Positions 1 to 64,000 of a DNA stretch of 64,000 nt are shown piece by piece. The number at the start of each line of letters is the position of its first letter. Positions within the stretch are counted from its first letter, which is position 1. Under the pieces are notes generated by a model that was not told the origin of the DNA, did no database searches, and saw nothing but the letters and a program-made list of their open reading frames with translations. Made by a program: the position numbers and the translations under genes. The stretch lies in the sequence record MH752840.1; one strand, 5' to 3'. This DNA is from Escherichia phage vB_EcoM-Pr121LW.

Positions 1-87
1 TCAGAGATATTTATAAAATTAAGCAAAAAGTCGATGCTATGCAAAAAGGTGATAATATAGTTATCAACTTCTTTGAGGATTTCTAAG
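1..87 (+). CDS. 3' end of upstream tail gene (5'-truncated by window edge)
   Basis: Frame 3 open from window start to TAA 85-87, directly followed by ATG 88 of next gene; no homology assessed. Confidence 0.3.
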
Positions 88-639
88 ATGATTAGAGCGC
101 CATTAGATAATTTATTTCTTGAGAAGCTGGAGCTTGATGGTGTTGAGATCTTAATTGCTGCAAAGCTAGAGCTACCGACAGGGACTGTCAGGGTGTGCTC
201 AGGCACTGGTGTTGTAGTAATTGAGGGTCAACATTTTATAGGGATAGGTGGATCAGCAACATTAACTGCTGTGTCTGAGAAAGATGCCACCAACTTCGGA
301 TCTGTGGTAGCAACATTGAACGGGTTTGATCCTAAGTATGTTGGTGATCTACTGAAGACGGAGTATTCTGGTTGTCGTGCCACGTTGTACATTACCGCTA
401 TGGAGAATGGTCTGCCTGTTACAACTAATGGTTTGTTTGACGGCCTTATAACAGATATGGCTATTCAGACAGGTGAGAACAGTGCTTTGTCCATATCCAT
501 CTCTTCCATCTTCAACAGTTGGTTAAGAGGTTTTCCTTATCGGTACACGGAGGAAAGCCACAGCTCAAGAAACGATAATGACAGATTTTTTAAATATGTG
601 GATCAGGTGGCGAGCCGCCCGATCATTTGGGAGGTTTAA
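88..639 (+). CDS. minor tail protein (tail-tip module, gpL-like position)
   Basis: ORF track 73..639 (TTG); ATG 88 preferred, GAGGA SD 8 nt upstream; two genes upstream of J-like gene. Confidence 0.5.
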   Translation: MIRAPLDNLFLEKLELDGVEILIAAKLELPTGTVRVCSGTGVVVIEGQHFIGIGGSATLTAVSEKDATNFGSVVATLNGFDPKYVGDLLKTEYSGCRATLYITAMENGLPVTTNGLFDGLITDMAIQTGENSALSISISSIFNSWLRGFPYRYTEESHSSRNDNDRFFKYVDQVASRPIIWEV

Positions 640-1064
640 TGAGCACACATCCTCGTTTAGTAGATTGGCAAGAAAGATTGTGGAAAGTGTTTGACGAAGA
701 GGCCACCATACCTTTTGAATGGGGATTCCACGATTGTTGCACCTTTGCAGCCAAGTGTGTTGATGCCCAGTACGGAACAGATTTTCTTTCTAACTTCGAA
801 GGAACGTATAAAACAGAGTTGGAAAGCAAAAGATGGTGCATGCTCCGTTTCAAAACCACACACCTGCCTACTATTTTTGATCTCTTTATGACTCGGCTGG
901 ATACTCATAAACAGGTTCAGCGTGGAGATATTGTCATTTTCGAAGGTCTGAACGGGCTCACCGCTGGTGTGTTCTGGAACAACCAGATTTGGGCGAAAGG
1001 TGATAAAGGGGTCTTTATGTTCGACATGAAAGATTCTATCGTTGTTGATGTCTGGAGGTATTAA
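639..1064 (+). CDS. tail-tip associated protein with HDCC cysteine motif (candidate phage NlpC/P60-like peptidase family)
   Basis: ORF track 627..1064; ATG 639 overlaps upstream stop (TAATG) and its stop overlaps J start; motif GFHDCCTFAAKC. Confidence 0.45.
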   Translation: MSTHPRLVDWQERLWKVFDEEATIPFEWGFHDCCTFAAKCVDAQYGTDFLSNFEGTYKTELESKRWCMLRFKTTHLPTIFDLFMTRLDTHKQVQRGDIVIFEGLNGLTAGVFWNNQIWAKGDKGVFMFDMKDSIVVDVWRY

Positions 1065-4000
1065 TGCCAATTGCAATGATTGATAACATCGTTGCTTCTG
1101 CAAGATCTTCAAGTTATGACTGGAACGCATCCAAGGCAGCTCTGGCTGACAGCCTGAACACTGTTACCACCAGAACTCTGGATAAGATTTTTGAGGGCAA
1201 CAAATCTTACAGAAGTCAGCAAGATAGACAAAAGCTTCTCAGATCTTCTGCTGCACCCTGCTCTGTAGTGTATGGGAAGACACGCACGTCTGGGCTGCTT
1301 GCGTTTTTGGAGCAGGACAGAGACAGAACCCTCCATTGTGCCATTGTTCTTGCTAATCATCCTCTGGAAGGTATAGAAGACATACTCATCGACGGTAATC
1401 CTATTTCCTCGTATGGAGATCTGGTATCGTGGGAGCTACATAACGACAGAAAAACATCTGATCCTTTCATGGGTACACACTGCCCATCGTGGTCACCAGA
1501 TATGATAGGCAGAGGTATCAGTTGGCTGCGTGCCAGCTTCAAGTTTGACCCCAGTAAGTTTCCTTTTGGGTTGCCAAACGTTACACTGGTCAAGGTTGGT
1601 AAAAAATGCTATGACCCCCGCATCAGTAAAGAGGTGTATACCAATAACGCGGCCTTGGTGATCCTGGACTATTTAAGAACGTACCTTAAATGTCCTGACG
1701 AAACCATCAACTGGGAGTCCTTTAGGGAGGCTGCCAATATATGCGACGAGGCGGTAAAAAACGCTGACGGAACCAGTGAGCGACGTTACACCATTAACGG
1801 TGAGTTTGACATGGATGAGGCCCCAGCAAGTATTATGGCAGAAATGCTGAAAGCTTGCGGTGCAGACCTTAGTTATGTTGCTGGTAAGTATGGTTTGCTG
1901 GTTGGTGCATACTATGGCCCAGCAACAATGACACTGAGTGAGGATTGTGTCTGTGGTGAGGTCAAGATCTATCCGGAAGCCTCCTTTGACAAGAGATCCA
2001 ACACAATAACTGGCAGATTCACTAGTCCGACCAAAGGGTATTCTGAAACAGATTTTCCATCAGTGTTTGTCCCAGAGTGGATAGAGAAGGATGGAGAAAG
2101 AAAGATAATTGATATAGACTATCGCTTTGTTACCAGTCCTTATCAAGCTCAGCGTGTTTCTGCAATCTTCTTAAGACGTGCTAGAGCTGGCAGGATTATT
2201 GAAGTCACCTGCAATATGCGAGGTTTTAAATTTAAACCTGGCCGTTACGTTACAATGGACCTTCCAAGTATTGGTATAGTAGGCCAAGAAATGAGGGTTC
2301 TTGAATGGGAGTTCACCAAAAAGGGCGGTGTCAAGGTAAAACTTCGTCAAGATGCTAAAGAGTGGAATGATGCCACAGGGCAACTTCCGGATTCTGGTGA
2401 TGTAGATATTCCGATATCTCCATCTGGTGTAGCTCAACCGCAAAACTTCAGATATTCCGTTCTCCAAGCCGGGGAAGTAACTCACGGTGTTTTGGCTTGG
2501 GACAACGTTGGAACTTACGCTCAAAATATTGTGCAGGTAAGAAAGAACGGAGAGATTGTTTGGACAGCACAGACAGTTGAGCAGTTTGTCCGAGTAGAAG
2601 GCTTGACCAAAGGATCATACACAGCAACCGTGGTTGCAACATCTTATAAAGGTGGTGTATCTCCAGAAGCGTACTGCGAGTTCAACATTCAGGCACCTGA
2701 AGCTCCTGTTTCTGTGGAGGTTAAGCAGGGATACTTTGCTATTACCCTGATCCCGCACAGCAGAGACTTGGCTAGTGTAAGCACCCAGTACGACTTTTGG
2801 ACATCTGGGATGACAAGATTGCCAGATACCAGTGATGTAACAGTTACTTCAAAAGCCACTCGTATGGGTGTTGGTTCAACTTGGACATCTGAAGGTCTGC
2901 AGAACGATAAGATTTATTACTGGTATATCAGGACAACAAATGCTTTTGGTTCATCTGCTTTTGTGGAGTGTGCAGCCCACTGTTACACATCCATAGAAGA
3001 TCTTATGCCACAGATTGATGCTGAGTTCAAAAAGACAGAGACTTATAAAGAGCTTACCGCCAATCTTGATAATGCAGTCAAGGAAATGGATAAAAATGTT
3101 GGTGCAGTCAATGACCGTGTTACTAGCATTTTTGAAGAGCTTGGGGATACAATAGAGGGTGTTGTCAGAGAGACGACAGAAAAATTTACAGGGGTTAATG
3201 GAGAAATTTCTGCCCTTAACAGTAAGCTGGTAGCAGCTCAGCAATCCTTTGACGATAAACTTGCAGCAGAGTCTGGTAGGCTTGGGTCACTAATCGAGAC
3301 AACAAATAGATCAACCGTTGATCTTGTTAATCGTAAAACTCAAGCATTGAGTGAGCAAATAACTGCAACTCAAGGTGCTCTGCGGGAAGAGTTGAAGAAC
3401 ACTGAGAGCAAACTTAACTCCTCTATTCAAGAAACCAACAAGGCAACAACCGATCTGCTAAATAAGACAACGGAAGCTATTAAGCAGGATCTGGTGGCAG
3501 CTACAGGGAAGATCACCAAGCTGGAAGATGATGTGCAGAAAGAGGTTGCCAATCTGCAAGCATCTATTCAAGAAACTAATAGTACAACAGTTGATCTTGT
3601 TAATAATACAGCCACAGCGATCCGTCAAGAACTTACCTCTGCAAAACAAGAAATTGTTGACGAAATGGGTAATATTGATGAGCTCAGGGCTACAGTATCT
3701 AATACCTCTAAAGCTGTAACAACACTTGAGGGTAAAATAGATGCTCAGTGGGGAGCTAAGATTCAGGTTGACAGCCATGGTAATAAATATGTGGCAGGTA
3801 TCCAGCTGGGCATGGAGGGGTCTGGAGGACAAGTTCAATCATACTTCATGGTTAGTGCAAACAACTTTGCGGTATACAACCCCGGAAATGGAACAGCAAC
3901 CCTTGCTTTCGCAATCAAGAACAACCAAGCGTTCTTGAAAGACGCTTTTATAGAGAATGGCACGATCTCCTCTGCCAAGATCGCACAAGAAATTTCGTCA

Positions 4001-4483
4001 AACAACTACGATGGCAACGGGTACCATAAATACGGTTGGTATATTAACAAGAACGGGCATGCCCAATTTATGGATGTGTGGGTGAAAGGCAACATCAACG
4101 CCAGTTCTGGTAACTTCACAGGGGCAGTTAATGCCACCAGTGGTACCTTCCGTGGAGATGTTTATGCCAATAATGGTAGCTTTAGAGGCACCATAGATGC
4201 AACCGGAGGTACATTCCGTGGTCGTGTAGAAGCTTCTGTTATCCGTGCTAACCAGTTCGAAGGTGCAATTGTTGCACACAGGACTTACGGAGATTGTGCT
4301 CCAGTGCATAACTCCCAGCAGAGGGTTTGCCGTTGGAGGTGGAGATACGTAGATAACGTTTCAGGTCAAGGTAAGAACGTAACATTCTTCTTTAAACTGA
4401 ACGGTACTCGTGCCAACTCCCAACTAAATGCGTGGATAGCTGGTCATCAACTCCTTGCTGGCAAGAAGTACGGGAACGGATAA
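1064..4483 (+). CDS. tip attachment / host specificity protein, lambda J-like central tail fibre; 3' end frameshifted by tandem duplication
   Basis: 1139 aa; FN3-like region and segment AKIQVDSHGNKYVAGIQLGMEG...FMVSANNFAVYNP recalled as resembling lambda gpJ; central coiled-coil; G-rich beta-repeat C-terminus. Confidence 0.85.
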   Translation: MPIAMIDNIVASARSSSYDWNASKAALADSLNTVTTRTLDKIFEGNKSYRSQQDRQKLLRSSAAPCSVVYGKTRTSGLLAFLEQDRDRTLHCAIVLANHPLEGIEDILIDGNPISSYGDLVSWELHNDRKTSDPFMGTHCPSWSPDMIGRGISWLRASFKFDPSKFPFGLPNVTLVKVGKKCYDPRISKEVYTNNAALVILDYLRTYLKCPDETINWESFREAANICDEAVKNADGTSERRYTINGEFDMDEAPASIMAEMLKACGADLSYVAGKYGLLVGAYYGPATMTLSEDCVCGEVKIYPEASFDKRSNTITGRFTSPTKGYSETDFPSVFVPEWIEKDGERKIIDIDYRFVTSPYQAQRVSAIFLRRARAGRIIEVTCNMRGFKFKPGRYVTMDLPSIGIVGQEMRVLEWEFTKKGGVKVKLRQDAKEWNDATGQLPDSGDVDIPISPSGVAQPQNFRYSVLQAGEVTHGVLAWDNVGTYAQNIVQVRKNGEIVWTAQTVEQFVRVEGLTKGSYTATVVATSYKGGVSPEAYCEFNIQAPEAPVSVEVKQGYFAITLIPHSRDLASVSTQYDFWTSGMTRLPDTSDVTVTSKATRMGVGSTWTSEGLQNDKIYYWYIRTTNAFGSSAFVECAAHCYTSIEDLMPQIDAEFKKTETYKELTANLDNAVKEMDKNVGAVNDRVTSIFEELGDTIEGVVRETTEKFTGVNGEISALNSKLVAAQQSFDDKLAAESGRLGSLIETTNRSTVDLVNRKTQALSEQITATQGALREELKNTESKLNSSIQETNKATTDLLNKTTEAIKQDLVAATGKITKLEDDVQKEVANLQASIQETNSTTVDLVNNTATAIRQELTSAKQEIVDEMGNIDELRATVSNTSKAVTTLEGKIDAQWGAKIQVDSHGNKYVAGIQLGMEGSGGQVQSYFMVSANNFAVYNPGNGTATLAFAIKNNQAFLKDAFIENGTISSAKIAQEISSNNYDGNGYHKYGWYINKNGHAQFMDVWVKGNINASSGNFTGAVNATSGTFRGDVYANNGSFRGTIDATGGTFRGRVEASVIRANQFEGAIVAHRTYGDCAPVHNSQQRVCRWRWRYVDNVSGQGKNVTFFFKLNGTRANSQLNAWIAGHQLLAGKKYGNG

Positions 4484-4605
4484 CGTTTCAGGTCAAGGTA
4501 AGAACGTAACATTCTTCTTTAAACTGAACGGTACTCGTGCCAACTCCCAACTAAATGCGTGGATAGCTGGTCATCAACTCCTTGCTGGCAAGAAGTACGG
4601 GAACG
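4352..4605 (+). repeat. perfect tandem direct repeat, 2 x 127 bp (4352-4478 and 4479-4605)
   Basis: Both copies identical base for base on manual comparison; junction creates TAA 4481-4483 in J frame. Confidence 0.95.
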
Positions 4606-4790
4606 CCAACGATGGCATGTGTGCAATTGGGATAACAGGTCTAGGTGAACAAACTATAGACATTATTATTGAAATCTACACCCCGTGGTCAACGTCAAAC
4701 GTGACAGGTGTCACAATCTCCTGTCCCACTGTGATCGTTAGTCGTTCTAACTCAAGCTTCCAGGGACCTTGGAACGAGTCTCACGACTAA
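4479..4790 (+). other. displaced out-of-frame C-terminal coding segment of J-like gene
   Basis: ORF track 4455..4790 re-reads repeat copy 2 in the frame J uses in copy 1, then continues 61 codons (ANDGMCAIGITG...NESHD) to TAA 4788-4790. Confidence 0.6.
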
Positions 4791-4797
4791 CCTTTAA

Positions 4798-4826
4798 AGC
4801 CCCGCTTCGGCGGGGTTTATTTTTAT
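4798..4826 (+). terminator. rho-independent terminator, CCCCGC-UUCG-GCGGGG hairpin plus T-run
   Basis: 6-bp GC stem with UUCG tetraloop (4800-4815) followed by TTTATTTTTAT. Confidence 0.7.
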
Positions 4827-4833
4827 GCTCAGA

Positions 4834-4862
4834 TTGACTATTGTTACAAAATTTGGTAAAAT
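4834..4862 (+). promoter_or_regulatory. sigma70-like promoter TTGACT-17-TAAAAT
   Basis: -35 at 4834-4839, -10 at 4857-4862; 33 nt upstream of GTG 4896 with GGAGGA SD. Confidence 0.5.
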
Positions 4863-4895
4863 ACCTTGTAGAGATTTTCATACCGGAGGAGTGAC

Positions 4896-6386
4896 GTGGC
4901 TAAGTATGGATTGACAGAGGCTGGTTTCGTTATACCAACCCTAAATGACCTAATCGTTGAAACTAAGCAAAGCCTGATCCGTGCTTTTGGCGAAAACTTC
5001 AACGTACAGAGTAACTCCGTTGCAGATAAGCTGACCACTATCTTCAACGAGCGAGAGTATCAACTTATTCTTATGGCAGCATCTGTATACGCATCACAGA
5101 CGCTGTATGGGGCAGAAGGTATTTACCTAGACGAACTTCTTGGAAGACGGGGTATTTACCGAAGAGGCCGTTCTAAATCATCAGGTACCTGCCAGTTGAC
5201 GATCAACACAACTGTTCCGTACAATATGATTTACGATTCCAAAACTTATACGTTGGATAGTGGCAACTTTGTTCTTAGCAATGATGTGCAAGTAGCAGGG
5301 AATCTTATTGCTCACAGAATAAATGCTCCAGACCTAAGGATTGGTAAATACAACTTTCAAATTACCAACCAGACAGATGGAAGTATCAAAACAAAAAGTC
5401 TGGTTTTAACAGATAAGGCTCTGGACTCTTCTGATCTGCCAAGCTTTTACGGAGAGATTAAGCAATTCATTGTCGATAATACAACTCTGTTGAACGACGA
5501 TTTGATTCAGATCGATATGTTGACAGGAACGTTGTGGATAGGGTACAATTCGAATCTTGACCAAGTTGGACTTAATAGTAGGGTAGATTTCAGAGTATCC
5601 CCGATTGTAGGGGAAAGAACTATCACCCTAGATGTTATCGCTAACGAGGCTGGTGAGCTGTCAAGAGAGGCAGAAACCGTGACAACAATGTCACCTACTC
5701 CCAGTGGATTTATCAAGCTTACCAACCGAGAAAGATTCAATGAGGGAAGGGATGTTGAGAAAGACTCAGAGTACCGCTTAAGAGCTTCCAGCACAAAACA
5801 GTTAACATCTAAGGCTACCCGTCCTGCAATCCTTAGCGCTGTAAGCGAGGTGAAAGGTGTTGAGAAAGTGAGAGTGTTCTCTAACAATACCGATAAAACT
5901 GATGCTAAAGGTATACCTCCTTACAAGTTCCAAGTGGTTGTGTTTGGTGGTGCAACAGAGGACATTTGCCAAGCACTTTACCAAACTATAGCCTGTACGA
6001 ACAGGACTTATGGTAATATTTTCTACGATGTAACTACATCTGACGGTCAAACTGAAAGAATTTATTATTCCAAGGCAAATACCTACCGCCTGGATGTAAG
6101 AATTACCTACTCCGGTGCTGCGCTTTCCACAACCGAAAAAGATGCCATTGTAGAGGCTCTTTTGCAGGTTGTTAACGGACTGGATGTTGCAGATACGTTG
6201 TACAATATCCAATTGGTCGGTGCTGCATCTGCTGCTGTGTCGATAGGTAGATTTAATAGACTGGTAATTCAAGTTAAACCTGTGGGTGCTTCTGATGAAG
6301 CTTACACTGCAAACGATATTGTTGCAAACATGACCGAGGTGTTTGACCTCGATGAAAGTAATATAACTTTCCAACAAACTATTTAG
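4896..6386 (+). CDS. tail/baseplate structural protein (baseplate J-like candidate)
   Basis: 496 aa, GTG start with GGAGGA SD; position after J; N-terminal pattern loosely like baseplate J family. Confidence 0.5.
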   Translation: MAKYGLTEAGFVIPTLNDLIVETKQSLIRAFGENFNVQSNSVADKLTTIFNEREYQLILMAASVYASQTLYGAEGIYLDELLGRRGIYRRGRSKSSGTCQLTINTTVPYNMIYDSKTYTLDSGNFVLSNDVQVAGNLIAHRINAPDLRIGKYNFQITNQTDGSIKTKSLVLTDKALDSSDLPSFYGEIKQFIVDNTTLLNDDLIQIDMLTGTLWIGYNSNLDQVGLNSRVDFRVSPIVGERTITLDVIANEAGELSREAETVTTMSPTPSGFIKLTNRERFNEGRDVEKDSEYRLRASSTKQLTSKATRPAILSAVSEVKGVEKVRVFSNNTDKTDAKGIPPYKFQVVVFGGATEDICQALYQTIACTNRTYGNIFYDVTTSDGQTERIYYSKANTYRLDVRITYSGAALSTTEKDAIVEALLQVVNGLDVADTLYNIQLVGAASAAVSIGRFNRLVIQVKPVGASDEAYTANDIVANMTEVFDLDESNITFQQTI

Positions 6387-6397
6387 GGCGGTGAGAT

Positions 6398-7084
6398 ATG
6401 GCAGAGATTAAGTCGGATGTTAACCACATCCACACTCTGCCAGATTTTGTTCAGGGGGGTCTTGACTACCTGCCTGGAGATTTTCTGGCTGAGAAGGTTA
6501 ATTTAGTCACATTCTTAACCGTGTACCTTAAAAGGTTGGAGGATGTTGATAAGATGCTGGTAGGTTTGGCTGAAGGAAGATTGCTTAACAATGCCAGCGG
6601 AAGATACCTTGACGAAGTTGGTAATCAACTCGGTATTCTTAGGAATGGACTTTCAGATGCTGATTTTCGTGCCACACTAATTATTCAGCAGGCCGCAGCA
6701 TCAAGGGGCGGGACTCGCGAAGATGTCATCTCCACCTTGCGACAATTGTTCGGAAGAGACAATTTCGATACGTGGAAAGGAGACAACTTCAGGTTTGACA
6801 TAAATATTAGAAAAACTTGCTTTGACATATTGCAGTCTATTGATCAGATCTTAGACATGCTACCACTGCCTTGTCATTTGCGTCTTACAGAATCGCAAGG
6901 GCAAGCTTTTGGTTTTGAAGGTGACTCTACAGCTCTTGGCTTCGGATCAGTGTGGGAAGAAAACCAATTCGGAGTTGGTGGGCTGGCTACTTTGCTGTAT
7001 GTTCCTGACGTAAGACCTGATTGGGACACCACAACCATTTATTGTGAAAGCATTACAGTAAACGCAACTAGACAGGAGGGTTAA
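6398..7084 (+). CDS. tail/baseplate structural protein
   Basis: 228 aa; tightly packed within tail operon; stop overlaps next start. Confidence 0.5.
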   Translation: MAEIKSDVNHIHTLPDFVQGGLDYLPGDFLAEKVNLVTFLTVYLKRLEDVDKMLVGLAEGRLLNNASGRYLDEVGNQLGILRNGLSDADFRATLIIQQAAASRGGTREDVISTLRQLFGRDNFDTWKGDNFRFDINIRKTCFDILQSIDQILDMLPLPCHLRLTESQGQAFGFEGDSTALGFGSVWEENQFGVGGLATLLYVPDVRPDWDTTTIYCESITVNATRQEG

Positions 7085-9156
7085 TGGCAACAGCTGTTTT
7101 TAAACCTTACCGTGATTACTCTACAATGGCTGCACGGTTTCATTACCGCACAGTTCAGGATACTGCCGTTCCTGGTAGGGATTATGATCATGTTGAGGGC
7201 GATATAACTATCCCAGTTGGGGCAACCAGTATTGAGATTCCAGTGGAAATTGTTGACAAATTACCCAACAGGTTACCAAGAAGCTTCTTTATGGAGTTTT
7301 CATCAAAATCTCAAGGGGTGATGATTGGAACACAAAGGGCGAAATGCACAATAGTTTCAGATGAGAATCTTGACAGGATATCTTGGGATACTGTCGAGGA
7401 GAGAATGTTTCACCCAAGATATTGGGTTACAACTACTCAGCAGACTGAAAGTACCTGTATTGTTGCAGATGACAACTGTTGTATTAACCGTTTAGTGTCA
7501 AGAACATATGGAGGTATGGCTGGGTGCATTTGGGAAACAGTTGACAAGTATGACCATTTCGGTATTGGGTTTGATGATCACTATGAGATGAGAAACACCA
7601 AGCTTTGGTTCAGAATGTCAATAACCAATGCCAGCAACTTCTCCACTCCTGAAAAGATGATTATGACTGTAGACCTTGTTGATGGTACAATCATCTATGT
7701 TCCTTTAGCTCAATATGCTGTCAGCATCTCAGAGGATAAGAATGTTGCAGAGATTCATATTGATTTCGAGGACTGCGTCGGGATGGATCAGAACAACAAC
7801 ATGATGGGTGTTGATCCTCGACAGGTGAGAAGAATTTTAATACCGCTTATGCCTAAAGACTGGGTAAGTAATAGCACAGACCCGAGAACGGAAAATGTAG
7901 AGTGTGAGTTGCGCCTAGATCTGCTTCAGCCAGACACGGGCTGGAAAATGATGCAACTTAACAATATTCAGGTTAAAGAGCACGACGTTGGGATCTGCAC
8001 CGCATATGACGATATGTGGAACGTATCTCCTTTAAGGGTGTTGAACAATATCAAGCGTCTGGGCTATACCGGAACCATAAACCATTATGTTGGTATGAGT
8101 CATTATTATGACTACACATGGTCAGGAACCCAATGGTCTATAAACAGAACAGGGGCGCTAAACGCTGCAGCTTATAAATGGCATGATGATTTTATGTACA
8201 ATGCCAAACGACATAACTTCGACGTTATGCAGTCTGTAAGTTTTGAGCTTTACAGCGATGCCTGCCCGTTGGAATGGACCCAAAGAGACTGGAATGATAA
8301 CTACGCTAAAACAGGATATACACCTTGTAGCTACCTCCTGTCTCCAACCATTGAAGAGGGTATGAATTTCCTTACTGCAGTATTTAAGAATTTTGCATCA
8401 GCCGCTATGAGAAACAACCTGCCAGTGATTATGCAGGTTGGTGAACCGTGGTGGTGGTACAATACCGATACTCGTAGACCTTGTATTTATGATTACCCTA
8501 CAAAACAGGCGTTTTATGATGAGACAGGCGAGTATGCCTTAGATATTGGGACTATTGACGATCCTAAAACTGGAGGTGTTTACGACAAGTATGTAGCATT
8601 TTGTCGTGGTAAGCTTGGCGCTCGTATTGCGGCTATTTCAAAGGCAATAAAGGCGCATGCTGCATCAGCTAAGATGACAGCTCTGCTGTTTTTCCCAACC
8701 ATTATGGAAACCGAACTTACGCAAAAGCTTAACCTTGCTGACCAATATAAAAAAGAAGCAGGTGCTCTTGATTTCTTCTGCACTGAGTGCTACGATTGGG
8801 TGATGCAGGGAGGTATTGAAAAGGCAAAAGAGTCTGTAAACATACCTATCGTTAAGTTAGGTTGGCAACCGTCTGAAATACAATACCTTGCAGGGTTCGT
8901 TCCTAGTAAAGAGCTTGCTCCGGTATATGGATACGACCCAACTAGGAATTACCAAGAATTTTTATGGAGATGTATTTGCGGAAACATGGCAACTATAGAG
9001 TATAGATACCCTGAGGTAAAACAGTATGTGTGGGCATACCCGCAAGTAATGTCTGACAGCATCACTGTTACCGCTAGAGATTCTACCGTGCTTCATATGG
9101 GGCAGGTTGCTCTGAAAGGGTATGTAGAAGATGTTGTCCCGCCAGACTTCTCATAA
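7084..9156 (+). CDS. tail structural protein
   Basis: 690 aa; ATG overlaps upstream stop (TAATG); tail operon context. Confidence 0.5.
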   Translation: MATAVFKPYRDYSTMAARFHYRTVQDTAVPGRDYDHVEGDITIPVGATSIEIPVEIVDKLPNRLPRSFFMEFSSKSQGVMIGTQRAKCTIVSDENLDRISWDTVEERMFHPRYWVTTTQQTESTCIVADDNCCINRLVSRTYGGMAGCIWETVDKYDHFGIGFDDHYEMRNTKLWFRMSITNASNFSTPEKMIMTVDLVDGTIIYVPLAQYAVSISEDKNVAEIHIDFEDCVGMDQNNNMMGVDPRQVRRILIPLMPKDWVSNSTDPRTENVECELRLDLLQPDTGWKMMQLNNIQVKEHDVGICTAYDDMWNVSPLRVLNNIKRLGYTGTINHYVGMSHYYDYTWSGTQWSINRTGALNAAAYKWHDDFMYNAKRHNFDVMQSVSFELYSDACPLEWTQRDWNDNYAKTGYTPCSYLLSPTIEEGMNFLTAVFKNFASAAMRNNLPVIMQVGEPWWWYNTDTRRPCIYDYPTKQAFYDETGEYALDIGTIDDPKTGGVYDKYVAFCRGKLGARIAAISKAIKAHAASAKMTALLFFPTIMETELTQKLNLADQYKKEAGALDFFCTECYDWVMQGGIEKAKESVNIPIVKLGWQPSEIQYLAGFVPSKELAPVYGYDPTRNYQEFLWRCICGNMATIEYRYPEVKQYVWAYPQVMSDSITVTARDSTVLHMGQVALKGYVEDVVPPDFS

Positions 9157-9168
9157 TCAGGAGATAAA

Positions 9169-10209
9169 ATGTCAAAACCTAGTTTTCCATTAGAGATTTG
9201 GGCAGAGGAGGATCAGGTTCTGCCTAACACCCACAGACAGAACAGGCTACGCCCGATTGATGATTTGTGGAGAAAAGGTTGGGATCTTGGTCAAAAGCCC
9301 TCATGTGAAGAACTTAACTATATTTTCAATATGCTCGGAACTTGGGCAAAATATATTGCTGACGAGCAGATCCCCGCTCAAGAAGGCCGTTATCTGGTAC
9401 GCGATAATAACTTGAGTGATCTTTTGAACATTCCTGTTGCCCGTAGAAACCTTGGGATTATTACTAAGGAAGAGGCAGACGCCAGGTATGTAAAAGTTAC
9501 AGGTGATACAATGACAGGCCCACTGGGTTTGCAACGTATCAACTTTAAAGCTGCCGAGACAGATAAGGCTTGGATAGAGACAACTATTGGCCCAGATAAG
9601 ACAACTCTCGACTTTGGGTTAAGTGATAATACCGGGTCGTTTGATGATGGTGGTACATCTACAGTAGATGCGTTTCGTTGGAGATTCCAGCCAACTCAAC
9701 CGGATATCAATCCGGAGTTCACTTTGATGTACCTTAACGCGATCACGGCTAACCGTGCGCTGTTGAAAGTGATAGGCAATGTTGAAGTTGTCGATAACAT
9801 GAGGTGCAATAACCTTACTATCAGCAATACAGCAACATTCACCAACTGTAATGTGGCTAGTCAGTTGACGGCTGGGTCAGTGTATGTTAATGGTGGTACA
9901 AGTTGTGACAGTATGGTTGTAAGAAGTCAGCACTGTGTTGTCGGTAACAGAAATGTGGTGCGCTCTGTGAATGGAGTGACGGCTAACGGTAACGGTGATG
10001 TAACAATCACTATCCCGCAGACAGGTGTGCAAGACATCAGAATCGGTGCAAGACTTGTTGACGGCGTTTCTGAATCTCCAATTCGCAACGGCTACGTTGT
10101 CACAGGCTGGCATTTCGGTGACAAAAAAGAGATGCGTGGTTCAACCTACTGGGCAGGACCTTTACAAAAACTTGTAAATGGTCAATGGATCACTGTTAAT
10201 TATGCATAG
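9169..10209 (+). CDS. tail fibre protein, paralogue A
   Basis: 346 aa; GDTMTGPL motif; N- and C-termini (…KLVNGQWITVNYA) shared with 11224..12267; followed by Tfa-like gene. Confidence 0.7.
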   Translation: MSKPSFPLEIWAEEDQVLPNTHRQNRLRPIDDLWRKGWDLGQKPSCEELNYIFNMLGTWAKYIADEQIPAQEGRYLVRDNNLSDLLNIPVARRNLGIITKEEADARYVKVTGDTMTGPLGLQRINFKAAETDKAWIETTIGPDKTTLDFGLSDNTGSFDDGGTSTVDAFRWRFQPTQPDINPEFTLMYLNAITANRALLKVIGNVEVVDNMRCNNLTISNTATFTNCNVASQLTAGSVYVNGGTSCDSMVVRSQHCVVGNRNVVRSVNGVTANGNGDVTITIPQTGVQDIRIGARLVDGVSESPIRNGYVVTGWHFGDKKEMRGSTYWAGPLQKLVNGQWITVNYA

Positions 10210-10223
10210 ATCGGAGGACTAGC

Positions 10224-10808
10224 ATGAAAATACTTCAAGAGTTTAAACTTTACCAACCGGGATCTGGCGAATACCACCCTAACAAGGGAACCAAGGAGCT
10301 GACCCCTCAAGAGGTTGAGGATTACACCGCATACACTGGGTATTTTTTACGTAATGATGATGGCGATTGGTATGTGCAGTCACGAACATTGCGACAAGAA
10401 AATCCGGGTTGTATCTTCCTACTTGTTGACGAGAAGGGAATTCTTAAGACATCTACAGAAGAACCTGATGCCCTATGGCCTGCTCCAGGTCTTCGTGTGG
10501 TTATCGCCAAAAAAGAAGAGGTACCAGAAAACATTATGCTTCACCACGACGCTTTGCGTTTAGTTGGTGATGAATTTGTCACAGACAATGAATTCTTTGT
10601 TCAACAGGCAGAGGGTGTCATAGAGACAGAACTTGCTTGGGCTACTGCTAGAATTGGTGCCTATCAAGACATGATTGACCTTGAATATGATCTTACTGAT
10701 GACCAGAAACGTAACATCAGAGATTTGAAAATGTACAGGGTAAAACTTCTTGAAATAGATACATCTAAAGCCCCTGACATTTTCTTCCCGGAGCGACCTA
10801 CCCTCTAA
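10224..10808 (+). CDS. tfa: tail fibre assembly protein (Tfa-like chaperone)
   Basis: 194 aa; C-terminus QDMIDLEYDL…MYRVKLLEIDTSKAPDIFFPERP recalled as closely matching lambda Tfa C-terminal region. Confidence 0.8.
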   Translation: MKILQEFKLYQPGSGEYHPNKGTKELTPQEVEDYTAYTGYFLRNDDGDWYVQSRTLRQENPGCIFLLVDEKGILKTSTEEPDALWPAPGLRVVIAKKEEVPENIMLHHDALRLVGDEFVTDNEFFVQQAEGVIETELAWATARIGAYQDMIDLEYDLTDDQKRNIRDLKMYRVKLLEIDTSKAPDIFFPERPTL

Positions 10809-10819
10809 GAGGAGGTGTT

Positions 10820-11134
10820 GTGGAGTTGGATTTGGCGGCATTGTACGGTATCTGCATGGGTACCGTTGTCCCGATCTGTGTATGGGCTTTCAACCAGTGG
10901 CACACCAAATGGAAAGGCATTTCCAAGAGGTTGGATGAACTGGAGAAAGACCTCATCTTAGTGAAAAACAGTATGGTTACAAAAGATAAACTTGATTCCG
11001 TTATCGAGACCCGGTTAAGCAAGCTAGAGGCCGATATTAACGACCTTAAGCAGGATGTCAGGACAGATGTCTCCGGTATCCGAGCTGATGTACAAAAGAT
11101 TTTGCACATGCTCGTAGAGCATAGTAAAAGGTAA
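10820..11134 (+). CDS. small membrane-anchored coiled-coil protein
   Basis: 104 aa; GTG start 4 nt after AAGAGGAGG; N-terminal hydrophobic helix then heptad-like region. Confidence 0.45.
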   Translation: MELDLAALYGICMGTVVPICVWAFNQWHTKWKGISKRLDELEKDLILVKNSMVTKDKLDSVIETRLSKLEADINDLKQDVRTDVSGIRADVQKILHMLVEHSKR

Positions 11135-11144
11135 ACAAAGGTCA

Positions 11145-11176
11145 GGACGGAAAGGACTCCGTTCTTGCATTTTGTT
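11145..11176 (+). terminator. candidate rho-independent terminator
   Basis: 6-bp stem with one G-U pair (11145-11164), then TTGCATTTTGTT. Confidence 0.35.
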
Positions 11177-11223
11177 CACTAAAGTGTTAAAATAGTCCTA
11201 AGGAATTTTCTCAGGAGAACGTG

Positions 11224-12267
11224 ATGACTAAACCAGTTATCCCTCTTGATATTTGGGCCAATCAGGATGTTGTGCTTGAAAATACGGGAGAATTGAATAA
11301 GTCCCAACCAAAAAAAGAAGAGAGACTGAAAGGTTGGGATATGACACAAAGAGTGGCATGTGAAGTTGTTAACTTTGAACTTCACATGCTTTCTGCGTGG
11401 TTAAAGCATTTAACAGAAGATGTTGTCCCAGGATGGGATAATAGATTCTTAAGGGTCACTAATAATCTGGCAGACGTTCCAGACAAAGCTGCTGCACGTC
11501 AAGTTCTCAATGTATACTCGCCTGAAGAAATGGATGACCTTTATGTTGACAAGGCTGGAGACACAATGATCCAGACTCAAACTTTAGGTCTTCAAAGAAT
11601 CGAGTTTGCATCCGCGTCAACAGACAATGCGGCGATATACACCACCATAACTTCAGACAAGACGATGATGGATTTCTGGATTATGGACAACATCGGTGGT
11701 GCTGACGGCACAGACCTTGATGATCCCTCTCACCAAATAGACGGTTTCCGTTGGAGATTTCAACCTTCTGGTGGGCAGCCTGTGTTTTCAGCTATGAAGC
11801 TCAATGCTATAACTGCCAACCGTGCAAGACTGGCTATCCAAGGAAATCTTGAATGCAACGACGCAAAAAGTTCCTCTACAAATGCCAATGCAGCTACTAT
11901 ACCAAGAGCCACTGTTAATGGACAACAATCCTGTGGAAGCGCTCAAATAGGTGGAAGAGTTGATTGCAACGATGAAACCGTCAGGGGCCAATATGCAACA
12001 GTTGGTGGAAGAAACGTGGTCCGCAGGGTAAATGGTAACAGCGCAGACGGTAGTGGTAACCTTACTATCCCTATGCCCAGCAGAGGGGTTGATGATGTGA
12101 GGATAGCAAACCGTTTCAAAACCACCTACAGAGAGTCAAGAGTCTACCCTGGACATGTGATGTGCTCGGGTAACTACGCTTATAAACACCCTTATCAAGG
12201 TGATTACTGGACAGGTGCTATCCAAAAACTTGTAAATGGTCAATGGATCACTATATCTTATGCTTAA
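11224..12267 (+). CDS. tail fibre protein, paralogue B
   Basis: ORF track 11221 (GTG); ATG 11224 with CAGGAG SD; GDTMIQTQTLGL motif; termini paralogous to 9169..10209 (…KLVNGQWITISYA). Confidence 0.7.
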   Translation: MTKPVIPLDIWANQDVVLENTGELNKSQPKKEERLKGWDMTQRVACEVVNFELHMLSAWLKHLTEDVVPGWDNRFLRVTNNLADVPDKAAARQVLNVYSPEEMDDLYVDKAGDTMIQTQTLGLQRIEFASASTDNAAIYTTITSDKTMMDFWIMDNIGGADGTDLDDPSHQIDGFRWRFQPSGGQPVFSAMKLNAITANRARLAIQGNLECNDAKSSSTNANAATIPRATVNGQQSCGSAQIGGRVDCNDETVRGQYATVGGRNVVRRVNGNSADGSGNLTIPMPSRGVDDVRIANRFKTTYRESRVYPGHVMCSGNYAYKHPYQGDYWTGAIQKLVNGQWITISYA

Positions 12268-12278
12268 AAAGAGGGTAA

Positions 12279-12545
12279 ATGAAACTAACTCAGTTTTTAT
12301 GGGGACTGGTTGCGGCATCTGATGACCCTACGAAAGTGTCCCAATCTAAGCTATGGTCAAACATAGGTATGGCGGTGATGACTGGGGTGTTTATTCATAT
12401 GGGGTATAATGATACGCTTCCTGAATGGTATGCGTGGATATATGCGCCTTCGGTAGCTTGCCCCCAGCTTATTAGCAAATTCATCTCGCTCCGGTGGGGT
12501 TGCCAGCACCCTGACCACGTTAAAAACGAAGAGCAAAAAGCTTAA
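12279..12545 (+). CDS. small hydrophobic protein
   Basis: 88 aa; AAGAGGG SD; hydrophobic segments; downstream of fibre paralogue B. Confidence 0.45.
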   Translation: MKLTQFLWGLVAASDDPTKVSQSKLWSNIGMAVMTGVFIHMGYNDTLPEWYAWIYAPSVACPQLISKFISLRWGCQHPDHVKNEEQKA

Positions 12546-12554
12546 GGAGAGATC

Positions 12555-14300
12555 ATGGCGCAAGACATGACAAGCTTTGAGCAGGCGGTAGATCAAGTAA
12601 TTGTTGATTCTGAACGTTTGCACCTGATTGTCAACGGTAACGCTGTGGATGAGGTTGTCGTAGAGGATGGGACCACCATCCCTACGGTACGAAAAGCCAT
12701 GCTTGACACCCTTTATTTTAAAACGCCGCCGATCCCTTGGGCGTATGGTGCATCCACAACAGTTTTTAACCAGCTATATGAGTTTAAAGGGGACACAGGG
12801 CCCCAGTGGTGGTACGCTCCCGCAGCATCAAAATCTAACCCGGTTAGAATGCCAGCAGATCCTTCACAATCCCCAAACTGGAGATTATATACTGACTCTG
12901 CAGTAATGGCAAAATACTACGCAAAACTTAACAGCCCAAGGTTCGAAGGTGACCCGCGAGCACCTACACCCCCAATGGACGATAAGTCAGAGTCTATAGC
13001 AAACACAGAGTTTGTTGTTGACTATGTTGATAGCATATTTAAAGCCATGGAGGGGATGAAAGTTACTGTAGGATCTTTGGTGGTAAAAGGTCTTACAGAA
13101 CTCGCTAACACCATAGTTGGTGGCACCCTTACCTTACATGGACCTGTTAATGGGGCAGATTCTACTGCACGCTTTAGGAATCTAATCCTCACGGCAAATA
13201 CTTCTACACTTACTTTTGCGTGGAGCGATCCTAAGCATGCAGACTGGAGAAGTACAGAGCTGCAACCTCATGAAGTGTCCACCCACAGGGTTATAGCTGA
13301 CACTATAACTTCTGGGAAACCAGTGGCTAATAATAACGATGTACATTTTGATGGTCTGGGTAATAACTTTTTTGACTACGTGTACATTCGTGGTAATGCC
13401 ATGAAGGCAGCAACCGAACCGACATTGCAGGTCGATGGGACCACCAGGGTTAAGAACCTTGAGGTGACAGGTACCGTTACAGGGATAACCTACTCTGTTG
13501 ATGGCACCATGATCTACCCTAGCTATATCGAAAGCACGGGTGATGCATTGATAAATGGCGATTTGGAGGTTGGCGGGTCTGTAGTTATTCGAGGTACAGC
13601 CTCTATCCAAAATATAGCTCTGAATACTCTAAGGGTCAATGAGCGTGCAACTTTTGAAGGAGAAGGGCTTACAGCCAATAAAGGTACAATTACCGAGCTG
13701 ACCTCCACCACTTTGACTGCAACAACTGCAAACTCTGAAAACTGCAACATTACCAGAAACTTGCAGGTAAATGGAGATGTTAGTTTAAACGCCGCAGGGA
13801 CTGGCACCACCTACCTTCACAATCTTGAAATATCCGGCACAGTGACCGGGTGGCTGCCAGACTTCTCTAATGTCAACTTTGTCTGTAATGGTATTAACTC
13901 CAGTGGTAAGATAACCACCTCTCAAGAAATTGAGGCTGGTAAAACCATCACTGCCCCTACTTTCCACGCAGGGAAGGTAGATTTCGATTTAGAGGAGGTT
14001 GACGCGTCCAGTGGGACATGGACACCTAACGGGCAGGCCAGTATGTATGTTGTCCACGCTAAAGGGGATTTTACAATAGGGCAGTGGCCTGGGACATCAG
14101 CGGAAGATAAACCTTATCCATTTACTGCGGTTATCTATGTAATTCAGGATGCTGTAGGTCACAACGTGACTTTGCACGATAAGTATGCTATCCTGTCGGC
14201 AACACCTGTTATTAACAACAAGGCTAACAGTGTTACCTTGCTGCAATTAACGTATTGTGGTGTTGGTGATATCGTAGATGTAGTAATTGCACAACGTTAA
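12555..14300 (+). CDS. tail fibre / tail spike protein
   Basis: 581 aa; AAGGAG SD; N-terminal SPRFEGDPRAPTPP…IANTEFV fibre-like motif; repetitive beta-rich body. Confidence 0.6.
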   Translation: MAQDMTSFEQAVDQVIVDSERLHLIVNGNAVDEVVVEDGTTIPTVRKAMLDTLYFKTPPIPWAYGASTTVFNQLYEFKGDTGPQWWYAPAASKSNPVRMPADPSQSPNWRLYTDSAVMAKYYAKLNSPRFEGDPRAPTPPMDDKSESIANTEFVVDYVDSIFKAMEGMKVTVGSLVVKGLTELANTIVGGTLTLHGPVNGADSTARFRNLILTANTSTLTFAWSDPKHADWRSTELQPHEVSTHRVIADTITSGKPVANNNDVHFDGLGNNFFDYVYIRGNAMKAATEPTLQVDGTTRVKNLEVTGTVTGITYSVDGTMIYPSYIESTGDALINGDLEVGGSVVIRGTASIQNIALNTLRVNERATFEGEGLTANKGTITELTSTTLTATTANSENCNITRNLQVNGDVSLNAAGTGTTYLHNLEISGTVTGWLPDFSNVNFVCNGINSSGKITTSQEIEAGKTITAPTFHAGKVDFDLEEVDASSGTWTPNGQASMYVVHAKGDFTIGQWPGTSAEDKPYPFTAVIYVIQDAVGHNVTLHDKYAILSATPVINNKANSVTLLQLTYCGVGDIVDVVIAQR

Positions 14301-14307
14301 TATATCT

Positions 14308-14336
14308 AACCGCTCCTGACGGGGCGGTTTTCTTAT
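14308..14336 (+). terminator. rho-independent terminator
   Basis: 7-bp stem CCGCTCC/GGGGCGG with one G-U pair, then TTTTCTT. Confidence 0.55.
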
Positions 14337-14348
14337 CTGGAGAACACA

Positions 14349-17300
14349 ATGCTTCCAATCCCTTTGCTAAAACTTGGTCGTCATTTCCTCGATAAGAGGG
14401 GTGGAATTAAGGAACTTGCTGTTCTGTCATACCCAATAGACAACAGTGATGGTACAAGCAATACAGTATCCTATGTAAATAGCTTAGCTATACTTTTTGA
14501 TGATGGTCAGCTTAATATTACTGGCTATAATAGGTTCGGAGAGTGTCGGACTGGAGATCTTGATACAATAAACTATCCTAATGAGGCAGCTTGGAACGTA
14601 GACCATGTTTGGAGAGCTGACCGTGCATTTGTAATCCGCACATTCGATAATAAATTTTTCTATATTGGTTGCACAGCTGGTCTTATCGGATCTGAGGCAG
14701 CAGGTGGAAACGATGTTTGTGTCAGAGAGTGGACACCTTTGCCGGAACAGATTGTAACAGGGTTGCATTTGGACACCCATCCTGAGAGACTTGTTGAAGT
14801 AATGGGTGGCGTAAACAATACAGTGTGGGTAATTGCTGCACCAGAGGCTGATGGTATGCTTCACCTGTACGGCTCTGGCAATAATACTTACGGCTCTCTT
14901 CATGTTGACAAAAATCAACACGCTACTCCAGTTAAGATTGGTGAAACATCTGAAAGTCCAGAGACAGGTCCTTGGAAAAATCCAAGAATTAATTGTGAAG
15001 TTCATGACAACTCGGTTATTTTTGGTGGTCCTAACGGATTCTGGATTGCAGGTTACGATTTCTTAAGAAATAACAGCAAAAACGCACTAGTTTATCCAGC
15101 CGAGCATGTGACTCTTGACCAGTTTAAAGGCATCCCAGTGGGCGAGACATGGAAAGGGTTCATGTGTGGGCCTAATGGTGCAATTATAGCCACAGAAAGG
15201 ATGCACAAACCTGATGACCAACAGCTTGTTAATGTGTTTTATGGTCAGGATGTTTGGGGTGACGACACGTGGAGAAGCCTTAACATCACCTATACCCATG
15301 AAGTAATTATGGCTCGCGGGTACGGGACTAGTGGAATTTTCTTCAATAATGGTACAAAACAGTACCGTGGTTTCTCCAGAAACCTGTGTAACGATATTGG
15401 TGCTCAATCTGCTAATAATAATCCTAGGGCCAATTTTATTCATTACAGAGCGCTGGCAACAGCTAAGTTTGTTGAACAGACAGAGCCAGTAAGCTGGACA
15501 GAAAGCGTTTATTTTCAAGGGATCCACAGGGAAGGTTTCTTAGGCACATTTTGTGTGGTAAATGGAAAGCTTTGGTGGTCAGGAATACCACGTGGTAGTT
15601 TTTCAGGATCTAATAACCTCTTTGGCGGCAGACTTAACAGCCAAGGGTTCACAGAGATTCCGGAGAATTGGTATAAAAATGTCCCGGTAGATAGCTGGGG
15701 TATCGAAGACATCTTTGATGTCAATGGTGTGAGCAATGCTAGCAACATTTACATTGGAGATACTGTCAAGATGAAATTGAAACCTCAGCCGGAGGGTGCT
15801 ACGTTCATTATTGACAAGATTGAGTTGGTAAATGCTGCAGGCACTGTTGTTACAGATGCAAACTATCAGTTCTCCACTAACTGGAACCATGGTGGTGCTA
15901 ACGAAGTTGTGGTTACCCAGTATAACCGTAACATCAACAGACGTGGTTTGTATTCTATCAAGATCACCTACCATGACAAGCATGGCACTGGAAGAACCTA
16001 TACGACAAGGACTTTGAACTGGAACACTATAGTTCCTGCGTATCCGTCCGACGGCAAGTGGCATACCGTTGGTAGAAACAAGCAGTTCCATGTTAACGAT
16101 ACTGTATACTTTGGGCTGAATGGGACCCAGCCTGCAGTAGAAGGGGATACATCGTATATGGTCAGACTCCACAGAATGGATGCTGGATCAGTCACTTATG
16201 ATGTGACCCAAGAGATCTACGATCAAAGACGCGCCACGTATGACAATATTGTGAAAACACAAGCCTTGTGGGAGTTCAATCCCAATGGCAAGGGTGGTAA
16301 AATGTTGCAGGTTAATGAGCAGAACGGAACGTCGTTGACTGTTCACGAACACCCAGACCCTTGGCCTGATCCTGGAAAACCTCACCCGGGAGCTCGTACA
16401 CTGAAAATTGTCAGCCATGATGCAGGATATTTCGGAATACGCTGGGAAGCCACAGTAAGATATGCCGACGGGACAACAAACAACATAGGGATCACCCTTG
16501 GTGGCACTAGTGAGGATAACTCACTGAAAATTGCCTATACCCCTAGAGGCATCTCTATTGATAATATGGATGTTGTTCGCAACGGTTACGGTGATGTAAA
16601 TGTCAAAGTTACTCTTGGTGAACATCTCGGTGGGGAAAGGATCATCATGTATGCCTTTGATCATGATCCTCGCACCAACGGAACCTATGCAAATCAGGCG
16701 TGGAGTTACCTGATAAATGCACCTGAGCCGAATACTAAAGAGTTTTATTACGGTATGAAGCGGGATGTGTGCAAGAAAACAGGGACACATGATTGGATTG
16801 CTATCTGCGTTAAAGATGAACGAACCGCTTGGGACGAGCCTGTTAACCGATGGTTCATAGGGATTCCCACCAGAAGTGATAAGTATGTCGCAGAATATAT
16901 TGTGTGCATGGGCGGCACCAACCTGAACTTGTGTTGGAACGAGGATGCAAATAAATACTCTGATTATGACTATATGAGGGATATCTCTTGCAATCAGTGG
17001 TTTAGCCAATCAACAGGTTACCCTCCAAGACAGGCGAGAGTAAACCCTGCAATCTTCACAGACACGCAGGTTTTCTTGACAAAACAGGCCAACGAGGTTC
17101 AGACATTCAAGAATAAATACGATCCTAACAAGTGGTTCTACAACTGTTACGGCGCATTTTTCTGGGGACCTGGTGAGTTACCTGGTGGAGGATCTTGCTT
17201 GAATGAGGCAACTTACGCCAGTGACTACATCATGGGGCAGGTCAAGAAGTATAAGATAATCCCCGGTCCTGAGACTTTGGGCAATGCCGTTGACCCTTAT

Positions 17301-19985
17301 ATCATCATGACTGCACTGAGATCAAACATGGATGGGACATCCATGTCCATGCAAATTCCGGTAACAAACGGATACAAACGTGTTGTGATGATCATTAAGT
17401 GCGACCTGATAGGTAAACAAGTTCTTGCAGAAAACGGGACATCCACACATCCTTTTGAGATCGCTCTACACTATCAGTTTGCTGACTCACCTTTTGCAGG
17501 GGATAAGAGAATATCTGATACAGACGCACAGCGTTGTAAGAAAGTATTGTTGGGTGCAGGTTGGTGGTGGTATGAGTTTGATTTAACAGATAAATTCACC
17601 GACACGTCTAAAGTTGTAACAGGACTTCGTCTAGACTTTGGCGAGAACATGCACAAAGCTGTTTGTGATGGCACCTATGGTGACCCTACAATATACCTAA
17701 AATATGTTTCTTTTGAGCATCCGGAAGATGTTGTCTACGGTCCAAAACTGAGATTGTTTGGCAGCTGGATTGCAAAAGATAGGGTAGGTATGGGTAAGAA
17801 GGTAAGAGGGTTCTTGGTTGATGCAGGAACAGAAGACATGCTGGTTAATGCAGTATGGCCTGAATTACCTGGGACTCAGTGGGACAACTCAGCCAAATCT
17901 GTAAACTGGTTTAACATTCATAGGGCCATGTGGACCACTAACTGCTACTTGTGGAGAGAGCTTAACGATCAGGCCTTTGGCTTCAGCGATGGTAGAAGGA
18001 TGGCGATCATTTGCTGGACAACACTGCAAAGATGTTATGACCATAACTATGAGATTGGAGGCAGGGAATGGAAAAATATCAGGGACAGAATCATAACCAA
18101 TTTTGCAGACGACAACGGTGGCGGAGCACATAACTTTGGCACAAGCCGACTCATCCATTTGAACGGATCCTCAGCCTACAAGAAAGAAGGATACTCTGGG
18201 TCCATGATTGAGTGGGGTCTGGTAAAAGATGCTCGTGTGTTGATGGGTCAGCAACTTGCTGCTGCAATAGGGCCGAACGCAGTACAATCTGTTAAACCAG
18301 CGTGGTTCGATATCCCATTATGGTCATCTGGAACACCAGGAACTGCTGCAATCAACCCTGCCACTGGGGATTTGGAAATCTCCTGGGAAGACTTGAAGCA
18401 GGTCGGTGGTTGGGACAAAACAGGGTATCAGGTTCAGTGGTGGAGAGCTGACGGATCTTTAGCCGCTGATGAGTTTGTTAAGGACAATTTCTACACCATG
18501 TCCTCTGCAAAAGCACAGGAATTGTTCGGTCAGGCAACTCCGTCAACGATCACCATGTCCATGTGCTGTAAAGACAACAGGACTGGAGCTTTGGGGCCAA
18601 GGGTTGCTAAGGTTTTCTCAGGTATTAAATGGAATCCCTCTGTTCAAAGTGTTTCATGGAAGCAAATAGGTGATAACAAGCTGCTAGTTACCCCCGCCTG
18701 TCAGTTCAACGCAACTCTTAACGTTGATCCTGCTGCTGCGGCAAACTCAGCTAAAGCTTCTGACTTCTCTGTGTCTAACACTGCTATGGCAGATGTGAGG
18801 AAGATTGACACGCTGAACGCCAGAATTACCTGTAAAAACACTTATGGCACATTCCAGATCATCAACAACTTCACAGATGCTGATTCTAAGGTAGTGAGGA
18901 CAGCAAGCCAGACTCTGAGTTTAGGAACTCTGGCCTATGCAGCCCTGATCACTGAACAGTCGGCAACACTCCAAGGAGGTGGTGTAGGCAAGTCTATTAC
19001 AACACCTGTGTGGAAGCCAAATGAGTGGGTTGTGTTTGATTTGACTGTGGACTTCTCCAGTGATAATAACTGGACATGGGTAAGGGATTGCTTGTCACAA
19101 CTGATGGGTGGTCCAAGCTCCGTTAGTGATAGCCACGACTCCACTGACCCGAGTGTGTTTCAGGTGGGTAAAACTCACCCGGAGACTGGAGCAACTTTGC
19201 CTGACAGGAAGTATGCTTTGGTTTGCATCTCTTACGGAAAAGCAGATGTCACCTTCTCAGGAACACACACTTATAACGGTACATATAACTTCTCAAGGAA
19301 GTATAGTCTCAAGGCAGGGAACATTATAGATGAGGTTGGTCCGTTATATAACCCTGGCAACGGGATAGGGATTGTAGGCGGCAAACTGCAGATGCAGGAA
19401 CCTTCTATTACTCCTTCCAACGTGTCTGGGATCAGGAAGACTTGGGAAAGTAACAATACTGGCATCGCAACTGTGGATGCTACCACCGGACTGGTAACAT
19501 TTAAAGCTCCCGGTGATGTCACTATAACGTTTATAGTTACTGATGATGCAGGGCGCAAAACGTCTTCAACATCTTTTACTGTCAAACAGATGGCACCACA
19601 GTGGAGAATGTGGATAGGTACAGCAACAAACGGGGCATACCCTAATCCGGCAGGTACTTCTGGTATGAAGACTTTCTCTACAAGCGAACCGATGGAGTAC
19701 GGCAGCGGTCCTAAGGTAGGACAGATGGTATACTTTGGTGCGTATATTCCTGAAATTATAGGGCTTCCGAGAAGTCAGCTTCAGTTGCTGTTTGGGGCTG
19801 GTGTTGACGATCTTGCCACTTTCGGGTATAGCGACAACATCGAGGCTGCAAGGAGTTCAGGATGGGTAGGGTTCAGAATGGAGTCTGGAAAGGAAGGCAG
19901 GATTCTAGGGACAGCCTCTATAGGTGTTATGTTCCCTGGTGACCAGCAGTATCGCCTGAAAGCCTACGCAACTTTCTCTCTTTAA
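14349..19985 (+). CDS. large distal tail protein (1878 aa) with C-terminal Ig-like (Big_2-type) region
   Basis: Single long ORF; C-terminal segment VTFKAPGDVTITFIVTDDAGRKTSSTSFTV typical of bacterial Ig-like folds; last gene of late operon. Confidence 0.75.
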   Translation: MLPIPLLKLGRHFLDKRGGIKELAVLSYPIDNSDGTSNTVSYVNSLAILFDDGQLNITGYNRFGECRTGDLDTINYPNEAAWNVDHVWRADRAFVIRTFDNKFFYIGCTAGLIGSEAAGGNDVCVREWTPLPEQIVTGLHLDTHPERLVEVMGGVNNTVWVIAAPEADGMLHLYGSGNNTYGSLHVDKNQHATPVKIGETSESPETGPWKNPRINCEVHDNSVIFGGPNGFWIAGYDFLRNNSKNALVYPAEHVTLDQFKGIPVGETWKGFMCGPNGAIIATERMHKPDDQQLVNVFYGQDVWGDDTWRSLNITYTHEVIMARGYGTSGIFFNNGTKQYRGFSRNLCNDIGAQSANNNPRANFIHYRALATAKFVEQTEPVSWTESVYFQGIHREGFLGTFCVVNGKLWWSGIPRGSFSGSNNLFGGRLNSQGFTEIPENWYKNVPVDSWGIEDIFDVNGVSNASNIYIGDTVKMKLKPQPEGATFIIDKIELVNAAGTVVTDANYQFSTNWNHGGANEVVVTQYNRNINRRGLYSIKITYHDKHGTGRTYTTRTLNWNTIVPAYPSDGKWHTVGRNKQFHVNDTVYFGLNGTQPAVEGDTSYMVRLHRMDAGSVTYDVTQEIYDQRRATYDNIVKTQALWEFNPNGKGGKMLQVNEQNGTSLTVHEHPDPWPDPGKPHPGARTLKIVSHDAGYFGIRWEATVRYADGTTNNIGITLGGTSEDNSLKIAYTPRGISIDNMDVVRNGYGDVNVKVTLGEHLGGERIIMYAFDHDPRTNGTYANQAWSYLINAPEPNTKEFYYGMKRDVCKKTGTHDWIAICVKDERTAWDEPVNRWFIGIPTRSDKYVAEYIVCMGGTNLNLCWNEDANKYSDYDYMRDISCNQWFSQSTGYPPRQARVNPAIFTDTQVFLTKQANEVQTFKNKYDPNKWFYNCYGAFFWGPGELPGGGSCLNEATYASDYIMGQVKKYKIIPGPETLGNAVDPYIIMTALRSNMDGTSMSMQIPVTNGYKRVVMIIKCDLIGKQVLAENGTSTHPFEIALHYQFADSPFAGDKRISDTDAQRCKKVLLGAGWWWYEFDLTDKFTDTSKVVTGLRLDFGENMHKAVCDGTYGDPTIYLKYVSFEHPEDVVYGPKLRLFGSWIAKDRVGMGKKVRGFLVDAGTEDMLVNAVWPELPGTQWDNSAKSVNWFNIHRAMWTTNCYLWRELNDQAFGFSDGRRMAIICWTTLQRCYDHNYEIGGREWKNIRDRIITNFADDNGGGAHNFGTSRLIHLNGSSAYKKEGYSGSMIEWGLVKDARVLMGQQLAAAIGPNAVQSVKPAWFDIPLWSSGTPGTAAINPATGDLEISWEDLKQVGGWDKTGYQVQWWRADGSLAADEFVKDNFYTMSSAKAQELFGQATPSTITMSMCCKDNRTGALGPRVAKVFSGIKWNPSVQSVSWKQIGDNKLLVTPACQFNATLNVDPAAAANSAKASDFSVSNTAMADVRKIDTLNARITCKNTYGTFQIINNFTDADSKVVRTASQTLSLGTLAYAALITEQSATLQGGGVGKSITTPVWKPNEWVVFDLTVDFSSDNNWTWVRDCLSQLMGGPSSVSDSHDSTDPSVFQVGKTHPETGATLPDRKYALVCISYGKADVTFSGTHTYNGTYNFSRKYSLKAGNIIDEVGPLYNPGNGIGIVGGKLQMQEPSITPSNVSGIRKTWESNNTGIATVDATTGLVTFKAPGDVTITFIVTDDAGRKTSSTSFTVKQMAPQWRMWIGTATNGAYPNPAGTSGMKTFSTSEPMEYGSGPKVGQMVYFGAYIPEIIGLPRSQLQLLFGAGVDDLATFGYSDNIEAARSSGWVGFRMESGKEGRILGTASIGVMFPGDQQYRLKAYATFSL

Positions 19986-19991
19986 CAAGCG

Positions 19992-20030
19992 GTAAATAAA
20001 AAGGGGCCAAATGGCCCCTTTCTTTTTATA
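19992..20030. terminator. bidirectional rho-independent terminator between convergent operons
   Basis: AGGGGCC-AAAT-GGCCCCT hairpin (20002-20019) flanked by A-run upstream and T-run downstream. Confidence 0.75.
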
Positions 20031-20031
20031 A

Positions 20032-20232
20032 TTAGTAATATTCCCAACACGACCCATCTTCAGACGGCTGGACACGCTTGCCTTCATGATCGACATAGGT
20101 GTAACCGCAACCTTCGCAGATAACAGGTGCCGCATAACCTTCCTTCCACTGATCTTCTGTGATCAATCCTTCCAGATCTCTACAGTTAAAACCAAACAAC
20201 TCTTCAGAACAATCTTTGCAAAAATCAGCCAT
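20032..20232 (-). CDS. small zinc-ribbon protein
   Basis: 66 aa; CxxC…CxxC (CKDC, CEGC). Confidence 0.5.
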   Translation of the reverse strand: MADFCKDCSEELFGFNCRDLEGLITEDQWKEGYAAPVICEGCGYTYVDHEGKRVQPSEDGSCWEYY

Positions 20233-20235
20233 TTC

Positions 20236-20682
20236 TCAGTCCTCGCATTTAACAAATTTTTCTACAGATCCGCCAAGCACAGCTTGTTGCTTGATGGCAC
20301 TTGCTTCATCATAGTGGATAGACTTATGTTCCGTACCTCCAAACTTACCTGTGTGGAAGGTGTGCACCCAAATCTCTTTAGGAAGGGATTTATTCTCTTC
20401 CTCCACCAACTCCCACATACCCCACAAGTGATCTGTGATATCTTTGATGAAATATCCCTCTCCTAGGTTTGTATTCACACTATAGGCCGATTCGTGATTT
20501 CCGCAAATATAACGGAAGGCAGTGTACTCTTTTCCTGGTGTGAAGTGGGTATCCATTAGTATAGCTGTTAAAGAATAAGGGTCTCGAAAGCCCAAGAACT
20601 TTAGTTTAACAATTTCGACATTTACATCTGCAAGATTGTCCATGACGATCTCCTCTGTTTGGTTGGTGAGATAATCATACAT
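20236..20682 (-). CDS. hypothetical protein; candidate 2H phosphoesterase
   Basis: 148 aa; two H-x-T/S motifs (THFT at res 45-48, EHKS at 118-121) about 73 residues apart. Confidence 0.5.
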   Translation of the reverse strand: MYDYLTNQTEEIVMDNLADVNVEIVKLKFLGFRDPYSLTAILMDTHFTPGKEYTAFRYICGNHESAYSVNTNLGEGYFIKDITDHLWGMWELVEEENKSLPKEIWVHTFHTGKFGGTEHKSIHYDEASAIKQQAVLGGSVEKFVKCED

Positions 20683-20807
20683 AGATCTGATGTTAGGGTC
20701 AAGCTTAATTTTAAACTATTTTGGAGAGGTATTTTGTTCAGGAGGGTAATCACATAGGATAGGGCAATTTATGAAGGCACAGGCCTCTTTTGAGGCCTTA
20801 AAATCGA

Positions 20808-21188
20808 TTATGACACTTTGACGTAGCGCTCCGACAGAGCTGGAAAGCCAAAAGCAGTACCTATACTACCGTATGCTACCCACCATTGAAGTTCATCGTG
20901 ACACCATTTTCCGATCAGGAAGGTGCTGGGGTAGCGGGTCAGTATTTTGGCATAAGCTTTAGGGTCTGCATCCTCTGGGATAATGATGCTTGGAACATCT
21001 TTGTTATGACCACAGCAGCAGTTTAGAGTTTTCAGTCCTGCCGCCCATAGACTCATGATAGGCTTAGCCATGCACTTATCAAGGCACACACGTTTTTTGC
21101 CGTCTCGAAGTTTTTTAGGCACATCAACGATAACATTTGGATGCTTGGCACCTTTCACTTTCCAATTATAGGATTTACACTTGCACAT
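20808..21188 (-). CDS. Cys-rich hypothetical protein
   Basis: 126 aa; multiple Cys clusters (CKC, CLDKC, CCCGHN). Confidence 0.5.
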   Translation of the reverse strand: MCKCKSYNWKVKGAKHPNVIVDVPKKLRDGKKRVCLDKCMAKPIMSLWAAGLKTLNCCCGHNKDVPSIIIPEDADPKAYAKILTRYPSTFLIGKWCHDELQWWVAYGSIGTAFGFPALSERYVKVS

Positions 21189-21221
21189 CGTTTAATCAGT
21201 CTCCATCTAGAAAGCAATACT

Positions 21222-21392
21222 TTACTTAAAATCTTTGTCACCTATTACGATTGCACGAATCCACTCATTGTGATGTTCAATGGCGGTAAGGTGTAACATA
21301 ATGTAGTGATTGTCATTACTAAACACGGTGCGGTAAGCTTTAGCAGCACCATGATATAACTTCCACATCAGGTAATGATATCTTCGCCTCAT
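21222..21392 (-). CDS. small hypothetical protein (not in ORF track)
   Basis: 56-codon ORF; ATG 5 nt downstream of HAD gene stop; GGAG SD on minus strand. Confidence 0.25.
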   Translation of the reverse strand: MRRRYHYLMWKLYHGAAKAYRTVFSNDNHYIMLHLTAIEHHNEWIRAIVIGDKDFK

Positions 21393-21397
21393 GGCTC

Positions 21398-21868
21398 TTA
21401 CTCCGGTTCAGGATCTGGGTAATCTTCAATAATAAAGGTCCATCCGTTCCGCTTAGCCTCAGACTTATACTCAATCTCCTTCATTGCGAACTCTAACTGA
21501 TTTTTAGCCGGAATACATGCCGGAGAATCATCAATCCAAATATCCGGGTAGATATCAAACTGCGCCAGATAGGCTGCCTTCTGAACACCGCCAGTATAAA
21601 ACACACCAACATCGAGCTCCTTGCGCCAATACTCAATGTCCACGTTGTCTTGAGTGATGAATCGGGAAGTCACAAGGTATACTGTCCACCCTTCCTTTTT
21701 CAAGTCCCTAATCAGGCGGGAGAAGATGAAAGGACTCGCATTAAATGTTCCATCAAAGTCAATGGCAATGATGTGTGTGCCGTGGCGAGTCTCGTATGGA
21801 TTGCTTGTGGTAAGATTACTGTAGTTAAAAGGAACTTCTTCCCCGCAGTAGCTGTAGTCCATATTCAC
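21398..21868 (-). CDS. HAD-superfamily phosphatase (nucleotidase-like)
   Basis: 156 aa; HAD motif I IIAIDFDGTF, motif II VYLVTSR, motif IV IWIDDSP. Confidence 0.65.
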   Translation of the reverse strand: MNMDYSYCGEEVPFNYSNLTTSNPYETRHGTHIIAIDFDGTFNASPFIFSRLIRDLKKEGWTVYLVTSRFITQDNVDIEYWRKELDVGVFYTGGVQKAAYLAQFDIYPDIWIDDSPACIPAKNQLEFAMKEIEYKSEAKRNGWTFIIEDYPDPEPE

Positions 21869-22140
21869 ACCTTCTCGTTGATAAATTTACGGGCGGTTTG
21901 GTGAGTTGTTTCTGCTGTCTTCAGAATGATATTAATTTTATTGTCAAGATCATTCATCTCTGCAGTTAATTCAGGAATCTCTCCAGCATGCATAGTGAAA
22001 TCATACATAGACATGCCCAGAATCTCATTGATGCGACGGTTGCATTCTGCAGCACGCTGGTTCATTTTCCAAGCTAACACCAAAGCCTCCTGCGTAGCCT
22101 CTAGTGCAAAATCTAATACGTCTGCCTCTTCTTTCGTCAT
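21865..22140 (-). CDS. hypothetical protein
   Basis: 91 aa; overlaps downstream gene start by 4 nt. Confidence 0.45.
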   Translation of the reverse strand: MTKEEADVLDFALEATQEALVLAWKMNQRAAECNRRINEILGMSMYDFTMHAGEIPELTAEMNDLDNKINIILKTAETTHQTARKFINEKV

Positions 22141-22198
22141 CTCAGTCTCTCCTGTTGTATTGTTGGTAGGTGTATGAATACCTTATAACTCACCTTTT

Positions 22199-22765
22199 TT
22201 ATTCAAACTGCAATAGTAAGTCCACCACCGCGCTAGGTCTGTCAACAAATTCCCCAGGTCCACATGCCCACAGAGGGTATCCGTCCACATACCGCCAAAT
22301 CCAACCTGCAGTGTGGAGTTCGAGCAGGGCAGTACCGTCCTTACTGTCAACCACTCTTTCCCACAGTGTTGGGCAGCGAAGCTTGAGAATCGGATCACCT
22401 CCCTTATACCCGTCCATGTAGATACCTATTGCAAAGTTCAGCATCATCTTTTTGTGCACTGATCTCTTACTGAGGGTGCTCATCACTTCCTCTTTGTGAA
22501 TGTTTGTAAGCTTCTCTTTGGCTACCCGCAGATCGTTGCAACCATTGTTCAGCAGATCTTCCAGACACTTGATCCGGAGGTCGTGAATGTCTTTGTCGTG
22601 TACCGTTGGCACAGGGTCGTAGCGGTATAGCACTGTTGATACAAGGTTGCTCGGGTGTGGGTCTGACAGCAACCCATAACCCCAATACTCTTCTGTATCT
22701 GAAAGGACAAGACACCCAATGTCTCTGTCAAGCTTTCCTGTGTTGTAAGCCACATTGACCGCCAT
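22199..22765 (-). CDS. hypothetical protein
   Basis: 188 aa; longest ORF in interval, consistent operon strand. Confidence 0.5.
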   Translation of the reverse strand: MAVNVAYNTGKLDRDIGCLVLSDTEEYWGYGLLSDPHPSNLVSTVLYRYDPVPTVHDKDIHDLRIKCLEDLLNNGCNDLRVAKEKLTNIHKEEVMSTLSKRSVHKKMMLNFAIGIYMDGYKGGDPILKLRCPTLWERVVDSKDGTALLELHTAGWIWRYVDGYPLWACGPGEFVDRPSAVVDLLLQFE

Positions 22766-22767
22766 GA

Positions 22768-23013
22768 CTATAGCTCCACTAGCAAAGTGCTTTCAAAGTG
22801 CCGTTCATGCAGACCGTTGTAAGGGACCACTTCCACAACACCATCACGGACATACGGGGCCATCATCGTGGTATAATCTCCAAACGGGTTGGTATTGTCA
22901 CTAACCACAACCACCTTCTGCCCTTCCTTAGCAGAGTGCCAAATAGATCTACACTTCATCAGGTGTTCGAGAGCTCCAGGTAAAATTTTGTTACGTTCTT
23001 TACGGGTCTTCAT
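22768..23013 (-). CDS. hypothetical protein
   Basis: 81 aa; tight packing with neighbours. Confidence 0.45.
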   Translation of the reverse strand: MKTRKERNKILPGALEHLMKCRSIWHSAKEGQKVVVVSDNTNPFGDYTTMMAPYVRDGVVEVVPYNGLHERHFESTLLVEL

Positions 23014-23459
23014 AACAGATATAGCTCCTTATGAAAGTGGTCTTTTAATTTCTCACTGAGAAACTTCTTGATACCTTCCTCTAAAGTGTTTTCGATGTAG
23101 TCCAGCTTAACTGCTTCGATGGACATATCATAGATTGCCAGCTCTAAGCTGTCAAGTCCCATCATAGCATGAACCATAAGATTTTCATCTTCAGATACAT
23201 TCAGGGGACTTCCTATAACATCTGGAGGCAGAATAGTTTCCCAATTATTCTGGGTGGTAGTTCTCCCGCCATCTACTTTACGGCGCAGTTCGAATGTGTT
23301 CTTAGTGTAGAACACTTCATAAGAAACGATACGACTGTCACTCTCATAATAAACGAAGTTCAGGTAGGAGCCTAGCCGCAGTCGGCAAACTTCTACCCCA
23401 AACCATTGTTTCTTATAAGAATTCAGGCTAATGCTGTCGCATTCACGCTTGCTCAACAC
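23010..23459 (-). CDS. hypothetical protein
   Basis: 149 aa; 4-nt overlap with downstream gene. Confidence 0.5.
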   Translation of the reverse strand: MLSKRECDSISLNSYKKQWFGVEVCRLRLGSYLNFVYYESDSRIVSYEVFYTKNTFELRRKVDGGRTTTQNNWETILPPDVIGSPLNVSEDENLMVHAMMGLDSLELAIYDMSIEAVKLDYIENTLEEGIKKFLSEKLKDHFHKELYLL

Positions 23460-23475
23460 GGCTATCTCCTTTTTG

Positions 23476-23709
23476 TTAATCTTCGTAAATCAGGATTTCT
23501 GCTTTAGGTTTTCGTGCTTTCAAGTCCAGCTCTATCCAGTGCACCATGGCTGTTTCAAGAAAAACAGCTTGGATGCATCCGTCCTCAGCGTGCCCCACCA
23601 ACATAACAAGATCTTCACCTTCATCATCTGCATCACGAACATACAGAATCTCTCCAGATTCAAAGTCTTTCACAACCTGATTGCTGGATAATTTACGAAT
23701 TTTTGCCAT
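23476..23709 (-). CDS. hypothetical acidic protein
   Basis: 77 aa. Confidence 0.45.
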   Translation of the reverse strand: MAKIRKLSSNQVVKDFESGEILYVRDADDEGEDLVMLVGHAEDGCIQAVFLETAMVHWIELDLKARKPKAEILIYED

Positions 23710-23710
23710 A

Positions 23711-23974
23711 TCAGAAACCCTCTAAAAAGCTCTTGTAGAAAATAATTTCAGTGTCCACACCTGTCACGATCTTATCGTTTCGGATCTCATCTGTGAGGTA
23801 GGTATCGAAACGTAGTACTTGTGTGGTATTGTCACACATCCACTCAGCTGTGACCATAGCGAAAATCTTAGCATCTTCATTATCTGGTGTGAATGTTACC
23901 ACCTCGCCGCATTTAAACTTTTCGATAGGTTGTGTGTTAGCTTTCGGTTCTGCAATAGTGATTTTCGTGGTCAT
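23711..23974 (-). CDS. hypothetical protein
   Basis: 87 aa. Confidence 0.45.
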   Translation of the reverse strand: MTTKITIAEPKANTQPIEKFKCGEVVTFTPDNEDAKIFAMVTAEWMCDNTTQVLRFDTYLTDEIRNDKIVTGVDTEIIFYKSFLEGF

Positions 23975-24234
23975 TGCTCTTCCTCCATAGTTTCACCAAA
24001 TACTTCGATACGAGCATCGAGCTCGGTTGCTTTCAGCTCCCCAACAAAATATTTTAGTTCTTTCTCGTCCAGATCGTAAGCCCACACACAAGAAGAACAT
24101 GCCACAATCAGTAGCGTAGATACACGACCTGGCTCTGTGATCATGCTCACAATGGTTCCCACAGGGAACGTGTTGATAGCTTTTTTAACTGGGCGTTCAG
24201 CTTTAATTACTACCTCTGTTGCCATAAATAACAT
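23971..24234 (-). CDS. hypothetical protein
   Basis: 87 aa. Confidence 0.45.
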   Translation of the reverse strand: MLFMATEVVIKAERPVKKAINTFPVGTIVSMITEPGRVSTLLIVACSSCVWAYDLDEKELKYFVGELKATELDARIEVFGETMEEEQ

Positions 24235-24240
24235 CCTCTC

Positions 24241-25722
24241 TTACTTAGCGTACTCGATTAATTCCACAGTTTTACCAAAGCTAGGGATATAATTTTTATT
24301 ATACCCTTCGGTTAGAACCCATAAAGTATCGTACTTTTTCCACTTGTTGTCAACAGCCTTTTGTTCAAAGTTATGCTCAAAGTATAGGTCGGTCAGGACG
24401 ATGACATCTTTTGCATTCGGTATGTTAGCATCCAGATACTCGAACACGCAAGCAGCTGTTGTGCCCCATGTTGAGTGGACCTCATAGTTGATCATCTCGT
24501 CTATGTTGCCGCGAGTGTATACTTTAACCTCTCCAACCTCAGTTGACCAACAGAACATTGTAACCTTAAACTCTTTATACAGATTGCACAATCCTGTGAT
24601 TTCATTGAACATTTTCTTTAAAGTTCTTTGAGAGATCGAGCCAGAAACGTCCAAAGCCACCACAATATCTATAGTGTTTTCCGGATTACGACCAGGAACA
24701 ATAACGTGTTGGTTCTTGTTTATAGCTCCGACTTTTCGCATTGTGCTGGTCAAAGACCCAGATCGGCGACCAGGTTTTCTGTAGGTCAGTTCGGCCTTTC
24801 TTTTAGACAACATACGCTGCTTGATGATGTCTATATAATTGATTACAGGCTTACCTCTATTCTTGACAAACTCACGAACCGCCTCAGGGCAACGACCTCC
24901 GGAAGCTTGCATTGCTGCCTCAAGCATGTCACCAGAGTCCTGCATGGCCTGATCTTTATCAGATTGGCTGATTACAGGTTGTGGCTGATCATACCCCATC
25001 GCCTTTCCAAGATCATCACTAGTGCCACCGTTACCACTCATGTGATCGTCGGTTTGTCGTTTATCTCCTTGAGAGTTCTCGCCTTTACCGCTCTTACTTT
25101 TACCGTTATTCTGATCTCTTTGCTTATCAAGAACTGCATAAACGTTCTCAGCAATCCATCCATGAAACTTCATGTCGCAGTAGCAGCTGGCTAAGAAGCC
25201 AAAAGGCTTACCTTTCACGAACGTAGTGCTTTTCCCCTTCGGGAAGAAAACACAAGGAGGTTTGCTAAAGTCAACCACAAGGCCTGTGTTGATAACGTGA
25301 TCACAAGCAATATTGAACAGTTCCGGCTCAAAGCTTTTACCACGGACCAGGTGATCACAGATAATATGCCCCACCTCATGTGACAGAAGGAAGGCCACCT
25401 CTTTCACAGATTTTGGGGAATAGAAAACTTCAGCCATCTCAAACTGCTCGTCAGTTAGAGAAGCCTTAAGAATAGCCTTGCGTTCATCAGCCAATCCCAT
25501 AATGAACTCAGGACTGTAATAGATGCGTTTATGGTCGGTTGCCATGGTGGAGCACCATGTGTGGTTTTCTACGAACTGCAACCCTGACAGTAGTGTGCCA
25601 TAAAACGGCAGCTTTTCAAGGAGATACATACGTGCAGCCTGCAACATTCTCAGGGCATCATCTTTCTGTGAGGTAATGATTTCTGAACTTCTGCTATCCA
25701 TTAAAACTCCAGAAGGGGCCAT
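24241..25722 (-). CDS. VWA-domain protein with N-terminal HExxH metallopeptidase-like domain
   Basis: 493 aa; HEVGHIICDH zinc-binding motif; MIDAS-type VVALDVSGSIS in C-terminal half. Confidence 0.8.
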   Translation of the reverse strand: MAPSGVLMDSRSSEIITSQKDDALRMLQAARMYLLEKLPFYGTLLSGLQFVENHTWCSTMATDHKRIYYSPEFIMGLADERKAILKASLTDEQFEMAEVFYSPKSVKEVAFLLSHEVGHIICDHLVRGKSFEPELFNIACDHVINTGLVVDFSKPPCVFFPKGKSTTFVKGKPFGFLASCYCDMKFHGWIAENVYAVLDKQRDQNNGKSKSGKGENSQGDKRQTDDHMSGNGGTSDDLGKAMGYDQPQPVISQSDKDQAMQDSGDMLEAAMQASGGRCPEAVREFVKNRGKPVINYIDIIKQRMLSKRKAELTYRKPGRRSGSLTSTMRKVGAINKNQHVIVPGRNPENTIDIVVALDVSGSISQRTLKKMFNEITGLCNLYKEFKVTMFCWSTEVGEVKVYTRGNIDEMINYEVHSTWGTTAACVFEYLDANIPNAKDVIVLTDLYFEHNFEQKAVDNKWKKYDTLWVLTEGYNKNYIPSFGKTVELIEYAK

Positions 25723-25729
25723 TGGCCCC
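25713..25729 (-). promoter_or_regulatory. hairpin AGGGGCC-AAT-GGCCCCT spanning SD and start codon of VWA gene
   Basis: Near-identical to the bidirectional terminator palindrome at 20003-20019; start codon of 24241..25722 lies in the loop/stem. Confidence 0.35.
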
Positions 25730-25734
25730 TGTCA

Positions 25735-26775
25735 TTATTTAACGTGTTTGAAAATACCTGCCAACTCGGTCATTGTCATGCGGGTGGTCTTCATAAGATC
25801 TGTCATAGCTTTCTCCATAATTGGAGATACTACCATAAAGTTTCCTTTAGTGAAACCTTTATTCCAGTCGGTCACCAACAGTGGTTTAAGTCCAGCTCCG
25901 AGACGTTCACCAGTTAAAGCACAGCATTTGCGAATATACGAACTCTTAAATTGGCTGAACGACAGATCAACTTTCATACCTGCATCGTAGAACGTTTGAC
26001 AATAGAAAGTGTAAGCCTTAGCAATCTCAACATCATCAGGCAGTGCAGGAACCTCTTCTGCAATCCCCTCTTCGACCTCCTGAGGCTCTTTTTCCTCTTC
26101 AGAGTTCTGTTCTTCAACTTCTTCTGTCACAGTCTCGTTCACGATGTCTGAAATGTGTTTGTTGGCTGCACGATCAGCCATGAAATTTTTAAAGTCCTGC
26201 ATTGGTGACATATCTTCTTCCTCTTCGTCAAATAGTGCTAGTTTATCTTCTTCTGTCCCGTATTGCAAGATGAAATCTTCAAAAGTATAATCACCTTTCA
26301 ATTTCTCCATACGCTCTTCGCTCAGGTGGAGCATCATCTGCTGGACAATTTTTCGATCAGTTTTGTCTTTAATCAGGATTGCAGTCTTTTTATCTACCAG
26401 ACAGTCTTTCAGAGCATTGCACCTCAACCCTACCACACAACAATTGTCAATTGCGTAAGGACCTTCATCATCTATACGCTCCAAAGATGGGTAGAAAGGA
26501 TTTCCCAGCCCGTTTTCATCTGTGTGCATGTCAAAAGGTATAAGGGTATAGTCGCATACTCCATCTCCTAAAAGTTTTTTACCAAATAGGAGGTATTCTT
26601 CCCATGACAGGTTGAACTCTATATCTCGTTTCCGTGCATTATTCTGTTTGCGTCTATATTTTTTAAGCAGGCGCTCTAACTCTTCTGGTGTATAATATTT
26701 TTCAAGATTCATGCGTTGTCTCTCGTGCTCTGTAAGTGAAGAAATCGTATCAATTGTTTCAATAGATGTCAACAT
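25735..26775 (-). CDS. hypothetical protein with acidic linker
   Basis: ORF track 25735..26778 (TTG); ATG 26775 preferred; acidic EEEEDMSP/EEVEEQNSEEEKE stretch; first gene of minus operon. Confidence 0.55.
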   Translation of the reverse strand: MLTSIETIDTISSLTEHERQRMNLEKYYTPEELERLLKKYRRKQNNARKRDIEFNLSWEEYLLFGKKLLGDGVCDYTLIPFDMHTDENGLGNPFYPSLERIDDEGPYAIDNCCVVGLRCNALKDCLVDKKTAILIKDKTDRKIVQQMMLHLSEERMEKLKGDYTFEDFILQYGTEEDKLALFDEEEEDMSPMQDFKNFMADRAANKHISDIVNETVTEEVEEQNSEEEKEPQEVEEGIAEEVPALPDDVEIAKAYTFYCQTFYDAGMKVDLSFSQFKSSYIRKCCALTGERLGAGLKPLLVTDWNKGFTKGNFMVVSPIMEKAMTDLMKTTRMTMTELAGIFKHVK

Positions 26776-26785
26776 CAAAAACGTG

Positions 26786-26814
26786 TTGACTTTACTCTAA
26801 ATCTCCGATATAGT
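26786..26814 (+). promoter_or_regulatory. sigma70-like promoter TTGACT-17-TATAGT
   Basis: -35 at 26786-26791, -10 at 26809-26814, in the divergent intergenic region 41 nt upstream of ATG 26855. Confidence 0.6.
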
Positions 26815-26854
26815 GCACCCATTCGAAAGAAAACTAACATAGGAGCACTTACTT

Positions 26855-27754
26855 ATGGCAAATCTTAACAGTTTTAGTACGCGGTGGAAACAGGACATAA
26901 CAACCAATCTTTCAGCTGGGGACATCCTTTCTGCAATTTACGAGGCTTTAGATGATAAAGCTACTTCAAAAGCGGTTTGTACCAACCCACTAATTCCTGT
27001 AGTGATGAAGGTTATTGAGCGTAGATTGGTATCTGGGTCTGATAAGTGGACATATTTAGATAATGAAGGACACACCTATTCCAATGGGTATGTCGATATA
27101 AAAGTAGAATACGCGGTATCATACCGCCGGAGCGGTTCTGTAACTTTCAACTTCTCTGGAGGTTTTCGATCTCTGGCTACCTCACCTTTTGTTTCCTCAG
27201 AGGAGAAGTATGAGCTGCCATTTCTTTGGATGATGGCTAACGCGACAGGAAAAACCCCCGTTAGCATCCGAGTAAAATACAACTACAACGGATCTAGTAA
27301 GATCTATGCCGAAAGTGTCTCAGCAAGTTTTTATTTTGTGATGGGGGATGGAATCCTCAAACATATAAAGATGTGCGATATGCATGATGTTATAAATGAA
27401 GTGACTGATAAGAATGTTCTAGTGAAAGACCTCAACAATTTTTATACACCCGGAGACTATTACGTCAGCCGTCCACTGTGCATCTTTAATGCCGCACACC
27501 CTCTAGGTGAGTATTTGATCGCCAATAGCGATATTGCCAATAACCGCTTCGAGGTAGCAAGAGTTCAGAATGAGGTATTGACATCTTGCAAGAGCGGTGA
27601 TACGTTTACCGAAGAAGAGATGGGTGTTTTAGAAATGATGGGATATAAGTGTAGCCTTTGGGTAGATGAGGTGTTTAATGATTGCATCTATGGACAGGAT
27701 ATTTACCCATTAAAGAAGTATACTGATACAAGTTTAATTTATGCGAGGGTTTGA
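26855..27754 (+). CDS. hypothetical protein
   Basis: 299 aa; AGGAG SD; first gene of + strand early operon. Confidence 0.55.
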   Translation: MANLNSFSTRWKQDITTNLSAGDILSAIYEALDDKATSKAVCTNPLIPVVMKVIERRLVSGSDKWTYLDNEGHTYSNGYVDIKVEYAVSYRRSGSVTFNFSGGFRSLATSPFVSSEEKYELPFLWMMANATGKTPVSIRVKYNYNGSSKIYAESVSASFYFVMGDGILKHIKMCDMHDVINEVTDKNVLVKDLNNFYTPGDYYVSRPLCIFNAAHPLGEYLIANSDIANNRFEVARVQNEVLTSCKSGDTFTEEEMGVLEMMGYKCSLWVDEVFNDCIYGQDIYPLKKYTDTSLIYARV

Positions 27755-27756
27755 CT

Positions 27757-28029
27757 ATGATGAAGGCATGTGGTAATGTATATTACGTCGGTGAACATGT
27801 TCAGGCAGACAGTGTGTGGAAATCTATTAAGTCCACCACTGACGATGCCTTTCTGAGTGGACTATGTTTCCCCAATCCGGGAGACATCCTCCCTCATCCT
27901 GGAGATTTTGTTGTCAACAAGATGGACGGTTATACCGTGTGCCTGATGGTTGAAAAAATCTTTTTAGACACTAGACACAATCACCGTCTTGTGTTAAAAT
28001 TTCAAGAATGTAAAATGACAATTGCCTAA
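27757..28029 (+). CDS. hypothetical protein
   Basis: ORF track 27751 (TTG); ATG 27757 with GAGGG SD. Confidence 0.5.
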   Translation: MMKACGNVYYVGEHVQADSVWKSIKSTTDDAFLSGLCFPNPGDILPHPGDFVVNKMDGYTVCLMVEKIFLDTRHNHRLVLKFQECKMTIA

Positions 28030-28042
28030 GGAGACCTTACCG

Positions 28043-28399
28043 ATGTCTAAAGTTACTTATCGTGCAGCTATTTACTGCAATGAACACCCAATCAATAATG
28101 ATGGTCACTGCCTTTTCAAAGAAAATCAGTTGGGATGTATTGTCCTCCCTGATGAAGGGGAAGGTTATCTGATTGCATTAACAGGGTTTGAGCCTGAAGC
28201 TTTGGAAGCCAATCTGGACTACCTGGTAGAAGAGGGTGCTGCAGACCTGGTTGCCAATGGCTTCCCCGTAAGCCTTGACGAAGTGGAGCGCTTCATGGGC
28301 AATTACCGTGTAGTGCGTGAGTTTACTATCGAGGTGGAAACTCCAGAGTGGGGCAGCCATGAAACTAATGCCGAAGAAAAAGAAGAGGGGGTAGAATAA
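28043..28399 (+). CDS. acidic hypothetical protein
   Basis: ORF track 28022; ATG 28043 after AAGGAG; Asp/Glu-rich. Confidence 0.5.
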   Translation: MSKVTYRAAIYCNEHPINNDGHCLFKENQLGCIVLPDEGEGYLIALTGFEPEALEANLDYLVEEGAADLVANGFPVSLDEVERFMGNYRVVREFTIEVETPEWGSHETNAEEKEEGVE

Positions 28400-28656
28400 T
28401 GAAAGTGCAGATCTTGACTAATGCCGAGAAGATGTTTATCGAAGATACACCTTTTGAAGCTGGTGAGCTACAGTTCGTTTATTTTGTTGACTTAGATAAG
28501 GTGTTCCCTGCACTGAATCTGGGTCTGGATGAAGTTCCTCATAAGGTTTTGTGCCAAGTTGTTCGTGCATTAGCGGCAGATGGAGAGTTCCACACCCTTC
28601 AAGATGTCCAGACCTACGGGTATCTTGAACTACAACGAGAAGAAGAGGTGGACTGA
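28399..28656 (+). CDS. acidic hypothetical protein
   Basis: 85 aa; ATG overlaps upstream stop. Confidence 0.5.
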   Translation: MKVQILTNAEKMFIEDTPFEAGELQFVYFVDLDKVFPALNLGLDEVPHKVLCQVVRALAADGEFHTLQDVQTYGYLELQREEEVD

Positions 28657-28658
28657 TA

Positions 28659-29039
28659 ATGGCCCGGTGGAAGACAACAATTGACCTGCATGATCAGTGG
28701 TTAGGACGCATCACTGAAGACGGGAAACTAGTGGAGTGGGACAATAAGCATGTTAGCGAGTTGGCAAGCATTGTGGCTGGCAAGTTACGCTCCAAGTTCC
28801 CTGAACAACTGGATCCTGATAATTCAAAGTTCGATCCTGAGTTGGAGGATGTTGTATACTACTTCGATACCGTGGATGACTACGATGCGTGGTTTGCAGC
28901 ACGGGAGCTTTACCCACAAGGCTCTGCTATGCGCCAGATGGAAGAAGATTATCCTCCGTGCGAGCAATTTAATAGCGCAATGACTTGCCTCTACGATTGG
29001 GCAGATAAGAACCTTGTCTGGATTCGGACTGCATTTTAG
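28659..29039 (+). CDS. acidic hypothetical protein
   Basis: 126 aa. Confidence 0.5.
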   Translation: MARWKTTIDLHDQWLGRITEDGKLVEWDNKHVSELASIVAGKLRSKFPEQLDPDNSKFDPELEDVVYYFDTVDDYDAWFAARELYPQGSAMRQMEEDYPPCEQFNSAMTCLYDWADKNLVWIRTAF

Positions 29040-29083
29040 TGGGCAGGAATGGCGGCAAGGATGCTGCTTAAGGAGTAGTAGAG

Positions 29084-29353
29084 ATGTTATACCAGCAATA
29101 TGAACTTCGTGCAGAAAAAGAGTTAAATTTTGACAAAGATATTCACAGATATTATTATGGGAAAGTTAGAGGGCAAGCAAGAAAGTGTACTCCAACACTC
29201 TTTTATGCCAGCAGACGACTAGCGCCAGAAGAGGCAACAGCAGAAAGGGTTGCGTACAACTGGAGAGTCACGTATGATATTGACAGATCCGATGTGATAT
29301 CTGTTTTGGAAAACTTTGAAAACACTTACACACAAGTAGAGGACTTTTACTAA
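29084..29353 (+). CDS. hypothetical protein
   Basis: 89 aa; GGAG SD. Confidence 0.5.
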   Translation: MLYQQYELRAEKELNFDKDIHRYYYGKVRGQARKCTPTLFYASRRLAPEEATAERVAYNWRVTYDIDRSDVISVLENFENTYTQVEDFY

Positions 29354-30537
29354 TGTCAAGAAACGTATTTGAAAGTGGTCAAATCACTGTCCGTGAGTTG
29401 CCAGCTATCATTCAGTTTGCCCAGCGTCATAACCGATCTGTCCTGATTTTAGGACCAATGGGCGTGGGAAAGAGCCAAGTGATGAAGCAGATCGCCGATA
29501 ATATGTTCGGTGAGCGAGATGATAACTTGGTTGACGTGCGACTGTCAGATAAAGATCCTGCCGACTTATCTGGGCTACCTATCCCTGTAGAAGCGGATGG
29601 AACTACACGTACAGTATTTGCAATTCCAGAATTTTGGCCTGCGGATCCTGACTGGAGCGGAATTATCTTTCTGGATGAGCTCACTCATGCAGATAACTAC
29701 CTGCAAAAGGTTGCAATGCAAATTATGCTCGACCACAAGTGCGGTACCTATGCATTCCCTAAGGGTTCTGTTTTTGTGGCTGCTGGTAACCGTTCTACAG
29801 ATGGTGCGGTTCTTTCGGCGCTCGAAGCCCCTCTGGCTAACCGTTTTATCATTGTAGAAGTTACAAGCAATGCAGAGGTGTTTATTGAGGACTACGCATT
29901 CCTTAATGGGGTGCACTCCTCTGTAATTGGATATCTGAAAAGAGTTCCATCAGCTATCGATAATTATGAGGCCATGGCTGAGATTAATTGTCCATCTTTT
30001 GCCACACCACGATCTTGGGTTGCTGCATCTGATATCTTGCACGATTTTGACAGCGGTATTATTTCTGACGCTATGGCCCGTGTTCTTCTGCAAGGTGCTA
30101 TCGGTCACACTGCAGCGGTAGAGATCTGGACTTACCACACCAAGAAACGCAACTTACCGGAAATCGGTCGGATTATGGCAGGAGGTTGCAAAGAATATGT
30201 AGGTCCTAAACAGCCAGACATCTTGTGGATTCTTGGATCTGAAGGCTGTATCGCTATTCGTAATATGATGGAAAATGCAAGTATCTCCGACGAAGATCTT
30301 GTTAGCTGTGTGGCAAACTTCCTCGATTTCCTTTGGGAAAACTTCAAGGACGAGAACCGAGATTTTGTATTCTCGGTCTTTATGGCGATGATGAAACCTA
30401 ATGCCTTAGGAAATGCCTTGCTTATCGGTAAAGGTCGTGACAAGATTGTTGCTCAGCTGATCAAAGCATACCCAAACCTGATGAAGATTGTAAAAGAGTT
30501 TGGTGAAGAGTTTAGCGCCATTTTGGCTAAAGCTTAA
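29353..30537 (+). CDS. AAA+ ATPase, MoxR/AAA_5-like
   Basis: 394 aa; Walker A LILGPMGVGKSQ; Walker B IIFLDELTHA; sensor region AAGNRSTDG. Confidence 0.8.
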   Translation: MSRNVFESGQITVRELPAIIQFAQRHNRSVLILGPMGVGKSQVMKQIADNMFGERDDNLVDVRLSDKDPADLSGLPIPVEADGTTRTVFAIPEFWPADPDWSGIIFLDELTHADNYLQKVAMQIMLDHKCGTYAFPKGSVFVAAGNRSTDGAVLSALEAPLANRFIIVEVTSNAEVFIEDYAFLNGVHSSVIGYLKRVPSAIDNYEAMAEINCPSFATPRSWVAASDILHDFDSGIISDAMARVLLQGAIGHTAAVEIWTYHTKKRNLPEIGRIMAGGCKEYVGPKQPDILWILGSEGCIAIRNMMENASISDEDLVSCVANFLDFLWENFKDENRDFVFSVFMAMMKPNALGNALLIGKGRDKIVAQLIKAYPNLMKIVKEFGEEFSAILAKA

Positions 30538-30546
30538 GGAGGTTGT

Positions 30547-30927
30547 ATGGCTAAAGTAGGTAAGCGGGGGAACTACCTGGTGATATTGACCGAGGAGCCG
30601 GAGAAGGAGTATGAATGCAGCTCCACTTGCGTGATCGATATCCGAGAAAAAGATGTAGATGAAATCTGGTTTAAAATATTGGACGCTTGCGATAGCAGTG
30701 ATTATTTCTTCATCTATGTCAACGATAAGGCTGGGTTCTTCCATGACGACGGAGAGTTGCCGTATGAAATCTATGAACTTGTAGAGGCTTGCCATCGTGG
30801 AGATGCGGAGTTGTTTGGCTTACGGCTGAAAAGCGGTAAATTCTTCTATCAAGATGAGTGCATGAATCTTCATAACTTTGTAGAGGGAACTTGCAACGAT
30901 GGAGAGATTTTGGCACACTACGATTAA
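30547..30927 (+). CDS. hypothetical protein
   Basis: 126 aa; AAGGAGG SD. Confidence 0.5.
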   Translation: MAKVGKRGNYLVILTEEPEKEYECSSTCVIDIREKDVDEIWFKILDACDSSDYFFIYVNDKAGFFHDDGELPYEIYELVEACHRGDAELFGLRLKSGKFFYQDECMNLHNFVEGTCNDGEILAHYD

Positions 30928-30937
30928 TTTCTAAGAC

Positions 30938-30966
30938 CACCCCGCTTCGGCGGGGATTTTCTATTT
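30938..30966 (+). terminator. rho-independent terminator, CCCCGC-UUCG-GCGGGG hairpin
   Basis: Same hairpin core as 4800-4815, followed by ATTTTCTATTT. Confidence 0.7.
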
Positions 30967-30975
30967 GGAGTTATT

Positions 30976-31476
30976 GTGAAAATTAAGATCTTTGCTATTA
31001 TTTTGAGCGCATTTTTATCGCTGCCTGTTGTTGCAGCACCAAAACAAAAAGTATACCATACTTGCAAGCCATCAGATACTAAGGAAAACATTCTAGCATG
31101 CAATATCTACAGGGAAGCTAGAGGGGATGGCACGATGGGTATGCTGGCATCTGGGTTTGCCACCCTAAACAGGAAATCTCATCCCAAATACCCAGACACT
31201 ATAAGAAAGATTGTCTACCAACCTAATCAGTTTTCGTGGACAAACTACGGCAAAACTTTTAAGGTGACAGAAAAAGATTCATGGGATCACGCTAAAAGTC
31301 TTGCAAAGATGCTTCTAAAGGTCTATAATAACAACCATGTTGCATACATGGCTATGGATATAACAGGTGGAGCAACACACTACCATACAACCAAAGTACG
31401 ACCGAAATGGGCAAAAAAGATGCAGAGGACAGCTCAATTCGGGAGCCATATCTACTACAAGGAGCGCAATAAATGA
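30976..31476 (+). CDS. secreted cell-wall hydrolase, SleB/Hydrolase_2-like
   Basis: 166 aa; N-terminal signal peptide MKIKIFAIILSAFLSLPVVAAP; motifs CNIYREARGDG…MLASGFATLNR…YQPNQFSW. Confidence 0.7.
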   Translation: MKIKIFAIILSAFLSLPVVAAPKQKVYHTCKPSDTKENILACNIYREARGDGTMGMLASGFATLNRKSHPKYPDTIRKIVYQPNQFSWTNYGKTFKVTEKDSWDHAKSLAKMLLKVYNNNHVAYMAMDITGGATHYHTTKVRPKWAKKMQRTAQFGSHIYYKERNK

Positions 31477-33455
31477 TCGTAAACAGTAATGAAACTAAAG
31501 CGGTACTGACCGGGAATATGGAGGTAACCAGGGGATCAATTTCTCTGAACAAAGAGACTTTTGGGCTAATCATTAAAGGGATTTACGAAGATAAGGTGCT
31601 GGCAAGCTGCCGTGAACCAATCTTCAATGCTGTGGACTCTCATGTTGAGTCTGGACGTGGTGATGTACCGATCATCATTCACTCTCCTACAGACCTTGAA
31701 CCATACTTCTTTGTACAGGACGTTGGATTGGGCATGTCAGAAGAGATGGTCCGCAACACTTTCATGAACCTCGGGGAGTCAACCAAGCGCAACAGCAACG
31801 CTCTGGTAGGTAATAAAGGTGTTGGTTCAAAGGCTCCGTTCAGCATGGTGGACACTTTCGATGTGATCAGCGTGCATAACGGTGTTGAAAGCACATATCT
31901 ATTGTTCTTGGATCAGGGTATCCCAAACGTTACCAAGATCCGCGAGCGGAAGACTGAAGAGCACAACGGGGTAAAAGTTCAGTTCCATGTTAAGAAAGAG
32001 CATGTCCTGAAATATCGCACTGCTATTGCATCGTGCTTACGCTATGCGAAGTTTCCGTTCACCGTCACCGATCCCATGACCAGTAAGATGTTAGAAGGTG
32101 ACAAGGTTGAGGCACAGTATCGTTACGAGAAGGATGGCTGGAAAATGACCATCCTGAAAGGTTATACCAGTTCTGATGAGAGCCGTGTTGTGATGGGTCA
32201 CCAACCTTACCGCTCTAAGTTCCTGGAGACATTGACCGATTACCCTGCAATCTGCGTGGAAATTCCTATTGGGGATTGCAATATTAACCCTGGGCGTGAA
32301 TGGACCATAGAGGGCCATGACGACGGTGGATTCCAGGATCGCCTGGAGGCCTTTGTCAAAGAAGGTATACGTCTTCGCGGGGCAGAAGTTGTTGCAGAAC
32401 TGGAGACGGCAAAAACCTCCGCAGAAGCACGTGAAATGATGAAGAATAGTGGTGTGTTCGGACACATCTTCGGCAAAAACTTTATGTGGAACCGTTGGGA
32501 AGAAACAGGGCTTGGTGACTTAGGCGATTGTGAAATTTTCGCTGGCGGCTTAAATAAGGGCCGCATAGGCTATGCTCGTTACGGAAAGTCGGAGTTCTTA
32601 CGAGGTGTATACCTTGTATTTAACGACGGAGACGGCAAATATAACCGGAATAAGTGTAACTACTTAAGCGAGATCACCGGACGCAACGTTTTCTATTGCC
32701 GTAACACGGATCTGGTGGAAGAGTTTAAAGAAGCGGCACACCACCCGTTCTTTGCAGATACGGTCAAATTGTTATCAGAACTCCCTCGCCGACCTGTCAA
32801 GAAAGGTGAAACAAAAACTCGTTATGAGCCAGGCTATTGGGTTAAAAAACTTGAGAAGGATGGTTACTTCCGCCGTGAGCGTATTACTAAGGCAGAGTTC
32901 CGGAAGATTAAACACTGCATCCCTTATGAGGGTGATATCCAACGTGGAAGTTGTTGGCTGGGGCAGATGAGTAACATCTACCAGCAAAATTATGACCGTG
33001 TGCGTGCGGCACTTCAGATTCCTGAAGGTGAAGATCTGTACCTGGTATCAGAATCTCGTCTGCTTTGGACTGGTCCTGATTGCCAGTATGTTACAGAGAA
33101 AAATGTGGAACATTTGTTGAAAGAGGACGCCTGGCAATTCTTACTGACTCGCGCAGCAAATGAAACTTCATATGACAGCCTGTATAGACAATTAGGGAAA
33201 ATTATCCCCATGCAAGATTTTGGAAATTATCGGCCACATTTCCACAAGTGGGAAGGTAACACCGCGTGGAAGCACAGTGAGCTAAATCATCGTGCCAAAA
33301 TCTTAATCGCTAACCGAGTCAAGTGCGGGAAGGCCTATATTGCAAGATTGGAAAAGAAATATCCGCTTTTGAAGCATGTGGGCTTGAAATATTGGGACAC
33401 TCCTGCTATGATTGAATACCGTGAACTGATCGACGCAAAGAATAACACCAAATAA
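31473..33455 (+). CDS. rIIA: rIIA-like protein with GHKL-type ATPase domain
   Basis: 660 aa; N box REPIFNAVDSH, G1 box FVQDVGLGMS, G2 GNKGVGSKAPFSMVDTFDVIS; resembles T4 rIIA as recalled. Confidence 0.8.
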   Translation: MIVNSNETKAVLTGNMEVTRGSISLNKETFGLIIKGIYEDKVLASCREPIFNAVDSHVESGRGDVPIIIHSPTDLEPYFFVQDVGLGMSEEMVRNTFMNLGESTKRNSNALVGNKGVGSKAPFSMVDTFDVISVHNGVESTYLLFLDQGIPNVTKIRERKTEEHNGVKVQFHVKKEHVLKYRTAIASCLRYAKFPFTVTDPMTSKMLEGDKVEAQYRYEKDGWKMTILKGYTSSDESRVVMGHQPYRSKFLETLTDYPAICVEIPIGDCNINPGREWTIEGHDDGGFQDRLEAFVKEGIRLRGAEVVAELETAKTSAEAREMMKNSGVFGHIFGKNFMWNRWEETGLGDLGDCEIFAGGLNKGRIGYARYGKSEFLRGVYLVFNDGDGKYNRNKCNYLSEITGRNVFYCRNTDLVEEFKEAAHHPFFADTVKLLSELPRRPVKKGETKTRYEPGYWVKKLEKDGYFRRERITKAEFRKIKHCIPYEGDIQRGSCWLGQMSNIYQQNYDRVRAALQIPEGEDLYLVSESRLLWTGPDCQYVTEKNVEHLLKEDAWQFLLTRAANETSYDSLYRQLGKIIPMQDFGNYRPHFHKWEGNTAWKHSELNHRAKILIANRVKCGKAYIARLEKKYPLLKHVGLKYWDTPAMIEYRELIDAKNNTK

Positions 33456-33465
33456 GGAGACAGCT

Positions 33466-34671
33466 ATGATTTTCATCTACGAACATTTCAAAACTCGTAA
33501 AGAAGCACGCGACCGCCGTGCAGAACTTGAGAAGAAGGGTTTCACATGTGCTATTGAGAAAGGTACTACAACATGGACACTGGCAGTAGGTGCCCCAGAG
33601 CTGTTTGATCCTGACCGAGACAGTGTCTGCTATACCCGTGAGGATTTTGAAACCCGCGAAGAGGCCCGTTTATTCCGCTACGGACTGGAAGACAACGGTA
33701 AGTACGCCATGATCTTAGATTCAGGAGAAGGTTCCGTTAAACGTTGGAGTGTGGTATACCCACTGTGCGTTGTTCACGGTGTGGGGTTCACTGGAGTAGC
33801 AATCAAGTCAGAAGAACCTTCAGTAGAAGTCAAAGATCCGGTGCTGGAGGTGGTAAGCAGTGTTTCTCAACAACAGACTCGAAGCATAGAGCCTTTAGTA
33901 GTTATTTGTGGAGAACTTCTCCAAATCACCTGCAACGAAGGTATTTTTGAAATTCGCCGCAGTGAAAGTGAAGAAGTTTACCAGAAAGTCTTCGACCATA
34001 TCTCTGTTCAGAAATATGACGAGGCAATTGGTGAAATCCTTGTCTGGTTGGAACGCAAGAATGAGTTCACTACACTTGCAGACAACCTGATTATGAAAGA
34101 TGGTAAGCTCTATTACTACGGTGTAGAGATGCAATCTACCATTGCAAAGAAAATTGAGGAAGATTATGTAGATGGAACACTGGACGACCGATATGTTAAA
34201 TTCCTTGTCCGTCTGCTACGCAACCCGTCTGCAAAATCTGTGAACATGCTCTACGATTTCATGCAGGCTAATGACATCCAGGTTGCAGAAGATGGTCGAA
34301 TCATTTGCTATAAAGGGGTTCAGTTTAACGGAGGCAAGTGGGTGGATTGGCACAGCGGTAAAGTTCCACAATACCAGGGTGCTTTTGTATCCATGCCTCG
34401 TAACTTTGTAGAAGATGATCCGGAAGCTGCGTGTTCTTATGGCCTGCACTGCGCCAGCAAAGAGTATGCAGCTGGCTATGGCACCGTAATGATGGTTATG
34501 GTTGACCCTGCGGATGTGGTTAGTGTGCCATACCAACACAACAGTGCTAAGTGCCGTGCATGCCGCTACGAAATCGTAGCAGCACCGGAATCACGCAAAG
34601 ATGGCGATCCGATTGAATACGTAGTTGACCGTGATGGTAACATCATCGACATTATCTACGAGGAGGCGTAA
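33466..34671 (+). CDS. rIIB: rIIB-like protein
   Basis: 401 aa; C-terminal MLYDFMQANDIQVAEDG…SYGLHCASKEY…VDPADVVSVP…AKCRACRYEIV resembles T4 rIIB as recalled; adjacent to rIIA. Confidence 0.8.
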   Translation: MIFIYEHFKTRKEARDRRAELEKKGFTCAIEKGTTTWTLAVGAPELFDPDRDSVCYTREDFETREEARLFRYGLEDNGKYAMILDSGEGSVKRWSVVYPLCVVHGVGFTGVAIKSEEPSVEVKDPVLEVVSSVSQQQTRSIEPLVVICGELLQITCNEGIFEIRRSESEEVYQKVFDHISVQKYDEAIGEILVWLERKNEFTTLADNLIMKDGKLYYYGVEMQSTIAKKIEEDYVDGTLDDRYVKFLVRLLRNPSAKSVNMLYDFMQANDIQVAEDGRIICYKGVQFNGGKWVDWHSGKVPQYQGAFVSMPRNFVEDDPEAACSYGLHCASKEYAAGYGTVMMVMVDPADVVSVPYQHNSAKCRACRYEIVAAPESRKDGDPIEYVVDRDGNIIDIIYEEA

Positions 34672-36041
34672 TGGAAAAAGGGCAGTATGACGTAGGCACA
34701 GATGCTGCCCTCATTGCAATCATGAGCGGTGAGAATGTCTTCGTTTCAGGACCCGCAGGTTGTGGGAAGACGTATCTCATCAACATGATCCAGTCCATGT
34801 ATGGAGACTCTTGCATAACGGTTGCCCCGACAGGGGTAGCCGCATTAAACGTTAATGGAGCAACAGCACACCGAACATTCGATCTTGCAGCAGGTGTGAG
34901 CATGGAGTCGGACTGGACTGCAATAAGGGCAAAAACAGCAAAGCCTTTGAAAAGCAAGGCATTTACCATCCTAATTATCGATGAAATCTCTATGATCCGT
35001 GCTGATAAGTTTATAGAGATGGATAGGAAACTCCGCTTCCTTCGAAAAAATGACAAACCTTTCGGAGGCATACAGGTCATATTGTTTGGCGATTTTTACC
35101 AAGCACCTCCTGTTGTCTCTTCTATGGAGAAGGAAGCCTACTTCAACTTCTACCATACGGACCTGTGTTGCTATACCGAATCTTGGAAAGAGCTTGACCT
35201 CCACAACATAGCCCTAGTAGATCAGTTCCGACAGGAGTCTATTCGATTTGCCACAATGCTCAACTGTGTTCGTGAGGGTCGTCGCATAAAAGAGGTTGTA
35301 GCAGAACTTAATGCTCGTTGTTACAAAGGCGGTGTACCAACAGACGCTCTCACAATTTGCGCCACCAACAAACAAGCGGAGGAAGTGAACAGAAGGTTCT
35401 ATGATGCCATCAACGCCCCAGAAAAGGTATACACTGGTGAAATGAAGGGTAAGTTTCCCTCCACCCTGCCAGTTGAGCAGGAGATGAAGTTGAAAATTGG
35501 CATGAAAGTTATGATAACCGCCAACGATGTTGACCCGACGCACAAAGTACCTTATTATGTTAACGGAACACGTGCCACAATTGTTAAATTTAAGAACAAG
35601 GCGGTGGTGGTAGAGCTTGAAGATGGAACACAGGTTGACATAGAACAGAGGTTGTGGGAGAATAACGAGTATAAGCCATCTCAAAGATACAACATTGCAG
35701 AAAGGAAGATGGAGAAGTTTATAGAGAGGGTAGTGATTGGATCATACAAGCAACTTCCTCTGAAATCTGGGTATGCCGTAACATCTCATAAAAGTCAAGG
35801 ACTTACGCTAGATTGTTACAACCTGGACCTTGGAAAGAACGGAGCTTTCTCTCCTGGGATGACGTATGTTGCTTTGAGTCGAGTTAAGACAATACAAGGG
35901 ATAAACTTGTTGCGTCCACTAAGAGAAGTTGATATTATTGTTGACCCGCGAGTCGTAGAGTTTTACAATACAACATTCCCTGACTTAGACAAAATTGTCA
36001 GGAAAGATTTTGAAACCAGAGCAGAAGAGGGGGACGTATGA
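34671..36041 (+). CDS. SF1B DNA helicase, Pif1/RecD/Dda-like
   Basis: 456 aa; Walker A GPAGCGKTY; Walker B LIIDEISM; motif SHKSQGLTLD. Confidence 0.8.
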   Translation: MEKGQYDVGTDAALIAIMSGENVFVSGPAGCGKTYLINMIQSMYGDSCITVAPTGVAALNVNGATAHRTFDLAAGVSMESDWTAIRAKTAKPLKSKAFTILIIDEISMIRADKFIEMDRKLRFLRKNDKPFGGIQVILFGDFYQAPPVVSSMEKEAYFNFYHTDLCCYTESWKELDLHNIALVDQFRQESIRFATMLNCVREGRRIKEVVAELNARCYKGGVPTDALTICATNKQAEEVNRRFYDAINAPEKVYTGEMKGKFPSTLPVEQEMKLKIGMKVMITANDVDPTHKVPYYVNGTRATIVKFKNKAVVVELEDGTQVDIEQRLWENNEYKPSQRYNIAERKMEKFIERVVIGSYKQLPLKSGYAVTSHKSQGLTLDCYNLDLGKNGAFSPGMTYVALSRVKTIQGINLLRPLREVDIIVDPRVVEFYNTTFPDLDKIVRKDFETRAEEGDV

Positions 36042-36379
36042 GTTTGTGGAGAAATATAGTTAACTACGTGTGTGGCAATCCAACTCCTGAAGAGAAGGAT
36101 GTTGTGATTCACGATTTTACTAAAAGATCTCGTGAAAAAGACCTGCTGCTAACAAAGGTGGTTGATAAAGATCCTGCAGTCGGGGACTGGGCAGGTTTTG
36201 CGTTTACATCGGACAAATACACCTTTAACAAAGGTGACTATCTTGTTGTAGATTTTAACGAAGACATTGAGGGTGCTGAACCTTACTATCAGACCCTTAT
36301 TATTGCAGGGTGCGTTGATCTCTCTGCAGGAATGCACAGTTTGATTCTTTTTGAGCTTGACTCTGAAGACCTTCAGTAG
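36038..36379 (+). CDS. hypothetical protein
   Basis: 113 aa; ATGA overlap with helicase stop. Confidence 0.5.
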   Translation: MSLWRNIVNYVCGNPTPEEKDVVIHDFTKRSREKDLLLTKVVDKDPAVGDWAGFAFTSDKYTFNKGDYLVVDFNEDIEGAEPYYQTLIIAGCVDLSAGMHSLILFELDSEDLQ

Positions 36380-36439
36380 TAAGATGTTAGTCTAAAGGGG
36401 AGGCACTCCTCCCCACAAAAACTAAGGAAGCACTAAACG

Positions 36440-36742
36440 ATGAAACGTTATAAACCATACACTTTTGAAATCGATTTCGAACTTGACGATATGTTTACTG
36501 TGGAAGCTCAAGCAGTTGTCCAGTTGCCAGACTCGGAGTGCCGTGACTCTGATGTTGACTATTACGGATTTAGACAAATTACCGATGTGCGTGTTTACCA
36601 CAACGGTGAAGAGGTGGACTTCCACCAACTACCAAACGATATGCGCCACTCAATTTACAAACGTGCAGCCCGTGAACTAGAGTCCTATCTGGATGCAGCG
36701 ACGACAGCAGCTGCATTTGCTGAAGAAGTTGGAGGTTTCTGA
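36440..36742 (+). CDS. hypothetical protein
   Basis: 100 aa; AAGGAAG SD. Confidence 0.5.
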   Translation: MKRYKPYTFEIDFELDDMFTVEAQAVVQLPDSECRDSDVDYYGFRQITDVRVYHNGEEVDFHQLPNDMRHSIYKRAARELESYLDAATTAAAFAEEVGGF

Positions 36743-37137
36743 TGATTACAGGTGTAAAGATTATCCAATACCACTTAACCAAATTGGAAGATGCTGAAAA
36801 AGAGCTTGCAGAAGTTCTGAATAGTGGATATACTTTGCTATCATGCGCCTGCTCAGATACCTACGCTGTGTGGACACTTACCCGGAAGGAAGAGCCTGCA
36901 TGGGTCTTGGTGCCAAACCCTAAGATTATTAGTGAGGTGGATGACTACCCTCAGGACGGCCTGTCAGAAGACTGGGAAGTATGGGAAGGTGGTGAAAACC
37001 CTGCACCAGGTAAGTGGGTAAAATATAAACTACGTAGTGGTGCACAGTACGCTGACTACTCTGATAACCTAGACTGGAGTCATTCTTCACTAGGATCGTC
37101 TGCAAGTTCATATGATATCGTTGCTTTTCAGGAATAA
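36742..37137 (+). CDS. hypothetical protein
   Basis: 131 aa; start overlaps upstream stop. Confidence 0.5.
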   Translation: MITGVKIIQYHLTKLEDAEKELAEVLNSGYTLLSCACSDTYAVWTLTRKEEPAWVLVPNPKIISEVDDYPQDGLSEDWEVWEGGENPAPGKWVKYKLRSGAQYADYSDNLDWSHSSLGSSASSYDIVAFQE

Positions 37138-37149
37138 GGAGAAGGTGGT

Positions 37150-37632
37150 ATGTCAGATTTTATGTGGAAAGTTGGTTATTCCTCCCCTGAAATGTGTAAG
37201 GCCTGTTTTGTGAAAATAGGTCGCGAAGATATCGACAAAGTGATCCTTAAGTTTCGTGATGTGGCTGTGATCGGCAACCGAGTGCTTAAGCACTTAAAGA
37301 ATCTGAAGCTCACCAAAAAGAAATTCTTCGGACTTTTCGAAGAGAAAGTTGATGCTTGGACCCATTGCATTCAGGAAGCTAAATCTCACTACAGTGCTAT
37401 CGTTACCCCAGAACGGGTAGCCAAGATGGAAGGACTCATCAACAGCACAGAGTTTGAGTGTCTGAAAGCTGCACTCGATAGTTATCCGAAATGCCTCAAG
37501 CACTTGGACAAGTATGTAGAAAAGGATGGGGAAATGTATCTCACCCTGGACGCATACTATGAGATGCAAGAAATTTTAAATTTAGATTTGACATTGGTAT
37601 CCACCGAGTATACAATAGGTATCCGGGTTTAA
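37150..37632 (+). CDS. hypothetical protein
   Basis: 160 aa; AGGAGAAGG SD. Confidence 0.5.
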   Translation: MSDFMWKVGYSSPEMCKACFVKIGREDIDKVILKFRDVAVIGNRVLKHLKNLKLTKKKFFGLFEEKVDAWTHCIQEAKSHYSAIVTPERVAKMEGLINSTEFECLKAALDSYPKCLKHLDKYVEKDGEMYLTLDAYYEMQEILNLDLTLVSTEYTIGIRV

Positions 37633-37638
37633 CACTAG

Positions 37639-37666
37639 GCCCTGCCCGAAAGGGTGGGGCTTTTTG
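37639..37666 (+). terminator. rho-independent terminator GCCCTGCCC-GAAA-GGGTGGGGC plus T5
   Basis: GC-rich stem with G-U pairs, GAAA loop, TTTTT; identical hairpin recurs at 47785. Confidence 0.7.
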
Positions 37667-37683
37667 CATTAGGAGACAGCAAA

Positions 37684-38448
37684 TTGAAATTTATCTACAA
37701 AGAACACTACCACAAAGGTGTTGTGTGGAGTCTATTTGACGGGTCTGGTGGTGCAGTCATTGACTGGGCAAAAGCTGGGTACCTGTGCCTGTGCTTTAAT
37801 GCAGAAGGTGCTGATCACGGCAGTTATGCAGAGGTGATAACCGATCATCCCAACATTCACTATGTGGATTATTGGATTGACCCATGGTTCCCTCAGGAAA
37901 CTTTTTGCATGTACCCAGCTCCAGACTTTATTCTTGCATTTCCTCCGTGCACGCATTTAGCGGTATCAGGTGCTGCACATTTTAAGAAAAAGCTGGCTAA
38001 GGACCCTATGATCCAAATTAATGCTGTAAAGGATGCTCGGGTTGCGGAAGAGCTGGGAGAGATTTACGATTGCCCGTGGCATGTAGAGAATCCTGTAGGT
38101 GTTATGTCCACACTGTGGCGCAAACCTGATTACCGTTTTCATCCTTCTGACTATGGCGGGTATTTACCGGAGGATGATGTAAACCCTTGGTTTCCTGAAT
38201 TTATAGCTCCACGCGATGCCTATCCAAAAATAACTTGCGGCTGGATAGGTAATGGATTTATAATCCCGGCCACAAAACCTGTCCCGCAAATAGTTGACGC
38301 GGTTAGCGGGTATTCCATGCAACACGCTAAGCTAGGTGGAAAAAGTGCAAGGACGAAGATGATTCGAAGCCTCACACCCCGTGGCTGGGCAAAAGCCGTA
38401 TTCTTAGCAAACGAGCCTGTAGTAAGGAGCAGAATTAATGGGAAGTAA
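37684..38448 (+). CDS. C5-cytosine DNA methyltransferase-like protein (non-canonical)
   Basis: ORF track 37654 (GTG inside terminator); TTG 37684 preferred, AGGAG SD 8 nt upstream; motif I SLFDGSGG, motif IV-like FPPCTH, motif VI-like HVENPVG with canonical spacing; PCT replaces PCQ. Confidence 0.5.
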   Translation: MKFIYKEHYHKGVVWSLFDGSGGAVIDWAKAGYLCLCFNAEGADHGSYAEVITDHPNIHYVDYWIDPWFPQETFCMYPAPDFILAFPPCTHLAVSGAAHFKKKLAKDPMIQINAVKDARVAEELGEIYDCPWHVENPVGVMSTLWRKPDYRFHPSDYGGYLPEDDVNPWFPEFIAPRDAYPKITCGWIGNGFIIPATKPVPQIVDAVSGYSMQHAKLGGKSARTKMIRSLTPRGWAKAVFLANEPVVRSRINGK

Positions 38449-40516
38449 ATTTATGGCATCTGCATATAACCGTTTCGGTGAGCCAAACCCGAAAGCAACT
38501 AAGTATAAAAGTGGGGGAAGTGTGAAACGAGACTATCGTGATGAAAAAGAAGTTGAAACTGTAGAGACTGTTTTAGAAAATACTAAAATCGTCCCTGTCC
38601 CACAACAAAATATTGGTCTGATGGCTGCACAATATTTTGGTGTGCGATCAGCATTGTCCCAAGAAGACGGTGTGACAGTTACTGCAACATATTTCCCATA
38701 TTACGACCGCTACGGGAATCTGTCCGGTTTCAAAAAGCGTGACTGGACGATCCCCAAAGAGCAACGTGGGCACTTTACGACGGTTGGGATCGTAAAGGCT
38801 AACTCCCAGATGTTTGGGCAAAAGCTGTGTGCATCTTCTAACAACCGTAAGCAGATTAACGTTTGTGAGGGGGAAGGCGATGTTATTGCAGCATGGCAGG
38901 CTGCATATCAGATACAAGTAAAAGGGATTCTCACCAACGCTAAAGCCCCGGCAAAGGTGAAACAGTGGGCTAAAGAGGTCCAGGACGGGATCGATGCAGT
39001 TATCAACGGGGGTGATCTGGCAGGAAAACCCTGCCTACCTTTTGTTGGAATTAACTGTGGATGTGCAAACGCAGTAGATACTTTTGCAAACAATGAGAAA
39101 TTTATCCGTAGCTACGGAACAGTGGTCCTTGCAATGGACAACGATGCAGCTAACGAGGTAGAGAAGCAAAAACACGTTATCAAAGGTGTTGAAGCCACAC
39201 ATAATATCGCGGCATTTTTGATGGCTGATAACGTTTACCACGTGGAATACCCCAGCGAGGTAAACGATCCTGACGGTGTAAAAGATATCCGTGACATGCT
39301 GAAGGCTAAAAAGCTGGAAGATATTGTCAACATGTTCCGTCACCCAGTCAAATATGTGCCCGATGCTGTATCTGATTTAGAAGACTTCTCCATTGAATCT
39401 CTTCGTAAGAAGACTTCTAATGGCGTAGATATCAGCGCGGAGTTCCCTAAATTACAGAAGATGCTGAAAGGACTCCACAAAGGCACCTTGATGATGCTGA
39501 CAGGCCCATCTGGCGGTGGTAAAACAACTGTAGCCAAGAAACTAGAGCACTGCATTGCAAAATACTTGATGGATCCGACATGCCCTAAAGCCGATGATTA
39601 TGAAGAGGATGATCGCCTGTGTCTGATTCACCTTGAAGAGGACCCTGAGGAAGCAATTAACTCTCTGTACGCCAACCAGTTGGGGTTTGATGTTAAAGAG
39701 TTTGTTGAAGACCCTAGTCAGTTCCTGACTGATCAGGAGCATGCTGAGATTCACCAATCTTGGGCCAAGGCTGGAAAAATCAAAGTGTTCAAGCATTTTG
39801 GGTCTATTCCTGTAGATGAGTTGATCACTAAGCTTAAACAAATGGTGTGTCTGTATCACTGCCGTTACATTGTGCTGGATCACCTGTCCATGGTAATTTC
39901 AGGGCTTAATGTTAAGGATGAGCGCAAAGAACTTGACATGGCTATGACGCAACTAGCCGCGTTCTGTAAGCAGTTTAATGTATTTATCTTGGTGATCGCT
40001 CACCTGAAACGCACAGAGATTGTGCCTCCAAAGGACAAGGATGGGAATCCGTTACCTTTCTGGTATCCTGTACGAAAAGAGAACCTTCGGGGTAGTGCCG
40101 GATTGGAGCAACTTAGCTGGGTAGTTGTTGGGGTGGAGGCAGAAGAGATGGTGGATCGTTCCCGTGGACGTGTCCGACTGGTAGGTCTTAAAAACCGCCC
40201 AGCAAAAACGTTAGGCATTGCGGATACCTTAGTTATGGATCCCCACACAGGTAAGTTCCATGATGCCAGCAACTGGTACTGGGACAAAGAAATGCAGATG
40301 TTCACAGACGGCGAAGGTGGGGAAGTTGTTTGGAGACCTCAAGCTATGTTTGAGGATCAAGAGCACGCAGTTGTAGAAACACCTGTAGGTAGGGTTGTGG
40401 CTGATAAGGTTGTAACTCCTACTGTTAACCCTGTTGACACACAGGAAGACCTTCCGTATGATGATCCGTCCTCTGACCCTGTTCCTGGCTTTGAAGACGA
40501 TGAAACACCTTTTTAA
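38438..40516 (+). CDS. DNA primase-helicase (Toprim primase fused to DnaB-like helicase)
   Basis: 692 aa; Walker A LTGPSGGGKTT in C-terminal half; T7 gp4-like architecture. Confidence 0.85.
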   Translation: MGSKFMASAYNRFGEPNPKATKYKSGGSVKRDYRDEKEVETVETVLENTKIVPVPQQNIGLMAAQYFGVRSALSQEDGVTVTATYFPYYDRYGNLSGFKKRDWTIPKEQRGHFTTVGIVKANSQMFGQKLCASSNNRKQINVCEGEGDVIAAWQAAYQIQVKGILTNAKAPAKVKQWAKEVQDGIDAVINGGDLAGKPCLPFVGINCGCANAVDTFANNEKFIRSYGTVVLAMDNDAANEVEKQKHVIKGVEATHNIAAFLMADNVYHVEYPSEVNDPDGVKDIRDMLKAKKLEDIVNMFRHPVKYVPDAVSDLEDFSIESLRKKTSNGVDISAEFPKLQKMLKGLHKGTLMMLTGPSGGGKTTVAKKLEHCIAKYLMDPTCPKADDYEEDDRLCLIHLEEDPEEAINSLYANQLGFDVKEFVEDPSQFLTDQEHAEIHQSWAKAGKIKVFKHFGSIPVDELITKLKQMVCLYHCRYIVLDHLSMVISGLNVKDERKELDMAMTQLAAFCKQFNVFILVIAHLKRTEIVPPKDKDGNPLPFWYPVRKENLRGSAGLEQLSWVVVGVEAEEMVDRSRGRVRLVGLKNRPAKTLGIADTLVMDPHTGKFHDASNWYWDKEMQMFTDGEGGEVVWRPQAMFEDQEHAVVETPVGRVVADKVVTPTVNPVDTQEDLPYDDPSSDPVPGFEDDETPF

Positions 40517-40574
40517 TGTTTAACCAAGAGTGGGAGGGGTAGTACAACCGCCTCCCCTTTAAGGAGAACACTTT

Positions 40575-43352
40575 ATGAGTATGTATAGCTTCGATTTTGA
40601 GGCCTCTGGGCTTTTGGAAGATCCAGACCTTTATTATCACTGCGGCCTGTTTAAAGCGTTGAATAAGAACCGTTTTATGCTGTTCCTTCCTCTGAATGAC
40701 CGCACACACTACTCCGAGGAGGATATAGAGAAGGCTAAGAACTTTATTCTGGCAAAGAAAACTCTTTATAAGGATTTTGAAGTTCGCATAGCAGATTTTT
40801 CGGAGTTGGAAGGTTGGCTTACAGGAAATTCTGACTGGTCACCAACAGCTTTGAACTGCCATAACTGCTACAGTTATGACTTTATGCTGATGGAGAGATT
40901 GTCCGGTATTCATTTTGATATGTTCCGTGACCCTAAGTGTATGGGGACTATCAACGACCACCAGGTTAATCTGTTTGATACGTTGGCGATGAGCCGAATC
41001 TTGTGGCCTGATCGCCCTTTACCAAAAGGTTGTCCGGACTCTGTATTCAACCCGGTTACTAAGAAAATGCAGCCTGTTGGTCCTCACGGACTTATGGCAT
41101 GGGGCTACGCCCTTGGTAACCAGAAAGTTCAAATTGATGACTGGCGCGATCTTCCGTTGTGGAAGTATGTGGATCGTGTATTCGAGGACGTTATCATCCA
41201 GGAGCTGCTCTGGAAAGAGCTGGTAGCGGAATCAAAAGGTGTATTCTACGGCAAATCTGACATGCAGAACTTTATGTACGATCCTGCCAAAGAGAAGCCG
41301 AAAGGGTTCAAGAAGATCACCTGGAAGAACGCATTACGCCGAGGCATGCTGCAGCACTTCCTGATGGAACTGCAGGCCCGTCAGGGTGTGTATTTTGACA
41401 TAGATGGAGCTATTGCTTTACGTGACCGTTGCGATGCGTGGATGAAAGAAATCGCTGATCGTGTTGAACCTCAACTTCCTTTAAAAGAGTTATCAATATC
41501 TCAGCGGCCCAAGTTCCCTGAAAAGCCGTTTAACCAAGACGGGACAATCTCTAATAATGGTTGGAAATGGTTAAAAGATAAGCTTGGCTATCCTGTAGAC
41601 ATGAGCGCTTTAGATTTCAAATCCCCGCCTAAGCGAGCATTTACCTCTACAGGAGATGTCAGCAAGATGGGGATAAAATGGTGTGAAGAGATGGGCTGCA
41701 AAGACCCCGATAAGATGGCTGATTTCTTGAGAGGCTATATTAAGGGCACTTCCACACCTCACCCTTTGCCTAAAGAGCTGATGGATCAGGCAATAAGTGA
41801 TCTACAGCAGAAGCGAATGCCGGACTGCAAGATACCTATGAAAATCAGCAATCAGGACGACATTAAGCGGTATCTGATCAGTGCTGGCTGGCTACCGACA
41901 ATGTGGAGAACTAAGGATGTAACTAAAGATAGCAAGAAGAAAGCTCTACCTGATGCGGATGTTGATGCACGAGTATATGCATATATGGACGAGCTTTTAG
42001 AGTCAGAGTATTGTGACCTGATTATCAACTTCTGGAACAAAACTGATGCCAAGTTCCAGACAACTGTGCACAAGTTCCGAAGCTTTCCTAACTCTGAAAG
42101 GATTAAAAAGGAAGTATTCGGGAAAATACGTAGAAAAGCCAGAGCACTTATTACTTCTCCGCAACTGAAAGATACGTTTGGACACCTGTGTCCGAATCTT
42201 GAAAAATTGAACGGAGAGATGGCTAAAGATATCGTCTTGTGGTTATCATTGCGAAACCGCAGATCAGTCCTTGACCCAATCAAGGAGGATAAGGTTGATA
42301 CTGGTCTTCTTAATCACCCACGTTTGAAGATTGACCATAAGCTTCCTGCTAAAAGCTCTGGATTAACAAACACTTCCAGACAGAAACACAGTATTTGTGC
42401 AAACATGCCTAAACCATCCCCCAAAGTGGTTATGGGTAAAGAGATGCGCAGTCTGTGGGGTGTTCCTCCTGGATACTTTCAGATCGGTATTGACGGGTCC
42501 AACTTAGAGCAGCTTATCGGGGCTTGGGGTGCCTTTGAGTTCGACAACGGCTTGTATTATGATGTTGTAAGTAACGGGGACGCACACCAAAACAATGCTG
42601 AGGCATATACAAAAGTAGCAGGCAGAGAGGTGTCTCGTAACGACGGTAAACCTATCACGTATGGGGTTATGTACGGGGCACAAAAAGATAAAGTTGCAGA
42701 TATGCTGGACATCTCTCCAGAGTTGGGACAAAGGGTAATCGATGCACTCTGGGATGCCAACCCTGGTCTCAAGGGGCGCAAAGAGGATCTGGAGAAATTC
42801 TGGGAAGCAACTGGTAAGAAGTTTATCTACTCTTTTGATGGTCATGCTATCTGGACCAGATCTAAACACTCTTTACTTAATGCATACCAACAGAATGGTG
42901 GTGCATCGCTGTGTGACTTAGTTGGGATACTTATGCACCACCAGATGGTGAAGCGTGGGTGGTACGATGAAGGTGTTCGTCGTATTATCTATTACCATGA
43001 TGAGTACCAACTTCAGGTCCCTGACACTCCTAAGTATAAGACTGTGTACACCTTCGACACAATTGAAGAACTGGAAGCATTTAAGGCAGAGCAGGAGGCC
43101 AAACTTCATGTGTTCGACGGTCATAAGTACAAAAAGGCACGCAAGGATGAGGACGGAAACGAAGTGGTTGACAGAGACGGAAACACGGTGTACGATCCTA
43201 TCCTGAACGATGACGGAAAGCTTGAACTTATCTGGAGCCCTGTGGGTGAAATGGTGGTGCATTGCTTCTGGCAAGCTTCTAAAATGATGGGAGTCCCGTT
43301 CCAGATCACAGGTGAATACTTGTGTGGTCGTAACTGGGGTGATTGTCACTAA
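40575..43352 (+). CDS. family A DNA polymerase with 3'-5' exonuclease domain
   Basis: 925 aa; Exo I FDFEASGL; motif A-like IGIDGSNLEQ; motif B K…YGVMYGAQ; motif C YYHDEYQ. Confidence 0.9.
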   Translation: MSMYSFDFEASGLLEDPDLYYHCGLFKALNKNRFMLFLPLNDRTHYSEEDIEKAKNFILAKKTLYKDFEVRIADFSELEGWLTGNSDWSPTALNCHNCYSYDFMLMERLSGIHFDMFRDPKCMGTINDHQVNLFDTLAMSRILWPDRPLPKGCPDSVFNPVTKKMQPVGPHGLMAWGYALGNQKVQIDDWRDLPLWKYVDRVFEDVIIQELLWKELVAESKGVFYGKSDMQNFMYDPAKEKPKGFKKITWKNALRRGMLQHFLMELQARQGVYFDIDGAIALRDRCDAWMKEIADRVEPQLPLKELSISQRPKFPEKPFNQDGTISNNGWKWLKDKLGYPVDMSALDFKSPPKRAFTSTGDVSKMGIKWCEEMGCKDPDKMADFLRGYIKGTSTPHPLPKELMDQAISDLQQKRMPDCKIPMKISNQDDIKRYLISAGWLPTMWRTKDVTKDSKKKALPDADVDARVYAYMDELLESEYCDLIINFWNKTDAKFQTTVHKFRSFPNSERIKKEVFGKIRRKARALITSPQLKDTFGHLCPNLEKLNGEMAKDIVLWLSLRNRRSVLDPIKEDKVDTGLLNHPRLKIDHKLPAKSSGLTNTSRQKHSICANMPKPSPKVVMGKEMRSLWGVPPGYFQIGIDGSNLEQLIGAWGAFEFDNGLYYDVVSNGDAHQNNAEAYTKVAGREVSRNDGKPITYGVMYGAQKDKVADMLDISPELGQRVIDALWDANPGLKGRKEDLEKFWEATGKKFIYSFDGHAIWTRSKHSLLNAYQQNGGASLCDLVGILMHHQMVKRGWYDEGVRRIIYYHDEYQLQVPDTPKYKTVYTFDTIEELEAFKAEQEAKLHVFDGHKYKKARKDEDGNEVVDRDGNTVYDPILNDDGKLELIWSPVGEMVVHCFWQASKMMGVPFQITGEYLCGRNWGDCH

Positions 43353-43401
43353 TGTAAACTATCAGCACAGGGAGGTGCTGTCAAGCAAAGAGGAAACTTT
43401 T

Positions 43402-43686
43402 ATGGTAGTAGAACCAACAAAAACATTTACATCCATGACTATTCCTGTTATTATGCAGGTGGAGTGTGTTCAGGTATCTCAAGTGTGGCCTGGCACCAAA
43501 ATCCCAACAGGGCCTGATTTCTTTCAGGTTGGGAAAGTGTACAATGTCTGGAAGGCACCAGATTGTTACCCTTTCATTAAAGATGACCGTGGGATGCTGT
43601 GGTACCTTGGAAATGACTTGACACTGCACCTTGGGAATACTATTATTGCAGTATTCAGACTTAACAAGAAGGAGACCGATCAATGA
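43402..43686 (+). CDS. small protein, paralogue family member 1
   Basis: ORF track 43312 overlaps pol; ATG 43402 with AGAGGA SD; motif IKDDRGMLWY. Confidence 0.5.
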   Translation: MVVEPTKTFTSMTIPVIMQVECVQVSQVWPGTKIPTGPDFFQVGKVYNVWKAPDCYPFIKDDRGMLWYLGNDLTLHLGNTIIAVFRLNKKETDQ

Positions 43687-43910
43687 CGACTTTGGTTAAA
43701 GCTACCTTTGTAGAAGAAAAGATGACAGACCTGTCATTCTTTAAAGAAGGAAAGACCTACGAGGTTTATTACGATAAAGCTCGTGCAAACAAAATGATTA
43801 AAGACGAGGAAGGGGTTGCCTGGTATATCTCTCACCTGGCAAACGGTGAGTATCATATCTACGGGACCACTTTGCTTGCCAAGTTTGTAGTTGTTGAAGA
43901 GGACCTATGA
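43683..43910 (+). CDS. small protein, paralogue family member 2
   Basis: 75 aa; motif IKDEEGVAWY. Confidence 0.5.
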   Translation: MTTLVKATFVEEKMTDLSFFKEGKTYEVYYDKARANKMIKDEEGVAWYISHLANGEYHIYGTTLLAKFVVVEEDL

Positions 43911-44101
43911 AAGCAAAGTATCTTGCTGAAGGTATGAATAGGTATTTTACCCTTGGTGAAGAATATTGGCCCTTTACAAACAACGGCGATGTCTACGTGA
44001 AAGATAATTTCGGCACGCCGTGGTTTCTGCACTCTAATGGGCTGGGATACTCTATTTACTGCGGTGCAGTGAACAACACAACTCTTGCAGAGTTCGTTTA
44101 G
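43907..44101 (+). CDS. small protein, paralogue family member 3
   Basis: 64 aa; motif VKDNFGTPWF. Confidence 0.5.
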   Translation: MKAKYLAEGMNRYFTLGEEYWPFTNNGDVYVKDNFGTPWFLHSNGLGYSIYCGAVNNTTLAEFV

Positions 44102-44111
44102 AGGAGGTAGG

Positions 44112-44483
44112 ATGCTAGTAAAAGGTACCCACACAGTCAAACAACGTATTGAAGTTGAGATTGATGACTGTGAGCTGAAGCATATTTTACGGTCATGCTC
44201 CAACGTTTTGCTCCTTAGTATTCTTCAGGAGCGAGCGGAGAACGAGTTCTTAAATGCATTGGCAGGCCGTCCAGGTGACTTTTGTGTGCGTAAGCGTGGT
44301 GACAACAAGTCATGGTTGTGGGAAATCGATGCCGACTGGGATTACCACAAAAATGAGGGCATAGATGAGCCTATTCGTGAACTGACGGACAAAGAGATTC
44401 AGATGTACAATGAAGTTTGTCATTGGGCAACACGCCAACAAATTTACCTAGACCCTGTGTGGCTGATTGAAAATAGCCATTGA
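44112..44483 (+). CDS. hypothetical protein
   Basis: ORF track 44085; ATG 44112 after AGAGGAGG. Confidence 0.5.
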   Translation: MLVKGTHTVKQRIEVEIDDCELKHILRSCSNVLLLSILQERAENEFLNALAGRPGDFCVRKRGDNKSWLWEIDADWDYHKNEGIDEPIRELTDKEIQMYNEVCHWATRQQIYLDPVWLIENSH

Positions 44484-44559
44484 CAAGAAGTAAGATTAGA
44501 TATAAGATGCTTCACACAAACAAAGCGTTGATTTTTAAATAACTAAGGAGACTGCCAAG

Positions 44560-44814
44560 ATGAAAATTACTTTGAAGCCAGAATGCGTTGCAAATGACCG
44601 AGCTTTTAAAGATTGCACAGTCGGTGCAATCTATGAAGCAGAGTTTTGTGAGAACCCTCTGGTAAAAGCCCTTCTGGAAGAAGGGGCCCCTTTATCACAA
44701 GAAGAGATTGATGAGCTGGAAAACTCAGCACAGTGCCTTACCTTTAAAGATGATGAAGGAGACTCTGTCTGGTGCACTGTTAATGAGGTAGTTTTTGTAA
44801 AACCTGAACATTAA
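44560..44814 (+). CDS. small protein, paralogue family member 4
   Basis: 84 aa; motif FKDDEGDSVWC; AAGGAG SD. Confidence 0.5.
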   Translation: MKITLKPECVANDRAFKDCTVGAIYEAEFCENPLVKALLEEGAPLSQEEIDELENSAQCLTFKDDEGDSVWCTVNEVVFVKPEH

Positions 44815-44817
44815 TAC

Positions 44818-44846
44818 TTGACAACAGTGATAGGGCCTAATATAAT
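44818..44846 (+). promoter_or_regulatory. sigma70 promoter TTGACA-17-TATAAT with -10 inside a 9-bp-arm palindrome
   Basis: -35 at 44818-44823, -10 at 44841-44846; palindrome GATAGGGCC-N9-GGCCCTATC at 44829-44855. Confidence 0.65.
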
Positions 44847-44877
44847 GGCCCTATCAAAACGAAAGGGGACCACAGCA

Positions 44878-45150
44878 ATGACCAAACAATATCAACGAAT
44901 TAAAGCCAAGGTTAAGCCAGACTATCTGGAGAAAGACTCTGCTTTTCGGGACTGCACAGCCGACAAAGTTTACACAGGGGCCGTCCTGTTGAACGATGAA
45001 CTTGAAGTAGATATTCTGGGTAAAGAGGCCACTATTAAGGACGACCAAGGCGATTATGTTTGCTGCACCACACGTGAGCTAGAAATCTTAGAATACTTCG
45101 GTGAAATCTTCACCTCTCTTGATGATTACTTAGATGATGAGGAAGCGTGA
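44878..45150 (+). CDS. small protein, paralogue family member 5
   Basis: ORF track 44818 would include the promoter; ATG 44878 preferred; motif IKDDQGDYVCC. Confidence 0.5.
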   Translation: MTKQYQRIKAKVKPDYLEKDSAFRDCTADKVYTGAVLLNDELEVDILGKEATIKDDQGDYVCCTTRELEILEYFGEIFTSLDDYLDDEEA

Positions 45151-45539
45151 TGAAAAATATTTGGGATATCAATATCTTTGAAGCCTCTAAGCTTGATGGT
45201 GCTGATGGAGTGATTATGGTATCTGATGGCAAGGCAACACTAACTTCCGGAGATATCATCTATGCCTTGGACGAGCTGGCGCTTCTGAAATCTACCGGTA
45301 ACACTCTAGAGGAGCGTCTTCAAGGCTTCGCCTTCAAAGAAGGTACAAATACAGCCATGATGTGCACCACACGGACAGTTCAGATGGGTAACGGTGTCTA
45401 TATGATTATTGCTGTGTGTCCTAAATTCAGCAACGTCAACAAAGATGATGCTGACGCGGTGAACGATGTGGTTGTTCTCTTCGTGGGTGACGCTATGGCA
45501 GATCTGATGAATGCAGGGGAAGCAGCAAATGAAGACTGA
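45147..45539 (+). CDS. hypothetical protein
   Basis: 130 aa. Confidence 0.5.
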   Translation: MMKNIWDINIFEASKLDGADGVIMVSDGKATLTSGDIIYALDELALLKSTGNTLEERLQGFAFKEGTNTAMMCTTRTVQMGNGVYMIIAVCPKFSNVNKDDADAVNDVVVLFVGDAMADLMNAGEAANED

Positions 45540-45831
45540 AAACATCACCCCAGCAGGGTTCTTAAAAGTATACCGTGAACTGCTGTATACTACAGAGGAC
45601 AGTGTTCTAGAGTATCCAGAATATCTCTTGCTGTATAAGTATCTGCAGGAGGCTGGTGAAAATCTGCCAGTTAGTGCAGAAGGCGGTCCGAACTGGGTAT
45701 ACAGCGCATGGAGAAAGGTTGACATTATCCCAGACCCAGGCAAAGATATGGTAGTTTGGCAGCTTATCAACAACATCGGGATTCCAATCTTTGATGAAGC
45801 TGTTAAAATCTATTTTGAACTTGACGATTAA
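45529..45831 (+). CDS. hypothetical protein
   Basis: ORF track 45511; ATG 45529 preferred. Confidence 0.45.
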   Translation: MKTENITPAGFLKVYRELLYTTEDSVLEYPEYLLLYKYLQEAGENLPVSAEGGPNWVYSAWRKVDIIPDPGKDMVVWQLINNIGIPIFDEAVKIYFELDD

Positions 45832-45848
45832 TATCAGGAGACCTTAAG

Positions 45849-46094
45849 ATGACTGAAGTAGTTGCTCGCGCAGGACAGAAAGTACGTTGTGTTGAAGTAG
45901 GTTTTGGTGGCAAAGGGTGTCAAAACTTGACTCAAGGTAAGGAATACGCTGTTATCTCTGGTGGTGGCGACGAAAGTATTGTGTTCGAGGGCCACATCCT
46001 GGATGCTGAAAACTTTGAAATCTTTGACGACGATGGGGATCCGATCACCTGCCTGCTGGACGGGAATTGGGGAACTTTCGAAGTGATTGGCTAA
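45849..46094 (+). CDS. small protein, paralogue family member 6
   Basis: 81 aa; motif FDDDGDPITC. Confidence 0.5.
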   Translation: MTEVVARAGQKVRCVEVGFGGKGCQNLTQGKEYAVISGGGDESIVFEGHILDAENFEIFDDDGDPITCLLDGNWGTFEVIG

Positions 46095-46104
46095 CAAATA
46101 CCTA

Positions 46105-46133
46105 TTGTAATTTACAGAAGGGGATGCTAAAAT
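46105..46133 (+). promoter_or_regulatory. candidate promoter TTGTAA-17-TAAAAT
   Basis: -35 at 46105-46110, -10 at 46128-46133; upstream of ATG 46178. Confidence 0.4.
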
Positions 46134-46177
46134 AGTGTCTCCTTCTATGTTGTTCAAATAAAATCGGAGATTCCATA

Positions 46178-46543
46178 ATGGAACAAATGAACGATCAAGA
46201 GTCGGTTGCGATGAACGAGCAAGAACAACCTCAAGAATTTTTCTTAGGGTTAAGTAAAGATCAAGTGTCTCTTTTGCTAGTGCTTTCTTCTTTCATGGGA
46301 AGACTTCAGGAGCTCACACAACAACCGGAGGCTGAACAATTATTTCAGGCTCTGCGTGAAGAAGAAAAATATCGTCGTTTGGACTATGCCTTAGGTTGGG
46401 TAGCTCAACAACGAGATATGCTAATGGCCCTCTCTGGGACCACAAGTTTTGCAATGGGCCTATTGGCTCAAGTTCAGGACAAATTAATTCAAGCAGGGTT
46501 TGCACACACGGCAAACACTAACGAAGAACAAGGAGACAAATAA
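46178..46543 (+). CDS. hypothetical protein
   Basis: 121 aa; Gln/Glu-rich. Confidence 0.5.
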   Translation: MEQMNDQESVAMNEQEQPQEFFLGLSKDQVSLLLVLSSFMGRLQELTQQPEAEQLFQALREEEKYRRLDYALGWVAQQRDMLMALSGTTSFAMGLLAQVQDKLIQAGFAHTANTNEEQGDK

Positions 46544-47769
46544 TGAGCGTTATTCAACAATTTGCTAACCCGATGAATCCGCGTGAAACTGTTTTACTGG
46601 CTCACGGTATGATCAAGCGTGTTAGCATCAAACCTATTAAAGGAGCTGATCCTGCAACAGGTATTAAAACCACCGTGTGGCAAGGTAAGAAAATTGAATC
46701 CAGCCACACCATCTCTTTACTGATTTCTGAACTGGATTCCTCTGATAACCTACTTCAAGGCGGTGAAGAAGTCTGGATCAGCATGGGTGATAAGCTGCTT
46801 AAACCTGGCCATCAAGACTCTGTCTCTGTTAAGATTGATGACAAGTGGGAAACCGTAACGCCAGGATGGATCGTAAATATTCCTTTGAAGGCAAACGAGC
46901 ATAACGGTAAGACCTATTACAAAGGCTCACTGGCTAAGATGGTCAAGCTGGGTGCAGGAGAGGCTCCAGCAGCGACTCAGCAGCAAAAACAGCAACAAGG
47001 TGCACAATCACAAGGCCAGAAGCAGAAACCTCAGCAGAATGCCAATCAGGACGTTTTACGCATCTATGGCGATGTGACTCAGATTGTTGGCAACGTGGTT
47101 ACTGTTAATGACCACAAGATCGGCGAAGGTGCTATGGTTGTCACGGATGAGCAGCTTAAAGACCTGGTGGTAGGTGGTCGTGTTGCAGCCATTGTTGACA
47201 AAGACACCGGAAACATTATCAGTGGTTTCAAAGCCTATCCACCTAAGGCAGAGAACGGCACCCAAGGTTCTGGTGGCAAGCGTAAATCCTCTTACGACCC
47301 TATTGGTGTGGAGACTGGGCATAGCATCAATGCGTTGCAAATCATCCTGGATCGCGGGTTTAAGGTAGACGACCCACTAGGTGTGGCTAAAGCACTGCAC
47401 GTAGTCACCATTGAGCTTAAGAAAGAGTATGCTCAAGCCACCAACCGAACTGAAGATGAAGTAGGTGCCAGTGTCGGTAATGCGGTGTTGAACGCTTGTC
47501 GCCGTATTGACAAGAAAACGAAAGTTGATGATTTTGCAGCGGCAATTACTGCAGAAGCAAAAGATGTGTTGACTAATCTGGCTGAGCCGTTGTACGATTG
47601 GATCAAGAACGGTGCTGGGTCAACTGACCATCAAGAACCTCAGGCTGCCAAACAGGAAGCAGCTCCACAGCAAAACACTGTAGACGCTCCTCCTGTAAAT
47701 GATGGGGAAGACGACCCGATGGATCAGAATCCAGCACAGTACGCCTTTGATGATGACATCCCCTTCTAA
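46543..47769 (+). CDS. ssDNA-binding protein-like, C-terminus DDDIPF
   Basis: 408 aa; Gln-rich linker; acidic C-terminal tail ending FDDDIPF as in bacterial SSB; replication-module context. Confidence 0.5.
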   Translation: MSVIQQFANPMNPRETVLLAHGMIKRVSIKPIKGADPATGIKTTVWQGKKIESSHTISLLISELDSSDNLLQGGEEVWISMGDKLLKPGHQDSVSVKIDDKWETVTPGWIVNIPLKANEHNGKTYYKGSLAKMVKLGAGEAPAATQQQKQQQGAQSQGQKQKPQQNANQDVLRIYGDVTQIVGNVVTVNDHKIGEGAMVVTDEQLKDLVVGGRVAAIVDKDTGNIISGFKAYPPKAENGTQGSGGKRKSSYDPIGVETGHSINALQIILDRGFKVDDPLGVAKALHVVTIELKKEYAQATNRTEDEVGASVGNAVLNACRRIDKKTKVDDFAAAITAEAKDVLTNLAEPLYDWIKNGAGSTDHQEPQAAKQEAAPQQNTVDAPPVNDGEDDPMDQNPAQYAFDDDIPF

Positions 47770-47784
47770 CATCTAGTTAACATA

Positions 47785-47814
47785 GCCCTGCCCGAAAGGG
47801 TGGGGCATTTTTGT
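47785..47814 (+). terminator. rho-independent terminator GCCCTGCCC-GAAA-GGGTGGGGC plus T-run
   Basis: Second copy of the 37639 terminator hairpin, followed by ATTTTTGT. Confidence 0.7.
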
Positions 47815-47831
47815 ATAAGGAGATCTGAAAA

Positions 47832-48248
47832 ATGACATTAGAAGATATCATTGTTAAACCTGAGAACTATGACCAATACAACCTGTCAACTCAATCTGTA
47901 GACCTTGGATGCGCCACAGTCAGTGCGTGGCTGGTTAACGGAAAAGAGCTGGACAAGTGCTTAGAAGCTCACATGTCTGTTAACAAGTTTCTGGATGAAA
48001 ATACTCACTGGCTTGAGGGTGCTGGAGTATATGCTTCATGGTTGGAGAGCATGGGCTTTGACTATCAATCTGATGAAGGGTGGTGGAGCTATCTAGCTAT
48101 CTGTCCAGAAACACTGCAATGCTTCATGAAATATTCTGAAGATTTGGAGTACCGGGCGGTGGTTGATAGTGCTATTGCCCGTTATAGCCGTAAACCTTTT
48201 TCCCACGACATTAAAACTGTGGAAGAGTTTGTTGAAGTTTTCTGTTGA
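47832..48248 (+). CDS. hypothetical protein
   Basis: 138 aa; AAGGAG SD. Confidence 0.5.
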   Translation: MTLEDIIVKPENYDQYNLSTQSVDLGCATVSAWLVNGKELDKCLEAHMSVNKFLDENTHWLEGAGVYASWLESMGFDYQSDEGWWSYLAICPETLQCFMKYSEDLEYRAVVDSAIARYSRKPFSHDIKTVEEFVEVFC

Positions 48249-48343
48249 CACAGGTTGAAAGGTGTGCAATTATAACTTCATAGACTGGAGGACGTGATGA
48301 ACGAAGAAAACTGGGATGTATAACTAACAGGAGGCCACTGCCC

Positions 48344-48541
48344 ATGATTTATCGAATCCGTGTAAGAGAAGATGCACCAGGCTGTTACTTTGACTGGCGT
48401 GGGTGGTGGTTTCTCCACCCAATGGATGGACTCACAGATAGAATGCTGGATGCTGCCTTTTATACAGATACCGACATAGAATATAATCTCTATCTGAAAG
48501 ACGGTATAGATAACGGCCTGTTTGAAGCAATTCCTGTGTAA
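48344..48541 (+). CDS. hypothetical protein
   Basis: 65 aa; AGGAGG SD. Confidence 0.45.
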   Translation: MIYRIRVREDAPGCYFDWRGWWFLHPMDGLTDRMLDAAFYTDTDIEYNLYLKDGIDNGLFEAIPV

Positions 48542-48609
48542 GAGACTGTGATAGCTATGTTTTATGATCTTCCTGTAGCACCACCACCTGTTGAACCCGG
48601 AGAACTAAG

Positions 48610-49035
48610 ATGATCTATGAAATGCCAAAACTGATTCATGACGATGCCCAAAACGCTCACACCATTATTATGGGTAAGCGCATGGATATTATTTGTCATA
48701 AAGATTTCTGGGAAGGGAGTTACTTCACGGAATATTTTGGTAAACTGGATAATGGTCTGCTGATCCAGTTCTACACCGATGCGGAAAACAATATCTGCTG
48801 GGAGTTCGAAACTGAAGATATCCATAAACTTTTCACCTTCCTAGGTATTAAGGTTGAGGCCAAGTTCGAAGAAGGTGAGTGCGACGATTGTGGATTCTAC
48901 GAGGTAACAGATTTCTATCTCCCAAGTGGTGAGAACCTTTACTATGAAAGCCACTTCGGCAACTCAAATATGCCACAAGGTTGGGATGAGTTTTTTGAAA
49001 TTGTGGAAGAGGAGCTGGCATACCGTGATTATTGA
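48610..49035 (+). CDS. hypothetical protein
   Basis: 141 aa. Confidence 0.5.
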   Translation: MIYEMPKLIHDDAQNAHTIIMGKRMDIICHKDFWEGSYFTEYFGKLDNGLLIQFYTDAENNICWEFETEDIHKLFTFLGIKVEAKFEEGECDDCGFYEVTDFYLPSGENLYYESHFGNSNMPQGWDEFFEIVEEELAYRDY

Positions 49036-49483
49036 TACTGTAGAGGGAGATTTAATCTCCCTTTTTAAGAGCGGCGCTGGTCACCTGATCCACGGTTGTA
49101 ACTGCTTCCACACAATGGGCAAGGGGATAGCAAAACAGATTGCCCGTGAGTTCCCTCAAGCATTGGCAGCTGACAAAGAGACCAGACATGGTTGCCTAAG
49201 TAAACTGGGTGCGTTCTCCCGATGGGAGCACTTATCTCCGAGAGGTATTGTCTACGGAATCAATCTGTATACTCAGTTCTACCCAGGACCTAATGCTGAA
49301 TATTTCTCAATCCTGAAAGGCTTTGAGCTAGTCAATGAGGTATTCAGTGGATCGACTTTACCATTCTACATCCCTAAGATCGGGTGCGGCATAGGCGGTT
49401 TGAAGTGGGAGCACGTAGAGGACGTTATTAACCTTGCCACTTTTGATATGAATATTATCGTGGTGGAGTACAAAAAGTGTTGA
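49025..49483 (+). CDS. macro-domain protein (ADP-ribose binding/processing)
   Basis: ORF track 48926 overlaps upstream gene; GTG 49025 preferred; motifs HGCNCFHTMGKGIAKQIAREFP and PKIGCGIGGL. Confidence 0.65.
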   Translation: MIIDTVEGDLISLFKSGAGHLIHGCNCFHTMGKGIAKQIAREFPQALAADKETRHGCLSKLGAFSRWEHLSPRGIVYGINLYTQFYPGPNAEYFSILKGFELVNEVFSGSTLPFYIPKIGCGIGGLKWEHVEDVINLATFDMNIIVVEYKKC

Positions 49484-49508
49484 CAGCGGGTTTTTGAGAT
49501 GGTATAGT
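49480..49508 (+). promoter_or_regulatory. sigma70 promoter TTGACA-17-TATAGT
   Basis: -35 at 49480-49485 overlaps macro gene stop; -10 at 49503-49508. Confidence 0.6.
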
Positions 49509-49536
49509 CACCACAACGATTGAGAGAGGGAGCACT

Positions 49537-49707
49537 ATGGAGACTAAAATCTTAATTCTGGCTGTGATAGATACAACCGAAGGGGCTGTGTTCGAATCTG
49601 CAGGAGGGTATTTCTACCTACCCTACGGAAAAAGAACTGCTGAACCAGGTAAAGATTCAATCATCAAAGTGTTCCCGTGTGCTTTCTGGCTGGATATTTT
49701 GGTATAA
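49537..49707 (+). CDS. small hypothetical protein (not in ORF track)
   Basis: 56 codons; GAGGGAG SD; directly downstream of promoter. Confidence 0.3.
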   Translation: METKILILAVIDTTEGAVFESAGGYFYLPYGKRTAEPGKDSIIKVFPCAFWLDILV

Positions 49708-49733
49708 GATTGCAGAGGATTTGGGAGAGAATT

Positions 49734-49928
49734 ATGAGAAACAAGAGAGAGCTTTACTCTGGCGAGTGGATAAACGATCAACAGGTTGGAGAGGTAACCT
49801 GCTTCCGGTGTTTTACTCGGTACAATCTTAAAACTGCACCAAAAAGTGTTCCAAAGACTGATGGTTATTACATAAAAGAGCCTCATTGCCCGAAATGTAA
49901 ATGCCGAGTATACTGGAGTAACCTGTAA
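49734..49928 (+). CDS. small zinc-ribbon protein
   Basis: ORF track 49677 (GTG); ATG 49734 with GGAGAG SD; CFRC…CPKC. Confidence 0.45.
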   Translation: MRNKRELYSGEWINDQQVGEVTCFRCFTRYNLKTAPKSVPKTDGYYIKEPHCPKCKCRVYWSNL

Positions 49929-49932
49929 AAGA

Positions 49933-49960
49933 TTGACATCTGAAAACTGCGGTGTATAAT
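49933..49960 (+). promoter_or_regulatory. sigma70 promoter TTGACA-16-TATAAT
   Basis: -35 at 49933-49938, -10 at 49955-49960. Confidence 0.6.
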
Positions 49961-49991
49961 ACAAACATAAACTAGCAGAGAGGGATATATT

Positions 49992-50183
49992 ATGGTAATT
50001 TTTAATCGAGACGGTATCATAGTCAGGCAGCACCCATTCCTTGAATACTATCAAATTGAGCAATGGTGCTACGGAGATTGCAGTCACTCCTATGGGCAAA
50101 GTTGGGGATATCGCACAGTTTTTGAATCAACAGACCTTGACAAAGTAAGACAGAAAGTTTTAGAACTTATTAACAACAAGTGA
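49992..50183 (+). CDS. hypothetical protein
   Basis: 63 aa. Confidence 0.45.
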   Translation: MVIFNRDGIIVRQHPFLEYYQIEQWCYGDCSHSYGQSWGYRTVFESTDLDKVRQKVLELINNK

Positions 50184-50193
50184 GTATCGTGCC

Positions 50194-50526
50194 ATGGTAA
50201 CATTGGAAAGACGTAAAGCTATCGCCGCCACACTGGCAGACATCTTTTGGGATTGCAACTTAAAAGATACCCGAAATTGTGGCGCATCTGTAGATGTATT
50301 ATTCCCACGGCCTACCATTGTTGCAATGGGAAACCTGTCAAACGTAGTGTACGGAGCATGGGACAAAGAAGGTGGATTCTATATCTGGCAACCTGACTAC
50401 GGAGCCTGGAAAGAGGTAAGGGGTGCGGTTGACTTTGGGCCTACAAGTGCTAAGATGGATGGCTGGGAAATTTATGTTGGAAACGACATGAAGCTGAAAG
50501 GCGAGATTGTTTACTGGTTGCCTTAA
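50194..50526 (+). CDS. hypothetical protein
   Basis: 110 aa. Confidence 0.5.
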   Translation: MVTLERRKAIAATLADIFWDCNLKDTRNCGASVDVLFPRPTIVAMGNLSNVVYGAWDKEGGFYIWQPDYGAWKEVRGAVDFGPTSAKMDGWEIYVGNDMKLKGEIVYWLP

Positions 50527-50546
50527 GAACGTGCAGGAGATAAAGT

Positions 50547-50792
50547 ATGAACAAAGGGTGGACATTCGTAGACGGCGTTAAAAACATGCCTCTTGGAAAG
50601 TATATTGTAGCCATGGCAGATGAGAATGGCAAGGTGGATTTCGGAGTTTGCGAGGTTGTTCTTGCAGGATCTGGCGACTATGTGCACAAAACTGGGATAA
50701 TTAACGGTCATTTCTACTTTGATTACAACCCTGTTGTGGCGTATATGGCTATGCCAGAGTTTAAGTTCCCAAAGGAGGGTGCTGATGTTTAA
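50547..50792 (+). CDS. hypothetical protein
   Basis: 81 aa; AGGAG SD. Confidence 0.5.
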   Translation: MNKGWTFVDGVKNMPLGKYIVAMADENGKVDFGVCEVVLAGSGDYVHKTGIINGHFYFDYNPVVAYMAMPEFKFPKEGADV

Positions 50793-50982
50793 GCTTAAAT
50801 CCGCATGGAACATTGCTGTAGGTGACGAGATCCGTATTCCCGGTGGAGAAACTATTATGAAGATATCTCGTATCGAGTATGAAGGTGACCGTGTATTCCA
50901 CATCTTTGCAGAAGATGGTCGAGAAATTTATATACAGGCAGGCTCTCACATCTATATCCGTAAGAAAGGGGACGACAAATGA
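50785..50982 (+). CDS. hypothetical protein
   Basis: ORF track 50719; ATG 50785 after AAGGAGGG preferred. Confidence 0.45.
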   Translation: MFKLKSAWNIAVGDEIRIPGGETIMKISRIEYEGDRVFHIFAEDGREIYIQAGSHIYIRKKGDDK

Positions 50983-51311
50983 CAGAGATCATCGTTTCAA
51001 CTGCAGGGTATGTATTCCTGACAATCATTGCGCTGGCTATTCTGGTGGCGGTGTATGGATTTGTTATCCTGCCTATTCTTGAGACATTTAGTTTGTGTCG
51101 GTGTTGGAGAAAAGCTTACGGACCACAACCGTGGAAAGACTGGTTCCATTTGGTGCGTATAGCGTTCTCTTATGCCTATGACCACTCTAGCAGTGCATGC
51201 GTAACCGGGTACCATGCCTACAACTGGAACTGGGAAGGGTTGGGGAGATGGACTGTTACAAAAACTATACCCTTACGGTTGTACAAAGGAAAGAACAAAC
51301 TGGGCACCTGA
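50979..51311 (+). CDS. small membrane protein
   Basis: 110 aa; N-terminal hydrophobic helix FLTIIALAILVAVYGFVILPIL. Confidence 0.5.
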   Translation: MTEIIVSTAGYVFLTIIALAILVAVYGFVILPILETFSLCRCWRKAYGPQPWKDWFHLVRIAFSYAYDHSSSACVTGYHAYNWNWEGLGRWTVTKTIPLRLYKGKNKLGT

Positions 51312-51355
51312 TATTTTAAGTTATCAGGTTCCCAGAGATCAGGAGGATTTCTAAA

Positions 51356-51568
51356 ATGGATTTCCTCCTTTTGATATTTCACCGGACCAGATATTTTAAA
51401 ATTCTTAGAAAATCAGAAAATGGATCGAAAACTAAAATGGATTTTTTCAACACAGGCGCGGAAAATTGTGCCAATCTATCTAGCCGTTTGCACCATATTC
51501 GAAATCACCGTTCCAGATTTCCCACACATACACACCTCCCCGCCATACCTTTCTCCACTCACTCTTAG
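51356..51568 (+). CDS. basic His/Arg-rich hypothetical protein
   Basis: 70 aa; strong AGGAGG SD 7 nt upstream; sits inside repeat-rich region so coding status uncertain. Confidence 0.35.
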   Translation: MDFLLLIFHRTRYFKILRKSENGSKTKMDFFNTGAENCANLSSRLHHIRNHRSRFPTHTHLPAIPFSTHS

Positions 51569-51620
51569 TGATTTATGACGGAAAACCCATCACTATCAGT
51601 GAGTTGCGGTACAATTTTTC

Positions 51621-51800
51621 CAGTACTCGATCTACTTTTCATTTCATGGTTTGGATTTTCTGAAAATTTTTCTCGATAAATTTCTCAGTACTCGATCTGT
51701 TTTTCGTTTTCTGAATCGGATTTTCTGGAAATCGTTCCGGCTCTCGACCTGAAATTTTTGGGGACGAAATCGATTTTTCGTTTTCAGAAATGGATTTTTA
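51621..51800. repeat. AT-rich direct repeats with ~65-bp period (two good copies plus a degenerate third)
   Basis: CAGTACTCGATCT at 51621 and 51686; shared TTTTCnTTTTC…GGATTTTCTGRAAA tails. Confidence 0.7.
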
Positions 51801-51912
51801 AAATTTCTATATGGGAATATTTTATGGGGTACTGTTTTATAGGAAATTGTTACGGATGGTAATTAGCATGCTAATTAAATTTATTAAATGCGAGGAGTTC
51901 TCATTTAGAATT

Positions 51913-51931
51913 TTGAATGATAATCATTCTC
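51913..51931. promoter_or_regulatory. Fur-box-like palindrome (15/19 to GATAATGATAATCATTATC)
   Basis: ttgAATGATAATCATTcTC; core AATGATAATCATT is a perfect 6-1-6 palindrome. Confidence 0.35.
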
Positions 51932-51946
51932 GTTTGCAGAATAACG

Positions 51947-51969
51947 GGCAGGCCCGGTGATTGTCTCCC
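51947..51969 (+). repeat. GC-rich 23-bp element GGCAGGCCCGGTGATTGTCTCCC (copy A)
   Basis: Inverted copy at 61604-61626 (22/23 identical); variant at 52088-52121. Confidence 0.8.
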
Positions 51970-52048
51970 GGCCCCTACTGCCCCGGCTTGCTATTATAGT
52001 AACACACAGGACAAAGAAAGCAAGAAGTTTTTGCATAAATTTTTAGAC

Positions 52049-52067
52049 GATAATGATAATCGTTCTC
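52049..52067. promoter_or_regulatory. Fur-box-like site (17/19 to GATAATGATAATCATTATC)
   Basis: GATAATGATAATCgTTcTC; followed 20 nt later by GC element variant, repeating the arrangement at 51913-51969. Confidence 0.4.
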
Positions 52068-52087
52068 ATTTCATGCAGCGCCCATCC

Positions 52088-52121
52088 CCGGTGGTTGTCT
52101 CCCCCGTCACCGGTGCCTGCC
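52088..52121. repeat. variant GC element CCGGTGGTTGTCTCCC…CACCGGTGCCTGCC (copy B)
   Basis: Carries both halves of the 23-bp element in rearranged, partly inverted form. Confidence 0.6.
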
Positions 52122-52146
52122 GTCCTTTCGATAGGTATATTGTGCC

Positions 52147-52285
52147 ACCTGGCGGGGCCGCTGTCAACACTTTTCAAAAAATTTTTCTAACCTGATGCGC
52201 TAACCGCTGCAACCTGGCGGGGCCAGCCTGGCAGTACCTAACTGACCAGGTAGGAGAGAATGAAGGCTTGTAAACCTGGTGGGCC
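52147..52285 (+). repeat. three direct copies of ACCTGG(C/T)GGGCC at 62-65 bp spacing
   Basis: Copies at 52147, 52212 and 52274; related copies at 52451 and 59321. Confidence 0.6.
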
Positions 52286-52326
52286 TATGCTATAGGATAG
52301 GTAACAATTGAAGAGGAGGTACAAAA

Positions 52327-52503
52327 ATGAAAGGTAATATAATCCCCCTGGAAAATGTAGCTATTAATGACGCTGAGGCTATCGCCCTGGTTGAAAAGGC
52401 TATGGCGGGAGCGTTGGAACATAAAGAAGAGTACGAAAAAATGATGGTTAACCTGGCAGGGGCGGCGGCTGGAGAATTCTGCCCAAAAAATAATTTTACA
52501 TAA
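52327..52503 (+). CDS. small hypothetical protein (58 aa, not in ORF track)
   Basis: GAGGAGG SD 7 nt upstream of ATG; stop abuts next promoter. Confidence 0.45.
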   Translation: MKGNIIPLENVAINDAEAIALVEKAMAGALEHKEEYEKMMVNLAGAAAGEFCPKNNFT

Positions 52504-52506
52504 TGG

Positions 52507-52535
52507 TTGACAGCTCGGATAGTTCTTGTTATTCT
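52507..52535 (+). promoter_or_regulatory. sigma70-like promoter TTGACA-17-TATTCT
   Basis: -35 at 52507-52512, -10 at 52530-52535. Confidence 0.5.
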
Positions 52536-52587
52536 TATCCTCGCAAGGTGAACAACACCACACTAATTAACAAAGAGGATAAAAATC

Positions 52588-52785
52588 ATGAACGCATACG
52601 GAATCAAAGTACGTCGCAACACTCGCCAGGTGGTCACCGACCAAGTGATTTGCCGGGTGGATGTAACCATCAACAACGGGCAAGGCCTTTATAAATTTCG
52701 TCGCGGTCATAGCTATACCCTGCAACAGCTTAACCGTTGCGCCCTGACAAAAGGTCAGATCAACCACTGGTTTAATAAAAAATAA
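52588..52785 (+). CDS. small basic hypothetical protein
   Basis: 65 aa; SD/start context AAGAGGATAAAAATCATG. Confidence 0.5.
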   Translation: MNAYGIKVRRNTRQVVTDQVICRVDVTINNGQGLYKFRRGHSYTLQQLNRCALTKGQINHWFNKK

Positions 52786-52788
52786 ATA

Positions 52789-52817
52789 TTGACATATAGT
52801 CTGACACAAAATATACT
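52789..52817 (+). promoter_or_regulatory. sigma70 promoter TTGACA-17-TATACT
   Basis: -35 at 52789-52794, -10 at 52812-52817. Confidence 0.65.
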
Positions 52818-52849
52818 GAAATCACAAAAGACACTAAGAGGATAAAATC

Positions 52850-53248
52850 ATGAAAACCACAACCTTTAATTTTGATAATGCCGACTTCTCTTTTTCTGAT
52901 GTCAAGAACTGCCGCCGTGATCGTGGATTTTACAAGGCTTATAATCTGGTGGGCCTGGACGATGACAATAATTTGCACGAAGTAGCTGAGATCCGGTATT
53001 ATGCCGCCTCCAGCGGTAACACTCATTATTGCGTCTTTTGGATGCACGACAGCAAGAACAACAAGTACGGTTATACTGGTGGCAAGGCGAGCGGTCACGG
53101 TTATGATAAGGCCAATGCAGCACTTGAAAGCGCGTTAAATGCTATGGGGATCACTGCCAACGGCTGGATCTATGAAGATGAGTTTTTGTCAGCACTTGCT
53201 GCCCACCTGGGGTATAAAAAGCACATTGTGACATGCGCCCACGAATAA
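52850..53248 (+). CDS. hypothetical protein
   Basis: 132 aa; SD AAGAGGATAAAATCATG. Confidence 0.55.
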   Translation: MKTTTFNFDNADFSFSDVKNCRRDRGFYKAYNLVGLDDDNNLHEVAEIRYYAASSGNTHYCVFWMHDSKNNKYGYTGGKASGHGYDKANAALESALNAMGITANGWIYEDEFLSALAAHLGYKKHIVTCAHE

Positions 53249-53260
53249 AAAAAAAAAAAA
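53247..53260 (+). repeat. A14 homopolymer tract immediately upstream of promoter
   Basis: 14 consecutive A starting within stop codon of 52850..53248. Confidence 0.9.
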
Positions 53261-53263
53261 TTA

Positions 53264-53291
53264 TTGACACGCTGCAAAATTAAAGTAAACT
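53264..53291 (+). promoter_or_regulatory. sigma70-like promoter TTGACA-16-TAAACT
   Basis: -35 at 53264-53269, -10 at 53286-53291; A-tract upstream. Confidence 0.55.
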
Positions 53292-53301
53292 AGACACAAA
53301 A

Positions 53302-53320
53302 GGCGGGAATGTTTCCCGCC
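53302..53320 (+). promoter_or_regulatory. 5' leader hairpin GGCGGGA-N5-TCCCGCC
   Basis: 7-bp GC stem between -10 and SD; same stem recurs at 55813-55831. Confidence 0.6.
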
Positions 53321-53339
53321 AACACAAAGGAAAAAGATC

Positions 53340-53735
53340 ATGAATAAGAACGTACGCCGCATCATGAACGAACTGGCAAACGATGAAAAAATTATTGATA
53401 TGCATTTGGTCAACATTTGCCGCCGTTGTGTAACATATAACAACCGCGCCGCAAAAGCGCGTGAGATGAACGCAAAAGGCACCTTAAAGCCCTTTCAGGT
53501 GGTTGTAAAATCTATAGCTAATGCAGCAGGCCAGGCGCATGACCACAACAACGAGAGCACTAATATTGATCCGTCTTACGTAATGAAACGGATCCGGACT
53601 TGCAAGAATAAAGAGCAGGTGTATAACGTCATAGATTGGCTGGACTCCATGGGCGATGTGGTTTATAATAGGTTTTCTGCAGCTATCGAGATCCAGCTTG
53701 ACAGACTGGACGGGAAAGTACTGAAAACTTACTGA
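53340..53735 (+). CDS. hypothetical protein
   Basis: 131 aa. Confidence 0.55.
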   Translation: MNKNVRRIMNELANDEKIIDMHLVNICRRCVTYNNRAAKAREMNAKGTLKPFQVVVKSIANAAGQAHDHNNESTNIDPSYVMKRIRTCKNKEQVYNVIDWLDSMGDVVYNRFSAAIEIQLDRLDGKVLKTY

Positions 53736-53783
53736 GTTTATTTTTAGATGGCCTTGACTCCAGGGCCATCAATAAAGTAAACT
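53736..53783 (+). repeat. 45-bp repeated element copy 1: promoter with -35 TTGACT in loop of GATGGCC/GGCCATC inverted repeat
   Basis: TTTATTTTTAGATGGCCTTGACTCCAGGGCCATCAATAAAGTAAA identical at 54357 and 58075; -35 at 53754-53759, -10 TAAACT at 53778-53783. Confidence 0.75.
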
Positions 53784-53814
53784 AACCACAGTTGAGCGGA
53801 AAGGGGGCTTAAAG

Positions 53815-53934
53815 ATGAGTACTACACGCCAGCACACAAAGGTAACTATTATCGTTTGCATCATTGGTTACATCCTGGCGCAAATGTTGATGGGTAGCGC
53901 CAACGGTATCGCAAAATTTTTCTTAAACTTTTAA
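53815..53934 (+). CDS. small hydrophobic peptide (39 aa, not in ORF track)
   Basis: AAAGGGGG SD; predicted single TM helix IIVCIIGYILAQMLMG. Confidence 0.4.
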   Translation: MSTTRQHTKVTIIVCIIGYILAQMLMGSANGIAKFFLNF

Positions 53935-53962
53935 TTGACAAGCTAACTTAGATCAGTATACT
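53935..53962 (+). promoter_or_regulatory. sigma70 promoter TTGACA-16-TATACT
   Basis: -35 at 53935-53940, -10 at 53957-53962. Confidence 0.6.
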
Positions 53963-54012
53963 AAACACATAAACGGGAAAACTTCCCAGAACACACAAAA
54001 GGAGAAAACACC

Positions 54013-54354
54013 ATGACTACTATGACCGCCGCAGAAAAAGCTATGCAGATCGCTGCGCTGAAAAAACAGATCGCAGACCTTGAGAACAAGATCGATAACT
54101 TTGAAATCGACGAGGACAAGTACGACGAAAACTATGATGAATGGTTAGACGAGATCTACGGCGAAATTATGATCGGAAACATTTCTTTTCTTCCGTCGCG
54201 TATCCTCAAGGAGCTAGATCCTATCGCTTACCGCTGCGGATTTAGCGACTACATCGACAGCCTGGATATTGAGGACGATGAAGAATACCAGGAATTGCAG
54301 ACAGAGCTTGAAGAAGTGAAAGAAGAGCTTTCAGAGCTGGAAGAAAACGAGTAA
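54013..54354 (+). CDS. acidic coiled-coil hypothetical protein
   Basis: 113 aa; AAGGAG SD; Glu/Asp-rich C-terminus. Confidence 0.55.
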   Translation: MTTMTAAEKAMQIAALKKQIADLENKIDNFEIDEDKYDENYDEWLDEIYGEIMIGNISFLPSRILKELDPIAYRCGFSDYIDSLDIEDDEEYQELQTELEEVKEELSELEENE

Positions 54355-54402
54355 ATTTATTTTTAGATGGCCTTGACTCCAGGGCCATCAATAAAGTAAA
54401 CT
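54355..54402 (+). repeat. 45-bp repeated element copy 2 (promoter in inverted repeat)
   Basis: -35 TTGACT 54373-54378 between GATGGCC 54366-54372 and GGCCATC 54383-54389; -10 TAAACT 54397-54402. Confidence 0.75.
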
Positions 54403-54443
54403 TTACACTGTTAACACTGAACTAATACAGAGGAGTTAAAACC

Positions 54444-54689
54444 ATGGCCGCACTAATTACCAAATATTACGCCCCTACCAACACCAAAAGCGCCCGTATC
54501 ATGGTAAAAGGCTTCGGACGTAAAAAGGTTTACACCTGGGATTATTCCCTAGACATGGAAGACAACTACACCAACGCGATGACCGATTTTATTAACGAGC
54601 TGAATACGCGGATCTTAACAAATTATAAAATTACCGACATTGCTTATATAGGTGAAGGCGGGATCTGTTTTGTAGGCATTGTGAAATAG
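54444..54689 (+). CDS. hypothetical protein
   Basis: 81 aa; GAGGAG SD. Confidence 0.55.
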   Translation: MAALITKYYAPTNTKSARIMVKGFGRKKVYTWDYSLDMEDNYTNAMTDFINELNTRILTNYKITDIAYIGEGGICFVGIVK

Positions 54690-54737
54690 TTATTTTTTCG
54701 GTGGTCCTTGCTGCAGGGCCATCTATAAAGATAATTT
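54690..54737 (+). repeat. diverged copy of the 45-bp element with CTTGCT-17-GATAAT
   Basis: TTATTTTTTCGGTGGTCCTTGCTGCAGGGCCATCTATAAAGATAATTT; partial inverted repeat retained. Confidence 0.5.
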
Positions 54738-54764
54738 ACTAACACCATGAAAGGAGAAAGTAAC

Positions 54765-55118
54765 ATGATCAGCGGGGCTAGTTTTATTATTGGCGCTATT
54801 GCTACGGCTTTAATTGTAAACAAGATCCAGGATAAAAAGGAAAGAGGAAGTACCGCCCTTGCAGAATATCCATTTTGGACATTCAACGATAACGAAGATT
54901 ATATTGTAAAGTATAAAAATAAAGAAGGTTACCAAGTAACACCGCGACCGATCCCTGCTTACAAGATGCAGGAAACACTATACCGCCTGGAGGCGGGGGG
55001 CGCAAAAATTGTAGACTTTTGGGGATACGATCACACAGATCAGGAAGCTATAAAGCGACGTATCAGGGCTATTCAGGCCAATATTGAAGTTAGCAAGGGG
55101 GGAATATATGAAGATTAA
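54765..55118 (+). CDS. hypothetical protein with N-terminal hydrophobic segment
   Basis: ORF track 54747; ATG 54765 after AAAGGAG preferred. Confidence 0.5.
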   Translation: MISGASFIIGAIATALIVNKIQDKKERGSTALAEYPFWTFNDNEDYIVKYKNKEGYQVTPRPIPAYKMQETLYRLEAGGAKIVDFWGYDHTDQEAIKRRIRAIQANIEVSKGGIYED

Positions 55119-55305
55119 TTTTGAGAAAATTGTAAAGCGATCTCATGATTCCGAAGAGCTGCCGGAACGCCGCCAGCGTAACAATAAACTGAATAAGCCA
55201 AAAAGATTTGGGAAGATCTGGCGGAATCATTATGATCGTAAATTGCCGGGCCTCCTTTTGGAACGTGAACGGCAGGCGGAACGATACCGCCACAAAGGCA
55301 ACTAA
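55106..55305 (+). CDS. small basic hypothetical protein
   Basis: ORF track 55084; ATG 55106 after AAGGGGGG preferred; overlaps upstream stop. Confidence 0.45.
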
Positions 55306-55313
55306 CAACCAAC

Positions 55314-55342
55314 GCCCCGCCATAGTGCGGGGCTTTTTATTT
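55314..55342 (+). terminator. rho-independent terminator GCCCCGC-CATAGT-GCGGGGC plus T5
   Basis: 7-bp GC stem followed by TTTTTATTT. Confidence 0.75.
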
Positions 55343-55464
55343 CTATCCTACGAATAGCGCCCCTGGTTGGCCCTGTAAGCGCCAAAAAGCCCCCCCACCT
55401 ATGCAATCGCCCCCTTTAACCTGAAAACATCGCCCAGGGCCGTTTTATGGCGTTAAAAATATCA

Positions 55465-55492
55465 TTGACATCGTCAACAGGTTAGCTATACT
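55465..55492 (+). promoter_or_regulatory. sigma70 promoter TTGACA-16-TATACT
   Basis: -35 at 55465-55470, -10 at 55487-55492. Confidence 0.6.
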
Positions 55493-55524
55493 AACCACAT
55501 CAAAGAGAGAAAGGAGTAAACGCC

Positions 55525-55785
55525 ATGCGTAAATTAAAAAATTTTGATAAAGTTGATGTTATCCTGAATAATTTCTACTACTGCAACAACAAGGCTATTT
55601 GGTGGCGTGATAGTTCCACCGATAAAGTCAAGGCGCGCTTTCTTCAGGGGCATTGGCAAGGCCGCCCAGTGATTAAAATCATGGGGCAATTGGTAGCGTT
55701 TAAAAATTGCCGCCGTGTTGATGACGTTGAGGAGATTTTAAACATTTTGCGCCACAATAATTTAAAAAATAGTGTTGACAAGTAA
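55525..55785 (+). CDS. hypothetical protein
   Basis: 86 aa; AAGGAG SD. Confidence 0.55.
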   Translation: MRKLKNFDKVDVILNNFYYCNNKAIWWRDSSTDKVKARFLQGHWQGRPVIKIMGQLVAFKNCRRVDDVEEILNILRHNNLKNSVDK

Positions 55786-55802
55786 ATCTCAATAAGTATA
55801 AT
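55775..55802 (+). promoter_or_regulatory. sigma70 promoter TTGACA-16-TATAAT
   Basis: -35 at 55775-55780 overlaps upstream stop; -10 at 55797-55802; leader hairpin at 55813-55831. Confidence 0.65.
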
Positions 55803-55859
55803 TAAACACACAGGCGGGAAAACTTCCCGCCACCAACAAAGAAAACAGGAGAAAATATC

Positions 55860-56483
55860 ATGACCACCGTTAACATTACCACAGGTTACAATTTATCTTT
55901 CGACGTGCTGACCGACGAACAAAAAGAAAAAGCCGTTGAAATGGTCCGCGAAAGAGAAGAACACAGCGGGGATAACTTTTTTGCAGAAAGTGTAATTGAA
56001 TACTATAAAGAATATGTTTTTCCAGAGTACGGGCTTGAAGATACAGATGTACATTGGTCCGGCTTTTGGTGCCAGGGCGACGGCGCGTCAATTAGCGCTG
56101 AAAATGTAAACTTAGAAAAATTCTTGCGTAAAGTCAAGTCTTTGACTAAATTCCGCTCAATTCGTCACTTGTTCGGCACAATGCACGATGGCGAGCTATC
56201 CGCAAGCGTTGAGCGTATCCCGTTTAGCCATTATCACCACGAAAACACAATAGGCGGGTGCATCGATACCAATTGGCTAGACCTGACCACCAAGCAAGAG
56301 GATAAAGTTGAAGAGCTGGAAGAGCTGATCACCGAGACGGTACGGGAGCTATCCCGCAAGGTTTACGTAGACCTGGAGCAAGCCTATCTTGAACAATTCA
56401 CTACCGAAAACCTGATCGGCCTTATCGAGGCCAATGATTGGCGGTTTGATGTGGATGAATATGGCGAGATGACTTTTTCATAA
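55860..56483 (+). CDS. acidic hypothetical protein (207 aa)
   Basis: CAGGAG SD; Asp/Glu-rich. Confidence 0.55.
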   Translation: MTTVNITTGYNLSFDVLTDEQKEKAVEMVREREEHSGDNFFAESVIEYYKEYVFPEYGLEDTDVHWSGFWCQGDGASISAENVNLEKFLRKVKSLTKFRSIRHLFGTMHDGELSASVERIPFSHYHHENTIGGCIDTNWLDLTTKQEDKVEELEELITETVRELSRKVYVDLEQAYLEQFTTENLIGLIEANDWRFDVDEYGEMTFS

Positions 56484-56491
56484 ATAAAGTG

Positions 56492-56519
56492 TTGCAATAA
56501 CCTAAAAACCTGCTATATT
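56492..56519 (+). promoter_or_regulatory. sigma70-like promoter TTGCAA-16-TATATT
   Basis: -35 at 56492-56497, -10 at 56514-56519; leader hairpin G6CAA…TTGC7 at 56529-56551. Confidence 0.5.
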
Positions 56520-56576
56520 AAAACTCAAGGGGGGCAAGACGTTTGCCCCCCCACACAAAACAAAGAGGAAAACATC

Positions 56577-56957
56577 ATGAAAAACACTACTAAAGCTATT
56601 GACACCGTCATGTTTAACCTGGTTACCTTTCGCGAGGATATGAAAGATCTTCCACGTGAAACAGTGTGCGATCACATTGAAAACTATCGCAAACTAATCA
56701 AAGAGTTGCCTTTAAAACGTGACCAGTATGCGGCTAACGCTATGCTCAACGCCATGATCAAAAAGATGATTCAGTGTGATTTAACCATGGCCTATGATTA
56801 TGCAGGTGGTCGTTTTGCAGTATACAATCAGCCCGTGCCTGGTATGGGCACCACCGAAGAATTGCACGCGCTCAATCTAAAACAAGACGTGTGGGATAGT
56901 ATGCCCCGCGTGGTGGTGTGGGCAGAAAGCGGAAAGATTTACGGCGATAATTTTTAA
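56577..56957 (+). CDS. hypothetical protein
   Basis: 126 aa; AAGAGGAAAACATCATG context. Confidence 0.55.
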   Translation: MKNTTKAIDTVMFNLVTFREDMKDLPRETVCDHIENYRKLIKELPLKRDQYAANAMLNAMIKKMIQCDLTMAYDYAGGRFAVYNQPVPGMGTTEELHALNLKQDVWDSMPRVVVWAESGKIYGDNF

Positions 56958-56966
56958 TCAGGTAAC

Positions 56967-56992
56967 AGGCGGCATATTTGCCGCCTTATTGT
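56967..56992 (+). terminator. candidate terminator AGGCGGCA-TATT-TGCCGCCT
   Basis: 8-bp stem, then TATTGTT (weak T-run). Confidence 0.45.
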
Positions 56993-57021
56993 TAAACAGA
57001 ACTGCAAAAGAGGTACATAGA

Positions 57022-57393
57022 ATGGAATTTATTATTTTGGCTGTATTGGTTGCCTTGTTTAACGCCTGGATCGCTGGCAAGATAGGTAGATCCGCCTTTT
57101 TATGGTTTATTATATCTATTTTCCTGGGGGTGGTTGCAACTATTGTATTGGTTATCCTTGCAATTGTTGACAAGGGGAATAATAGAAAGGGTAAAGTATT
57201 TTCAGACCTGTACGACGCTCAAACGTTTGTCAACGCCTATTATAGTGATCTTCCAGTCTCCCTACGCTGCAGCCTGGCACAACAGGTTTTTGATGAGGCT
57301 AAAACCAGAGATCAAGCCCACGAGATATGTTTAACTGAGGCGGATCGCCTATTTGAGAGGAATAGAAAATATGTGGGCCAACCGTTTAAATAA
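57022..57393 (+). CDS. small membrane protein (two predicted TM helices)
   Basis: ORF track 56989; ATG 57022 after AAGAGG preferred. Confidence 0.5.
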   Translation: MEFIILAVLVALFNAWIAGKIGRSAFLWFIISIFLGVVATIVLVILAIVDKGNNRKGKVFSDLYDAQTFVNAYYSDLPVSLRCSLAQQVFDEAKTRDQAHEICLTEADRLFERNRKYVGQPFK

Positions 57394-57503
57394 TGCCACG
57401 TTAATTAATCCCTTTAGTGAAGATTTGAAGCCAGCCGCCTGGCGTGACGGATTCAATAACGAACGCTTTATTTTCAGGCCTGATCTTGAGGAATTTTATA
57501 ACA

Positions 57504-57629
57504 ATGGATCGAACAACAGCGGAGATAATTTTTCTTGTGGTGTGCGTCGTGATAGGACTCCTGGGGGCCATTGTAAACCACGTCACTACTACCAGAAGGA
57601 AAGGGGGAGACGATGACAACCAAGGATAA
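57504..57629 (+). CDS. small membrane peptide (41 aa)
   Basis: ATG 57504 after GAGGA; TM helix IIFLVVCVVIGLLGAIV then charged tail; conflicts with alternative frame 57371..57616. Confidence 0.35.
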   Translation: MDRTTAEIIFLVVCVVIGLLGAIVNHVTTTRRKGGDDDNQG

Positions 57630-57732
57630 GCCCAGCACCGATAAGGTGCGCCGGGTTATGGTATGGCTGGAGATCATCGCCCTTGAAATATTGTTAGGCG
57701 TAGGGATGTACTTTATCGCTGTAAGTAACTAA
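57613..57732 (+). CDS. small membrane peptide (39 aa, not in ORF track)
   Basis: AAAGGGGGAG SD; TM helix VMVWLEIIALEILLGVGMYFIAV; followed by terminator. Confidence 0.4.
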   Translation: MTTKDKPSTDKVRRVMVWLEIIALEILLGVGMYFIAVSN

Positions 57733-57737
57733 GAACG

Positions 57738-57766
57738 GCCCCCGATCATGGGGGCTTATCTTTTTA
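57738..57766 (+). terminator. rho-independent terminator GCCCCC-GATCAT-GGGGGC plus T-run
   Basis: 6-bp GC stem followed by TTATCTTTTT. Confidence 0.75.
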
Positions 57767-57787
57767 AAAAATTTTTCTTCCAGGGTG

Positions 57788-57815
57788 TTGCAATCCGGTC
57801 CGGAATGTGGATAAT
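57788..57815 (+). promoter_or_regulatory. sigma70-like promoter TTGCAA-16-GATAAT
   Basis: -35 at 57788-57793, -10 at 57810-57815. Confidence 0.5.
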
Positions 57816-57871
57816 GACAATCAACGGGGAGCTAATCCCCACCAACACAAAAACCAGAAAGGAGAAACAAA

Positions 57872-58072
57872 ATGAGCAACAATATCCGCGTTATTAACTT
57901 CAAAAAAGAAGAAAAAATTGCCGTGCTGATTGACGGTCAAGAAATCTTCAAGGGCGACTATGAAGATCATCAAACGGCGATTAGTATCACTCGCGTGATT
58001 GGTTACCATAATTTTTACCCCCAAGGCGCTGAGGCAGCGATTAAACGAATCAAAGAGATTGTAGGCCTGTAA
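57872..58072 (+). CDS. hypothetical protein
   Basis: 66 aa; AAAGGAG SD. Confidence 0.55.
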   Translation: MSNNIRVINFKKEEKIAVLIDGQEIFKGDYEDHQTAISITRVIGYHNFYPQGAEAAIKRIKEIVGL

Positions 58073-58073
58073 A

Positions 58074-58121
58074 ATTTATTTTTAGATGGCCTTGACTCCA
58101 GGGCCATCAATAAAGTAAATT
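58074..58121 (+). repeat. 45-bp repeated element copy 3 (promoter in inverted repeat)
   Basis: -35 TTGACT 58092-58097 between GATGGCC 58085-58091 and GGCCATC 58102-58108; -10 TAAATT 58116-58121. Confidence 0.75.
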
Positions 58122-58165
58122 TAAACCCTGTTAAAATACCACGCAGTTAACAAGGAGTGATAGAC

Positions 58166-58465
58166 ATGTTTATCCAGGCTAATAATCTTTATTTCTTTGA
58201 TGGTCAGATCGTAGATGGTGTGGAAGTGGAGATCACCGGGTGCCCTGGCGGTCAGGCTATGACTTTTCGGAATAATGCCTTTAATGATTCTCATATCGTT
58301 ATGAGAATGGAAGTTACGAAGCTGGATGACAAGAAAACACTTATTGACTATTCTGTGAAAGATCATCCAGACTACCACATGATCCATGGTGATTTGTGCA
58401 CTGTTGACCGTGACAAGGTGGGCGGCATCGTGATCGCTATTGTGAACGATGTTTTCTCAAACTAA
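58166..58465 (+). CDS. hypothetical protein
   Basis: ORF track 58157; ATG 58166 after AAGGAG preferred. Confidence 0.5.
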   Translation: MFIQANNLYFFDGQIVDGVEVEITGCPGGQAMTFRNNAFNDSHIVMRMEVTKLDDKKTLIDYSVKDHPDYHMIHGDLCTVDRDKVGGIVIAIVNDVFSN

Positions 58466-58482
58466 TTTCAACAGGTGATTTT

Positions 58483-58833
58483 ATGAAAGTTAAATTATAT
58501 TACCTTAATGAGCTTAACCCCCTTGCCCAGGTCCGCGCCCTAGCTAATACCTTGATTTGTGAGAAATCTGTATATTGTGTTGAGCTTAACGCTATGCGTG
58601 AACGTCTCAAAGGTGGTTACTTTAACATCCATGCTGCAATCAACGGCCTGAATATGGAATTTATCCGTTTACGTAACAGCCGCCGGAATCTGGCAAGAAT
58701 GGAACAAGATCCGGCCCACCTTCGTAAGCTGGTTATTGAAAATCATCTGATGTTTAATGCCGAGGGTGATTATTACCATTTTCACCGCAAACGCTGGTAC
58801 CGTGGCGGCAATACAGGCAAGAATGCAAAATAA
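58483..58833 (+). CDS. hypothetical basic protein
   Basis: 116 aa. Confidence 0.5.
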   Translation: MKVKLYYLNELNPLAQVRALANTLICEKSVYCVELNAMRERLKGGYFNIHAAINGLNMEFIRLRNSRRNLARMEQDPAHLRKLVIENHLMFNAEGDYYHFHRKRWYRGGNTGKNAK

Positions 58834-58870
58834 GGCCCCAGGCAGGGCCTACAGCGACCTAAACACTAGC

Positions 58871-58902
58871 AGGCTATGCAATCGCATAGCCTTTATTGTT
58901 TT
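58871..58902 (+). terminator. rho-independent terminator AGGCTATGC-AATC-GCATAGCCT plus T-run
   Basis: 9-bp stem followed by TTATTGTTTT; a second hairpin AGGCCC-CAGGCA-GGGCCT lies at 58833-58850. Confidence 0.7.
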
Positions 58903-58949
58903 GACGTTACAACGGCCCTAAGGCGCTTAAAAAATTTTTAAAGAAGTAC

Positions 58950-58977
58950 TTGCATCATTCCCGACAATATGGATAAT
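58950..58977 (+). promoter_or_regulatory. sigma70-like promoter TTGCAT-16-GATAAT
   Basis: -35 at 58950-58955, -10 at 58972-58977. Confidence 0.5.
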
Positions 58978-59035
58978 AAGAGTTGTCGAGGGGGGAGGCC
59001 CCCAATCATTGACCAGATAGATAGGAGTTAAAATC

Positions 59036-59320
59036 ATGGCTATTGTTACCGCTGGCGATGTAGTAGAAATGGAAGCAAAATACTTAAAAGAGGGTATGCA
59101 TATCCTACGGAATGATCAAGAGTTATTATTAACGATGGTTGACTATAATCCCGGCCAGGATTATCCAAGCATCGACTACTTTTTTGAGTATGTTAATGAA
59201 GAGTTGAAAGAGGATGAGGCCTACTGCGGTGAGTTCTGCAACTTCTTTTGTCCTGATGAGGTTGTAAAGGTTATTTATCAACCTGGCGTAGCTTTCCCGC
59301 TGCACGCTATCAATAAATAA
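59036..59320 (+). CDS. acidic hypothetical protein
   Basis: 94 aa; TAGGAG SD. Confidence 0.55.
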   Translation: MAIVTAGDVVEMEAKYLKEGMHILRNDQELLLTMVDYNPGQDYPSIDYFFEYVNEELKEDEAYCGEFCNFFCPDEVVKVIYQPGVAFPLHAINK

Positions 59321-59384
59321 ACCTGGCGGGGCCGAAAAGGCCCCTACAGCATAAAATTATGAAAATAAAGAGAGGTAAATCATC

Positions 59385-59618
59385 ATGATGGAACAAATTA
59401 AACGCACCGAGGCTATTAATGGCAATGTGATCTATTTTGTTAGCAAAAACGAAAAAGGCGTACCATATGCGGCGGTAATAGTACAACCTGACGGCGATTA
59501 TTGGTTTACTGTGTACGGCGCTTATTCTTTTGGGCGTCCAGTGCATGATAAAATTTTGAAAGTAGCGAACCCTACCGGGAAGAATATCACAGCAGAAAAA
59601 TTTTTTGAAAATAGTTGA
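59385..59618 (+). CDS. hypothetical protein
   Basis: 77 aa; AGAGAGG SD; ACCTGGCGGGGCC motif and GGGGCC…GGCCCC hairpin in leader. Confidence 0.5.
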   Translation: MMEQIKRTEAINGNVIYFVSKNEKGVPYAAVIVQPDGDYWFTVYGAYSFGRPVHDKILKVANPTGKNITAEKFFENS

Positions 59619-59642
59619 CATGACCATATAAAACTGTAATAT
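59615..59642 (+). promoter_or_regulatory. sigma70 promoter TTGACA-16-TAATAT
   Basis: -35 at 59615-59620 overlaps upstream stop; -10 at 59637-59642. Confidence 0.55.
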
Positions 59643-59693
59643 ATAAATCAAAGGGAGCAACAAGCCCCACCAACCACAAAGAGGATAAAAATC

Positions 59694-59873
59694 ATGGCTA
59701 TTATTGCAAAGACCGAGATCGTAGGCTTAGATTCTATTCTCCTCGCATATGAGGAAGCTATAGAAATGTATGTGGTTTCCTATGGTGAGTATATCCGTGA
59801 ATATGAATCTATTGATCTAGCTTTTGAATGTTATATTCGCCAGGTTAATAAAGCGTACGATGATTATCGTTAA
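59694..59873 (+). CDS. small acidic hypothetical protein (59 aa, not in ORF track)
   Basis: AAGAGGATAAAAATCATG start context identical to other array genes. Confidence 0.45.
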   Translation: MAIIAKTEIVGLDSILLAYEEAIEMYVVSYGEYIREYESIDLAFECYIRQVNKAYDDYR

Positions 59874-59965
59874 AATAGTTTGACAACAAACAACCATCTA
59901 ACAAAGCATAATACATAAGGTGGTAGAATGATCCGCCACCCCGGAACAAAGAAGAGGTAAACATC

Positions 59966-60211
59966 ATGAAAAGCAATAAAGGTTATAACGGTTACAAAAA
60001 CAAAACTCATTGGAATGTAAGCCTTTGGATTAATAACGATGAGTCATTGTACCGGTTGGCCCAAGGCTTTATTAACGCTAATGCTAATCGTAATGATGCG
60101 GCGCGGGATATGATGCTTTTTCTGGAGCTAACCGGACAAGATAAGACCCCGGACGGCTTCAAGTACAGCACTACGGCGATCCGTGCCGCGATGGTTGGAA
60201 TGAAACACTAA
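59966..60211 (+). CDS. hypothetical protein
   Basis: 81 aa; AAGAGG SD; leader hairpin GGTGG…CCACC. Confidence 0.55.
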   Translation: MKSNKGYNGYKNKTHWNVSLWINNDESLYRLAQGFINANANRNDAARDMMLFLELTGQDKTPDGFKYSTTAIRAAMVGMKH

Positions 60212-60288
60212 AAGCACATAGCCGCCTTACCCTGGGGCTGTGGTAGCGGCCCCATGAATAAGGTTACTAACAGAAGAGAATAAACACC

Positions 60289-60393
60289 ATGAAACAGAAA
60301 TTAATCGATGCAGTGATCTTGATTATTGCCCTGGGTATTGGCCTGATTGCAACCATGTCTAATATGATCTTGTCTTCCAACGGTATCGGGTGA
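60289..60393 (+). CDS. small hydrophobic peptide (34 aa, not in ORF track)
   Basis: TM-like AVILIIALGIGLIATM; weak SD GAAGAG. Confidence 0.3.
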   Translation: MKQKLIDAVILIIALGIGLIATMSNMILSSNGIG

Positions 60394-60402
60394 GGTTGGC
60401 AA

Positions 60403-60618
60403 ATGATCACTAACAAAACGGGCAAAACAGAATTTTTACGCAACTTACAGATCGGCAAGCCTGAGATCTGGTACTGCACTAAAACACCGCGTGACGAAAT
60501 GAAAGACTTCACCGCCACGCTGCAACGGGTAAAGATATCTATCACGCAGAAAAAGGCCTTACTAGTGGTGGAAGGGGAGATCCCCCAAACCGTTGTTATA
60601 GTTGAGCGTACCGCATAG
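60403..60618 (+). CDS. hypothetical protein
   Basis: 71 aa. Confidence 0.45.
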   Translation: MITNKTGKTEFLRNLQIGKPEIWYCTKTPRDEMKDFTATLQRVKISITQKKALLVVEGEIPQTVVIVERTA

Positions 60619-60709
60619 TTTAATTTATACCGATACCCGAAAATTAACCAACAAATCATAAACAGGCGGTTACCGCCGCCTTAAACGTAGCAGAAAGAGG
60701 ATAGGCACA

Positions 60710-61000
60710 ATGAAAAAGATGATCGCAGTGGTTGCCCTGGTTGTTGGACTTAGTGCGCCTGCAATGGCTAATGAGCTGGCAAAAGAGGTTAATCTAACGG
60801 ATATTCATGCCGTCAATCGAATCGGGGTTACTTATCGCTTATGCCTTGCCACTAAAACTTTTAGTGACGGTACAACAGAGTACTACGGATTCGAGGGTAT
60901 CCGGTGCGGTGAACTTGCTCGCGACCTTAAGGAAGATCCAGACCTGGAAGATTTGCCGATGACGGTAAACGGTAAAGCTTACGTAAACCGCCAACAATAA
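60710..61000 (+). CDS. secreted/periplasmic small protein
   Basis: 96 aa; signal peptide MKKMIAVVALVVGLSAPAMA; AAGAGGATAGG SD. Confidence 0.55.
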   Translation: MKKMIAVVALVVGLSAPAMANELAKEVNLTDIHAVNRIGVTYRLCLATKTFSDGTTEYYGFEGIRCGELARDLKEDPDLEDLPMTVNGKAYVNRQQ

Positions 61001-61016
61001 GTAAGGGAGATGTAAA

Positions 61017-61208
61017 ATGAATACTGAACAAGTTAGAAAGGTATTGGCGGTACTGCGTTATCATAATCATAGAAAGGTCATAGACGATCCTGATTATGTT
61101 GATTCAAGCCTGGAAGAGGATACACTACAAGCTATAAGTAACATGCACGAATTGCTAAAGCGCATGACAGAGAAAAACCGACCTGACTACATAGGGGGTA
61201 AAATATGA
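61017..61208 (+). CDS. hypothetical protein
   Basis: 63 aa; AAGGGAG SD. Confidence 0.5.
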   Translation: MNTEQVRKVLAVLRYHNHRKVIDDPDYVDSSLEEDTLQAISNMHELLKRMTEKNRPDYIGGKI

Positions 61209-61516
61209 TCGCTATTACGCCAACCGTTTTAGATTGGTATCGGCAACGTATAGCGCCACCGCTGGCTATCTTCAAAGATGCGGAAGCAAAACAACGCCGG
61301 ATCTCAATACATGAGATCATCAACCTTAACGCTGGAGGCACACCATACCGCCCAGGACCTGGCCGTGAGATGGACAATACATTGGCGATCCTGAAGATAC
61401 GCCGTAAACGGTCCTCCCTTACGCTGGATTCATTACACACAATGCAGTCTCCGTTCCAGGTGACTGGGAAACGGATCGCCAGGTCCTGGACAAAGGCCAA
61501 TGACCGGACCGTATAA
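61205..61516 (+). CDS. hypothetical protein
   Basis: 103 aa; ATGA overlap with upstream gene. Confidence 0.5.
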   Translation: MIAITPTVLDWYRQRIAPPLAIFKDAEAKQRRISIHEIINLNAGGTPYRPGPGREMDNTLAILKIRRKRSSLTLDSLHTMQSPFQVTGKRIARSWTKANDRTV

Positions 61517-61603
61517 ATAAAAAGTGTTTTGGTACTGATTTTGGGGTTGACTTGTTCGGCCCCTTTTGCTATTCTTATTAAACGGGCGGCACTTGGGAAC
61601 AGG

Positions 61604-61626
61604 GGGAGACAATCACCAGGCCTGCC
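61604..61626 (-). repeat. GC-rich 23-bp element, inverted copy C (reverse complement GGCAGGCCTGGTGATTGTCTCCC)
   Basis: 22/23 identical to copy A at 51947-51969 in opposite orientation. Confidence 0.8.
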
Positions 61627-61651
61627 TGTCATATAAGAACTATAAAAACCG

Positions 61652-61680
61652 TTGACATCTGCCATGGGGTGGGGTAACAT
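61652..61680 (+). promoter_or_regulatory. sigma70-like promoter TTGACA-17-TAACAT
   Basis: -35 at 61652-61657, -10 at 61675-61680; leader hairpin GGGCA…TGCCC at 61691-61704. Confidence 0.55.
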
Positions 61681-61733
61681 TATCTTGAAGGGGCAAAGGT
61701 GCCCACACAACAACCAGAAGAGAGGAAAACACT

Positions 61734-62006
61734 ATGTCAAGCTGGATTAATCAAGAAGTCGAATCACGTTTTAATGCTATTTGGGATCTCATCGAAAAAG
61801 AAGACGGCACATCAAGCCCCTACCTCAACAATTTGGAATTCCATTTTGTGGAAGCGATGAACGCAGAACATGATCACGAAGGTGGTGCGGACGAGTTCGC
61901 TAAAGGGTATGGCTTCAACAATGCCAATGAAATGATCGAGGCGGTTGTGCTCCAGGCTGAGGAAGATTATCAATTAAAAACGCTTGAATTCTGCCGCCGT
62001 AAGTAA
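61734..62006 (+). CDS. acidic hypothetical protein
   Basis: 90 aa; AGAGAGGAAAACACTATG context. Confidence 0.55.
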   Translation: MSSWINQEVESRFNAIWDLIEKEDGTSSPYLNNLEFHFVEAMNAEHDHEGGADEFAKGYGFNNANEMIEAVVLQAEEDYQLKTLEFCRRK

Positions 62007-62066
62007 TAAGATAATGACACGGGCCGGGAGGCCCACTAATCAGAACCACACAAAGAGGTAAACATC

Positions 62067-62330
62067 ATGAAACGTCTTGATCAGCTTAAACTAGTTCAGT
62101 ACATGGCCTACAAAGTTCTTGAAGTCCAAAAAGGTAGCAAAAAAGAGGTTTGCGAGAAAGCATATAAGATCTTTACCCGTAAAAAAGATGATTGGATGTT
62201 ACGCCAGACTAAAAAAGCCGATATCTTGGGGTACCTGGAAGAAGAGATCCGACTTGAAGAGCAAGAAGAGATCCGTCGCAGTGAGGCAGATTATCAGGCA
62301 GCTTGGGAAAACTGGATGAGTAACAAATAA
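62067..62330 (+). CDS. hypothetical protein (Lys/Glu-rich)
   Basis: 87 aa; AAAGAGG SD. Confidence 0.55.
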   Translation: MKRLDQLKLVQYMAYKVLEVQKGSKKEVCEKAYKIFTRKKDDWMLRQTKKADILGYLEEEIRLEEQEEIRRSEADYQAAWENWMSNK

Positions 62331-62397
62331 TACAACAAGTTACATGGTCAGGGGGCAATAAAGCCCCTTGATCGCATAAAAATTATGCCATCCTTGG

Positions 62398-62426
62398 TTG
62401 ACATGGATCGGCAGTTTTGCTATATT
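62398..62426 (+). promoter_or_regulatory. sigma70 promoter TTGACA-17-TATATT
   Basis: -35 at 62398-62403, -10 at 62421-62426. Confidence 0.6.
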
Positions 62427-62475
62427 CTTTTTTGAAGGGAAGTTGTAAGAAAATTAACTAAGAGGTAAAAACACC

Positions 62476-62895
62476 ATGAACATCAAATCTAATAATCCGG
62501 CATATAGCTTTGATAACGCTTTTTGTCACGGTCCGGCGGCGAAAGGATTCGAAATCGATGGTAAACTAATTATTGTCAATGTTGACGGGGAAGAGGTTGC
62601 AGTATATCCGGTGGCAGACGTAAAAAGCCGTTTGCAATGCCGCATGGATGTTACCGCCTATCAGCTTGATCCGGTCCGCATAGTTGCCCTGGTCCTGGAA
62701 GAAGAAATTAAAGCCATGCACCATAGCAACAGGTTTATTGGTGACGCACAGGATAATATGAAGGTATGCCGCCATAAAGTTAATGAAGTGCTTAAAGAAT
62801 ATGGCTTTAAAGATCTGATGATCAAACGTGAGGAAAAATTCCGCTACCGTAACGACCTGGCAAATCGAATCTATGAAATATACGAATCATTATAA
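62476..62895 (+). CDS. hypothetical protein
   Basis: 139 aa; AAGAGG SD. Confidence 0.55.
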   Translation: MNIKSNNPAYSFDNAFCHGPAAKGFEIDGKLIIVNVDGEEVAVYPVADVKSRLQCRMDVTAYQLDPVRIVALVLEEEIKAMHHSNRFIGDAQDNMKVCRHKVNEVLKEYGFKDLMIKREEKFRYRNDLANRIYEIYESL

Positions 62896-62913
62896 TTTCT
62901 TAACTAAACTATC

Positions 62914-62942
62914 AGGGGCTTTAAAAGGCCCCTTTCTTTTTG
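62914..62942 (+). terminator. rho-independent terminator AGGGGC…GCCCCT plus T-run
   Basis: 6-bp stem followed by TTCTTTTTG; last terminator before noncoding end region. Confidence 0.7.
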
Positions 62943-63549
62943 TCTGTATTTCTCCTACCACAAACGGCCCCACCTGGCAAGTGGAATAATTGACTAGCCA
63001 TCAATCCCACACACTGTACAAATATACATGTAAAATAGCTATTGCATAATCTTTCATTGTGTGGTAGCAGGGCCATTTTTACACGTTTTTCCTTCCAAAA
63101 TTGCACGTAATGCAGCTATTGCACAAAATTTAACCTGATGCATATCTTCAGTGTCCTGTCAACAACTAAAAATCTTTATAAGTCATACACTTACACAACC
63201 ACAAAAGCGTGTTCTACGTGAAAAATCGGGTATAACTATAGCCACTAAATTCCAGAATTCACGTAGCGTCACCATTCTATAGTCTGCTAAGCATTTATTC
63301 CAACCATAGAATAACGGAATAGTCAATACCTGCATAAAATAATTATTCGTTTAAACTGCATAACATAAATCAGCCAGGGTGTCAACATTTTTCGTAAACA
63401 GTCAGAAATTGTCACGGTTAGTTATCATAAACAGAGAAATATTTAGTTGTCTAATGTTTACTGTACATTACTATATTGACTGGAATCATTAGATGACTAA
63501 GAGAAAGATAAGAAATAATTAACAATACAACTATTTTATCCGTAACAAT

Positions 63550-63743
63550 AAGGCAACTATGCAAACGAATGGCATGGCGCGACGGAGTCGCGACATAATA
63601 TAAAAGCAGTAACCATCACCCCCGTGATAGTTTGTCTGCAAACTATTAATCAGATCATAGTTGCCTTGTATTTAGTTAATCATGACATAACAAGCAAGGC
63701 AACTATAGATCTGCTAATAGTTGCCCTGCTTTTATATTATGTC
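63550..63743. repeat. palindrome/iteron cluster: four copies of AAGGCAACTAT in alternating orientation, 18-bp inverted repeat pair, CGCGAC-GGA-GTCGCG palindrome
   Basis: Sites at 63550, 63657(rc), 63696, 63717(rc); GACATAATATAAAAGCAG at 63592-63609 and its reverse complement at 63726-63743. Confidence 0.8.
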
Positions 63744-63836
63744 ATATATTATTAACCTGTTAATTGTCAGCTTATTGGCTGTTAGCTTGTCAATTGTTAA
63801 CTTGCTAATTGTTTTCATGCAAACGAATGTCATGGC
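63559..63836. repeat. 20-bp direct repeat ATGCAAACGAATG(G/T)CATGGC (two copies)
   Basis: Copies at 63559-63578 and 63817-63836. Confidence 0.8.
63757..63815. repeat. short tandem AT-rich repeats (TTAATTGTCAGC / TTGTCAATTGTTAAC / TTGCTAATTGTT)
   Basis: Four imperfect 12-15 bp units in tandem. Confidence 0.6.
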
Positions 63837-63849
63837 TTATCATCTTTGT

Positions 63850-63895
63850 GTAAACTGTCAAGGTGTAAACTATCCAGGCGTAAACAGTCTATGCA
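63850..63895. repeat. three tandem GTAAAC-containing ~15-bp units
   Basis: GTAAACTGTCAAGG / GTAAACTATCCAGG / GTAAACAGTCTATGCAGG. Confidence 0.6.
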
Positions 63896-64000
63896 GGAAC
63901 AATCTATACGTGAACAGTGAAACATGAAATAATAACGATTGTTATTGTGTCATATTGTGCTGCAGTGTGTTATGTTGTGCCCAGTGTGTCCAGTATGTCA

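Follow-up and report, generated by a model that had tools for sequence, protein, structure and literature searches.

To our knowledge, the Fur boxes so far described on phage DNA all serve as switches for cargo genes that temperate phages carry, either Shiga toxin 1 or sitABCD. The stx1 promoter of H-19B/933J-type phages carries such a box on temperate phage DNA, and sites of this kind precede a cargo gene that is expressed from the lysogen and joins the host Fur regulon. The sitABCD genes found on lambdoid prophages have been documented as a Fur-box example (Mathieu et al. 2020, PMC6969025). In the host, footprinted Fur operators are composed of 19-bp single-dimer sites overlapping at 6 bp, 83% of the E. 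coli Fur clusters overlap a sigma-70 promoter, and a box located downstream of the -35 and -10 hexamers leads to weak repression (Chen et al. 2007, PMC2189734). The mntH promoter, whose dual repression by Fe-Fur and Mn-MntR was described by Patzer & Hantke 2001 as relayed by Chen et al. (2007, PMC2189734), has its strongest Fur site (19.9 bits, which places it with the strongest clusters of E. coli) at position -56 relative to the ATG.

Two other kinds of systems are relevant to long noncoding regions of virulent phages. The untranslated repeat region 3 of T5 is conserved and rich in repeats and palindromes, and DnaA boxes were proposed in it in a work that makes no mention of Fur (Davison, bioRxiv 10.1101/866236). 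This region forms part of the terminal repeat and is located at the boundary of first-step transfer; rV5-like phages (phiTE, PVP-SE1) have been reported as circularly permuted. Origins activated or primed by transcription are represented by phi1.1A/B and its AT-rich region in T7, by oriF/oriG in T4 and by RNA II in ColE1.

The analysed sequence is a stretch of 64,000 nt, hereafter the window, of Escherichia phage vB_EcoM-Pr121LW (MH752840.1), an rV5-like phage with 97% identity to rV5. According to its list of open reading frames, a noncoding gap of 1,015 nt (51312..52326) separates two early-type ORFs of the + strand (50979-51311 and 52327-52503), and the annotations of rV5 and isim call merely dubious small ORFs in it. 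A preliminary description had reported two palindromes resembling Fur boxes in this gap, at 51913-51931 (TTGAATGATAATCATTCTC) and 52049-52067 (GATAATGATAATCGTTCTC), with respectively 15/19 and 17/19 matches to the classical 19-bp gamma-proteobacterial consensus GATAATGATAATCATTATC. Both are read directly from the sequence at these positions and both scores were reproduced. Match quality was evaluated by consensus counting, in this classical register or in the palindromic register AATGATAATNATTATCATT with its 7-1-7 core TGATAATnATTATCA, and by identity to the mntH site. Both boxes reach 16/18 in the palindromic register and occupy ranks 1 and 2 in a scan of both strands of the window, the next site being at 14/19. 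With at most three mismatches in the classical register, the 52049 site is alone in the window, for 0.04 expected from dinucleotide shuffles, and the sole matches to AATGAKAATNATTMTCATT are found at 51916-51934 and 52052-52070, each with one mismatch, the chance expectation for matches with at most three mismatches being 0.19. In the complete 138 kb genome of rV5, the two homologous sites are the sole 16/18 sites, weaker boxes being also present in its other large noncoding region.

Each box is associated with a weaker, overlapping partner site 6 bp upstream. Operator 1 (51910..51934) comprises a main 19-mer at 51916-51934 (AATGATAATCATTCTCGTT, 16/18) and its partner at 51910-51928 (13/18), and operator 2 (52046..52070) a main 19-mer at 52052-52070 (AATGATAATCGTTCTCATT, 16/18) and its partner at 52046-52064 (14/18). 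Both boxes are close matches to the 19-bp and palindromic consensus, and the offset of their overlapping 19-mers (51910 with 51916, 52046 with 52052) is one of those, 6 or 3 bp, that distinguish Fur operators. As in the clusters of Chen et al. (2007), a strong site has a partner 6 bp away in both phage units, and further boxes nearby form arrays comparable to the 30-100 bp footprints of that study; unlike in these clusters, the overlap with a sigma-70 promoter is doubtful here and the secondary boxes are about 29 nt apart rather than contiguous. One of them, a degenerate "box 0" (51887..51905, AATGCGAGGAGTTCTCATT, 14/18 to the family consensus AATGAGAATNATTCTCATT), lies 29 nt upstream of box 1, an offset matched by the spacing of about 29 nt between intact boxes in other genera. 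The right half-site of the family is nearly always ATTCTC, not the Fur optimum ATTATC, and this bias could reflect a different protein.

The closest host counterpart is the mntH operator, to which box 1 is identical over 19/19 positions (51918-51936), making the phage site equivalent to a host operator with experimental support. The match was present in 3,923 E. coli genomes, the mntH promoter being its sole E. coli location. Both loci share 19 consecutive bases (TGATAATCATTCTCGTTTG), a palindrome centred on C and an ATTCTC right half, and the -56 position of mntH is the C of TGATAAT-C-ATTCTC, in the same register as the phage box. They differ in their surroundings: by our own reading of the mntH promoter, its box overlaps with the spacer as well as with the probable -35 (TTGATA), whereas no comparable conserved promoter covers the phage box, the supported one lying 55-75 nt off and facing it, and the phage has no MntR site.

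The preliminary description had also cautioned that AT-rich palindromes may match Fur boxes by chance, a caveat which is answered by conservation across phage subfamilies. The segment 51913-51971 is kept at 80-88% identity, between unalignable flanks, in phages of Klebsiella, Cronobacter, Enterobacter, Salmonella, Pectobacterium, Erwinia, Proteus and Aeromonas and in phAPEC8-like coliphages, so that the block formed by the box and the adjacent GC-rich element spans distant Vequintavirinae genera, phAPEC8-like phages and one Aeromonas phage. A box of at least 14/19 occurs at the same place in 12/12 relatives compared. No indel separates box and GC-rich element in 12/14 aligned units, unit 2 and the relative L099 each displaying a 2-nt gap just after the box. 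Among nine close relatives box 1 is invariant, and box 2 is more variable (T52060C; upstream GACG replaced by AAAT). The 6-bp pairing recurs in the homologous arrays of relatives. The same motif with 6-bp pairs is clustered in unrelated T5-like phages, and the motif is also clustered in unrelated IMG/VR contigs, which argues for a host rather than a phage factor. An exact 16-mer scan of IMG/VR gave more than 120 matches, roughly the chance number for the size of the database by a rough estimate, and only multi-copy loci were therefore used.

Similar Fur-like boxes are found in the injection-stop region of T5. In region 3 of this phage, the copies of "direct repeat C" and the palindromes E-I are Fur-like, with 6-bp partners and scores of up to 17/18. 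Both this region and the present gap are long conserved noncoding regions of large virulent coliphages, but beyond the boxes they share no homologous sequence.

The preliminary description had further proposed that each box is followed 15-20 bp downstream by a copy of the GC-rich element, the two sites belonging to a duplicated composite unit and not being independent. The element does follow each box, at a shorter distance (13-15 nt), and the duplication is apparent from the repeats D6 (the box, spacing 136) and D7 (CCCGGTGRTTGTCTCCC, spacing 134). The mutual dependence of the sites is borne out by the nature of unit 2, a duplication specific to the rV5 genus; other genera have a single GC element with one to four boxes. 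The direction has to be reversed, since the element is actually the leader motif of a leftward promoter and the box is located downstream of that promoter. In sequence, it corresponds to GAGACAAWCACC-N5-TGCC; a conserved sigma-70-type promoter, directed leftward against the flanking genes, lies 25-37 nt upstream of it, and the core columns of the motif are invariant in 14 diverse phages. Leader motif 1 (51947..51967, - strand) reads GGCA-N5-GGTGATTGTCTC on the + strand, hence GAGACAATCACC-N5-TGCC in the transcribed (-) orientation, and leader motif 2 (52081..52101, - strand) has the core GGTGGTTGTCTC, a degenerate CCCA replacing GGCA.

The promoter of unit 1, P(-)1, has a perfect -10 hexamer TATAAT (51993..51998, - strand), 25 nt from the core and unchanged in close relatives; its -35 is weak here (CTTTCT at 16 nt or TTGCTT at 19 nt; 8/12 overall), and promoters of 9-11/12 are present at the homologous position in other genera. 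P(-)2 (52139..52167, - strand) is a strong sigma-70-type promoter, TTGACA-17-CACAAT with a TG upstream of the -10, and its 10/12 in the promoter scan was reached by 0/200 shuffles. Close relatives keep its -35 invariant and show only CACAAT, CAAAAT or CATAAT at the -10, with A-11 and T-7 retained. Relative to its predicted start near 52132, box 2 is centred at about +72, and the Fur boxes as a whole lie at about +60/+70 from the leftward promoters, upstream of the AT-rich, repeat-laden region. A promoter of at least 9/12, located 25-37 nt from the motif and on a single strand only, accompanies 19/23 instances, with conserved hexamers and diverging spacers. No conserved rightward promoter was detected over the box: the best candidates, TTGAAT-18-CAGAAT and TTCTCA-18-AATCAT (each 8/12), vary between phages, CAGAAT reading CTAAAT in the relative L003. 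With the box downstream of the leftward promoter, the geometry is unlike that of a classic Fur-repressed promoter.

Read from right to left, the module consists of a leftward sigma-70-type early promoter, an interval of about 25-37 nt, the leader, about 10 nt, one to four Fur boxes and an AT-rich direct-repeat region, the leader-plus-box part being duplicated into units 1 and 2 in the rV5 genus. Judged from alignments, it is deeply conserved in the noncoding control DNA of rV5-like and related large lytic phages. A third copy of promoter and leader (61547..61626, + strand; TTGACT-17-TATTCT, 30 nt, GAGACAATCACCAGGCCTGCC) is co-oriented with genes and has no Fur box, indicating that the box is an add-on to the promoter-leader module and not integral to it; homologues of this copy exist in rV5 (108186) and in the Certrevirus-like contigs L168, L180 and L161. 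A host origin of the leader motif was rejected, with 0 matches among 5,426 E. coli genomes. Its resemblance to the RfaH "ops" element is partial (GGCGGTAG in L099, GGCAGTAG in the window) and not conserved in other genera, and this candidate was also discarded.

To the left of the boxes, the gap contains three AT-rich iteron-like direct repeats (51613..51800; about 47-60 nt, 65/74 nt spacing, families D1 and D2), including an exact H-NS-type motif TCGATAAATT at 51673-51682; other genera have related "TTCTCGATCGA...TTTTCA" repeats at this position. The one terminator-like site between 51000 and 53000 is an AT-rich hairpin (51754-51791) on this same side, and neither a terminator after either box unit nor a T-run terminator was found in this interval. 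To the right, ACCTGG(C/T)GGGGCC is present in three copies (52146..52285; 62-65 nt spacing, families D5 and D8), copy 1 being the spacer of P(-)2 and copy 3 that of a candidate promoter TTGTAA-17-TATAGG (52268-52296, + strand) upstream of the ORF at 52327.

Direct repeats and AT-rich tracts are present and boxes recur at about 29 nt in relatives, a layout that may suit an iteron origin. A promoter firing into an AT-rich, repeat-containing noncoding stretch is common to this locus and to the T7, T4 and ColE1 origins, and the leftward transcript would have a G-rich start (GGGG..GGG..GAGAC), favouring R-loops as at transcription-primed origins. Unlike in these systems, no countertranscript promoter is supported and the same module also precedes ordinary genes. 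There is no skew switch, DnaA-like boxes reach 8/9 at best as judged by eye, and GATC is not enriched (3.9 per kb vs 5.0 per kb in the window), so that Dam/GATC clustering was rejected as an origin hallmark. No origin has been mapped in this phage family, nor in the rV5 paper, and GC skew was uninformative there as well as here. The pseudo-ToxI locus of phiTE, considered as a counterpart, is a different intergenic region, beside tRNAs.

As the likeliest reading, though at somewhat less than an even chance, we propose that the palindromes are host-Fur-type operators, made of overlapping 19-bp site pairs 6 bp apart, which gate leftward transcription. Iron-loaded host Fur dimers would sit on the boxes and, at about +55 to +75, would act as a downstream operator or a roadblock, limiting leftward transcription into the AT-rich repeats and silencing any weak promoter that the boxes may contain. 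Transcription of the control region would then track the iron state of the host and, with the multiplication of the genome, the same sites would soak up Fur. The leftward transcript may serve to activate or prime an origin among the AT-rich repeats, or may act as an antisense regulator of the early genes upstream. The two roles suggested in the preliminary description, iron-responsive control of a nearby transcript and titration of host Fur, are thus both possible.

That the palindromes are functionless, either chance products of an AT-rich region or degraded remnants of a tRNA or an ORF, has a negligible probability and is effectively refuted by the deep conservation of a largely ungapped block, added to the 0.04-0.19 matches expected per window. 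The idea of remnants draws on existing annotations, as one Klebsiella phage record places a tRNA-Met and a tRNA-Ile on the homologous DNA and the gp193 ORF of rV5 (51917-52195) is annotated from within box 1. The tRNAs were judged a mis-annotation; ARAGORN found none in the window or at the locus bearing the tRNA-Met annotation, no cloverleaf was recognized, and a tRNA origin was rejected. The coding explanation was likewise rejected because the frame is broken in other genera, the homologue from the Klebsiella phage reaching a stop after 7 codons, and because conservation is at the DNA level. It is very unlikely, too, that the palindrome and the GC element work at the level of RNA or single-stranded DNA, as an sRNA, a terminator or processing hairpin of the leftward transcript, or a cruciform. 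The box can form a hairpin of 6-9 bp, single-sequence folds range from -10 to -23 kcal/mol and a closing stem exists in some instances (AUAGCGGG/CCCGCUAU in Pectobacterium phage DU_PP_I), but on the + strand RNAalifold recovered only the palindrome as consensus structure (-2.2 kcal/mol) and in the promoter orientation, with 22 sequences, nothing at all, and Rfam returned no match at E<=1 in the window region and five relatives. A hand-drawn two-helix model paired 67.6% of the cells vs 66.8% in shuffles, apparent CCGG-type stems being a chance product of GC-rich flanks, and a structured RNA in the GC element was rejected on these results. The main box is usually asymmetric (GATAAT...ATTCTC), without compensating changes, which argues for a protein site rather than a hairpin, and the A-to-G change in box 2 would set C against A in the supported transcript of the minus strand. 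For a Fur-repressed, RyhB-like sRNA gene, we found no conserved promoter over the box, no conserved fold, no Rfam match and no terminator after the units.

Protein-based alternatives concern which factor binds and what is selected. It is possible, if on the unlikely side, that the boxes are operators or iterons of a dimeric DNA-binding protein of the phage, for instance an early repressor or origin-binding initiator, whose specificity is merely Fur-like, the region then being an origin or an early switch. The layout of one to four boxes at about 29 nt adjoining AT-rich direct repeats is origin-like, the systematic preference for GAGAAT/ATTCTC over GATAAT/ATTATC fits another specificity, and the fixed spacing to a phage-specific motif absent from E. 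coli, as well as the weaker boxes in the second large noncoding region of rV5, point the same way. However, a phage regulator should diverge along with its site, and the motif is identical across phages of many host genera, recurs with its 6-bp pairing in unrelated T5-like phages and matches a host Fur operator at 19/19; a Pfam search restricted to the neighbouring small ORFs found no DNA-binding domain. A quite unlikely alternative keeps Fur as the ligand and makes titration the selected function: the boxes would sequester Fur as copy number rises, their position relative to phage promoters being incidental, and the derepressed Fur regulon (iron/manganese uptake, Suf, NrdHIEF, RyhB) would feed the iron-dependent ribonucleotide reductases of the phage. 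The rV5 genome has genes for ribonucleotide reductases of classes Ia and III and for a glutaredoxin, the sites are of high quality and several per genome, and unrelated phages cluster boxes in noncoding DNA without an obvious regulated gene. A single Fur box on a multicopy plasmid is enough to derepress fhuF (the FURTA assay), and a cell contains about 5,000-10,000 Fur molecules; on such figures, a few hundred genomes with 2-4 boxes and two dimers per box would present a load comparable to cellular Fur. The 2-3 boxes per rV5 genome are nevertheless a modest load, and a pure decoy requires neither an indel-free, fixed leader spacing across subfamilies nor a constant place in one noncoding region.

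The reading as Fur-type operators that gate leftward transcription separates this locus from the stx1 and sitABCD sites: all would be host Fur sites on phage DNA, but the present phage is strictly lytic, no cargo gene is served and the boxes belong to a conserved noncoding control region common to whole subfamilies. What is new is that sites equal to the best host operators form a conserved part, with fixed geometry, of the noncoding control DNA in strictly lytic phages. This hints, short of proof, that such phages sense or disturb the iron status of their host. More broadly, and with doubt prevailing, at least three lineages of large virulent enterobacterial phages, the Vequintavirinae, phAPEC8-like Stephanstirmvirinae and T5-like Demerecviridae, may all carry conserved clusters of host Fur operators in long noncoding control regions and use the iron sensor of the host to time transcription or replication there by iron supply, to titrate Fur, or both. 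If so, titration would force an iron-acquisition state that feeds the phage ribonucleotide reductases, and Fur, through the boxes at the first-step-transfer boundary of T5, would join the host factors at work in the injection-stop region. The phages concerned (rV5, PVP-SE1, phAPEC8 and phi92-type relatives) have a broad host range and are popular in therapy. Should Fur bind these sites, infection would be coupled to iron availability, a condition in which laboratory broth is very unlike the gut or infected tissue, and this would bear on the efficacy of phage therapy, on the question of "phages and iron" and on the role of long conserved noncoding regions.

Fur-type palindromes box 1 and box 2 rank first and second among Fur matches in the whole window, both strands included, the third-ranked site reaching 14/19. 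Their sequences had been correctly given in the preliminary description, matching GATAATGATAATCATTATC at 15/19 positions (51913-51931) and 17/19 (52049-52067), and only 0.04 matches with up to three mismatches to GATAATGATAATCATTATC are expected from dinucleotide shuffles. The family consensus derived from relatives is a 9-1-9 palindrome, AATGAGAAT-N-ATTCTCATT, whose centre lies 3 bp rightward of the position first proposed. It corresponds to the Fur motif in its palindromic form, AATGATAATNATTATCATT (7-1-7 core TGATAATnATTATCA), apart from a symmetric T-to-G / A-to-C substitution. In the palindromic register both window sites score 16/18, a value reached in the complete rV5 genome only by the two homologous sites, and a degenerate palindromic pattern finds in the window the two boxes alone, with one mismatch each (0.19 matches expected at three mismatches or fewer). 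A weaker partner site lies exactly 6 bp upstream of each box, at 51910 (13/18) and 52046 (14/18). Chen et al. 2007 (PMC2189734) derived the 19-bp single-dimer model and showed footprinted E. coli operators to be clusters of such sites, offset by 6 (or 3) bp. A degenerate third box (box 0, 51887-51905), 29 nt upstream of box 1, matches the family consensus at 14/18. The proposal that each box forms with a GC-rich element a duplicated composite unit was confirmed by the direct repeats D6 (the box, spacing 136) and D7 (the GC-rich element, spacing 134).

BLAST comparison of the 41 nt around box 1 with 5,426 complete E. coli genomes matched a single locus: positions 51918-51936 (TGATAATCATTCTCGTTTG) are identical (19/19) to the nupC-mntH intergenic region in 3,923 of these genomes. 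The matching bases lie in the mntH promoter, 45-63 nt upstream of the mntH start (1501-1519 of the fetched E. coli locus L134), for which Chen et al. 2007 (PMC2189734) list a Fur cluster of 19.9 bits with its centre at position -56 relative to the start codon. This -56 position is the C of TGATAAT-C-ATTCTC and the register equals that of box 1. Only two flank positions distinguish the phage site from the 19-bp mntH site, and there the phage bases are nearer to the consensus.

The surroundings of both sites share 96-97% identity with Escherichia phages isim and rV5 (genus Vequintavirus), and across nine close rV5-like genomes box 1 does not vary and box 2 shows a few changes. A sensitive BLAST search with 51880-52330 matched 242 phage records, including phAPEC8-like coliphages (Stephanstirmvirinae). 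In the distant records, whose hosts include Klebsiella, Enterobacter, Cronobacter, Salmonella, Pectobacterium, Erwinia, Proteus and Aeromonas, query positions ~1-92 alone survive, mostly 34-92 (window 51913-51971, the box and the GC-rich element), at 76-88% identity. The element was found within a noncoding gap of 0.7-1 kb in all fetched loci, with a box of at least 14/19, and several relatives harbour two to four boxes spaced by ~29 nt. Alignment of the 62 nt that run from box to GC core is gap-free for 12 of 14 units; unit 2 and the fetched locus L099 each require a 2-nt gap directly after the box, and the invariant columns fall mostly within the box and the core GGTG(A/T)TTGTCTC. This deep conservation, together with the rarity of such matches, excludes the chance occurrence of AT-rich palindromes that had been raised as a caveat. 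A protein-coding origin of the conservation was also rejected because the ORF starting in box 1 ends after 7 codons in a Klebsiella phage.

The GC-rich element displays, on the opposite strand, the same layout in every copy: a sigma-70-type promoter and, 25-37 nt further on, GAGACAAWCACC-N5-TGCC(Y)G. A simple promoter search retrieved a pair of at least 9/12 at 25-37 nt from the motif in 19 of 23 instances, usually rare in shuffles, and no consistent promoter in the other orientation of these instances. The promoter of unit 2, P(-)2 (52167-52139, minus strand), reads TTGACA-17-CACAAT with an upstream TG; in close relatives its -35 is invariant and its -10 varies at tolerant positions only. That of unit 1, P(-)1, combines a perfect TATAAT (51998-51993, minus strand) with a poor -35. 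A third promoter-plus-leader copy without Fur box (61547-61626, plus strand; TTGACT-17-TATTCT ... GAGACAATCACCAGGCCTGCC) is co-oriented with the genes, has its rV5 homologue at 108186 (-), and precedes another promoter-like site, TTGACA-17-TAACAT, which lies upstream of the ORF at 61734. An IMG/VR scan for which GGCA-N5-GGTGWTTGTCTC was the sole anchor, so that the box had no bearing on the outcome, recovered the element in many large phage contigs, frequently in two or more copies per genome, both with and without Fur boxes. The motif GAGACAAWCACC-N5-TGCC, which recurs in many contigs of large phages, has no match in 5,426 E. coli genomes. No Rfam match was obtained for the element; consensus folding yielded only the palindrome on the plus strand (-2.2 kcal/mol) and no structure at all in the opposite orientation, and an explicit two-helix RNA model brought no gain (67.6% paired against 66.8% in shuffles). 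A tRNA identity, annotated in one record, was likewise rejected, ARAGORN detecting no tRNA. From the shared promoter-leader layout and the lack of fold, tRNA or Rfam family, we infer that the element is a leader motif transcribed from an early-type promoter module, which in units 1 and 2 is directed to the left, against the surrounding genes. The record concerned, Klebsiella phage vB_Kpn_K45PH128C2 (OY978796), carries tRNA-Met and tRNA-Ile annotations over the box/GC-element homologue (L005, 1511-1664); since ARAGORN detects no tRNA there either, their coordinates are probably misplaced.

From right to left, the control region is thus composed of P(-)2, leader motif 2 (52101-52081, minus strand), box 2 (52070-52046, ~+72 from the predicted start), the P(-)1 -10 hexamer, leader motif 1 (51967-51947, minus strand) and box 1 (51934-51910, ~+63), followed by box 0, ~600 nt of AT-rich DNA and the end of the upstream gene. 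The AT-rich stretch contains three direct repeats of 47-60 nt, 80-nt repeats and an inverted repeat at 51557-51604 (16-nt arms, 14/16 pairs). An exact TCGATAAATT, which we take to be a high-affinity H-NS nucleation motif, is present at 51673-51682 inside the direct repeats (~0.1 chance matches expected per window); its vicinity to Fur boxes recalls the Fur/H-NS antagonism at ftnA. To the right of the units, three ACCTGGCGGGGCC repeats coincide with promoter spacers. The motif CCTGG(C/T)GGGGCC (52146-52159, 52211-52224, 52273-52285 and 59322-59333; 8 matches at up to two mismatches against 1.9 expected from shuffles) serves as spacer of promoters in both orientations, the copy at 59322 belonging to a GGGGCC-GAAAA-GGCCCC hairpin after a stop codon. 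Both sites lie within a 1,015 nt gap (51312-52326) flanked by small plus-strand ORFs, in a long early-type gene cluster whose annotated neighbours are all hypothetical proteins. The inverted repeat I6 (51300-51335; 14-nt arms, 13/14 pairs, CTGGGCACCTGATA / TATCAGGTTCCCAG) extends across the stop codon that ends the upstream ORF (50979-51311); it shows no T-run and could be a processing site or a terminator. The rV5 genome paper (PMC3606486) does not discuss this region, the word 'intergenic' being absent from its main text, and its skew analysis found no origin.

Fur-like boxes were also encountered elsewhere. An exact 16-mer scan of IMG/VR led to the T5-like phages DT57C and DT571/2; DT57C-type phages have 10 matches of at least 14/18 against 0.14 expected, and those of DT571/2 (KM979355) lie at about 6360-6985 of the fetched locus. 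In T5 (AY587007, 9468-9637), the features annotated as 'direct repeat C' (copies 1-4) and as palindromes E-I are Fur-type boxes, scoring up to 17/18 (AATGAGAATCATTATCATT at 9577) and in several cases having 6-bp partners. They belong to the untranslated injection-stop region and are situated at the first-step-transfer shear point and at major nick 1. DnaA boxes have been proposed in the detailed analysis of this region (Davison, bioRxiv 10.1101/866236), which makes no mention of Fur or iron. Viral contigs of IMG/VR (L054, L074, L076, L078) carry 2-6 boxes within at most 200 nt, in 6-bp pairs, which in L074 and L078 adjoin TAGTACAAATGTACTA repeats. Weaker Fur-like boxes at 104982 (AATGGGAATACTTCTCATT), 105098 and 105116 (7-1-7 core TGAGAATAGTTATCA) occur in the other large noncoding region of rV5 (NC_011041, 104014-106617; L189, 4014-6617), a 2.6 kb gene-free stretch where two transcription units converge, and which starts at about window position 62896 and extends beyond the window end. 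Non-rV5 genera (L128, L007, L005, L130, L131, L133, L137) share a strongly conserved noncoding block ~60-230 nt right of the unit, CTTTACAAnTCTTTACAAA ... ACTACCGGCGATCCACCTTCC...GTTAGCCCCGCCTTTTCGCCGTGGGGTGGCGTTTTCTC, ending in a terminator-like hairpin with a T-run; it resembles an RNA gene, although Rfam gave no match, and is missing from the window.

The sequence evidence shows a genuine, conserved feature that matches host operators in quality, and makes binding of Fur at the boxes reasonably likely. That the distance to the leader motif is fixed points to a function in cis and away from a free-standing decoy. As the sole conserved promoter is located 55-75 nt from the boxes and directed at them, Fur would in the simplest model act as a downstream operator or roadblock, making leftward transcription into the AT-rich repeat region iron-dependent; Fur would likewise silence the weak promoter-like pairs within the boxes (8/12), which are not conserved. 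That replicating phage genomes titrate Fur is quantitatively plausible, considering Fur abundance and the FURTA assay, and has a rationale in the iron-dependent ribonucleotide reductases encoded by rV5, but it leaves the fixed geometry unexplained. A phage-encoded protein with Fur-like specificity may instead bind the boxes, the consistent ATTCTC half-site being the main hint. Four observations favour a host factor: the motif is invariant across host genera, the sites come in 6-bp pairs, box 1 carries the mntH identity, and the motif also occurs in unrelated phages.

Full-text literature searches for Fur boxes in phage genomes yielded prophage cargo only, sitABCD (PMC6969025) and Shiga toxin, and nothing on virulent phages. 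The predicted Fur operators described here lie in a noncoding control module of strictly lytic phages, downstream of a promoter. The predicted leftward transcript, noncoding and with a G-rich 5' end, would run into an origin-like region, and could serve to activate or prime an origin, or to control the early genes upstream by an antisense effect.

Follow-up and report, generated by a model that had tools for sequence, protein, structure and literature searches.

The DNA analysed here, a 64,000-nucleotide stretch (the window) of Escherichia phage vB_EcoM-Pr121LW (MH752840.1), which is a Vequintavirus (rV5-like), raises the question of why a 23-nt sequence stands in inverted orientation on either side of a 9.7-kb block of small genes. 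Pattern matching located the exact 23-mer, GGCAGGCCCGGTGATTGTCTCCC, at 51947-51969 on the plus strand, and its reverse complement with one mismatch at 61604-61626, as expected from the preliminary description; in 100 dinucleotide shuffles no match with three or fewer mismatches occurred, and the inverted arms extend to 29 nt with 90% complementarity (51941-51969 and 61604-61632). The rearranged variant reported earlier was also recovered: its core, GGGAGACAACCACC, lies at 52090-52103 on the minus strand, with GGCAGGCACCGG 5' of the core in place of CCGGGCCTGCC 3' of it. The 23-mer, made up of GGGAGACAAYCACCGG and about 12 nt of 3' flank, is the conserved core of a promoter-proximal leader element. 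This element is present as left copy B (51939..51988, minus strand; exact pattern match and nhmmer E=1e-7; core GGGAGACAATCACC at 51956-51969), as the rearranged left copy A (52073..52124, minus strand; nhmmer E=6e-4) and as a right copy (61584..61634, plus strand; nhmmer E=1e-9). A search for further copies returned exactly three in the window and three, at orthologous places, in the complete 138-kb relative isim, and in neither were there the many dispersed copies that would have spoken against a relation to the block. No Rfam family matched the element. Both open reading frames that had been called spurious and traced to the repeat are present, contain the shared peptide TGRPGDCLP and are indeed spurious, one because it has no Shine-Dalgarno sequence and spans promoters, Fur boxes and elements, and the other because it is antisense to real genes. 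The reading proposed here, in which our trust and our doubt are about balanced, is that of a leader element in three paralogous copies, coupled to Fur, whose function we infer to lie in transcription and not in inversion or exchange.

This reading starts from the placement of the element relative to promoters, which, like the start sites, are sequence predictions. In all 14 units compared, from at least seven genera, a predicted -10 box ends 7-22 nt before the element on the element strand, and from the -10 of this sigma70-type promoter to the start of the core there are 22-36 nt; on the opposite strand no consistent promoter was found at the 14 units. The leftward promoter of copy A (52139..52188, minus strand) reads TTGACA-17-CACAAT with an upstream TG and an A/T-rich upstream element, AGAAAAATTTTTTGAAAA; it matches the consensus at 10 of 12 positions with a promoter-scan score of 12, and its upstream element and -35 recur at the array promoter at 59594-59620. 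The right copy is preceded by a terminator-like stem-loop (61543..61575, plus strand) that carries the -35 TTGACT in its loop and is followed by the extended -10 TGcTATTCT; this promoter (scan score 11), also listed as a terminator-like match, has the same design as the units repeated within the array and is conserved alongside the element in distant genera. For copy B, the promoter-like region (51993..52023, minus strand) contains a perfect -10, TATAAT, at 51998-51993 with only a weak -35, and the scan selected TTGCTT-16-TACTAT with a score of 8.5. This poor -35 is a point against the leader-element reading. Strong promoters are found at orthologues of copy B (TTGACA-16-TATTAT in L006, TTGATC-16-TATTAT in GAP31), and transcripts from the copy A promoter may also reach copy B.

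From these predicted promoters, transcription of the two left copies proceeds to the left and that of the right copy to the right, in each case out of the intervening block, so that the inverted orientation is a by-product of divergent transcription. The predicted leftward transcripts contain no open reading frame and are antisense to upstream genes, which leaves processive or gated transcription without an evident purpose and again counts against the leader-element reading; downstream of them a direct repeat of about 65 nt with TGGATTTT occurs three times (51613..51798, plus strand; families D4 and D8). Additional TGGATTT motifs occur at 51357 and 51438, and Erwinia phage Hena1 has a similar triple repeat. 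This layout bears on an improbable alternative, namely that the units are origin or primer promoters whose G-rich leaders form stable R-loops priming leading-strand synthesis, as at T4 oriF/oriG and in ColE1, with synthesis running into neighboring DNA that is A/T-rich and full of repeats. The non-template strand of the leaders is rich in G (18-25 G versus 14-15 C, with GGGG and GGGGG runs), and transcription from the left units would enter a non-coding region of 1 kb that has iteron-like repeats, with no open reading frame downstream. However, a pair of outward origins 10 kb from each other would be out of the ordinary, the right unit runs straight into genes, nothing links Fur to origin firing, and the GC-skew profile reflects transcription polarity only.

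The main idea of the preliminary description, that the repeats are recombination sites at which crossovers invert or exchange the 9.7-kb block, is highly improbable. In its favor are the inverted arms themselves, the hyperplastic block and the mosaic identity of left copy B and the right copy, which suggests non-crossover exchange between them. Yet no genome with the block inverted was found among more than 100, 112 of 122 related genomes show a 2-kb stretch over the left copy without a break, the whole-block matches listed are all on one strand, and the relative orientation of left and right copies is constant in every genome in which both were located. Moreover, the annotation of isim names no invertase, resolvase or integrase among its 229 features, and the unit of promoter and element is conserved where the content of the block is entirely different. 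The notion of an exchangeable block is borne out insofar as its gene content is more variable than that of the adjacent 9.8 kb (82 records cover the block at 80% or more, versus 110 for that flank), but the left copy is never a homology breakpoint. Right-hand breakpoints fall at about 58.4-61.2 kb and at 61564, the latter in the terminator/promoter about 40 nt upstream of the right 23-mer and not in the 23-mer itself. The block is hyperplastic, but it breaks either internally or at the terminator-promoter immediately before the right copy, and we conclude that neither inversion nor cassette exchange takes place at the element. Nor do the repeats strictly delimit the small-gene array: the block does lie between them, but consensus sigma70 promoters with small genes on the plus strand also continue at 43-51 kb and 61.7-62.9 kb. 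Taken together, the earlier interpretation holds in part: the block is exchangeable to the extent described but finds no support as an invertible cassette, and the suggestion of operators for a common regulator is upheld in spirit, given that the copies are promoter-proximal on the promoter strand and that left copy B and the right copy change in concert.

Across Vequintavirinae and Stephanstirmvirinae, conservation extends over the whole unit, from the promoter through the GGAGACAAYCACCGG core to the Fur-box array, in genomes where the DNA around it can no longer be aligned. For the left unit, Fur boxes included, identity is 75-88% in Seunavirus, Henunavirus, Mydovirus, Certrevirus and Phapecoctavirus, between unalignable flanks, and the right unit with its promoter is likewise conserved in relatives. 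Orthologues of left copy B occur in at least seven genera and those of the right copy in Certrevirus, Phapecoctavirus and Justusliebigvirus; left copy A is kept in every Vequintavirus genome examined. Overall, the members of an outward-facing pair stand 7-10 kb from each other, with a spacing of about 8.4-9.7 kb for Vequintavirus, 10.2 kb for F2M1E, about 9 kb for phAPEC8, 9.8 kb for BME3 and 7.2-7.5 kb for Mydo-like contigs. Klebsiella phage KPP-1 is an exception, with its second copy elsewhere and in direct orientation, and this too counts against the leader-element reading.

Putative Fur boxes follow the element. Behind copy A, GATAATGATAATCGTTCTC (52049..52067), at about +65 to +83 of the predicted transcript, has two mismatches to the 19-bp consensus GATAATGATAATCATTATC, and 0.04 such matches would be expected by chance in the window. 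Behind copy B, the Fur-box-like palindrome TTGAATGATAATCATTCTC (51913..51931), at about +55 to +73, has four mismatches to the 19-mer around a 15-nt core, GAATGATAATCATTC, that is a perfect palindrome; it is kept in GAP31, Hena1, Mydo, phAPEC8, F2M1E and BME3, and a degenerate further Fur-like box lies at 51886-51906. In isim, no other site has three or fewer mismatches to the Fur consensus. Relatives carry one to five tandem Fur boxes after the element, and in CR3, F2M1E and Mydo-like contigs boxes also follow the right copy, whereas the window phage retains them at the two left copies only. Ancestrally, the unit has the order promoter, element and array of putative Fur operators. The boxes lie at about +41 to +83 from the predicted starts, and no consistent promoter on either strand overlaps them; such a position downstream of the start is an unusual geometry for Fur repression and is a further point against the leader-element reading.

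Within a genome, left copy B and the right copy resemble each other in the flank of the core. The flank GGCCTGCC is common to both in the window, in isim and in one metagenome contig, GGGGTGCC to both copies of V5 and of WM, and GGACCTGCCCGCTAT to both copies of F2M1E; the right copies of FV3 (AGGGGTGCC) and YN3 (GGTGGTGCC) carry GGGGTGCC with a single nearby substitution. The mosaic identity of the two shows in right copies as CGTTAT, TGTTAT or TGTCAT. The likeness within genomes points to gene conversion or to one shared reader. It would also be expected of the sites of one co-evolving protein, and a double-stranded DNA operator, whose asymmetric core a single sequence-specific phage or host protein would bind, switching three promoters off or on as a roadblock at +15 to +45 with no role for RNA, is a rather unlikely alternative. 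The core is conserved as sequence and not as base pairs, and the element adjoins another putative protein-binding array, the Fur boxes. Against an operator, the spacing to the -10 box is not fixed (22 to 36 nt), and no candidate regulator was found among the ten proteins tested (eight of the array, mostly basic, and genes just downstream of the right copy), all of which fall in PHROG families of unknown function.

The folding of the leaders bears on both readings. In 25 of 29 copies the complement gives a poorer fold than the element strand, which speaks for the leader-element reading, but z-scores against shuffles average about -0.8 with only a few copies standing out, in line with a DNA operator, and RNAalifold returned no consensus structure over all 29 copies. 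A hairpin GA-GACAA-UC can form, and GAP31 and Mydo show one compensatory change in it, from A-U to U-A; however, this pair does not hold in copy A, CR3, phAPEC8-left or the right copies of Stephanstirmvirinae, and the two apical pairs are broken in several lineages. In right-type copies, the small hairpin has changed from G-C or A-U to G-U only, which suits one strand only and so disfavors the operator, as does the fact that differing lineage sequences still make the closing helix around the core. Support for the element from RNA structure is weak. There is also a slim chance that the element is a generic stem-loop that stabilizes the 5' ends of early transcripts, was duplicated as regulatory cassettes were shuffled and has no specific reader. 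Other early transcripts of the array start with G+C-rich stem-loops (family D5), and terminator-promoter cassettes are repeated in the array (family D1). Those stem-loops vary freely, whereas the core of the element hardly changes across two subfamilies, and the element is accompanied by Fur boxes and holds fixed genome positions.

Returning to the promoter-proximal leader element, we propose that it would be cis-acting, with the transcription complex or the nascent transcript as its target, and that its readable form would be either the DNA of the non-template strand or an RNA hairpin whose apical loop is purine-rich (GACAA, compare P22 boxB). Fur, the iron sensor of the host, might bind a short way downstream (+41 to +83) and gate the extent of the outward transcripts without open reading frames in an iron-dependent manner, and the similarity of left copy B and the right copy could stem from gene conversion or else from a single reader that selects for it in both.

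Several known systems offer comparison. Arbiol et al. reportedly described in 2010 the promoter-early stem-loops (PeSLs) of T4-type phages as mobile regulatory cassettes of a stem-loop and an early promoter. The array resembles these in its repeated units of stem-loop and early sigma70 promoter between small genes of a hyperplastic region (family D1, at 53737, 54356, 54690 and 58075, and again at 61543-61575, directly upstream of the right copy), as well as in the recurrent homology breakpoint at the latter unit. By contrast, the 23-mer is an extra feature downstream of the cassette, present at only three promoters and far more deeply conserved. With the first-step-transfer region of T5, which lies at a physical end and covers about 8-9% of the genome, the block may share a similar position: in relatives with mapped terminal repeats, its small genes driven by host polymerase make up the first 6-8% or so of the genome from a physical end. 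In BME3 (147 kb), with a terminal repeat at the record start, some 11.8 kb separate the left unit from the end of the genome, and in KPP-1 the arrangement is roughly similar (PMC9862379); headful packaging was predicted for a Vequintavirus in one report (PMC13211470). The block end also matches the T5 injection-stop signal as described, that is, non-coding DNA with repeats, a palindrome, hairpins and host-factor boxes (PMC13250531). However, these boxes are putative Fur boxes here and DnaA boxes in T5, and the terminal repeats of relatives are short (342-514 bp as compared to 10 kb); the likeness is to the layout of a region that in T5 serves stepwise DNA entry. Gin, Hin and Cin segments are likewise several kb long and flanked by inverted repeats of about 26 bp, near the 23-29 nt of the arms here, which is not diagnostic alone; they differ in that here no invertase gene is annotated, no second orientation occurs in any genome and the repeats lie within predicted transcribed leaders. 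The putative Fur boxes resemble those of enterobacterial iron-regulated promoters in their near-consensus 19-bp palindrome and tandem arrays spaced about 30 bp, but those usually cover the -35/-10 region, whereas here they would lie at +41 to +83 in a virulent phage with no gene behind them.

The lambdoid nutL and nutR sites (lambda, P22) are, as predicted here, two inverted short elements near the 5' ends of divergent early transcripts flanking a region, and their copies are alike within a phage and different between phages. The P22 record has nutL as GCGCTGACAAAGCGC on the minus strand and nutR on the plus strand. A boxB hairpin is a short stem closing a GNRA-like pentaloop, and the apical loop that the element may form, GACAA, equals that of P22 boxB. 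Differences are that the stem under the loop is without covariation support here, that no N-like protein was recognized among the proteins tested, that the left transcripts have no genes to antiterminate into and that the units are followed by Fur boxes; boxA (CGCTCTTA or TGCTCTTTA) had no match within one mismatch in the leaders of all three copies. A 65-aa protein (55108-55305) contains PERRQRNNKLNKPKR and is a lead only for an N-type antiterminator. For the RfaH ops element (GGCGGTAGnnTG, non-template strand), the best case was GGCAGTAGGGGC in left copy B, with 8 of 12 positions of GGCGGTAGCGTG, and the ops-like motif is absent from other lineages. The putL and putR RNAs of phage HK022 are promoter-proximal, cis-acting elements of both divergent early operons that act on RNA polymerase without a phage protein, and they form two-stem structures of about 70 nt. 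The copies of the element compared here, by contrast, yielded no comparable conserved structure, but a put-like action without a phage protein would fit the absence of an N-like gene among the proteins tested.

The inverted 23-mer of the preliminary description, GGCAGGCCCGGTGATTGTCTCCC at 51947-51969 with its reverse complement at 61604-61626 (one mismatch), was confirmed: none of 100 dinucleotide-preserving shuffles matched it at up to three mismatches, and the pair (I3) lengthens to 29 nt with 90% complementarity. Its 14-nt core, GGGAGACAAYCACC, occurs three times in the window, namely at 51956-51969 (-) in left copy B, at 52090-52103 (-) in left copy A and at 61604-61617 (+) in the right copy; the second of these is the rearranged variant of the preliminary description. 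The DNA belongs to a Vequintavirus: around the left copy it shares 95-96% identity with isim and V5 (rV5), and around the right copy 98-99% with Murica and isim. Searching the window with a profile recovered these three copies and none besides, and the complete isim genome (138,289 bp) carries exactly three at orthologous positions; hence, the element is not a dispersed repeat. A search of 5,426 E. coli genomes gave nothing similar to the left region. The repeat is real, rare and deeply conserved, and the reading we favour is that of a core within a promoter-proximal leader element carried by outward transcripts. About 15-20 records bear the name 'Campylobacter phage' (MG0656xx) but share 90-99% identity with this E. 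coli Vequintavirus; they are most likely mislabelled or contaminant.

Each of the three copies lies just 3' of a predicted sigma70-type promoter on the same strand. For copy A this is TTGACA-17-CACAAT with an upstream TG (52167-52139, -) and an A/T-rich upstream element common to one array promoter, for copy B (-) a perfect TATAAT with a weak -35, and for the right copy TTGACT-17-TATTCT with TG (61547-61575, +), where the -35 sits inside the loop of a terminator-like stem-loop. These promoters are predicted to fire. Transcription would run leftward through the left copies and rightward through the right copy, hence their inverted appearance. A same-strand promoter ends 7-22 nt 5' of the element in all 14 of 14 units; no consistent promoter was detected on the opposite strand of the units, nor, over the Fur boxes, an opposite-strand promoter with a conserved hexamer pair at acceptable spacing. 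The right copy promoter (61543-61575) is of the same kind as the 57-nt units of the early gene array at 53737-53793, 54356-54412, 54690-54746 and 58075-58131, in which a terminator-like stem-loop (GATGGCC...GGCCATC) holds the -35 TTGACT in its loop and is followed by a -10 box, a design known from the promoter-early stem-loop cassettes of T4-type phages. Early transcripts begin with G+C-rich stem-loops (e.g., GGCGGGAAAACTTCCCGCC; 53291-53328, 53962-53999, 55803-55840, 61690-61705), after which come a CA-rich leader and then a Shine-Dalgarno sequence; these stem-loops are probably 5' stabilisers.

The left copies lie within a non-coding gap, 51570-52327, the start of which is probably 51312. 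Both ORFs sharing the peptide TGRPGDCLP are present and are, as proposed earlier, repeat artefacts; the annotation therefore loses two spurious ORFs, one of which is the 'ORF198' that the rV5 record places in this gap. A minus-strand ORF of 43 aa (52036-51905, MQKLLAFFVL...) was also rejected: it is without a Shine-Dalgarno sequence and overlaps a promoter and a Fur box, and neither the right copy nor GAP31 keeps its frame open. Farther along the leftward transcripts, three direct repeats of ~65 nt with TGGATTTT (51613-51798) look like iterons or protein-binding sites; a similar triple repeat is present in Erwinia phage Hena1 (L003 1250-1430). TGGATTT motifs also occur at 51357 and 51438, and 4 of the 11 plus-strand TGGATTT of the 64-kb window fall within 450 nt in this region. 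The 'ORF199' of rV5 (51356-51568), which is without annotation in isim, overlaps some of these motifs. A perfect 18-bp palindrome, TAATTAGCATGCTAATTA (51860-51877), separates the direct repeats from the Fur boxes. The sequence ACCTGGCGGGGCC is found at 52147, 52212 and 59321; on the opposite strand, the copy at 52147 serves as the spacer of the copy A promoter, which points leftward. A close variant, ACCTGGTGGGCC, is found at ~52274.

Among other roles, the preliminary description had suggested that the two repeats bound an invertible or exchangeable cassette. No inversion was observed: the 2 kb spanning the left copy are contiguous in 112 of 122 records, the whole block matches one strand only among the matches listed, and the relative orientation of the copies is constant in every genome in which both were located. 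The isim annotation lists no recombinase. Gene content of the block varies among relatives, and the block is hyperplastic, being covered to at least 80% in 82 records vs. 110 for the adjoining 9.8 kb, and single block genes recur in unrelated phages. Homology always runs through the left copy. The right-hand breakpoints are scattered over 58.4-61.2 kb, with one recurrent at 61564, in the terminator/promoter cassette 5' of the right element; V5-type and window-type genomes have different cassettes here but retain the element. Small promoter-driven genes are found outside the bracket as well as between the copies. Taken together, contiguity, single strand, constant orientation and small genes outside the bracket do not support the inversion or cassette reading.

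The left and right units align well past genus level, whereas the DNA around them cannot be aligned. For the left copy plus Fur box, identity is 75-88% in Seunavirus GAP31, Henunavirus Hena1, Mydovirus Mydo, Certrevirus and Pectobacterium and Klebsiella phages, and Phapecoctavirus phAPEC8, a member of another subfamily, aligns too; the right copy and its promoter can be aligned to Certrevirus, Phapecoctavirus and Justusliebigvirus. Among 29 non-redundant copies, no variation occurs at the positions ...A.CAC..., and hardly any in GGAGACAAYCACCGG. The outward-facing pair is spaced by about 8.4-9.7 kb in Vequintavirus, 10.2 kb in F2M1E, about 9 kb in phAPEC8, 9.8 kb in BME3 and 7.2-7.5 kb in Mydo-like contigs; the exception is Klebsiella phage KPP-1, where the second copy lies past the terminal repeat in direct orientation. 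Scanning IMG/VR with two probes, a 20-mer of the Fur box and a 16-mer of the right type, yielded mainly unrelated contigs; an nhmmer profile was needed as a filter before the output could be used. The 46.8-kb metagenome contig IMGVR_UViG_3300027123_000194, which looks unrelated and has no DNA match in the phage collection, carries at least three right-type copies (GAACGGGGGAGACAATCACCGGGG), each ~22 nt 3' of a TATAAT box and followed by a T-run; the element therefore probably extends past the two subfamilies. A second deeply conserved non-coding element, CTACCGGCGATCCACCTTCC...CCTGGTATGTTAGCCCCGCCTTTTCGCCGTGGGGTGGCG, located 3' of its own promoter (L002 1668-1750; also L003, L004, L005 and L273), was observed in Seunavirus, Mydovirus, Henunavirus, Certrevirus and Phapecoctavirus at the site that copy A occupies in Vequintavirus; it is absent from the window and has no match in Rfam.

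Within each genome, the left-B and right copies change in concert: wherever both could be read, they carry the same 3'-flank variant. This variant is GGCCTGCC in the window, isim and one metagenome contig, GGGGTGCC in V5 and WM, and GGACCTGCCCGCTAT in F2M1E, while FV3 and YN3 have GGGGTGCC in left-B and AGGGGTGCC (FV3) or GGTGGTGCC (YN3) in the right copy, where the variant has a single nearby substitution. An identical two-base change at two sites 9 kb apart is not plausibly of independent origin. At the positions that follow, the right copies are mosaic (TGTCAT, TGTTAT or CGTTAT, the last being the left-B type), and this looks like gene-conversion tracts of differing length; alternatively, selection by one shared reader, rather than gene conversion, may account for the likeness of the two copies.

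A Fur-box-like palindrome, i.e., a predicted site of the host iron sensor, follows each left copy on its 3' side. The box at 52049-52067 departs from the 19-bp consensus at 2 positions (chance expectation, 0.04 matches), and the one at 51913-51931 (within 51886-51931) has a perfect 15-nt palindromic core. Relatives across the two subfamilies have one to five tandem Fur boxes, ~30 bp apart, after the left copy (L002 1497-1540; L005 1463-1565; L273 1950-2100; L279 11897-11991), and a Fur-like box follows the right copy as well in CR3, F2M1E and Mydo-like contigs; thus, the ancestral unit consisted of promoter, element and Fur boxes. Ancestral coupling of the leader element to Fur operators, with the copies kept alike within each genome, is our best reading of these data, and Fur would gate elongation of the outward transcripts. 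The phage with these near-consensus boxes is strictly lytic. In BME3 and KPP-1, Fur boxes also occur within or beside the direct terminal repeat. Our literature searches gave no paper that describes these repeats, or Fur boxes, in phages of the rV5 type, and the rV5 genome paper is silent on them too.

The element may act on the transcription complex, either as RNA or through the non-template strand. A scan of the window for complements of the core found only chance 9-10-mers elsewhere and no antisense target. The element may also be read as an RNA structure, given that in each copy an imperfect hairpin of 40-45 nt can form around the core with closing sequences that differ by lineage (GGGCA/UGCCC, GCGGG/CCCGU, CAGGCACC/GGUGCCUG, GAGGGG/CCCCU), that the element strand folds more stably than its complement in 25 of 29 copies, and that a small hairpin of right-type copies, C(C/U)UG-GNRA-C(A/G)GG, varies through G-U pairs only. 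However, z-scores against shuffles are weak (mean near -0.8), the copies share no consensus structure, two apical pairs are broken in several lineages, and no Rfam family matches: the whole window gave nothing at gathering thresholds, and permissive scans of the left region and four distant loci gave a chance Lst-thermometer match only (E = 0.15). The apical GACAA equals the pentaloop of P22 boxB, and P22 nutL and nutR are, as here, inverted copies on divergent transcripts. In contrast to lambdoid systems, no boxA was found within one mismatch near any copy, and no N-like protein was recognised among ten tested; therefore, the nut comparison concerns a possible mode of action and not family membership. 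A basic protein of 65 aa (55108-55305, pI 10.8) with an arginine-rich stretch, PERRQRNNKLNKPKR, belongs to a PHROG family of unknown function; if the element has a protein reader, this is a possible RNA-binding candidate.

Therapy and biocontrol make use of rV5-like and phi92/phAPEC8-like phages, which are common coliphages of broad host range; to our knowledge, their regulation is almost unstudied. A module of an orphan host-type promoter, a 15-nt near-invariant leader motif and tandem near-consensus Fur boxes, at fixed places near a genome end, is among the most conserved non-coding ones of the whole group, and it raises the testable questions of whether a strictly lytic phage reads the host iron sensor and what role the outward gene-less transcripts have.

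Short direct terminal repeats of 514 bp in KPP-1 (PMC9862379) and 342 bp in BME3 (PMC12210895) lie in the non-coding zone where two gene blocks converge, which corresponds to ~62.9 kb onward in the window (62990-64000; A/T-rich, GC 0.35 in the last kb). This zone also contains GTAAAC(N)GTC repeats, ATAGTTGCC repeats and two copies of TGCAAACGAATG(G/T)CATGGC. The BME3 record begins at the terminal repeat, with the right unit at 2.0 kb facing the end and the left unit at 11.8 kb facing inward; the latter has four tandem Fur-like boxes by consensus scan and five by eye, and the terminal repeat itself contains two more. Counted from the physical end, the bracketed block thus makes up the first ~8% of the genome in BME3 and about 6% in KPP-1; its genes face that end, and it stops at a repeat-rich region with host-factor boxes. 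Headful packaging has been predicted for a Vequintavirus (PMC13211470). We consider it rather unlikely that, on a linear genome with short terminal repeats, the block and the terminal non-coding zone are a first-entering 'pre-early' segment and the left 1-kb region a Fur-linked entry gate. Were this so, the repeats, palindrome, leader elements and Fur boxes of that region would gate entry of the remaining genome, and a virulent phage would tie commitment to infection to host iron status. As the genes past the gate all face the entering end, their transcription could not pull in DNA; instead, polymerase-based internalisation, comparable to that of T7, could be driven by the ORF-less promoters, which point to the interior and have the special leader, and host Fur bound just downstream would be the stop or gate. 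The block and left region, with an end position known from the relatives BME3 and KPP-1, resemble the first-step-transfer region and injection-stop signal of T5 as set out in PMC13250531, where the daunorubicin sensitivity of T5-like phages is also reported for Vequintavirinae. This likeness is a lead, not a finding; by analogy, Fur would take the role here that has been proposed for DnaA boxes in the T5 injection-stop signal.

Follow-up and report, generated by a model that had tools for sequence, protein, structure and literature searches.

What expression strategy underlies a phage gene block in which many small genes carry a promoter, a hairpin and a ribosome-binding region of their own, and what is the hairpin for? 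The question arises for a locus in the 64,000 nucleotides of Escherichia phage vB_EcoM-Pr121LW (MH752840.1) analyzed here (hereinafter, the window), which belong to a Vequintavirus (rV5-like) genome with 96-97% identity to phages Murica, LL12 and isim. A first-pass annotation had described about 30 small genes with repeated leader cassettes in a J-tailed phage; indeed, this rV5-like myovirus encodes a lambda-J-type tail-tip protein, and we found 30 plus-strand genes, located as follows:

52327..62895, plus strand: early-type block of genes g1-g30, each 34-207 aa
Start codons of g1-g10, plus strand: 52327, 52588, 52850, 53340, 53815, 54013, 54444, 54765, 55108, 55525
Start codons of g11-g20, plus strand: 55860, 56577, 57022, 57371, 57613, 57872, 58166, 58483, 59036, 59385
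Start codons of g21-g30, plus strand: 59694, 59966, 60289, 60403, 60710, 61017, 61205, 61734, 62067, 62476

These genes are orthologues of Murica genes 178-151, and the conservation of the small reading frames, which the first-pass annotation had singled out as a point to check, is evident: in at least 61 phage records, coverage of the block reaches 80% or more. All 30 proteins, including those of 34-39 aa encoded by g5, g15 and g23, match a PHROG family over their full length, in each case one of 'unknown function'. A Pfam search with the block proteins yielded matches only to a T7 gp1.1-like protein and DUF7249, and a PDB search with three of them gave no match. The products had been characterized as mostly acidic or membrane-anchored, which overstates the case because, although 8 are acidic and about 6 hydrophobic, 10 are basic. 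A role in host takeover or anti-defence, suggested in the first-pass annotation, is a reasonable guess for the block genes.

About 60% of the block genes possess a host-type promoter of their own, rather than almost every gene as first proposed: a sigma-70 promoter scoring at least 9/12 precedes 14 genes, weaker ones (8/12) precede three, and one (g22) is irregularly spaced, whereas 12 genes (g1, g9, g13-15, g18, g20, g23-27), most of them in coupled clusters, are promoterless. The allegedly near-invariant start context AAGAGGATAAAATCATG likewise dissolves into a looser one, with A at −3 in 25 of the 30 genes and C at −1 in 17, the exact AAGAGGATAAAA occurring only three times. The block is best read as an immediate-early region that depends on the host RNA polymerase and consists of self-contained expression modules, the early timing being suggested by the promoter type.

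Ten leaders contain a GC hairpin that begins 6-12 nt past the −10 box (9-12 nt in eight of the ten). In these type-A cassettes, all on the plus strand, the −35 and −10 boxes are followed by the distance to the hairpin where given:

53264..53342 (+): g4; TTGACA-16-TAAACT, 10 nt, hairpin 53302-53320 with arms GGCGGGAA/TTCCCGCC, spacer AACACAAAGG, ATG 53340; fold −14.6 kcal/mol, z = −4.3
53935..54015 (+): g6; TTGACA-16-TATACT, hairpin 53974-53988 (z = −2.1), CA-rich spacer, ATG 54013
55775..55862 (+): g11; TTGACA-16-TATAAT (12/12), 10 nt, hairpin 55813-55831 (fold z = −4.6), spacer ACCAACAAAG, ATG 55860
56492..56579 (+): g12; TTGCAA-16-TATATT, 9 nt, hairpin 56529-56551 with stem G6CAA/TTGC6 (−18.7 kcal/mol, z = −3.7), spacer CACACAAAAC, ATG 56577
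57788..57874 (+): g16; TTGCAA-16-GATAAT, 10 nt, hairpin 57826-57840 (fold z = −2.7), spacer ACCAACACAAAAACC, ATG 57872
58950..59038 (+): g19, the weakest member; TTGCAT-16-GATAAT (8/12), 12 nt, hairpin 58990-59003 (z = −0.7), spacer less CA-rich, ATG 59036
59615..59696 (+): g21; TTGACA-16-TAATAT with the −35 box overlapping the g20 stop codon, 10 nt, hairpin 59653-59668 (one bulge), spacer ACCAACCACAA, then AAGAGGATAAAAATC, ATG 59694
59880..59968 (+): g22, irregular; TTGACA, 21-nt spacer, CATAAT, hairpin 59919-59940, ATG 59966; promoter activity doubtful because the spacing is non-canonical
61652..61736 (+): g28; TTGACA-17-TAACAT, 10 nt, hairpin 61691-61704, spacer ACACAACAACC, ATG 61734
61984..62069 (+): g29, weak; TTGAAT-17-TAAGAT (8/12), 8 nt, hairpin 62021-62034 (z = −2.2), CA-rich spacer, ATG 62067

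The GC hairpins noted previously, among them GGCGGGA-N5-TCCCGCC at 53302-53320 and 55813-55831, are present, in cassettes less uniform than had been claimed. Stem-to-ATG distances (19-32 nt) are more variable than those separating stem and −10 box. With start sites assumed from the −10 box, an estimate that may err by about 2 nt, 10 of the 14 promoter-bearing leaders have their hairpin begin at nucleotide 4-7 of the predicted mRNA. When the 32 nt past promoters were folded, the 29 block promoters of this window and phi92, pooled, had a median of −6.8 kcal/mol compared to −2.8 kcal/mol for 153 promoter-like sites elsewhere (Mann-Whitney p = 3e-5), and the first paired nucleotide was 4-7 in 16 of 19 leaders. 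The CA-rich tract is confirmed: A and C make up 87% of the spacer between hairpin and Shine-Dalgarno (SD) sequence, the background being 52.5% (p = 6e-19), and in most minimum-energy folds of the hairpin leaders the SD and the ATG are unpaired.

This arrangement is non-random and recurs across phage groups. Of the sites picked out by a strict detector combining promoter, proximal hairpin and SD-ATG, 5 fall in the block and 2 in the remaining 53 kb of plus strand; the minus strand has none. The type-A layout is also found in Phapecoctavirus ESCO37, phi92, the jumbo Asteriusvirus A4 and Aeromonas phage TS9; in phi92, 10 such sites lie within 138.3-146.4 kb, compared to 5 in the rest of both strands. 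In IMG/VR contigs (39-71% GC), where high-GC metagenomic phages are among the carriers, a complementary arm accompanies 40 of 118 promoter-plus-GGCGGGAA matches (3.75% expected by chance), with an SD and a start codon next in 35 of the 40.

We interpret the cassettes as immediate-early expression modules in which a 5'-terminal hairpin stabilizes or insulates the mRNA and which also serve as recombination points, with a probability of roughly 0.55. Under this model, a strong sigma-70 promoter, often overlapping the preceding stop codon, would start transcription about 7 nt past the −10 box, and a type-A transcript would present 2-6 unpaired A/C-rich nucleotides leading directly into a stable GC hairpin whose 5' arm is rich in G and whose 3' arm is rich in C. 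Such a terminal stem-loop could restrict access by RppH and the 5'-end sensor of RNase E and shield the ribosome-binding site from upstream sequence, while the A/C-rich spacer, having few pairing partners, would leave a strong SD and the ATG single-stranded and so permit a quick start of translation. The outcome would be many short early messages, independently transcribed, stable and well translated. Base pairing at the 5' terminus protects E. coli mRNAs (PMC3997798, citing Emory 1992 and Bouvet & Belasco 1992), and RppH requires unpaired 5' nucleotides, of which 2-3 suffice for the B. subtilis enzyme (review PMC3997798). The uncertainty of the start sites is relevant in that protection would be weaker with 4 or more unpaired 5' nucleotides; moreover, a scanning RNase E can get past ordinary stem-loops (PMC9943677), and any benefit would therefore depend on the hairpin being truly terminal. 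Being similar to one another, the modules could double as homologous crossover points at which single genes would be gained, lost or swapped, as in the promoter-early-stem-loop (PeSL) elements of T4-type phages.

Further observations count against a 5'-stabilizing role. The hairpin is not obligatory because four strong block promoters lack one:

52507..52590 (+): g2; TTGACA-17-TATTCT, a weak 4-bp hairpin only, CA-rich leader, AAGAGGATAAAAATC, ATG
52789..52852 (+): g3; TTGACA-17-TATACT, leader short, CA-rich and unstructured
55465..55527 (+): g10; TTGACA-16-TATACT, leader without hairpin
62398..62478 (+): g30; TTGACA-17-TATATT with TG extension, leader without hairpin

Conversely, no promoter is recognizable at three of the hairpins (those preceding g20, g23 and g25), which fits an intercistronic role better. 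Finally, the G-run/C-run hairpins of the RB49 PeSLs cut downstream lacZ expression as strongly as rrnB T1 (PMC2839356). The latter two observations are what would be expected if the leader hairpins were PeSL-type stops that block or attenuate read-through from upstream or form a processed, protective 3' end, each gene being expressed from its own promoter only and the position of the hairpin past the start site reflecting incidental compaction. A second cassette type, B, in which the hairpin wraps the −35 box, and a composite element, both overlooked in the first-pass annotation, also speak for such stops in that their hairpins overlap promoters, as in RB49:

53737..53793 (+): type B, upstream of g5 (family D1); T-rich tract, long hairpin GATGGCC/GGCCATC with TTGACT in the loop (−20.2 kcal/mol, z = −5.5), 18-nt spacer, TAAACT
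54356..54412 (+): type B, upstream of g7; 93% identity to the first copy
54690..54746 (+): type B, diverged, upstream of g8; 65% identity to the first copy
58075..58131 (+): type B, upstream of g17; 86% identity to the first copy
61543..61575 (+): terminator-promoter composite; hairpin GGGG..CCCC with TTGACT in the loop, TTTTGC, TATTCT; a terminator in the Murica annotation, with no ORF between it and the g28 promoter

The leader hairpins themselves lack a U-tract (no T among the following 8 nt for 8 of the 10), in contrast to six canonical terminators with 5-7 T in the next 8 nt (p = 6.5e-4), which the block has where termination is evidently wanted. Among the intrinsic terminators are:

55314..55333 (+): after g9; 7 T within the next 8 nt
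56967..56986 (+): after g12; rV5 t184
57737..57756 (+): after g15; rV5 t181
58871..58892 (+): after g18; rV5 t177
62914..62933 (+): closing the block; rV5 t164

The leader hairpins accordingly do not appear to be terminators. Furthermore, an efficient terminator hairpin would end the transcript of its own gene, which includes the hairpin, and nothing in termination would require so fixed a distance from the −10 box (for the most part 9-12 nt, in phages of 39-71% GC). We consider PeSL-type stops a somewhat unlikely explanation, and one that could coexist with 5' stabilization.

The variation of the hairpins bears on another possibility, namely that the inverted repeats, at about +4 to +25, are double-stranded DNA operators through which a dimeric phage or host regulator silences the early promoters later in infection. 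Operators often lie just past the −10 box, GGCGGGAA-N3-TTCCCGCC recurs across several cassettes and genera, and the type-B palindrome flanks the −35 box. Nevertheless, stem sequences differ from cassette to cassette, and stems (5-10 bp) and loops (3-9 nt) vary widely within one genome, a poor fit to a single sequence-specific binder; in addition, the G-rich arm always comes first, on the transcribed-sense side. In other genera, a different hairpin occupies the same place at orthologous genes. Within Vequintavirus, hairpin changes fall mostly in loops (exclusively so for g29), and those in stems include a C-to-T change yielding a U·G wobble, a bulge-repairing A-to-G (in g21) and shifts in the lengths of the G-run and the C-run (both variable in g12). 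Interior mismatches are more often G·T/T·G than A·C/C·A (11 versus 3), although these are related copies and not statistically independent. Changes among relatives keep the pairing rather than the sequence, so it is apparently the structure of the leader hairpins that is conserved, and an operator function seems highly unlikely.

The repetition of the cassettes could instead serve gene shuffling, with the hairpin as a recombination hotspot that has no role in expression. One crossover lies inside a cassette: the junction lacking g7 in 241Ecol014PP joins the two type-B cassettes flanking g7 into a chimera, its left half coming from the 54356..54412 copy and its right half from the 54690..54746 copy. 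In the same phage, the replacement of g21-27 begins at the g21 −35 box; two similar hairpins flank a g30 deletion; unrelated phages have some of the individual genes, g22 for example; and mini-circles between PeSLs have been demonstrated in RB49 and phi1 (PMC2839356). Against a purely recombinational function, other indel breakpoints (g18, g27, g1 and the 56287 end of a g11 deletion) are off the cassettes, neighbouring type-A hairpins are too dissimilar for long homology, and the cassette flavour around shared genes is genus-specific, implying that the genes do not just carry their cassettes along. The geometry of promoter, SD and start codon also shows selection for expression. We therefore regard mobility as a quite improbable main function, and retain crossover as a secondary property of what we take to be expression modules.

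Three known systems come closest to these modules. The rV5 annotation (Kropinski 2013, PMC3606486) independently predicted P164, P168, P174, P185, P186, P192, P194, P195 and P195A and, in its Table S4, t164, t177, t181 and t184, that is, the same promoters (P164-P195A) and terminators in the orthologous region; parts of its main text and Table S4 make no mention of the leader hairpins, the CA-rich spacer, the type-B cassettes or a PeSL link. The ompA and papA leader stabilizers of E. coli similarly combine a stable hairpin a few nucleotides from the 5' end with an accessible ribosome-binding site, and in them, too, structure counts rather than sequence. Those, however, are single cellular genes with a measured effect on half-life, whereas the element here is a repeated, promoter-linked module of phage early regions, its place at the mRNA 5' end predicted from sequence.

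PeSL cassettes have been described in RB49 and phi1 (Arbiol 2010, PMC2839356), and in PST/T4 and nt-1/KVP40 (Comeau 2014, PMC4122927). The resemblance proposed in the first-pass annotation extends to near-consensus sigma-70 promoters in short gaps between small ORFan genes, hairpins made of a G-run, a loop and a C-run, a CA-rich leader with a stereotyped SD-ATG (in RB49, acacacataccgaaacgaa...aggagaatcaaaATG), clustering in a variable region and indel crossovers inside cassettes. It does not extend to the carriers, which are not T4-like, nor to the hairpin position. In RB49 the hairpin sits between the −35 and −10 boxes or overlaps the −10 box, as we verified directly on the sequence (PMC2839356), and in PST and nt-1 it is upstream of the promoter (PMC4122927); being within or upstream of the promoter, it is missing from the mRNA of the gene itself. 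In ten of the present cassettes, as in phi92, ESCO37, A4 and TS9, it instead follows the −10 box and is thus transcribed, at the predicted mRNA 5' end. Within the block, the PeSL arrangement, in which hairpin and promoter overlap as they do in RB49, is confined to the four type-B cassettes and the 61543 element.

The region 52327-62942 matched 301 phage records by megablast, 61 of which cover at least 80% of it; the best matches, 96-97% identical, are Escherichia phages EI-SP-GF, isim, LL12 and Murica, all of the genus Vequintavirus (rV5-like myoviruses). The Murica counterpart of the block comprises genes 178-151, every one of which is annotated as hypothetical. The first-pass annotation spoke of a J-tailed phage, a phrase explained by a lambda-J-type tail-tip gene in the window, and of about 30 small genes; both are borne out by the gene map:

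1064-4480, lambda-J-type tail-tip protein
between 31 and 43 kb, helicase, primase-helicase and DNA polymerase
52327-62895, plus strand, 30 small genes (g1-g30) encoding proteins of 34-207 aa

Each of the 30 small proteins, including the 34-39 aa products of g5, g15 and g23, has a full-length match to a PHROG family, and all these families are of 'unknown function'. Pfam matches were obtained only for g9 (T7 gp1.1 family) and g22 (DUF7249), PDB sequence searches with g3, g11 and g30 yielded no match, and, across Pfam, PHROGs and these PDB searches, no function emerged for the 30 proteins beyond the T7 gp1.1-like and DUF7249 assignments. Eight of the products are acidic, 10 are basic and approximately 6 are hydrophobic or signal-bearing, and therefore their description as mostly acidic or membrane-anchored was too strong. 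The homologue of the T7 gene 1.1 protein (g9, 55108-55305; Pfam Phage_1_1, E=9.5e-11) begins before the end of g8, with a strong terminator after it. The DUF7249 gene (g22, 59966-60211; phrog_871) is common to 229 phage records at 47-100% identity, from groups as diverse as Phapecoctavirus, jumbo Asteriusvirus, T7-like Enterobacter phages and phages of Aeromonas, Vibrio and Ralstonia; this functionally uncharacterized early gene is widely exchanged.

A sigma-70-like promoter (at least 9/12) precedes 14 of the genes, weaker promoters at 8/12 precede g8, g19 and g29, and that of g22 is irregular, with a 21-nt spacer. The remaining 12 genes lack a promoter and mostly lie within coupled clusters, such as g8-g9, g13-g15, g17-g18, g23-g24 and g25-g27. 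Therefore, the claim that almost every gene has its own promoter was an overstatement, the true figure being about 60% (14 good promoters and 4 weak or irregular ones). The rV5 genome paper had already predicted nine of the promoters, together with four terminators (PMC3606486 Table S4); the searched parts of it make no mention of anything downstream of the promoters. In the replication region (27-51 kb of the window), promoters are without the leader style of the block and are associated with AGGAGAC-type ribosome sites instead.

Ten promoter-bearing leaders, hereafter type-A cassettes, contain a GC hairpin, including the two at 53302 and 55813 that had been quoted previously. The stem begins 6-12 nt after the -10 box (9-12 nt in 8 of the 10), and the distance from the stem to the ATG, 19-32 nt, is more variable. 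With the transcript start placed at the end of the -10 box plus 7, a position that is predicted rather than mapped, the first paired nucleotide is nucleotide 4-7 of the mRNA. The rest of the leader, including the Shine-Dalgarno (SD) sequence and the ATG, is unpaired in most minimum-energy folds, with z-scores from -0.7 to -4.6. Over the first 32 nt of the predicted transcript, the median folding energy is -6.8 kcal/mol at block promoters (window and phage phi92 pooled), compared to -2.8 at 153 promoter-like sites elsewhere (p=3e-5). Between the hairpin and the SD, the spacer is 87% A+C, against 52.5% across the block (p=6e-19), in agreement with the CA-rich tract noted earlier. The near-invariance ascribed to the start context held only in a looser form: the exact context AAGAGGATAAAA occurs three times, and what is widely shared is A at position -3 (25/30) and C at position -1 (17/30).

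The leader hairpins are not intrinsic terminators, because the U-tract that should follow a rho-independent GC hairpin is absent: 8 of the 10 have no T in the 8 nt after the stem, compared to 5-7 in six genuine terminators of the block (p=6.5e-4). Three further GC hairpins, at 59328-59344, 60233-60254 and 60664-60681, lie upstream of g20, g23 and g25, respectively, with a leader and SD downstream and with neither a recognizable promoter nor a U-tract; these may be degraded cassettes or intercistronic stabilizers.

The sequence of the hairpin varies among the cassettes of one genome, and between orthologues in different genera, for example g12 and phi92 gp227, the position is kept and the sequence is different. 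Among seven Vequintaviruses, substitutions fall mostly in the loops; the changes in the stems include a C-to-T that produces a U·G wobble pair and an A-to-G that repairs a bulge, and in the g12 hairpin both the G-run and the C-run vary in length. Thus, as expected of a 5' stabilizer, the structure rather than the sequence is retained, with stems that differ among cassettes and genera and pairing that is preserved among relatives. The G-rich arm comes first in every hairpin (the ten in leaders, four in the type-B elements described below and one in the 61543 element), and at interior positions there are 11 G·T/T·G pairs against 3 A·C/C·A pairs, in copies that are related and hence not independent. 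In the IMG/VR matches the AA of the fixed arm often lies in the loop, so that the same strand test gave no information there. Together, the varying stems with preserved pairing, the constant order of the arms and the G·T excess favor, on sequence grounds, a strand-specific RNA structure over a sequence-specific DNA operator, and we consider it unlikely that the hairpins serve as operators. No consensus structure was obtained from 35 cassettes by MAFFT alignment followed by RNAalifold because stems of unequal length and loop size drop out of register; therefore, promoter-anchored folding with shuffles was used in place of a covariance model. Rfam gave no match in the whole window at gathering thresholds and only two sub-threshold, chance-level hits at E<=1, and no tRNAs were found in it.

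The same architecture is found, in a more regular form, in Phapecoctavirus ESCO37, Justusliebigvirus phi92 and the jumbo Asteriusvirus A4, where it typically reads TTGACA-N17-TAaAaT-gtatcacata-GGGCGG(G/C)AA-loop-TT(C/G)CCGC(C/T)C-A/C-rich-AGAGA...ATC-ATG. In phi92, a strict detector located 10 sites within 138.3-146.4 kb, a block that adjoins the right terminal repeat, versus only 5 in the rest of both strands. The layout is also present upstream of the DUF7249 homologue in an Aeromonas phage (Plateaulakevirus) and is absent from a T7-like phage with the same gene. A pattern scan of IMG/VR (promoter, N8-12, GGCGGGAA) returned at least 118 distinct matches; because single matches are near the chance level, evidence was taken only from multi-copy contigs and from the excess of complementary arms. 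Among the 118 matches listed, 40 have a complementary 3' arm, compared to 3.75% by chance, and 35 of these 40 have an SD and a start codon within approximately 33 nt, mostly 13-33 nt; the loci listed range from 39% to 71% GC, with four copies on some contigs. Altogether, the layout spans at least five myovirus genera as well as metagenomic phages of high GC content.

The best-supported reading of these observations is that the cassettes are self-contained immediate-early expression modules. Under this model, a host-polymerase promoter would drive each module, the 5'-terminal hairpin would hinder 5'-end-dependent decay and insulate the ribosome site, and the SD and ATG would stay open because the A/C-rich spacer is short of pairing partners. 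RppH of B. subtilis requires at least 2 unpaired 5' nucleotides and prefers single-stranded 5' ends, as summarized in a review that also cites the classic papers on stabilization by a 5'-terminal stem-loop (PMC3997798). The 3-6 unpaired 5' nucleotides at the predicted starts are at the edge of what is thought to protect, and ordinary stem-loops can be stepped over by RNase E (PMC9943677). Two further caveats are that four strong promoters of the block have no hairpin and that the three hairpins upstream of g20, g23 and g25 have no promoter. The hairpins possibly stop or cap upstream transcripts, in the manner of the promoter-early stem-loop (PeSL) cassettes of T4-type phages, a role that could coexist with that of a stabilizer.

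If the hairpins of these cassettes are the 5' ends of early mRNAs, they supply a simple sequence rule for locating immediate-early genes, the likeliest candidates for host takeover and anti-defense in large lytic phages, among them therapeutic phages of the rV5-like and phi92-like groups. A broader proposal, which we regard as doubtful (roughly one chance in five), is that immediate-early mRNAs of phages bear a widespread signature that has so far gone undescribed, a promoter-linked 5'-terminal GC hairpin starting near +4. Such a hairpin could serve as a cap-like shield or as a 'self' mark against host 5'-end-dependent decay, phage-induced destruction of host mRNA or RNA-targeting defenses; were this the case, the rule would be portable to early genes of uncharacterized phages. 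The cassettes also suggest compact promoter-plus-5'-UTR parts for strong, insulated expression.

A second arrangement, in which the hairpin surrounds the -35 box, is represented by four type-B copies and one composite element:

53737, type-B 57-nt element, directly after a stop codon
54356, type-B 57-nt element, directly after a stop codon
54690, type-B 57-nt element, directly after a stop codon
58075, type-B 57-nt element, directly after a stop codon
61543-61575, U-tailed terminator hairpin whose loop contains a -35 box, with a -10 box downstream (the 61543 element)

The type-B element consists of a T-rich tract, a long hairpin with TTGACT in the loop and a TAAACT -10 box, and folds at -20.2 kcal/mol (z=-5.5). 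Its annotation as a terminator in Murica can be dismissed: because the order T-rich tract, hairpin, A-rich tract holds on both strands, no U-tail follows the stem in either direction.

The block behaves as a hyperplastic region, with insertions, deletions and replacements among close relatives: g1, g7, the 5' part of g11, g18, g21-27, g22, g27 and g30 are variously present, absent or replaced in the six Vequintaviruses compared. The junction that lacks g7 in 241Ecol014PP is a chimera, the left half of which matches the type-B element upstream of g7 and the right half the one upstream of g8, with the crossover within CAGGGCCATC.ATAAAG. The deletion of g30 lies between two similar hairpins and the replacement of g21-27 starts at the g21 -35 box; the remaining breakpoints are at gene ends, outside the cassettes. 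Parts of the block are common to Phapecoctavirus, phi92, jumbo phages and others, and the layout marks sites of gene-cassette exchange between phage genomes.

The flanks of the block contain several additional elements. Within the 700 bp of non-coding DNA that immediately precede it, positions 52049-52067 form a near-consensus Fur box, GATAATGATAATCGTTCTC, which departs from the 19-bp consensus at 2 positions (0.04 expected by chance); a weaker copy lies near 51917-51937. The exact sequence is absent from the loci of six relatives, and an iron-responsive site would be unusual in a lytic phage. The sequence GGGAGACAAYCACC is present in three copies, at 51956-51969 (-), 52090-52103 (-) and 61604-61617 (+) (0.04 expected by chance); as inverted repeats separated by 9.6 kb, they enclose most of the block. 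Each copy is downstream of a promoter-like site, has no ORF and, by eye in the three-copy alignment, apparently lies in a hairpin loop with a stem that differs per copy. The copies keep their places and orientations in most of six Vequintavirus loci and are absent from those of phi92, ESCO37 and A4; their folding z-scores are only -1.3 to -1.8, Rfam gave no match for them, and they could represent a small RNA or a protein-binding site. A promoter, TTGACA-17-(TG)CACAAT, at 52139-52188 (-) follows an A/T-rich tract, AGAAAAATTTTTTGAAAA, that also precedes the plus-strand g21 promoter (59594-59620). This minus-strand promoter faces outward, in the direction of the Fur box and of the two minus-strand GGGAGACAAYCACC copies, an orientation that suggests divergent transcription at the block's left edge. 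Farther upstream, the non-coding segment 51613-51798 holds three tandem T-rich repeats (AATTTTTCCAGTACTCGATCT...GGATTTT) of approximately 47-60 nt, 65-74 nt apart. On the other side, 62950-64000 is AT-rich (35% GC), lacks a convincing ORF and contains several inverted repeats, including a perfect 18-nt pair (63592-63609 with 63726-63743) and 63543-63561 with 63656-63674. This segment corresponds to the 'non-coding' box on the rV5 map. Its counterpart is near the record start in isim, and in phi92 the equivalent gene block lies directly against the right terminal repeat; the block may therefore be located near an end of the genome.

No earlier description of leader hairpins in Vequintavirus or phi92-like phages, and no transcript maps or experimental start sites for these phages, were found in the searchable literature. 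Among the closest known systems are the PeSLs of T4-type phages, in whose hyperplastic regions a sigma-70 promoter is coupled to a G-run/C-run hairpin. These hairpins are located either within the promoter, in the interval from -35 to -10 or across the -10 box (RB49/phi1), or immediately before it (PST, nt-1); they function as terminators, and genes are shuffled by recombination among the cassettes (PMC2839356, PMC4122927). In the RB49 hyperplastic region, which we inspected directly, the hairpins are in the promoter spacer or over the -10 box, and the leaders are CA-rich with a stereotyped aggagaatcaaaATG. The present cassettes are alike in all but hairpin position: a sigma-70-like early promoter occupies the gap before a small ORFan gene and leads to an SD and start codon, with an adjacent stable stem-loop of G-run, loop and C-run. 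However, whereas the PeSL hairpin is outside the transcript of its own gene, the type-A hairpin, 6-12 nt after the -10 box, is at the predicted 5' end of that mRNA, and, as far as sequence alone tells, is without a U-tract; only the four type-B cassettes and the 61543 element have the hairpin outside. The resemblance to PeSLs proposed in the first-pass annotation thus extends to the promoter, the G-run/C-run hairpin, the CA-rich leader and the variable region, and stops at the position of the type-A hairpin. The layout is real, non-random and evolutionarily widespread, in a phage family that was already sequenced and annotated, and would carry the PeSL idea past the T4-type phages; the cassettes are a variant of the PeSL kind and not a new kind.
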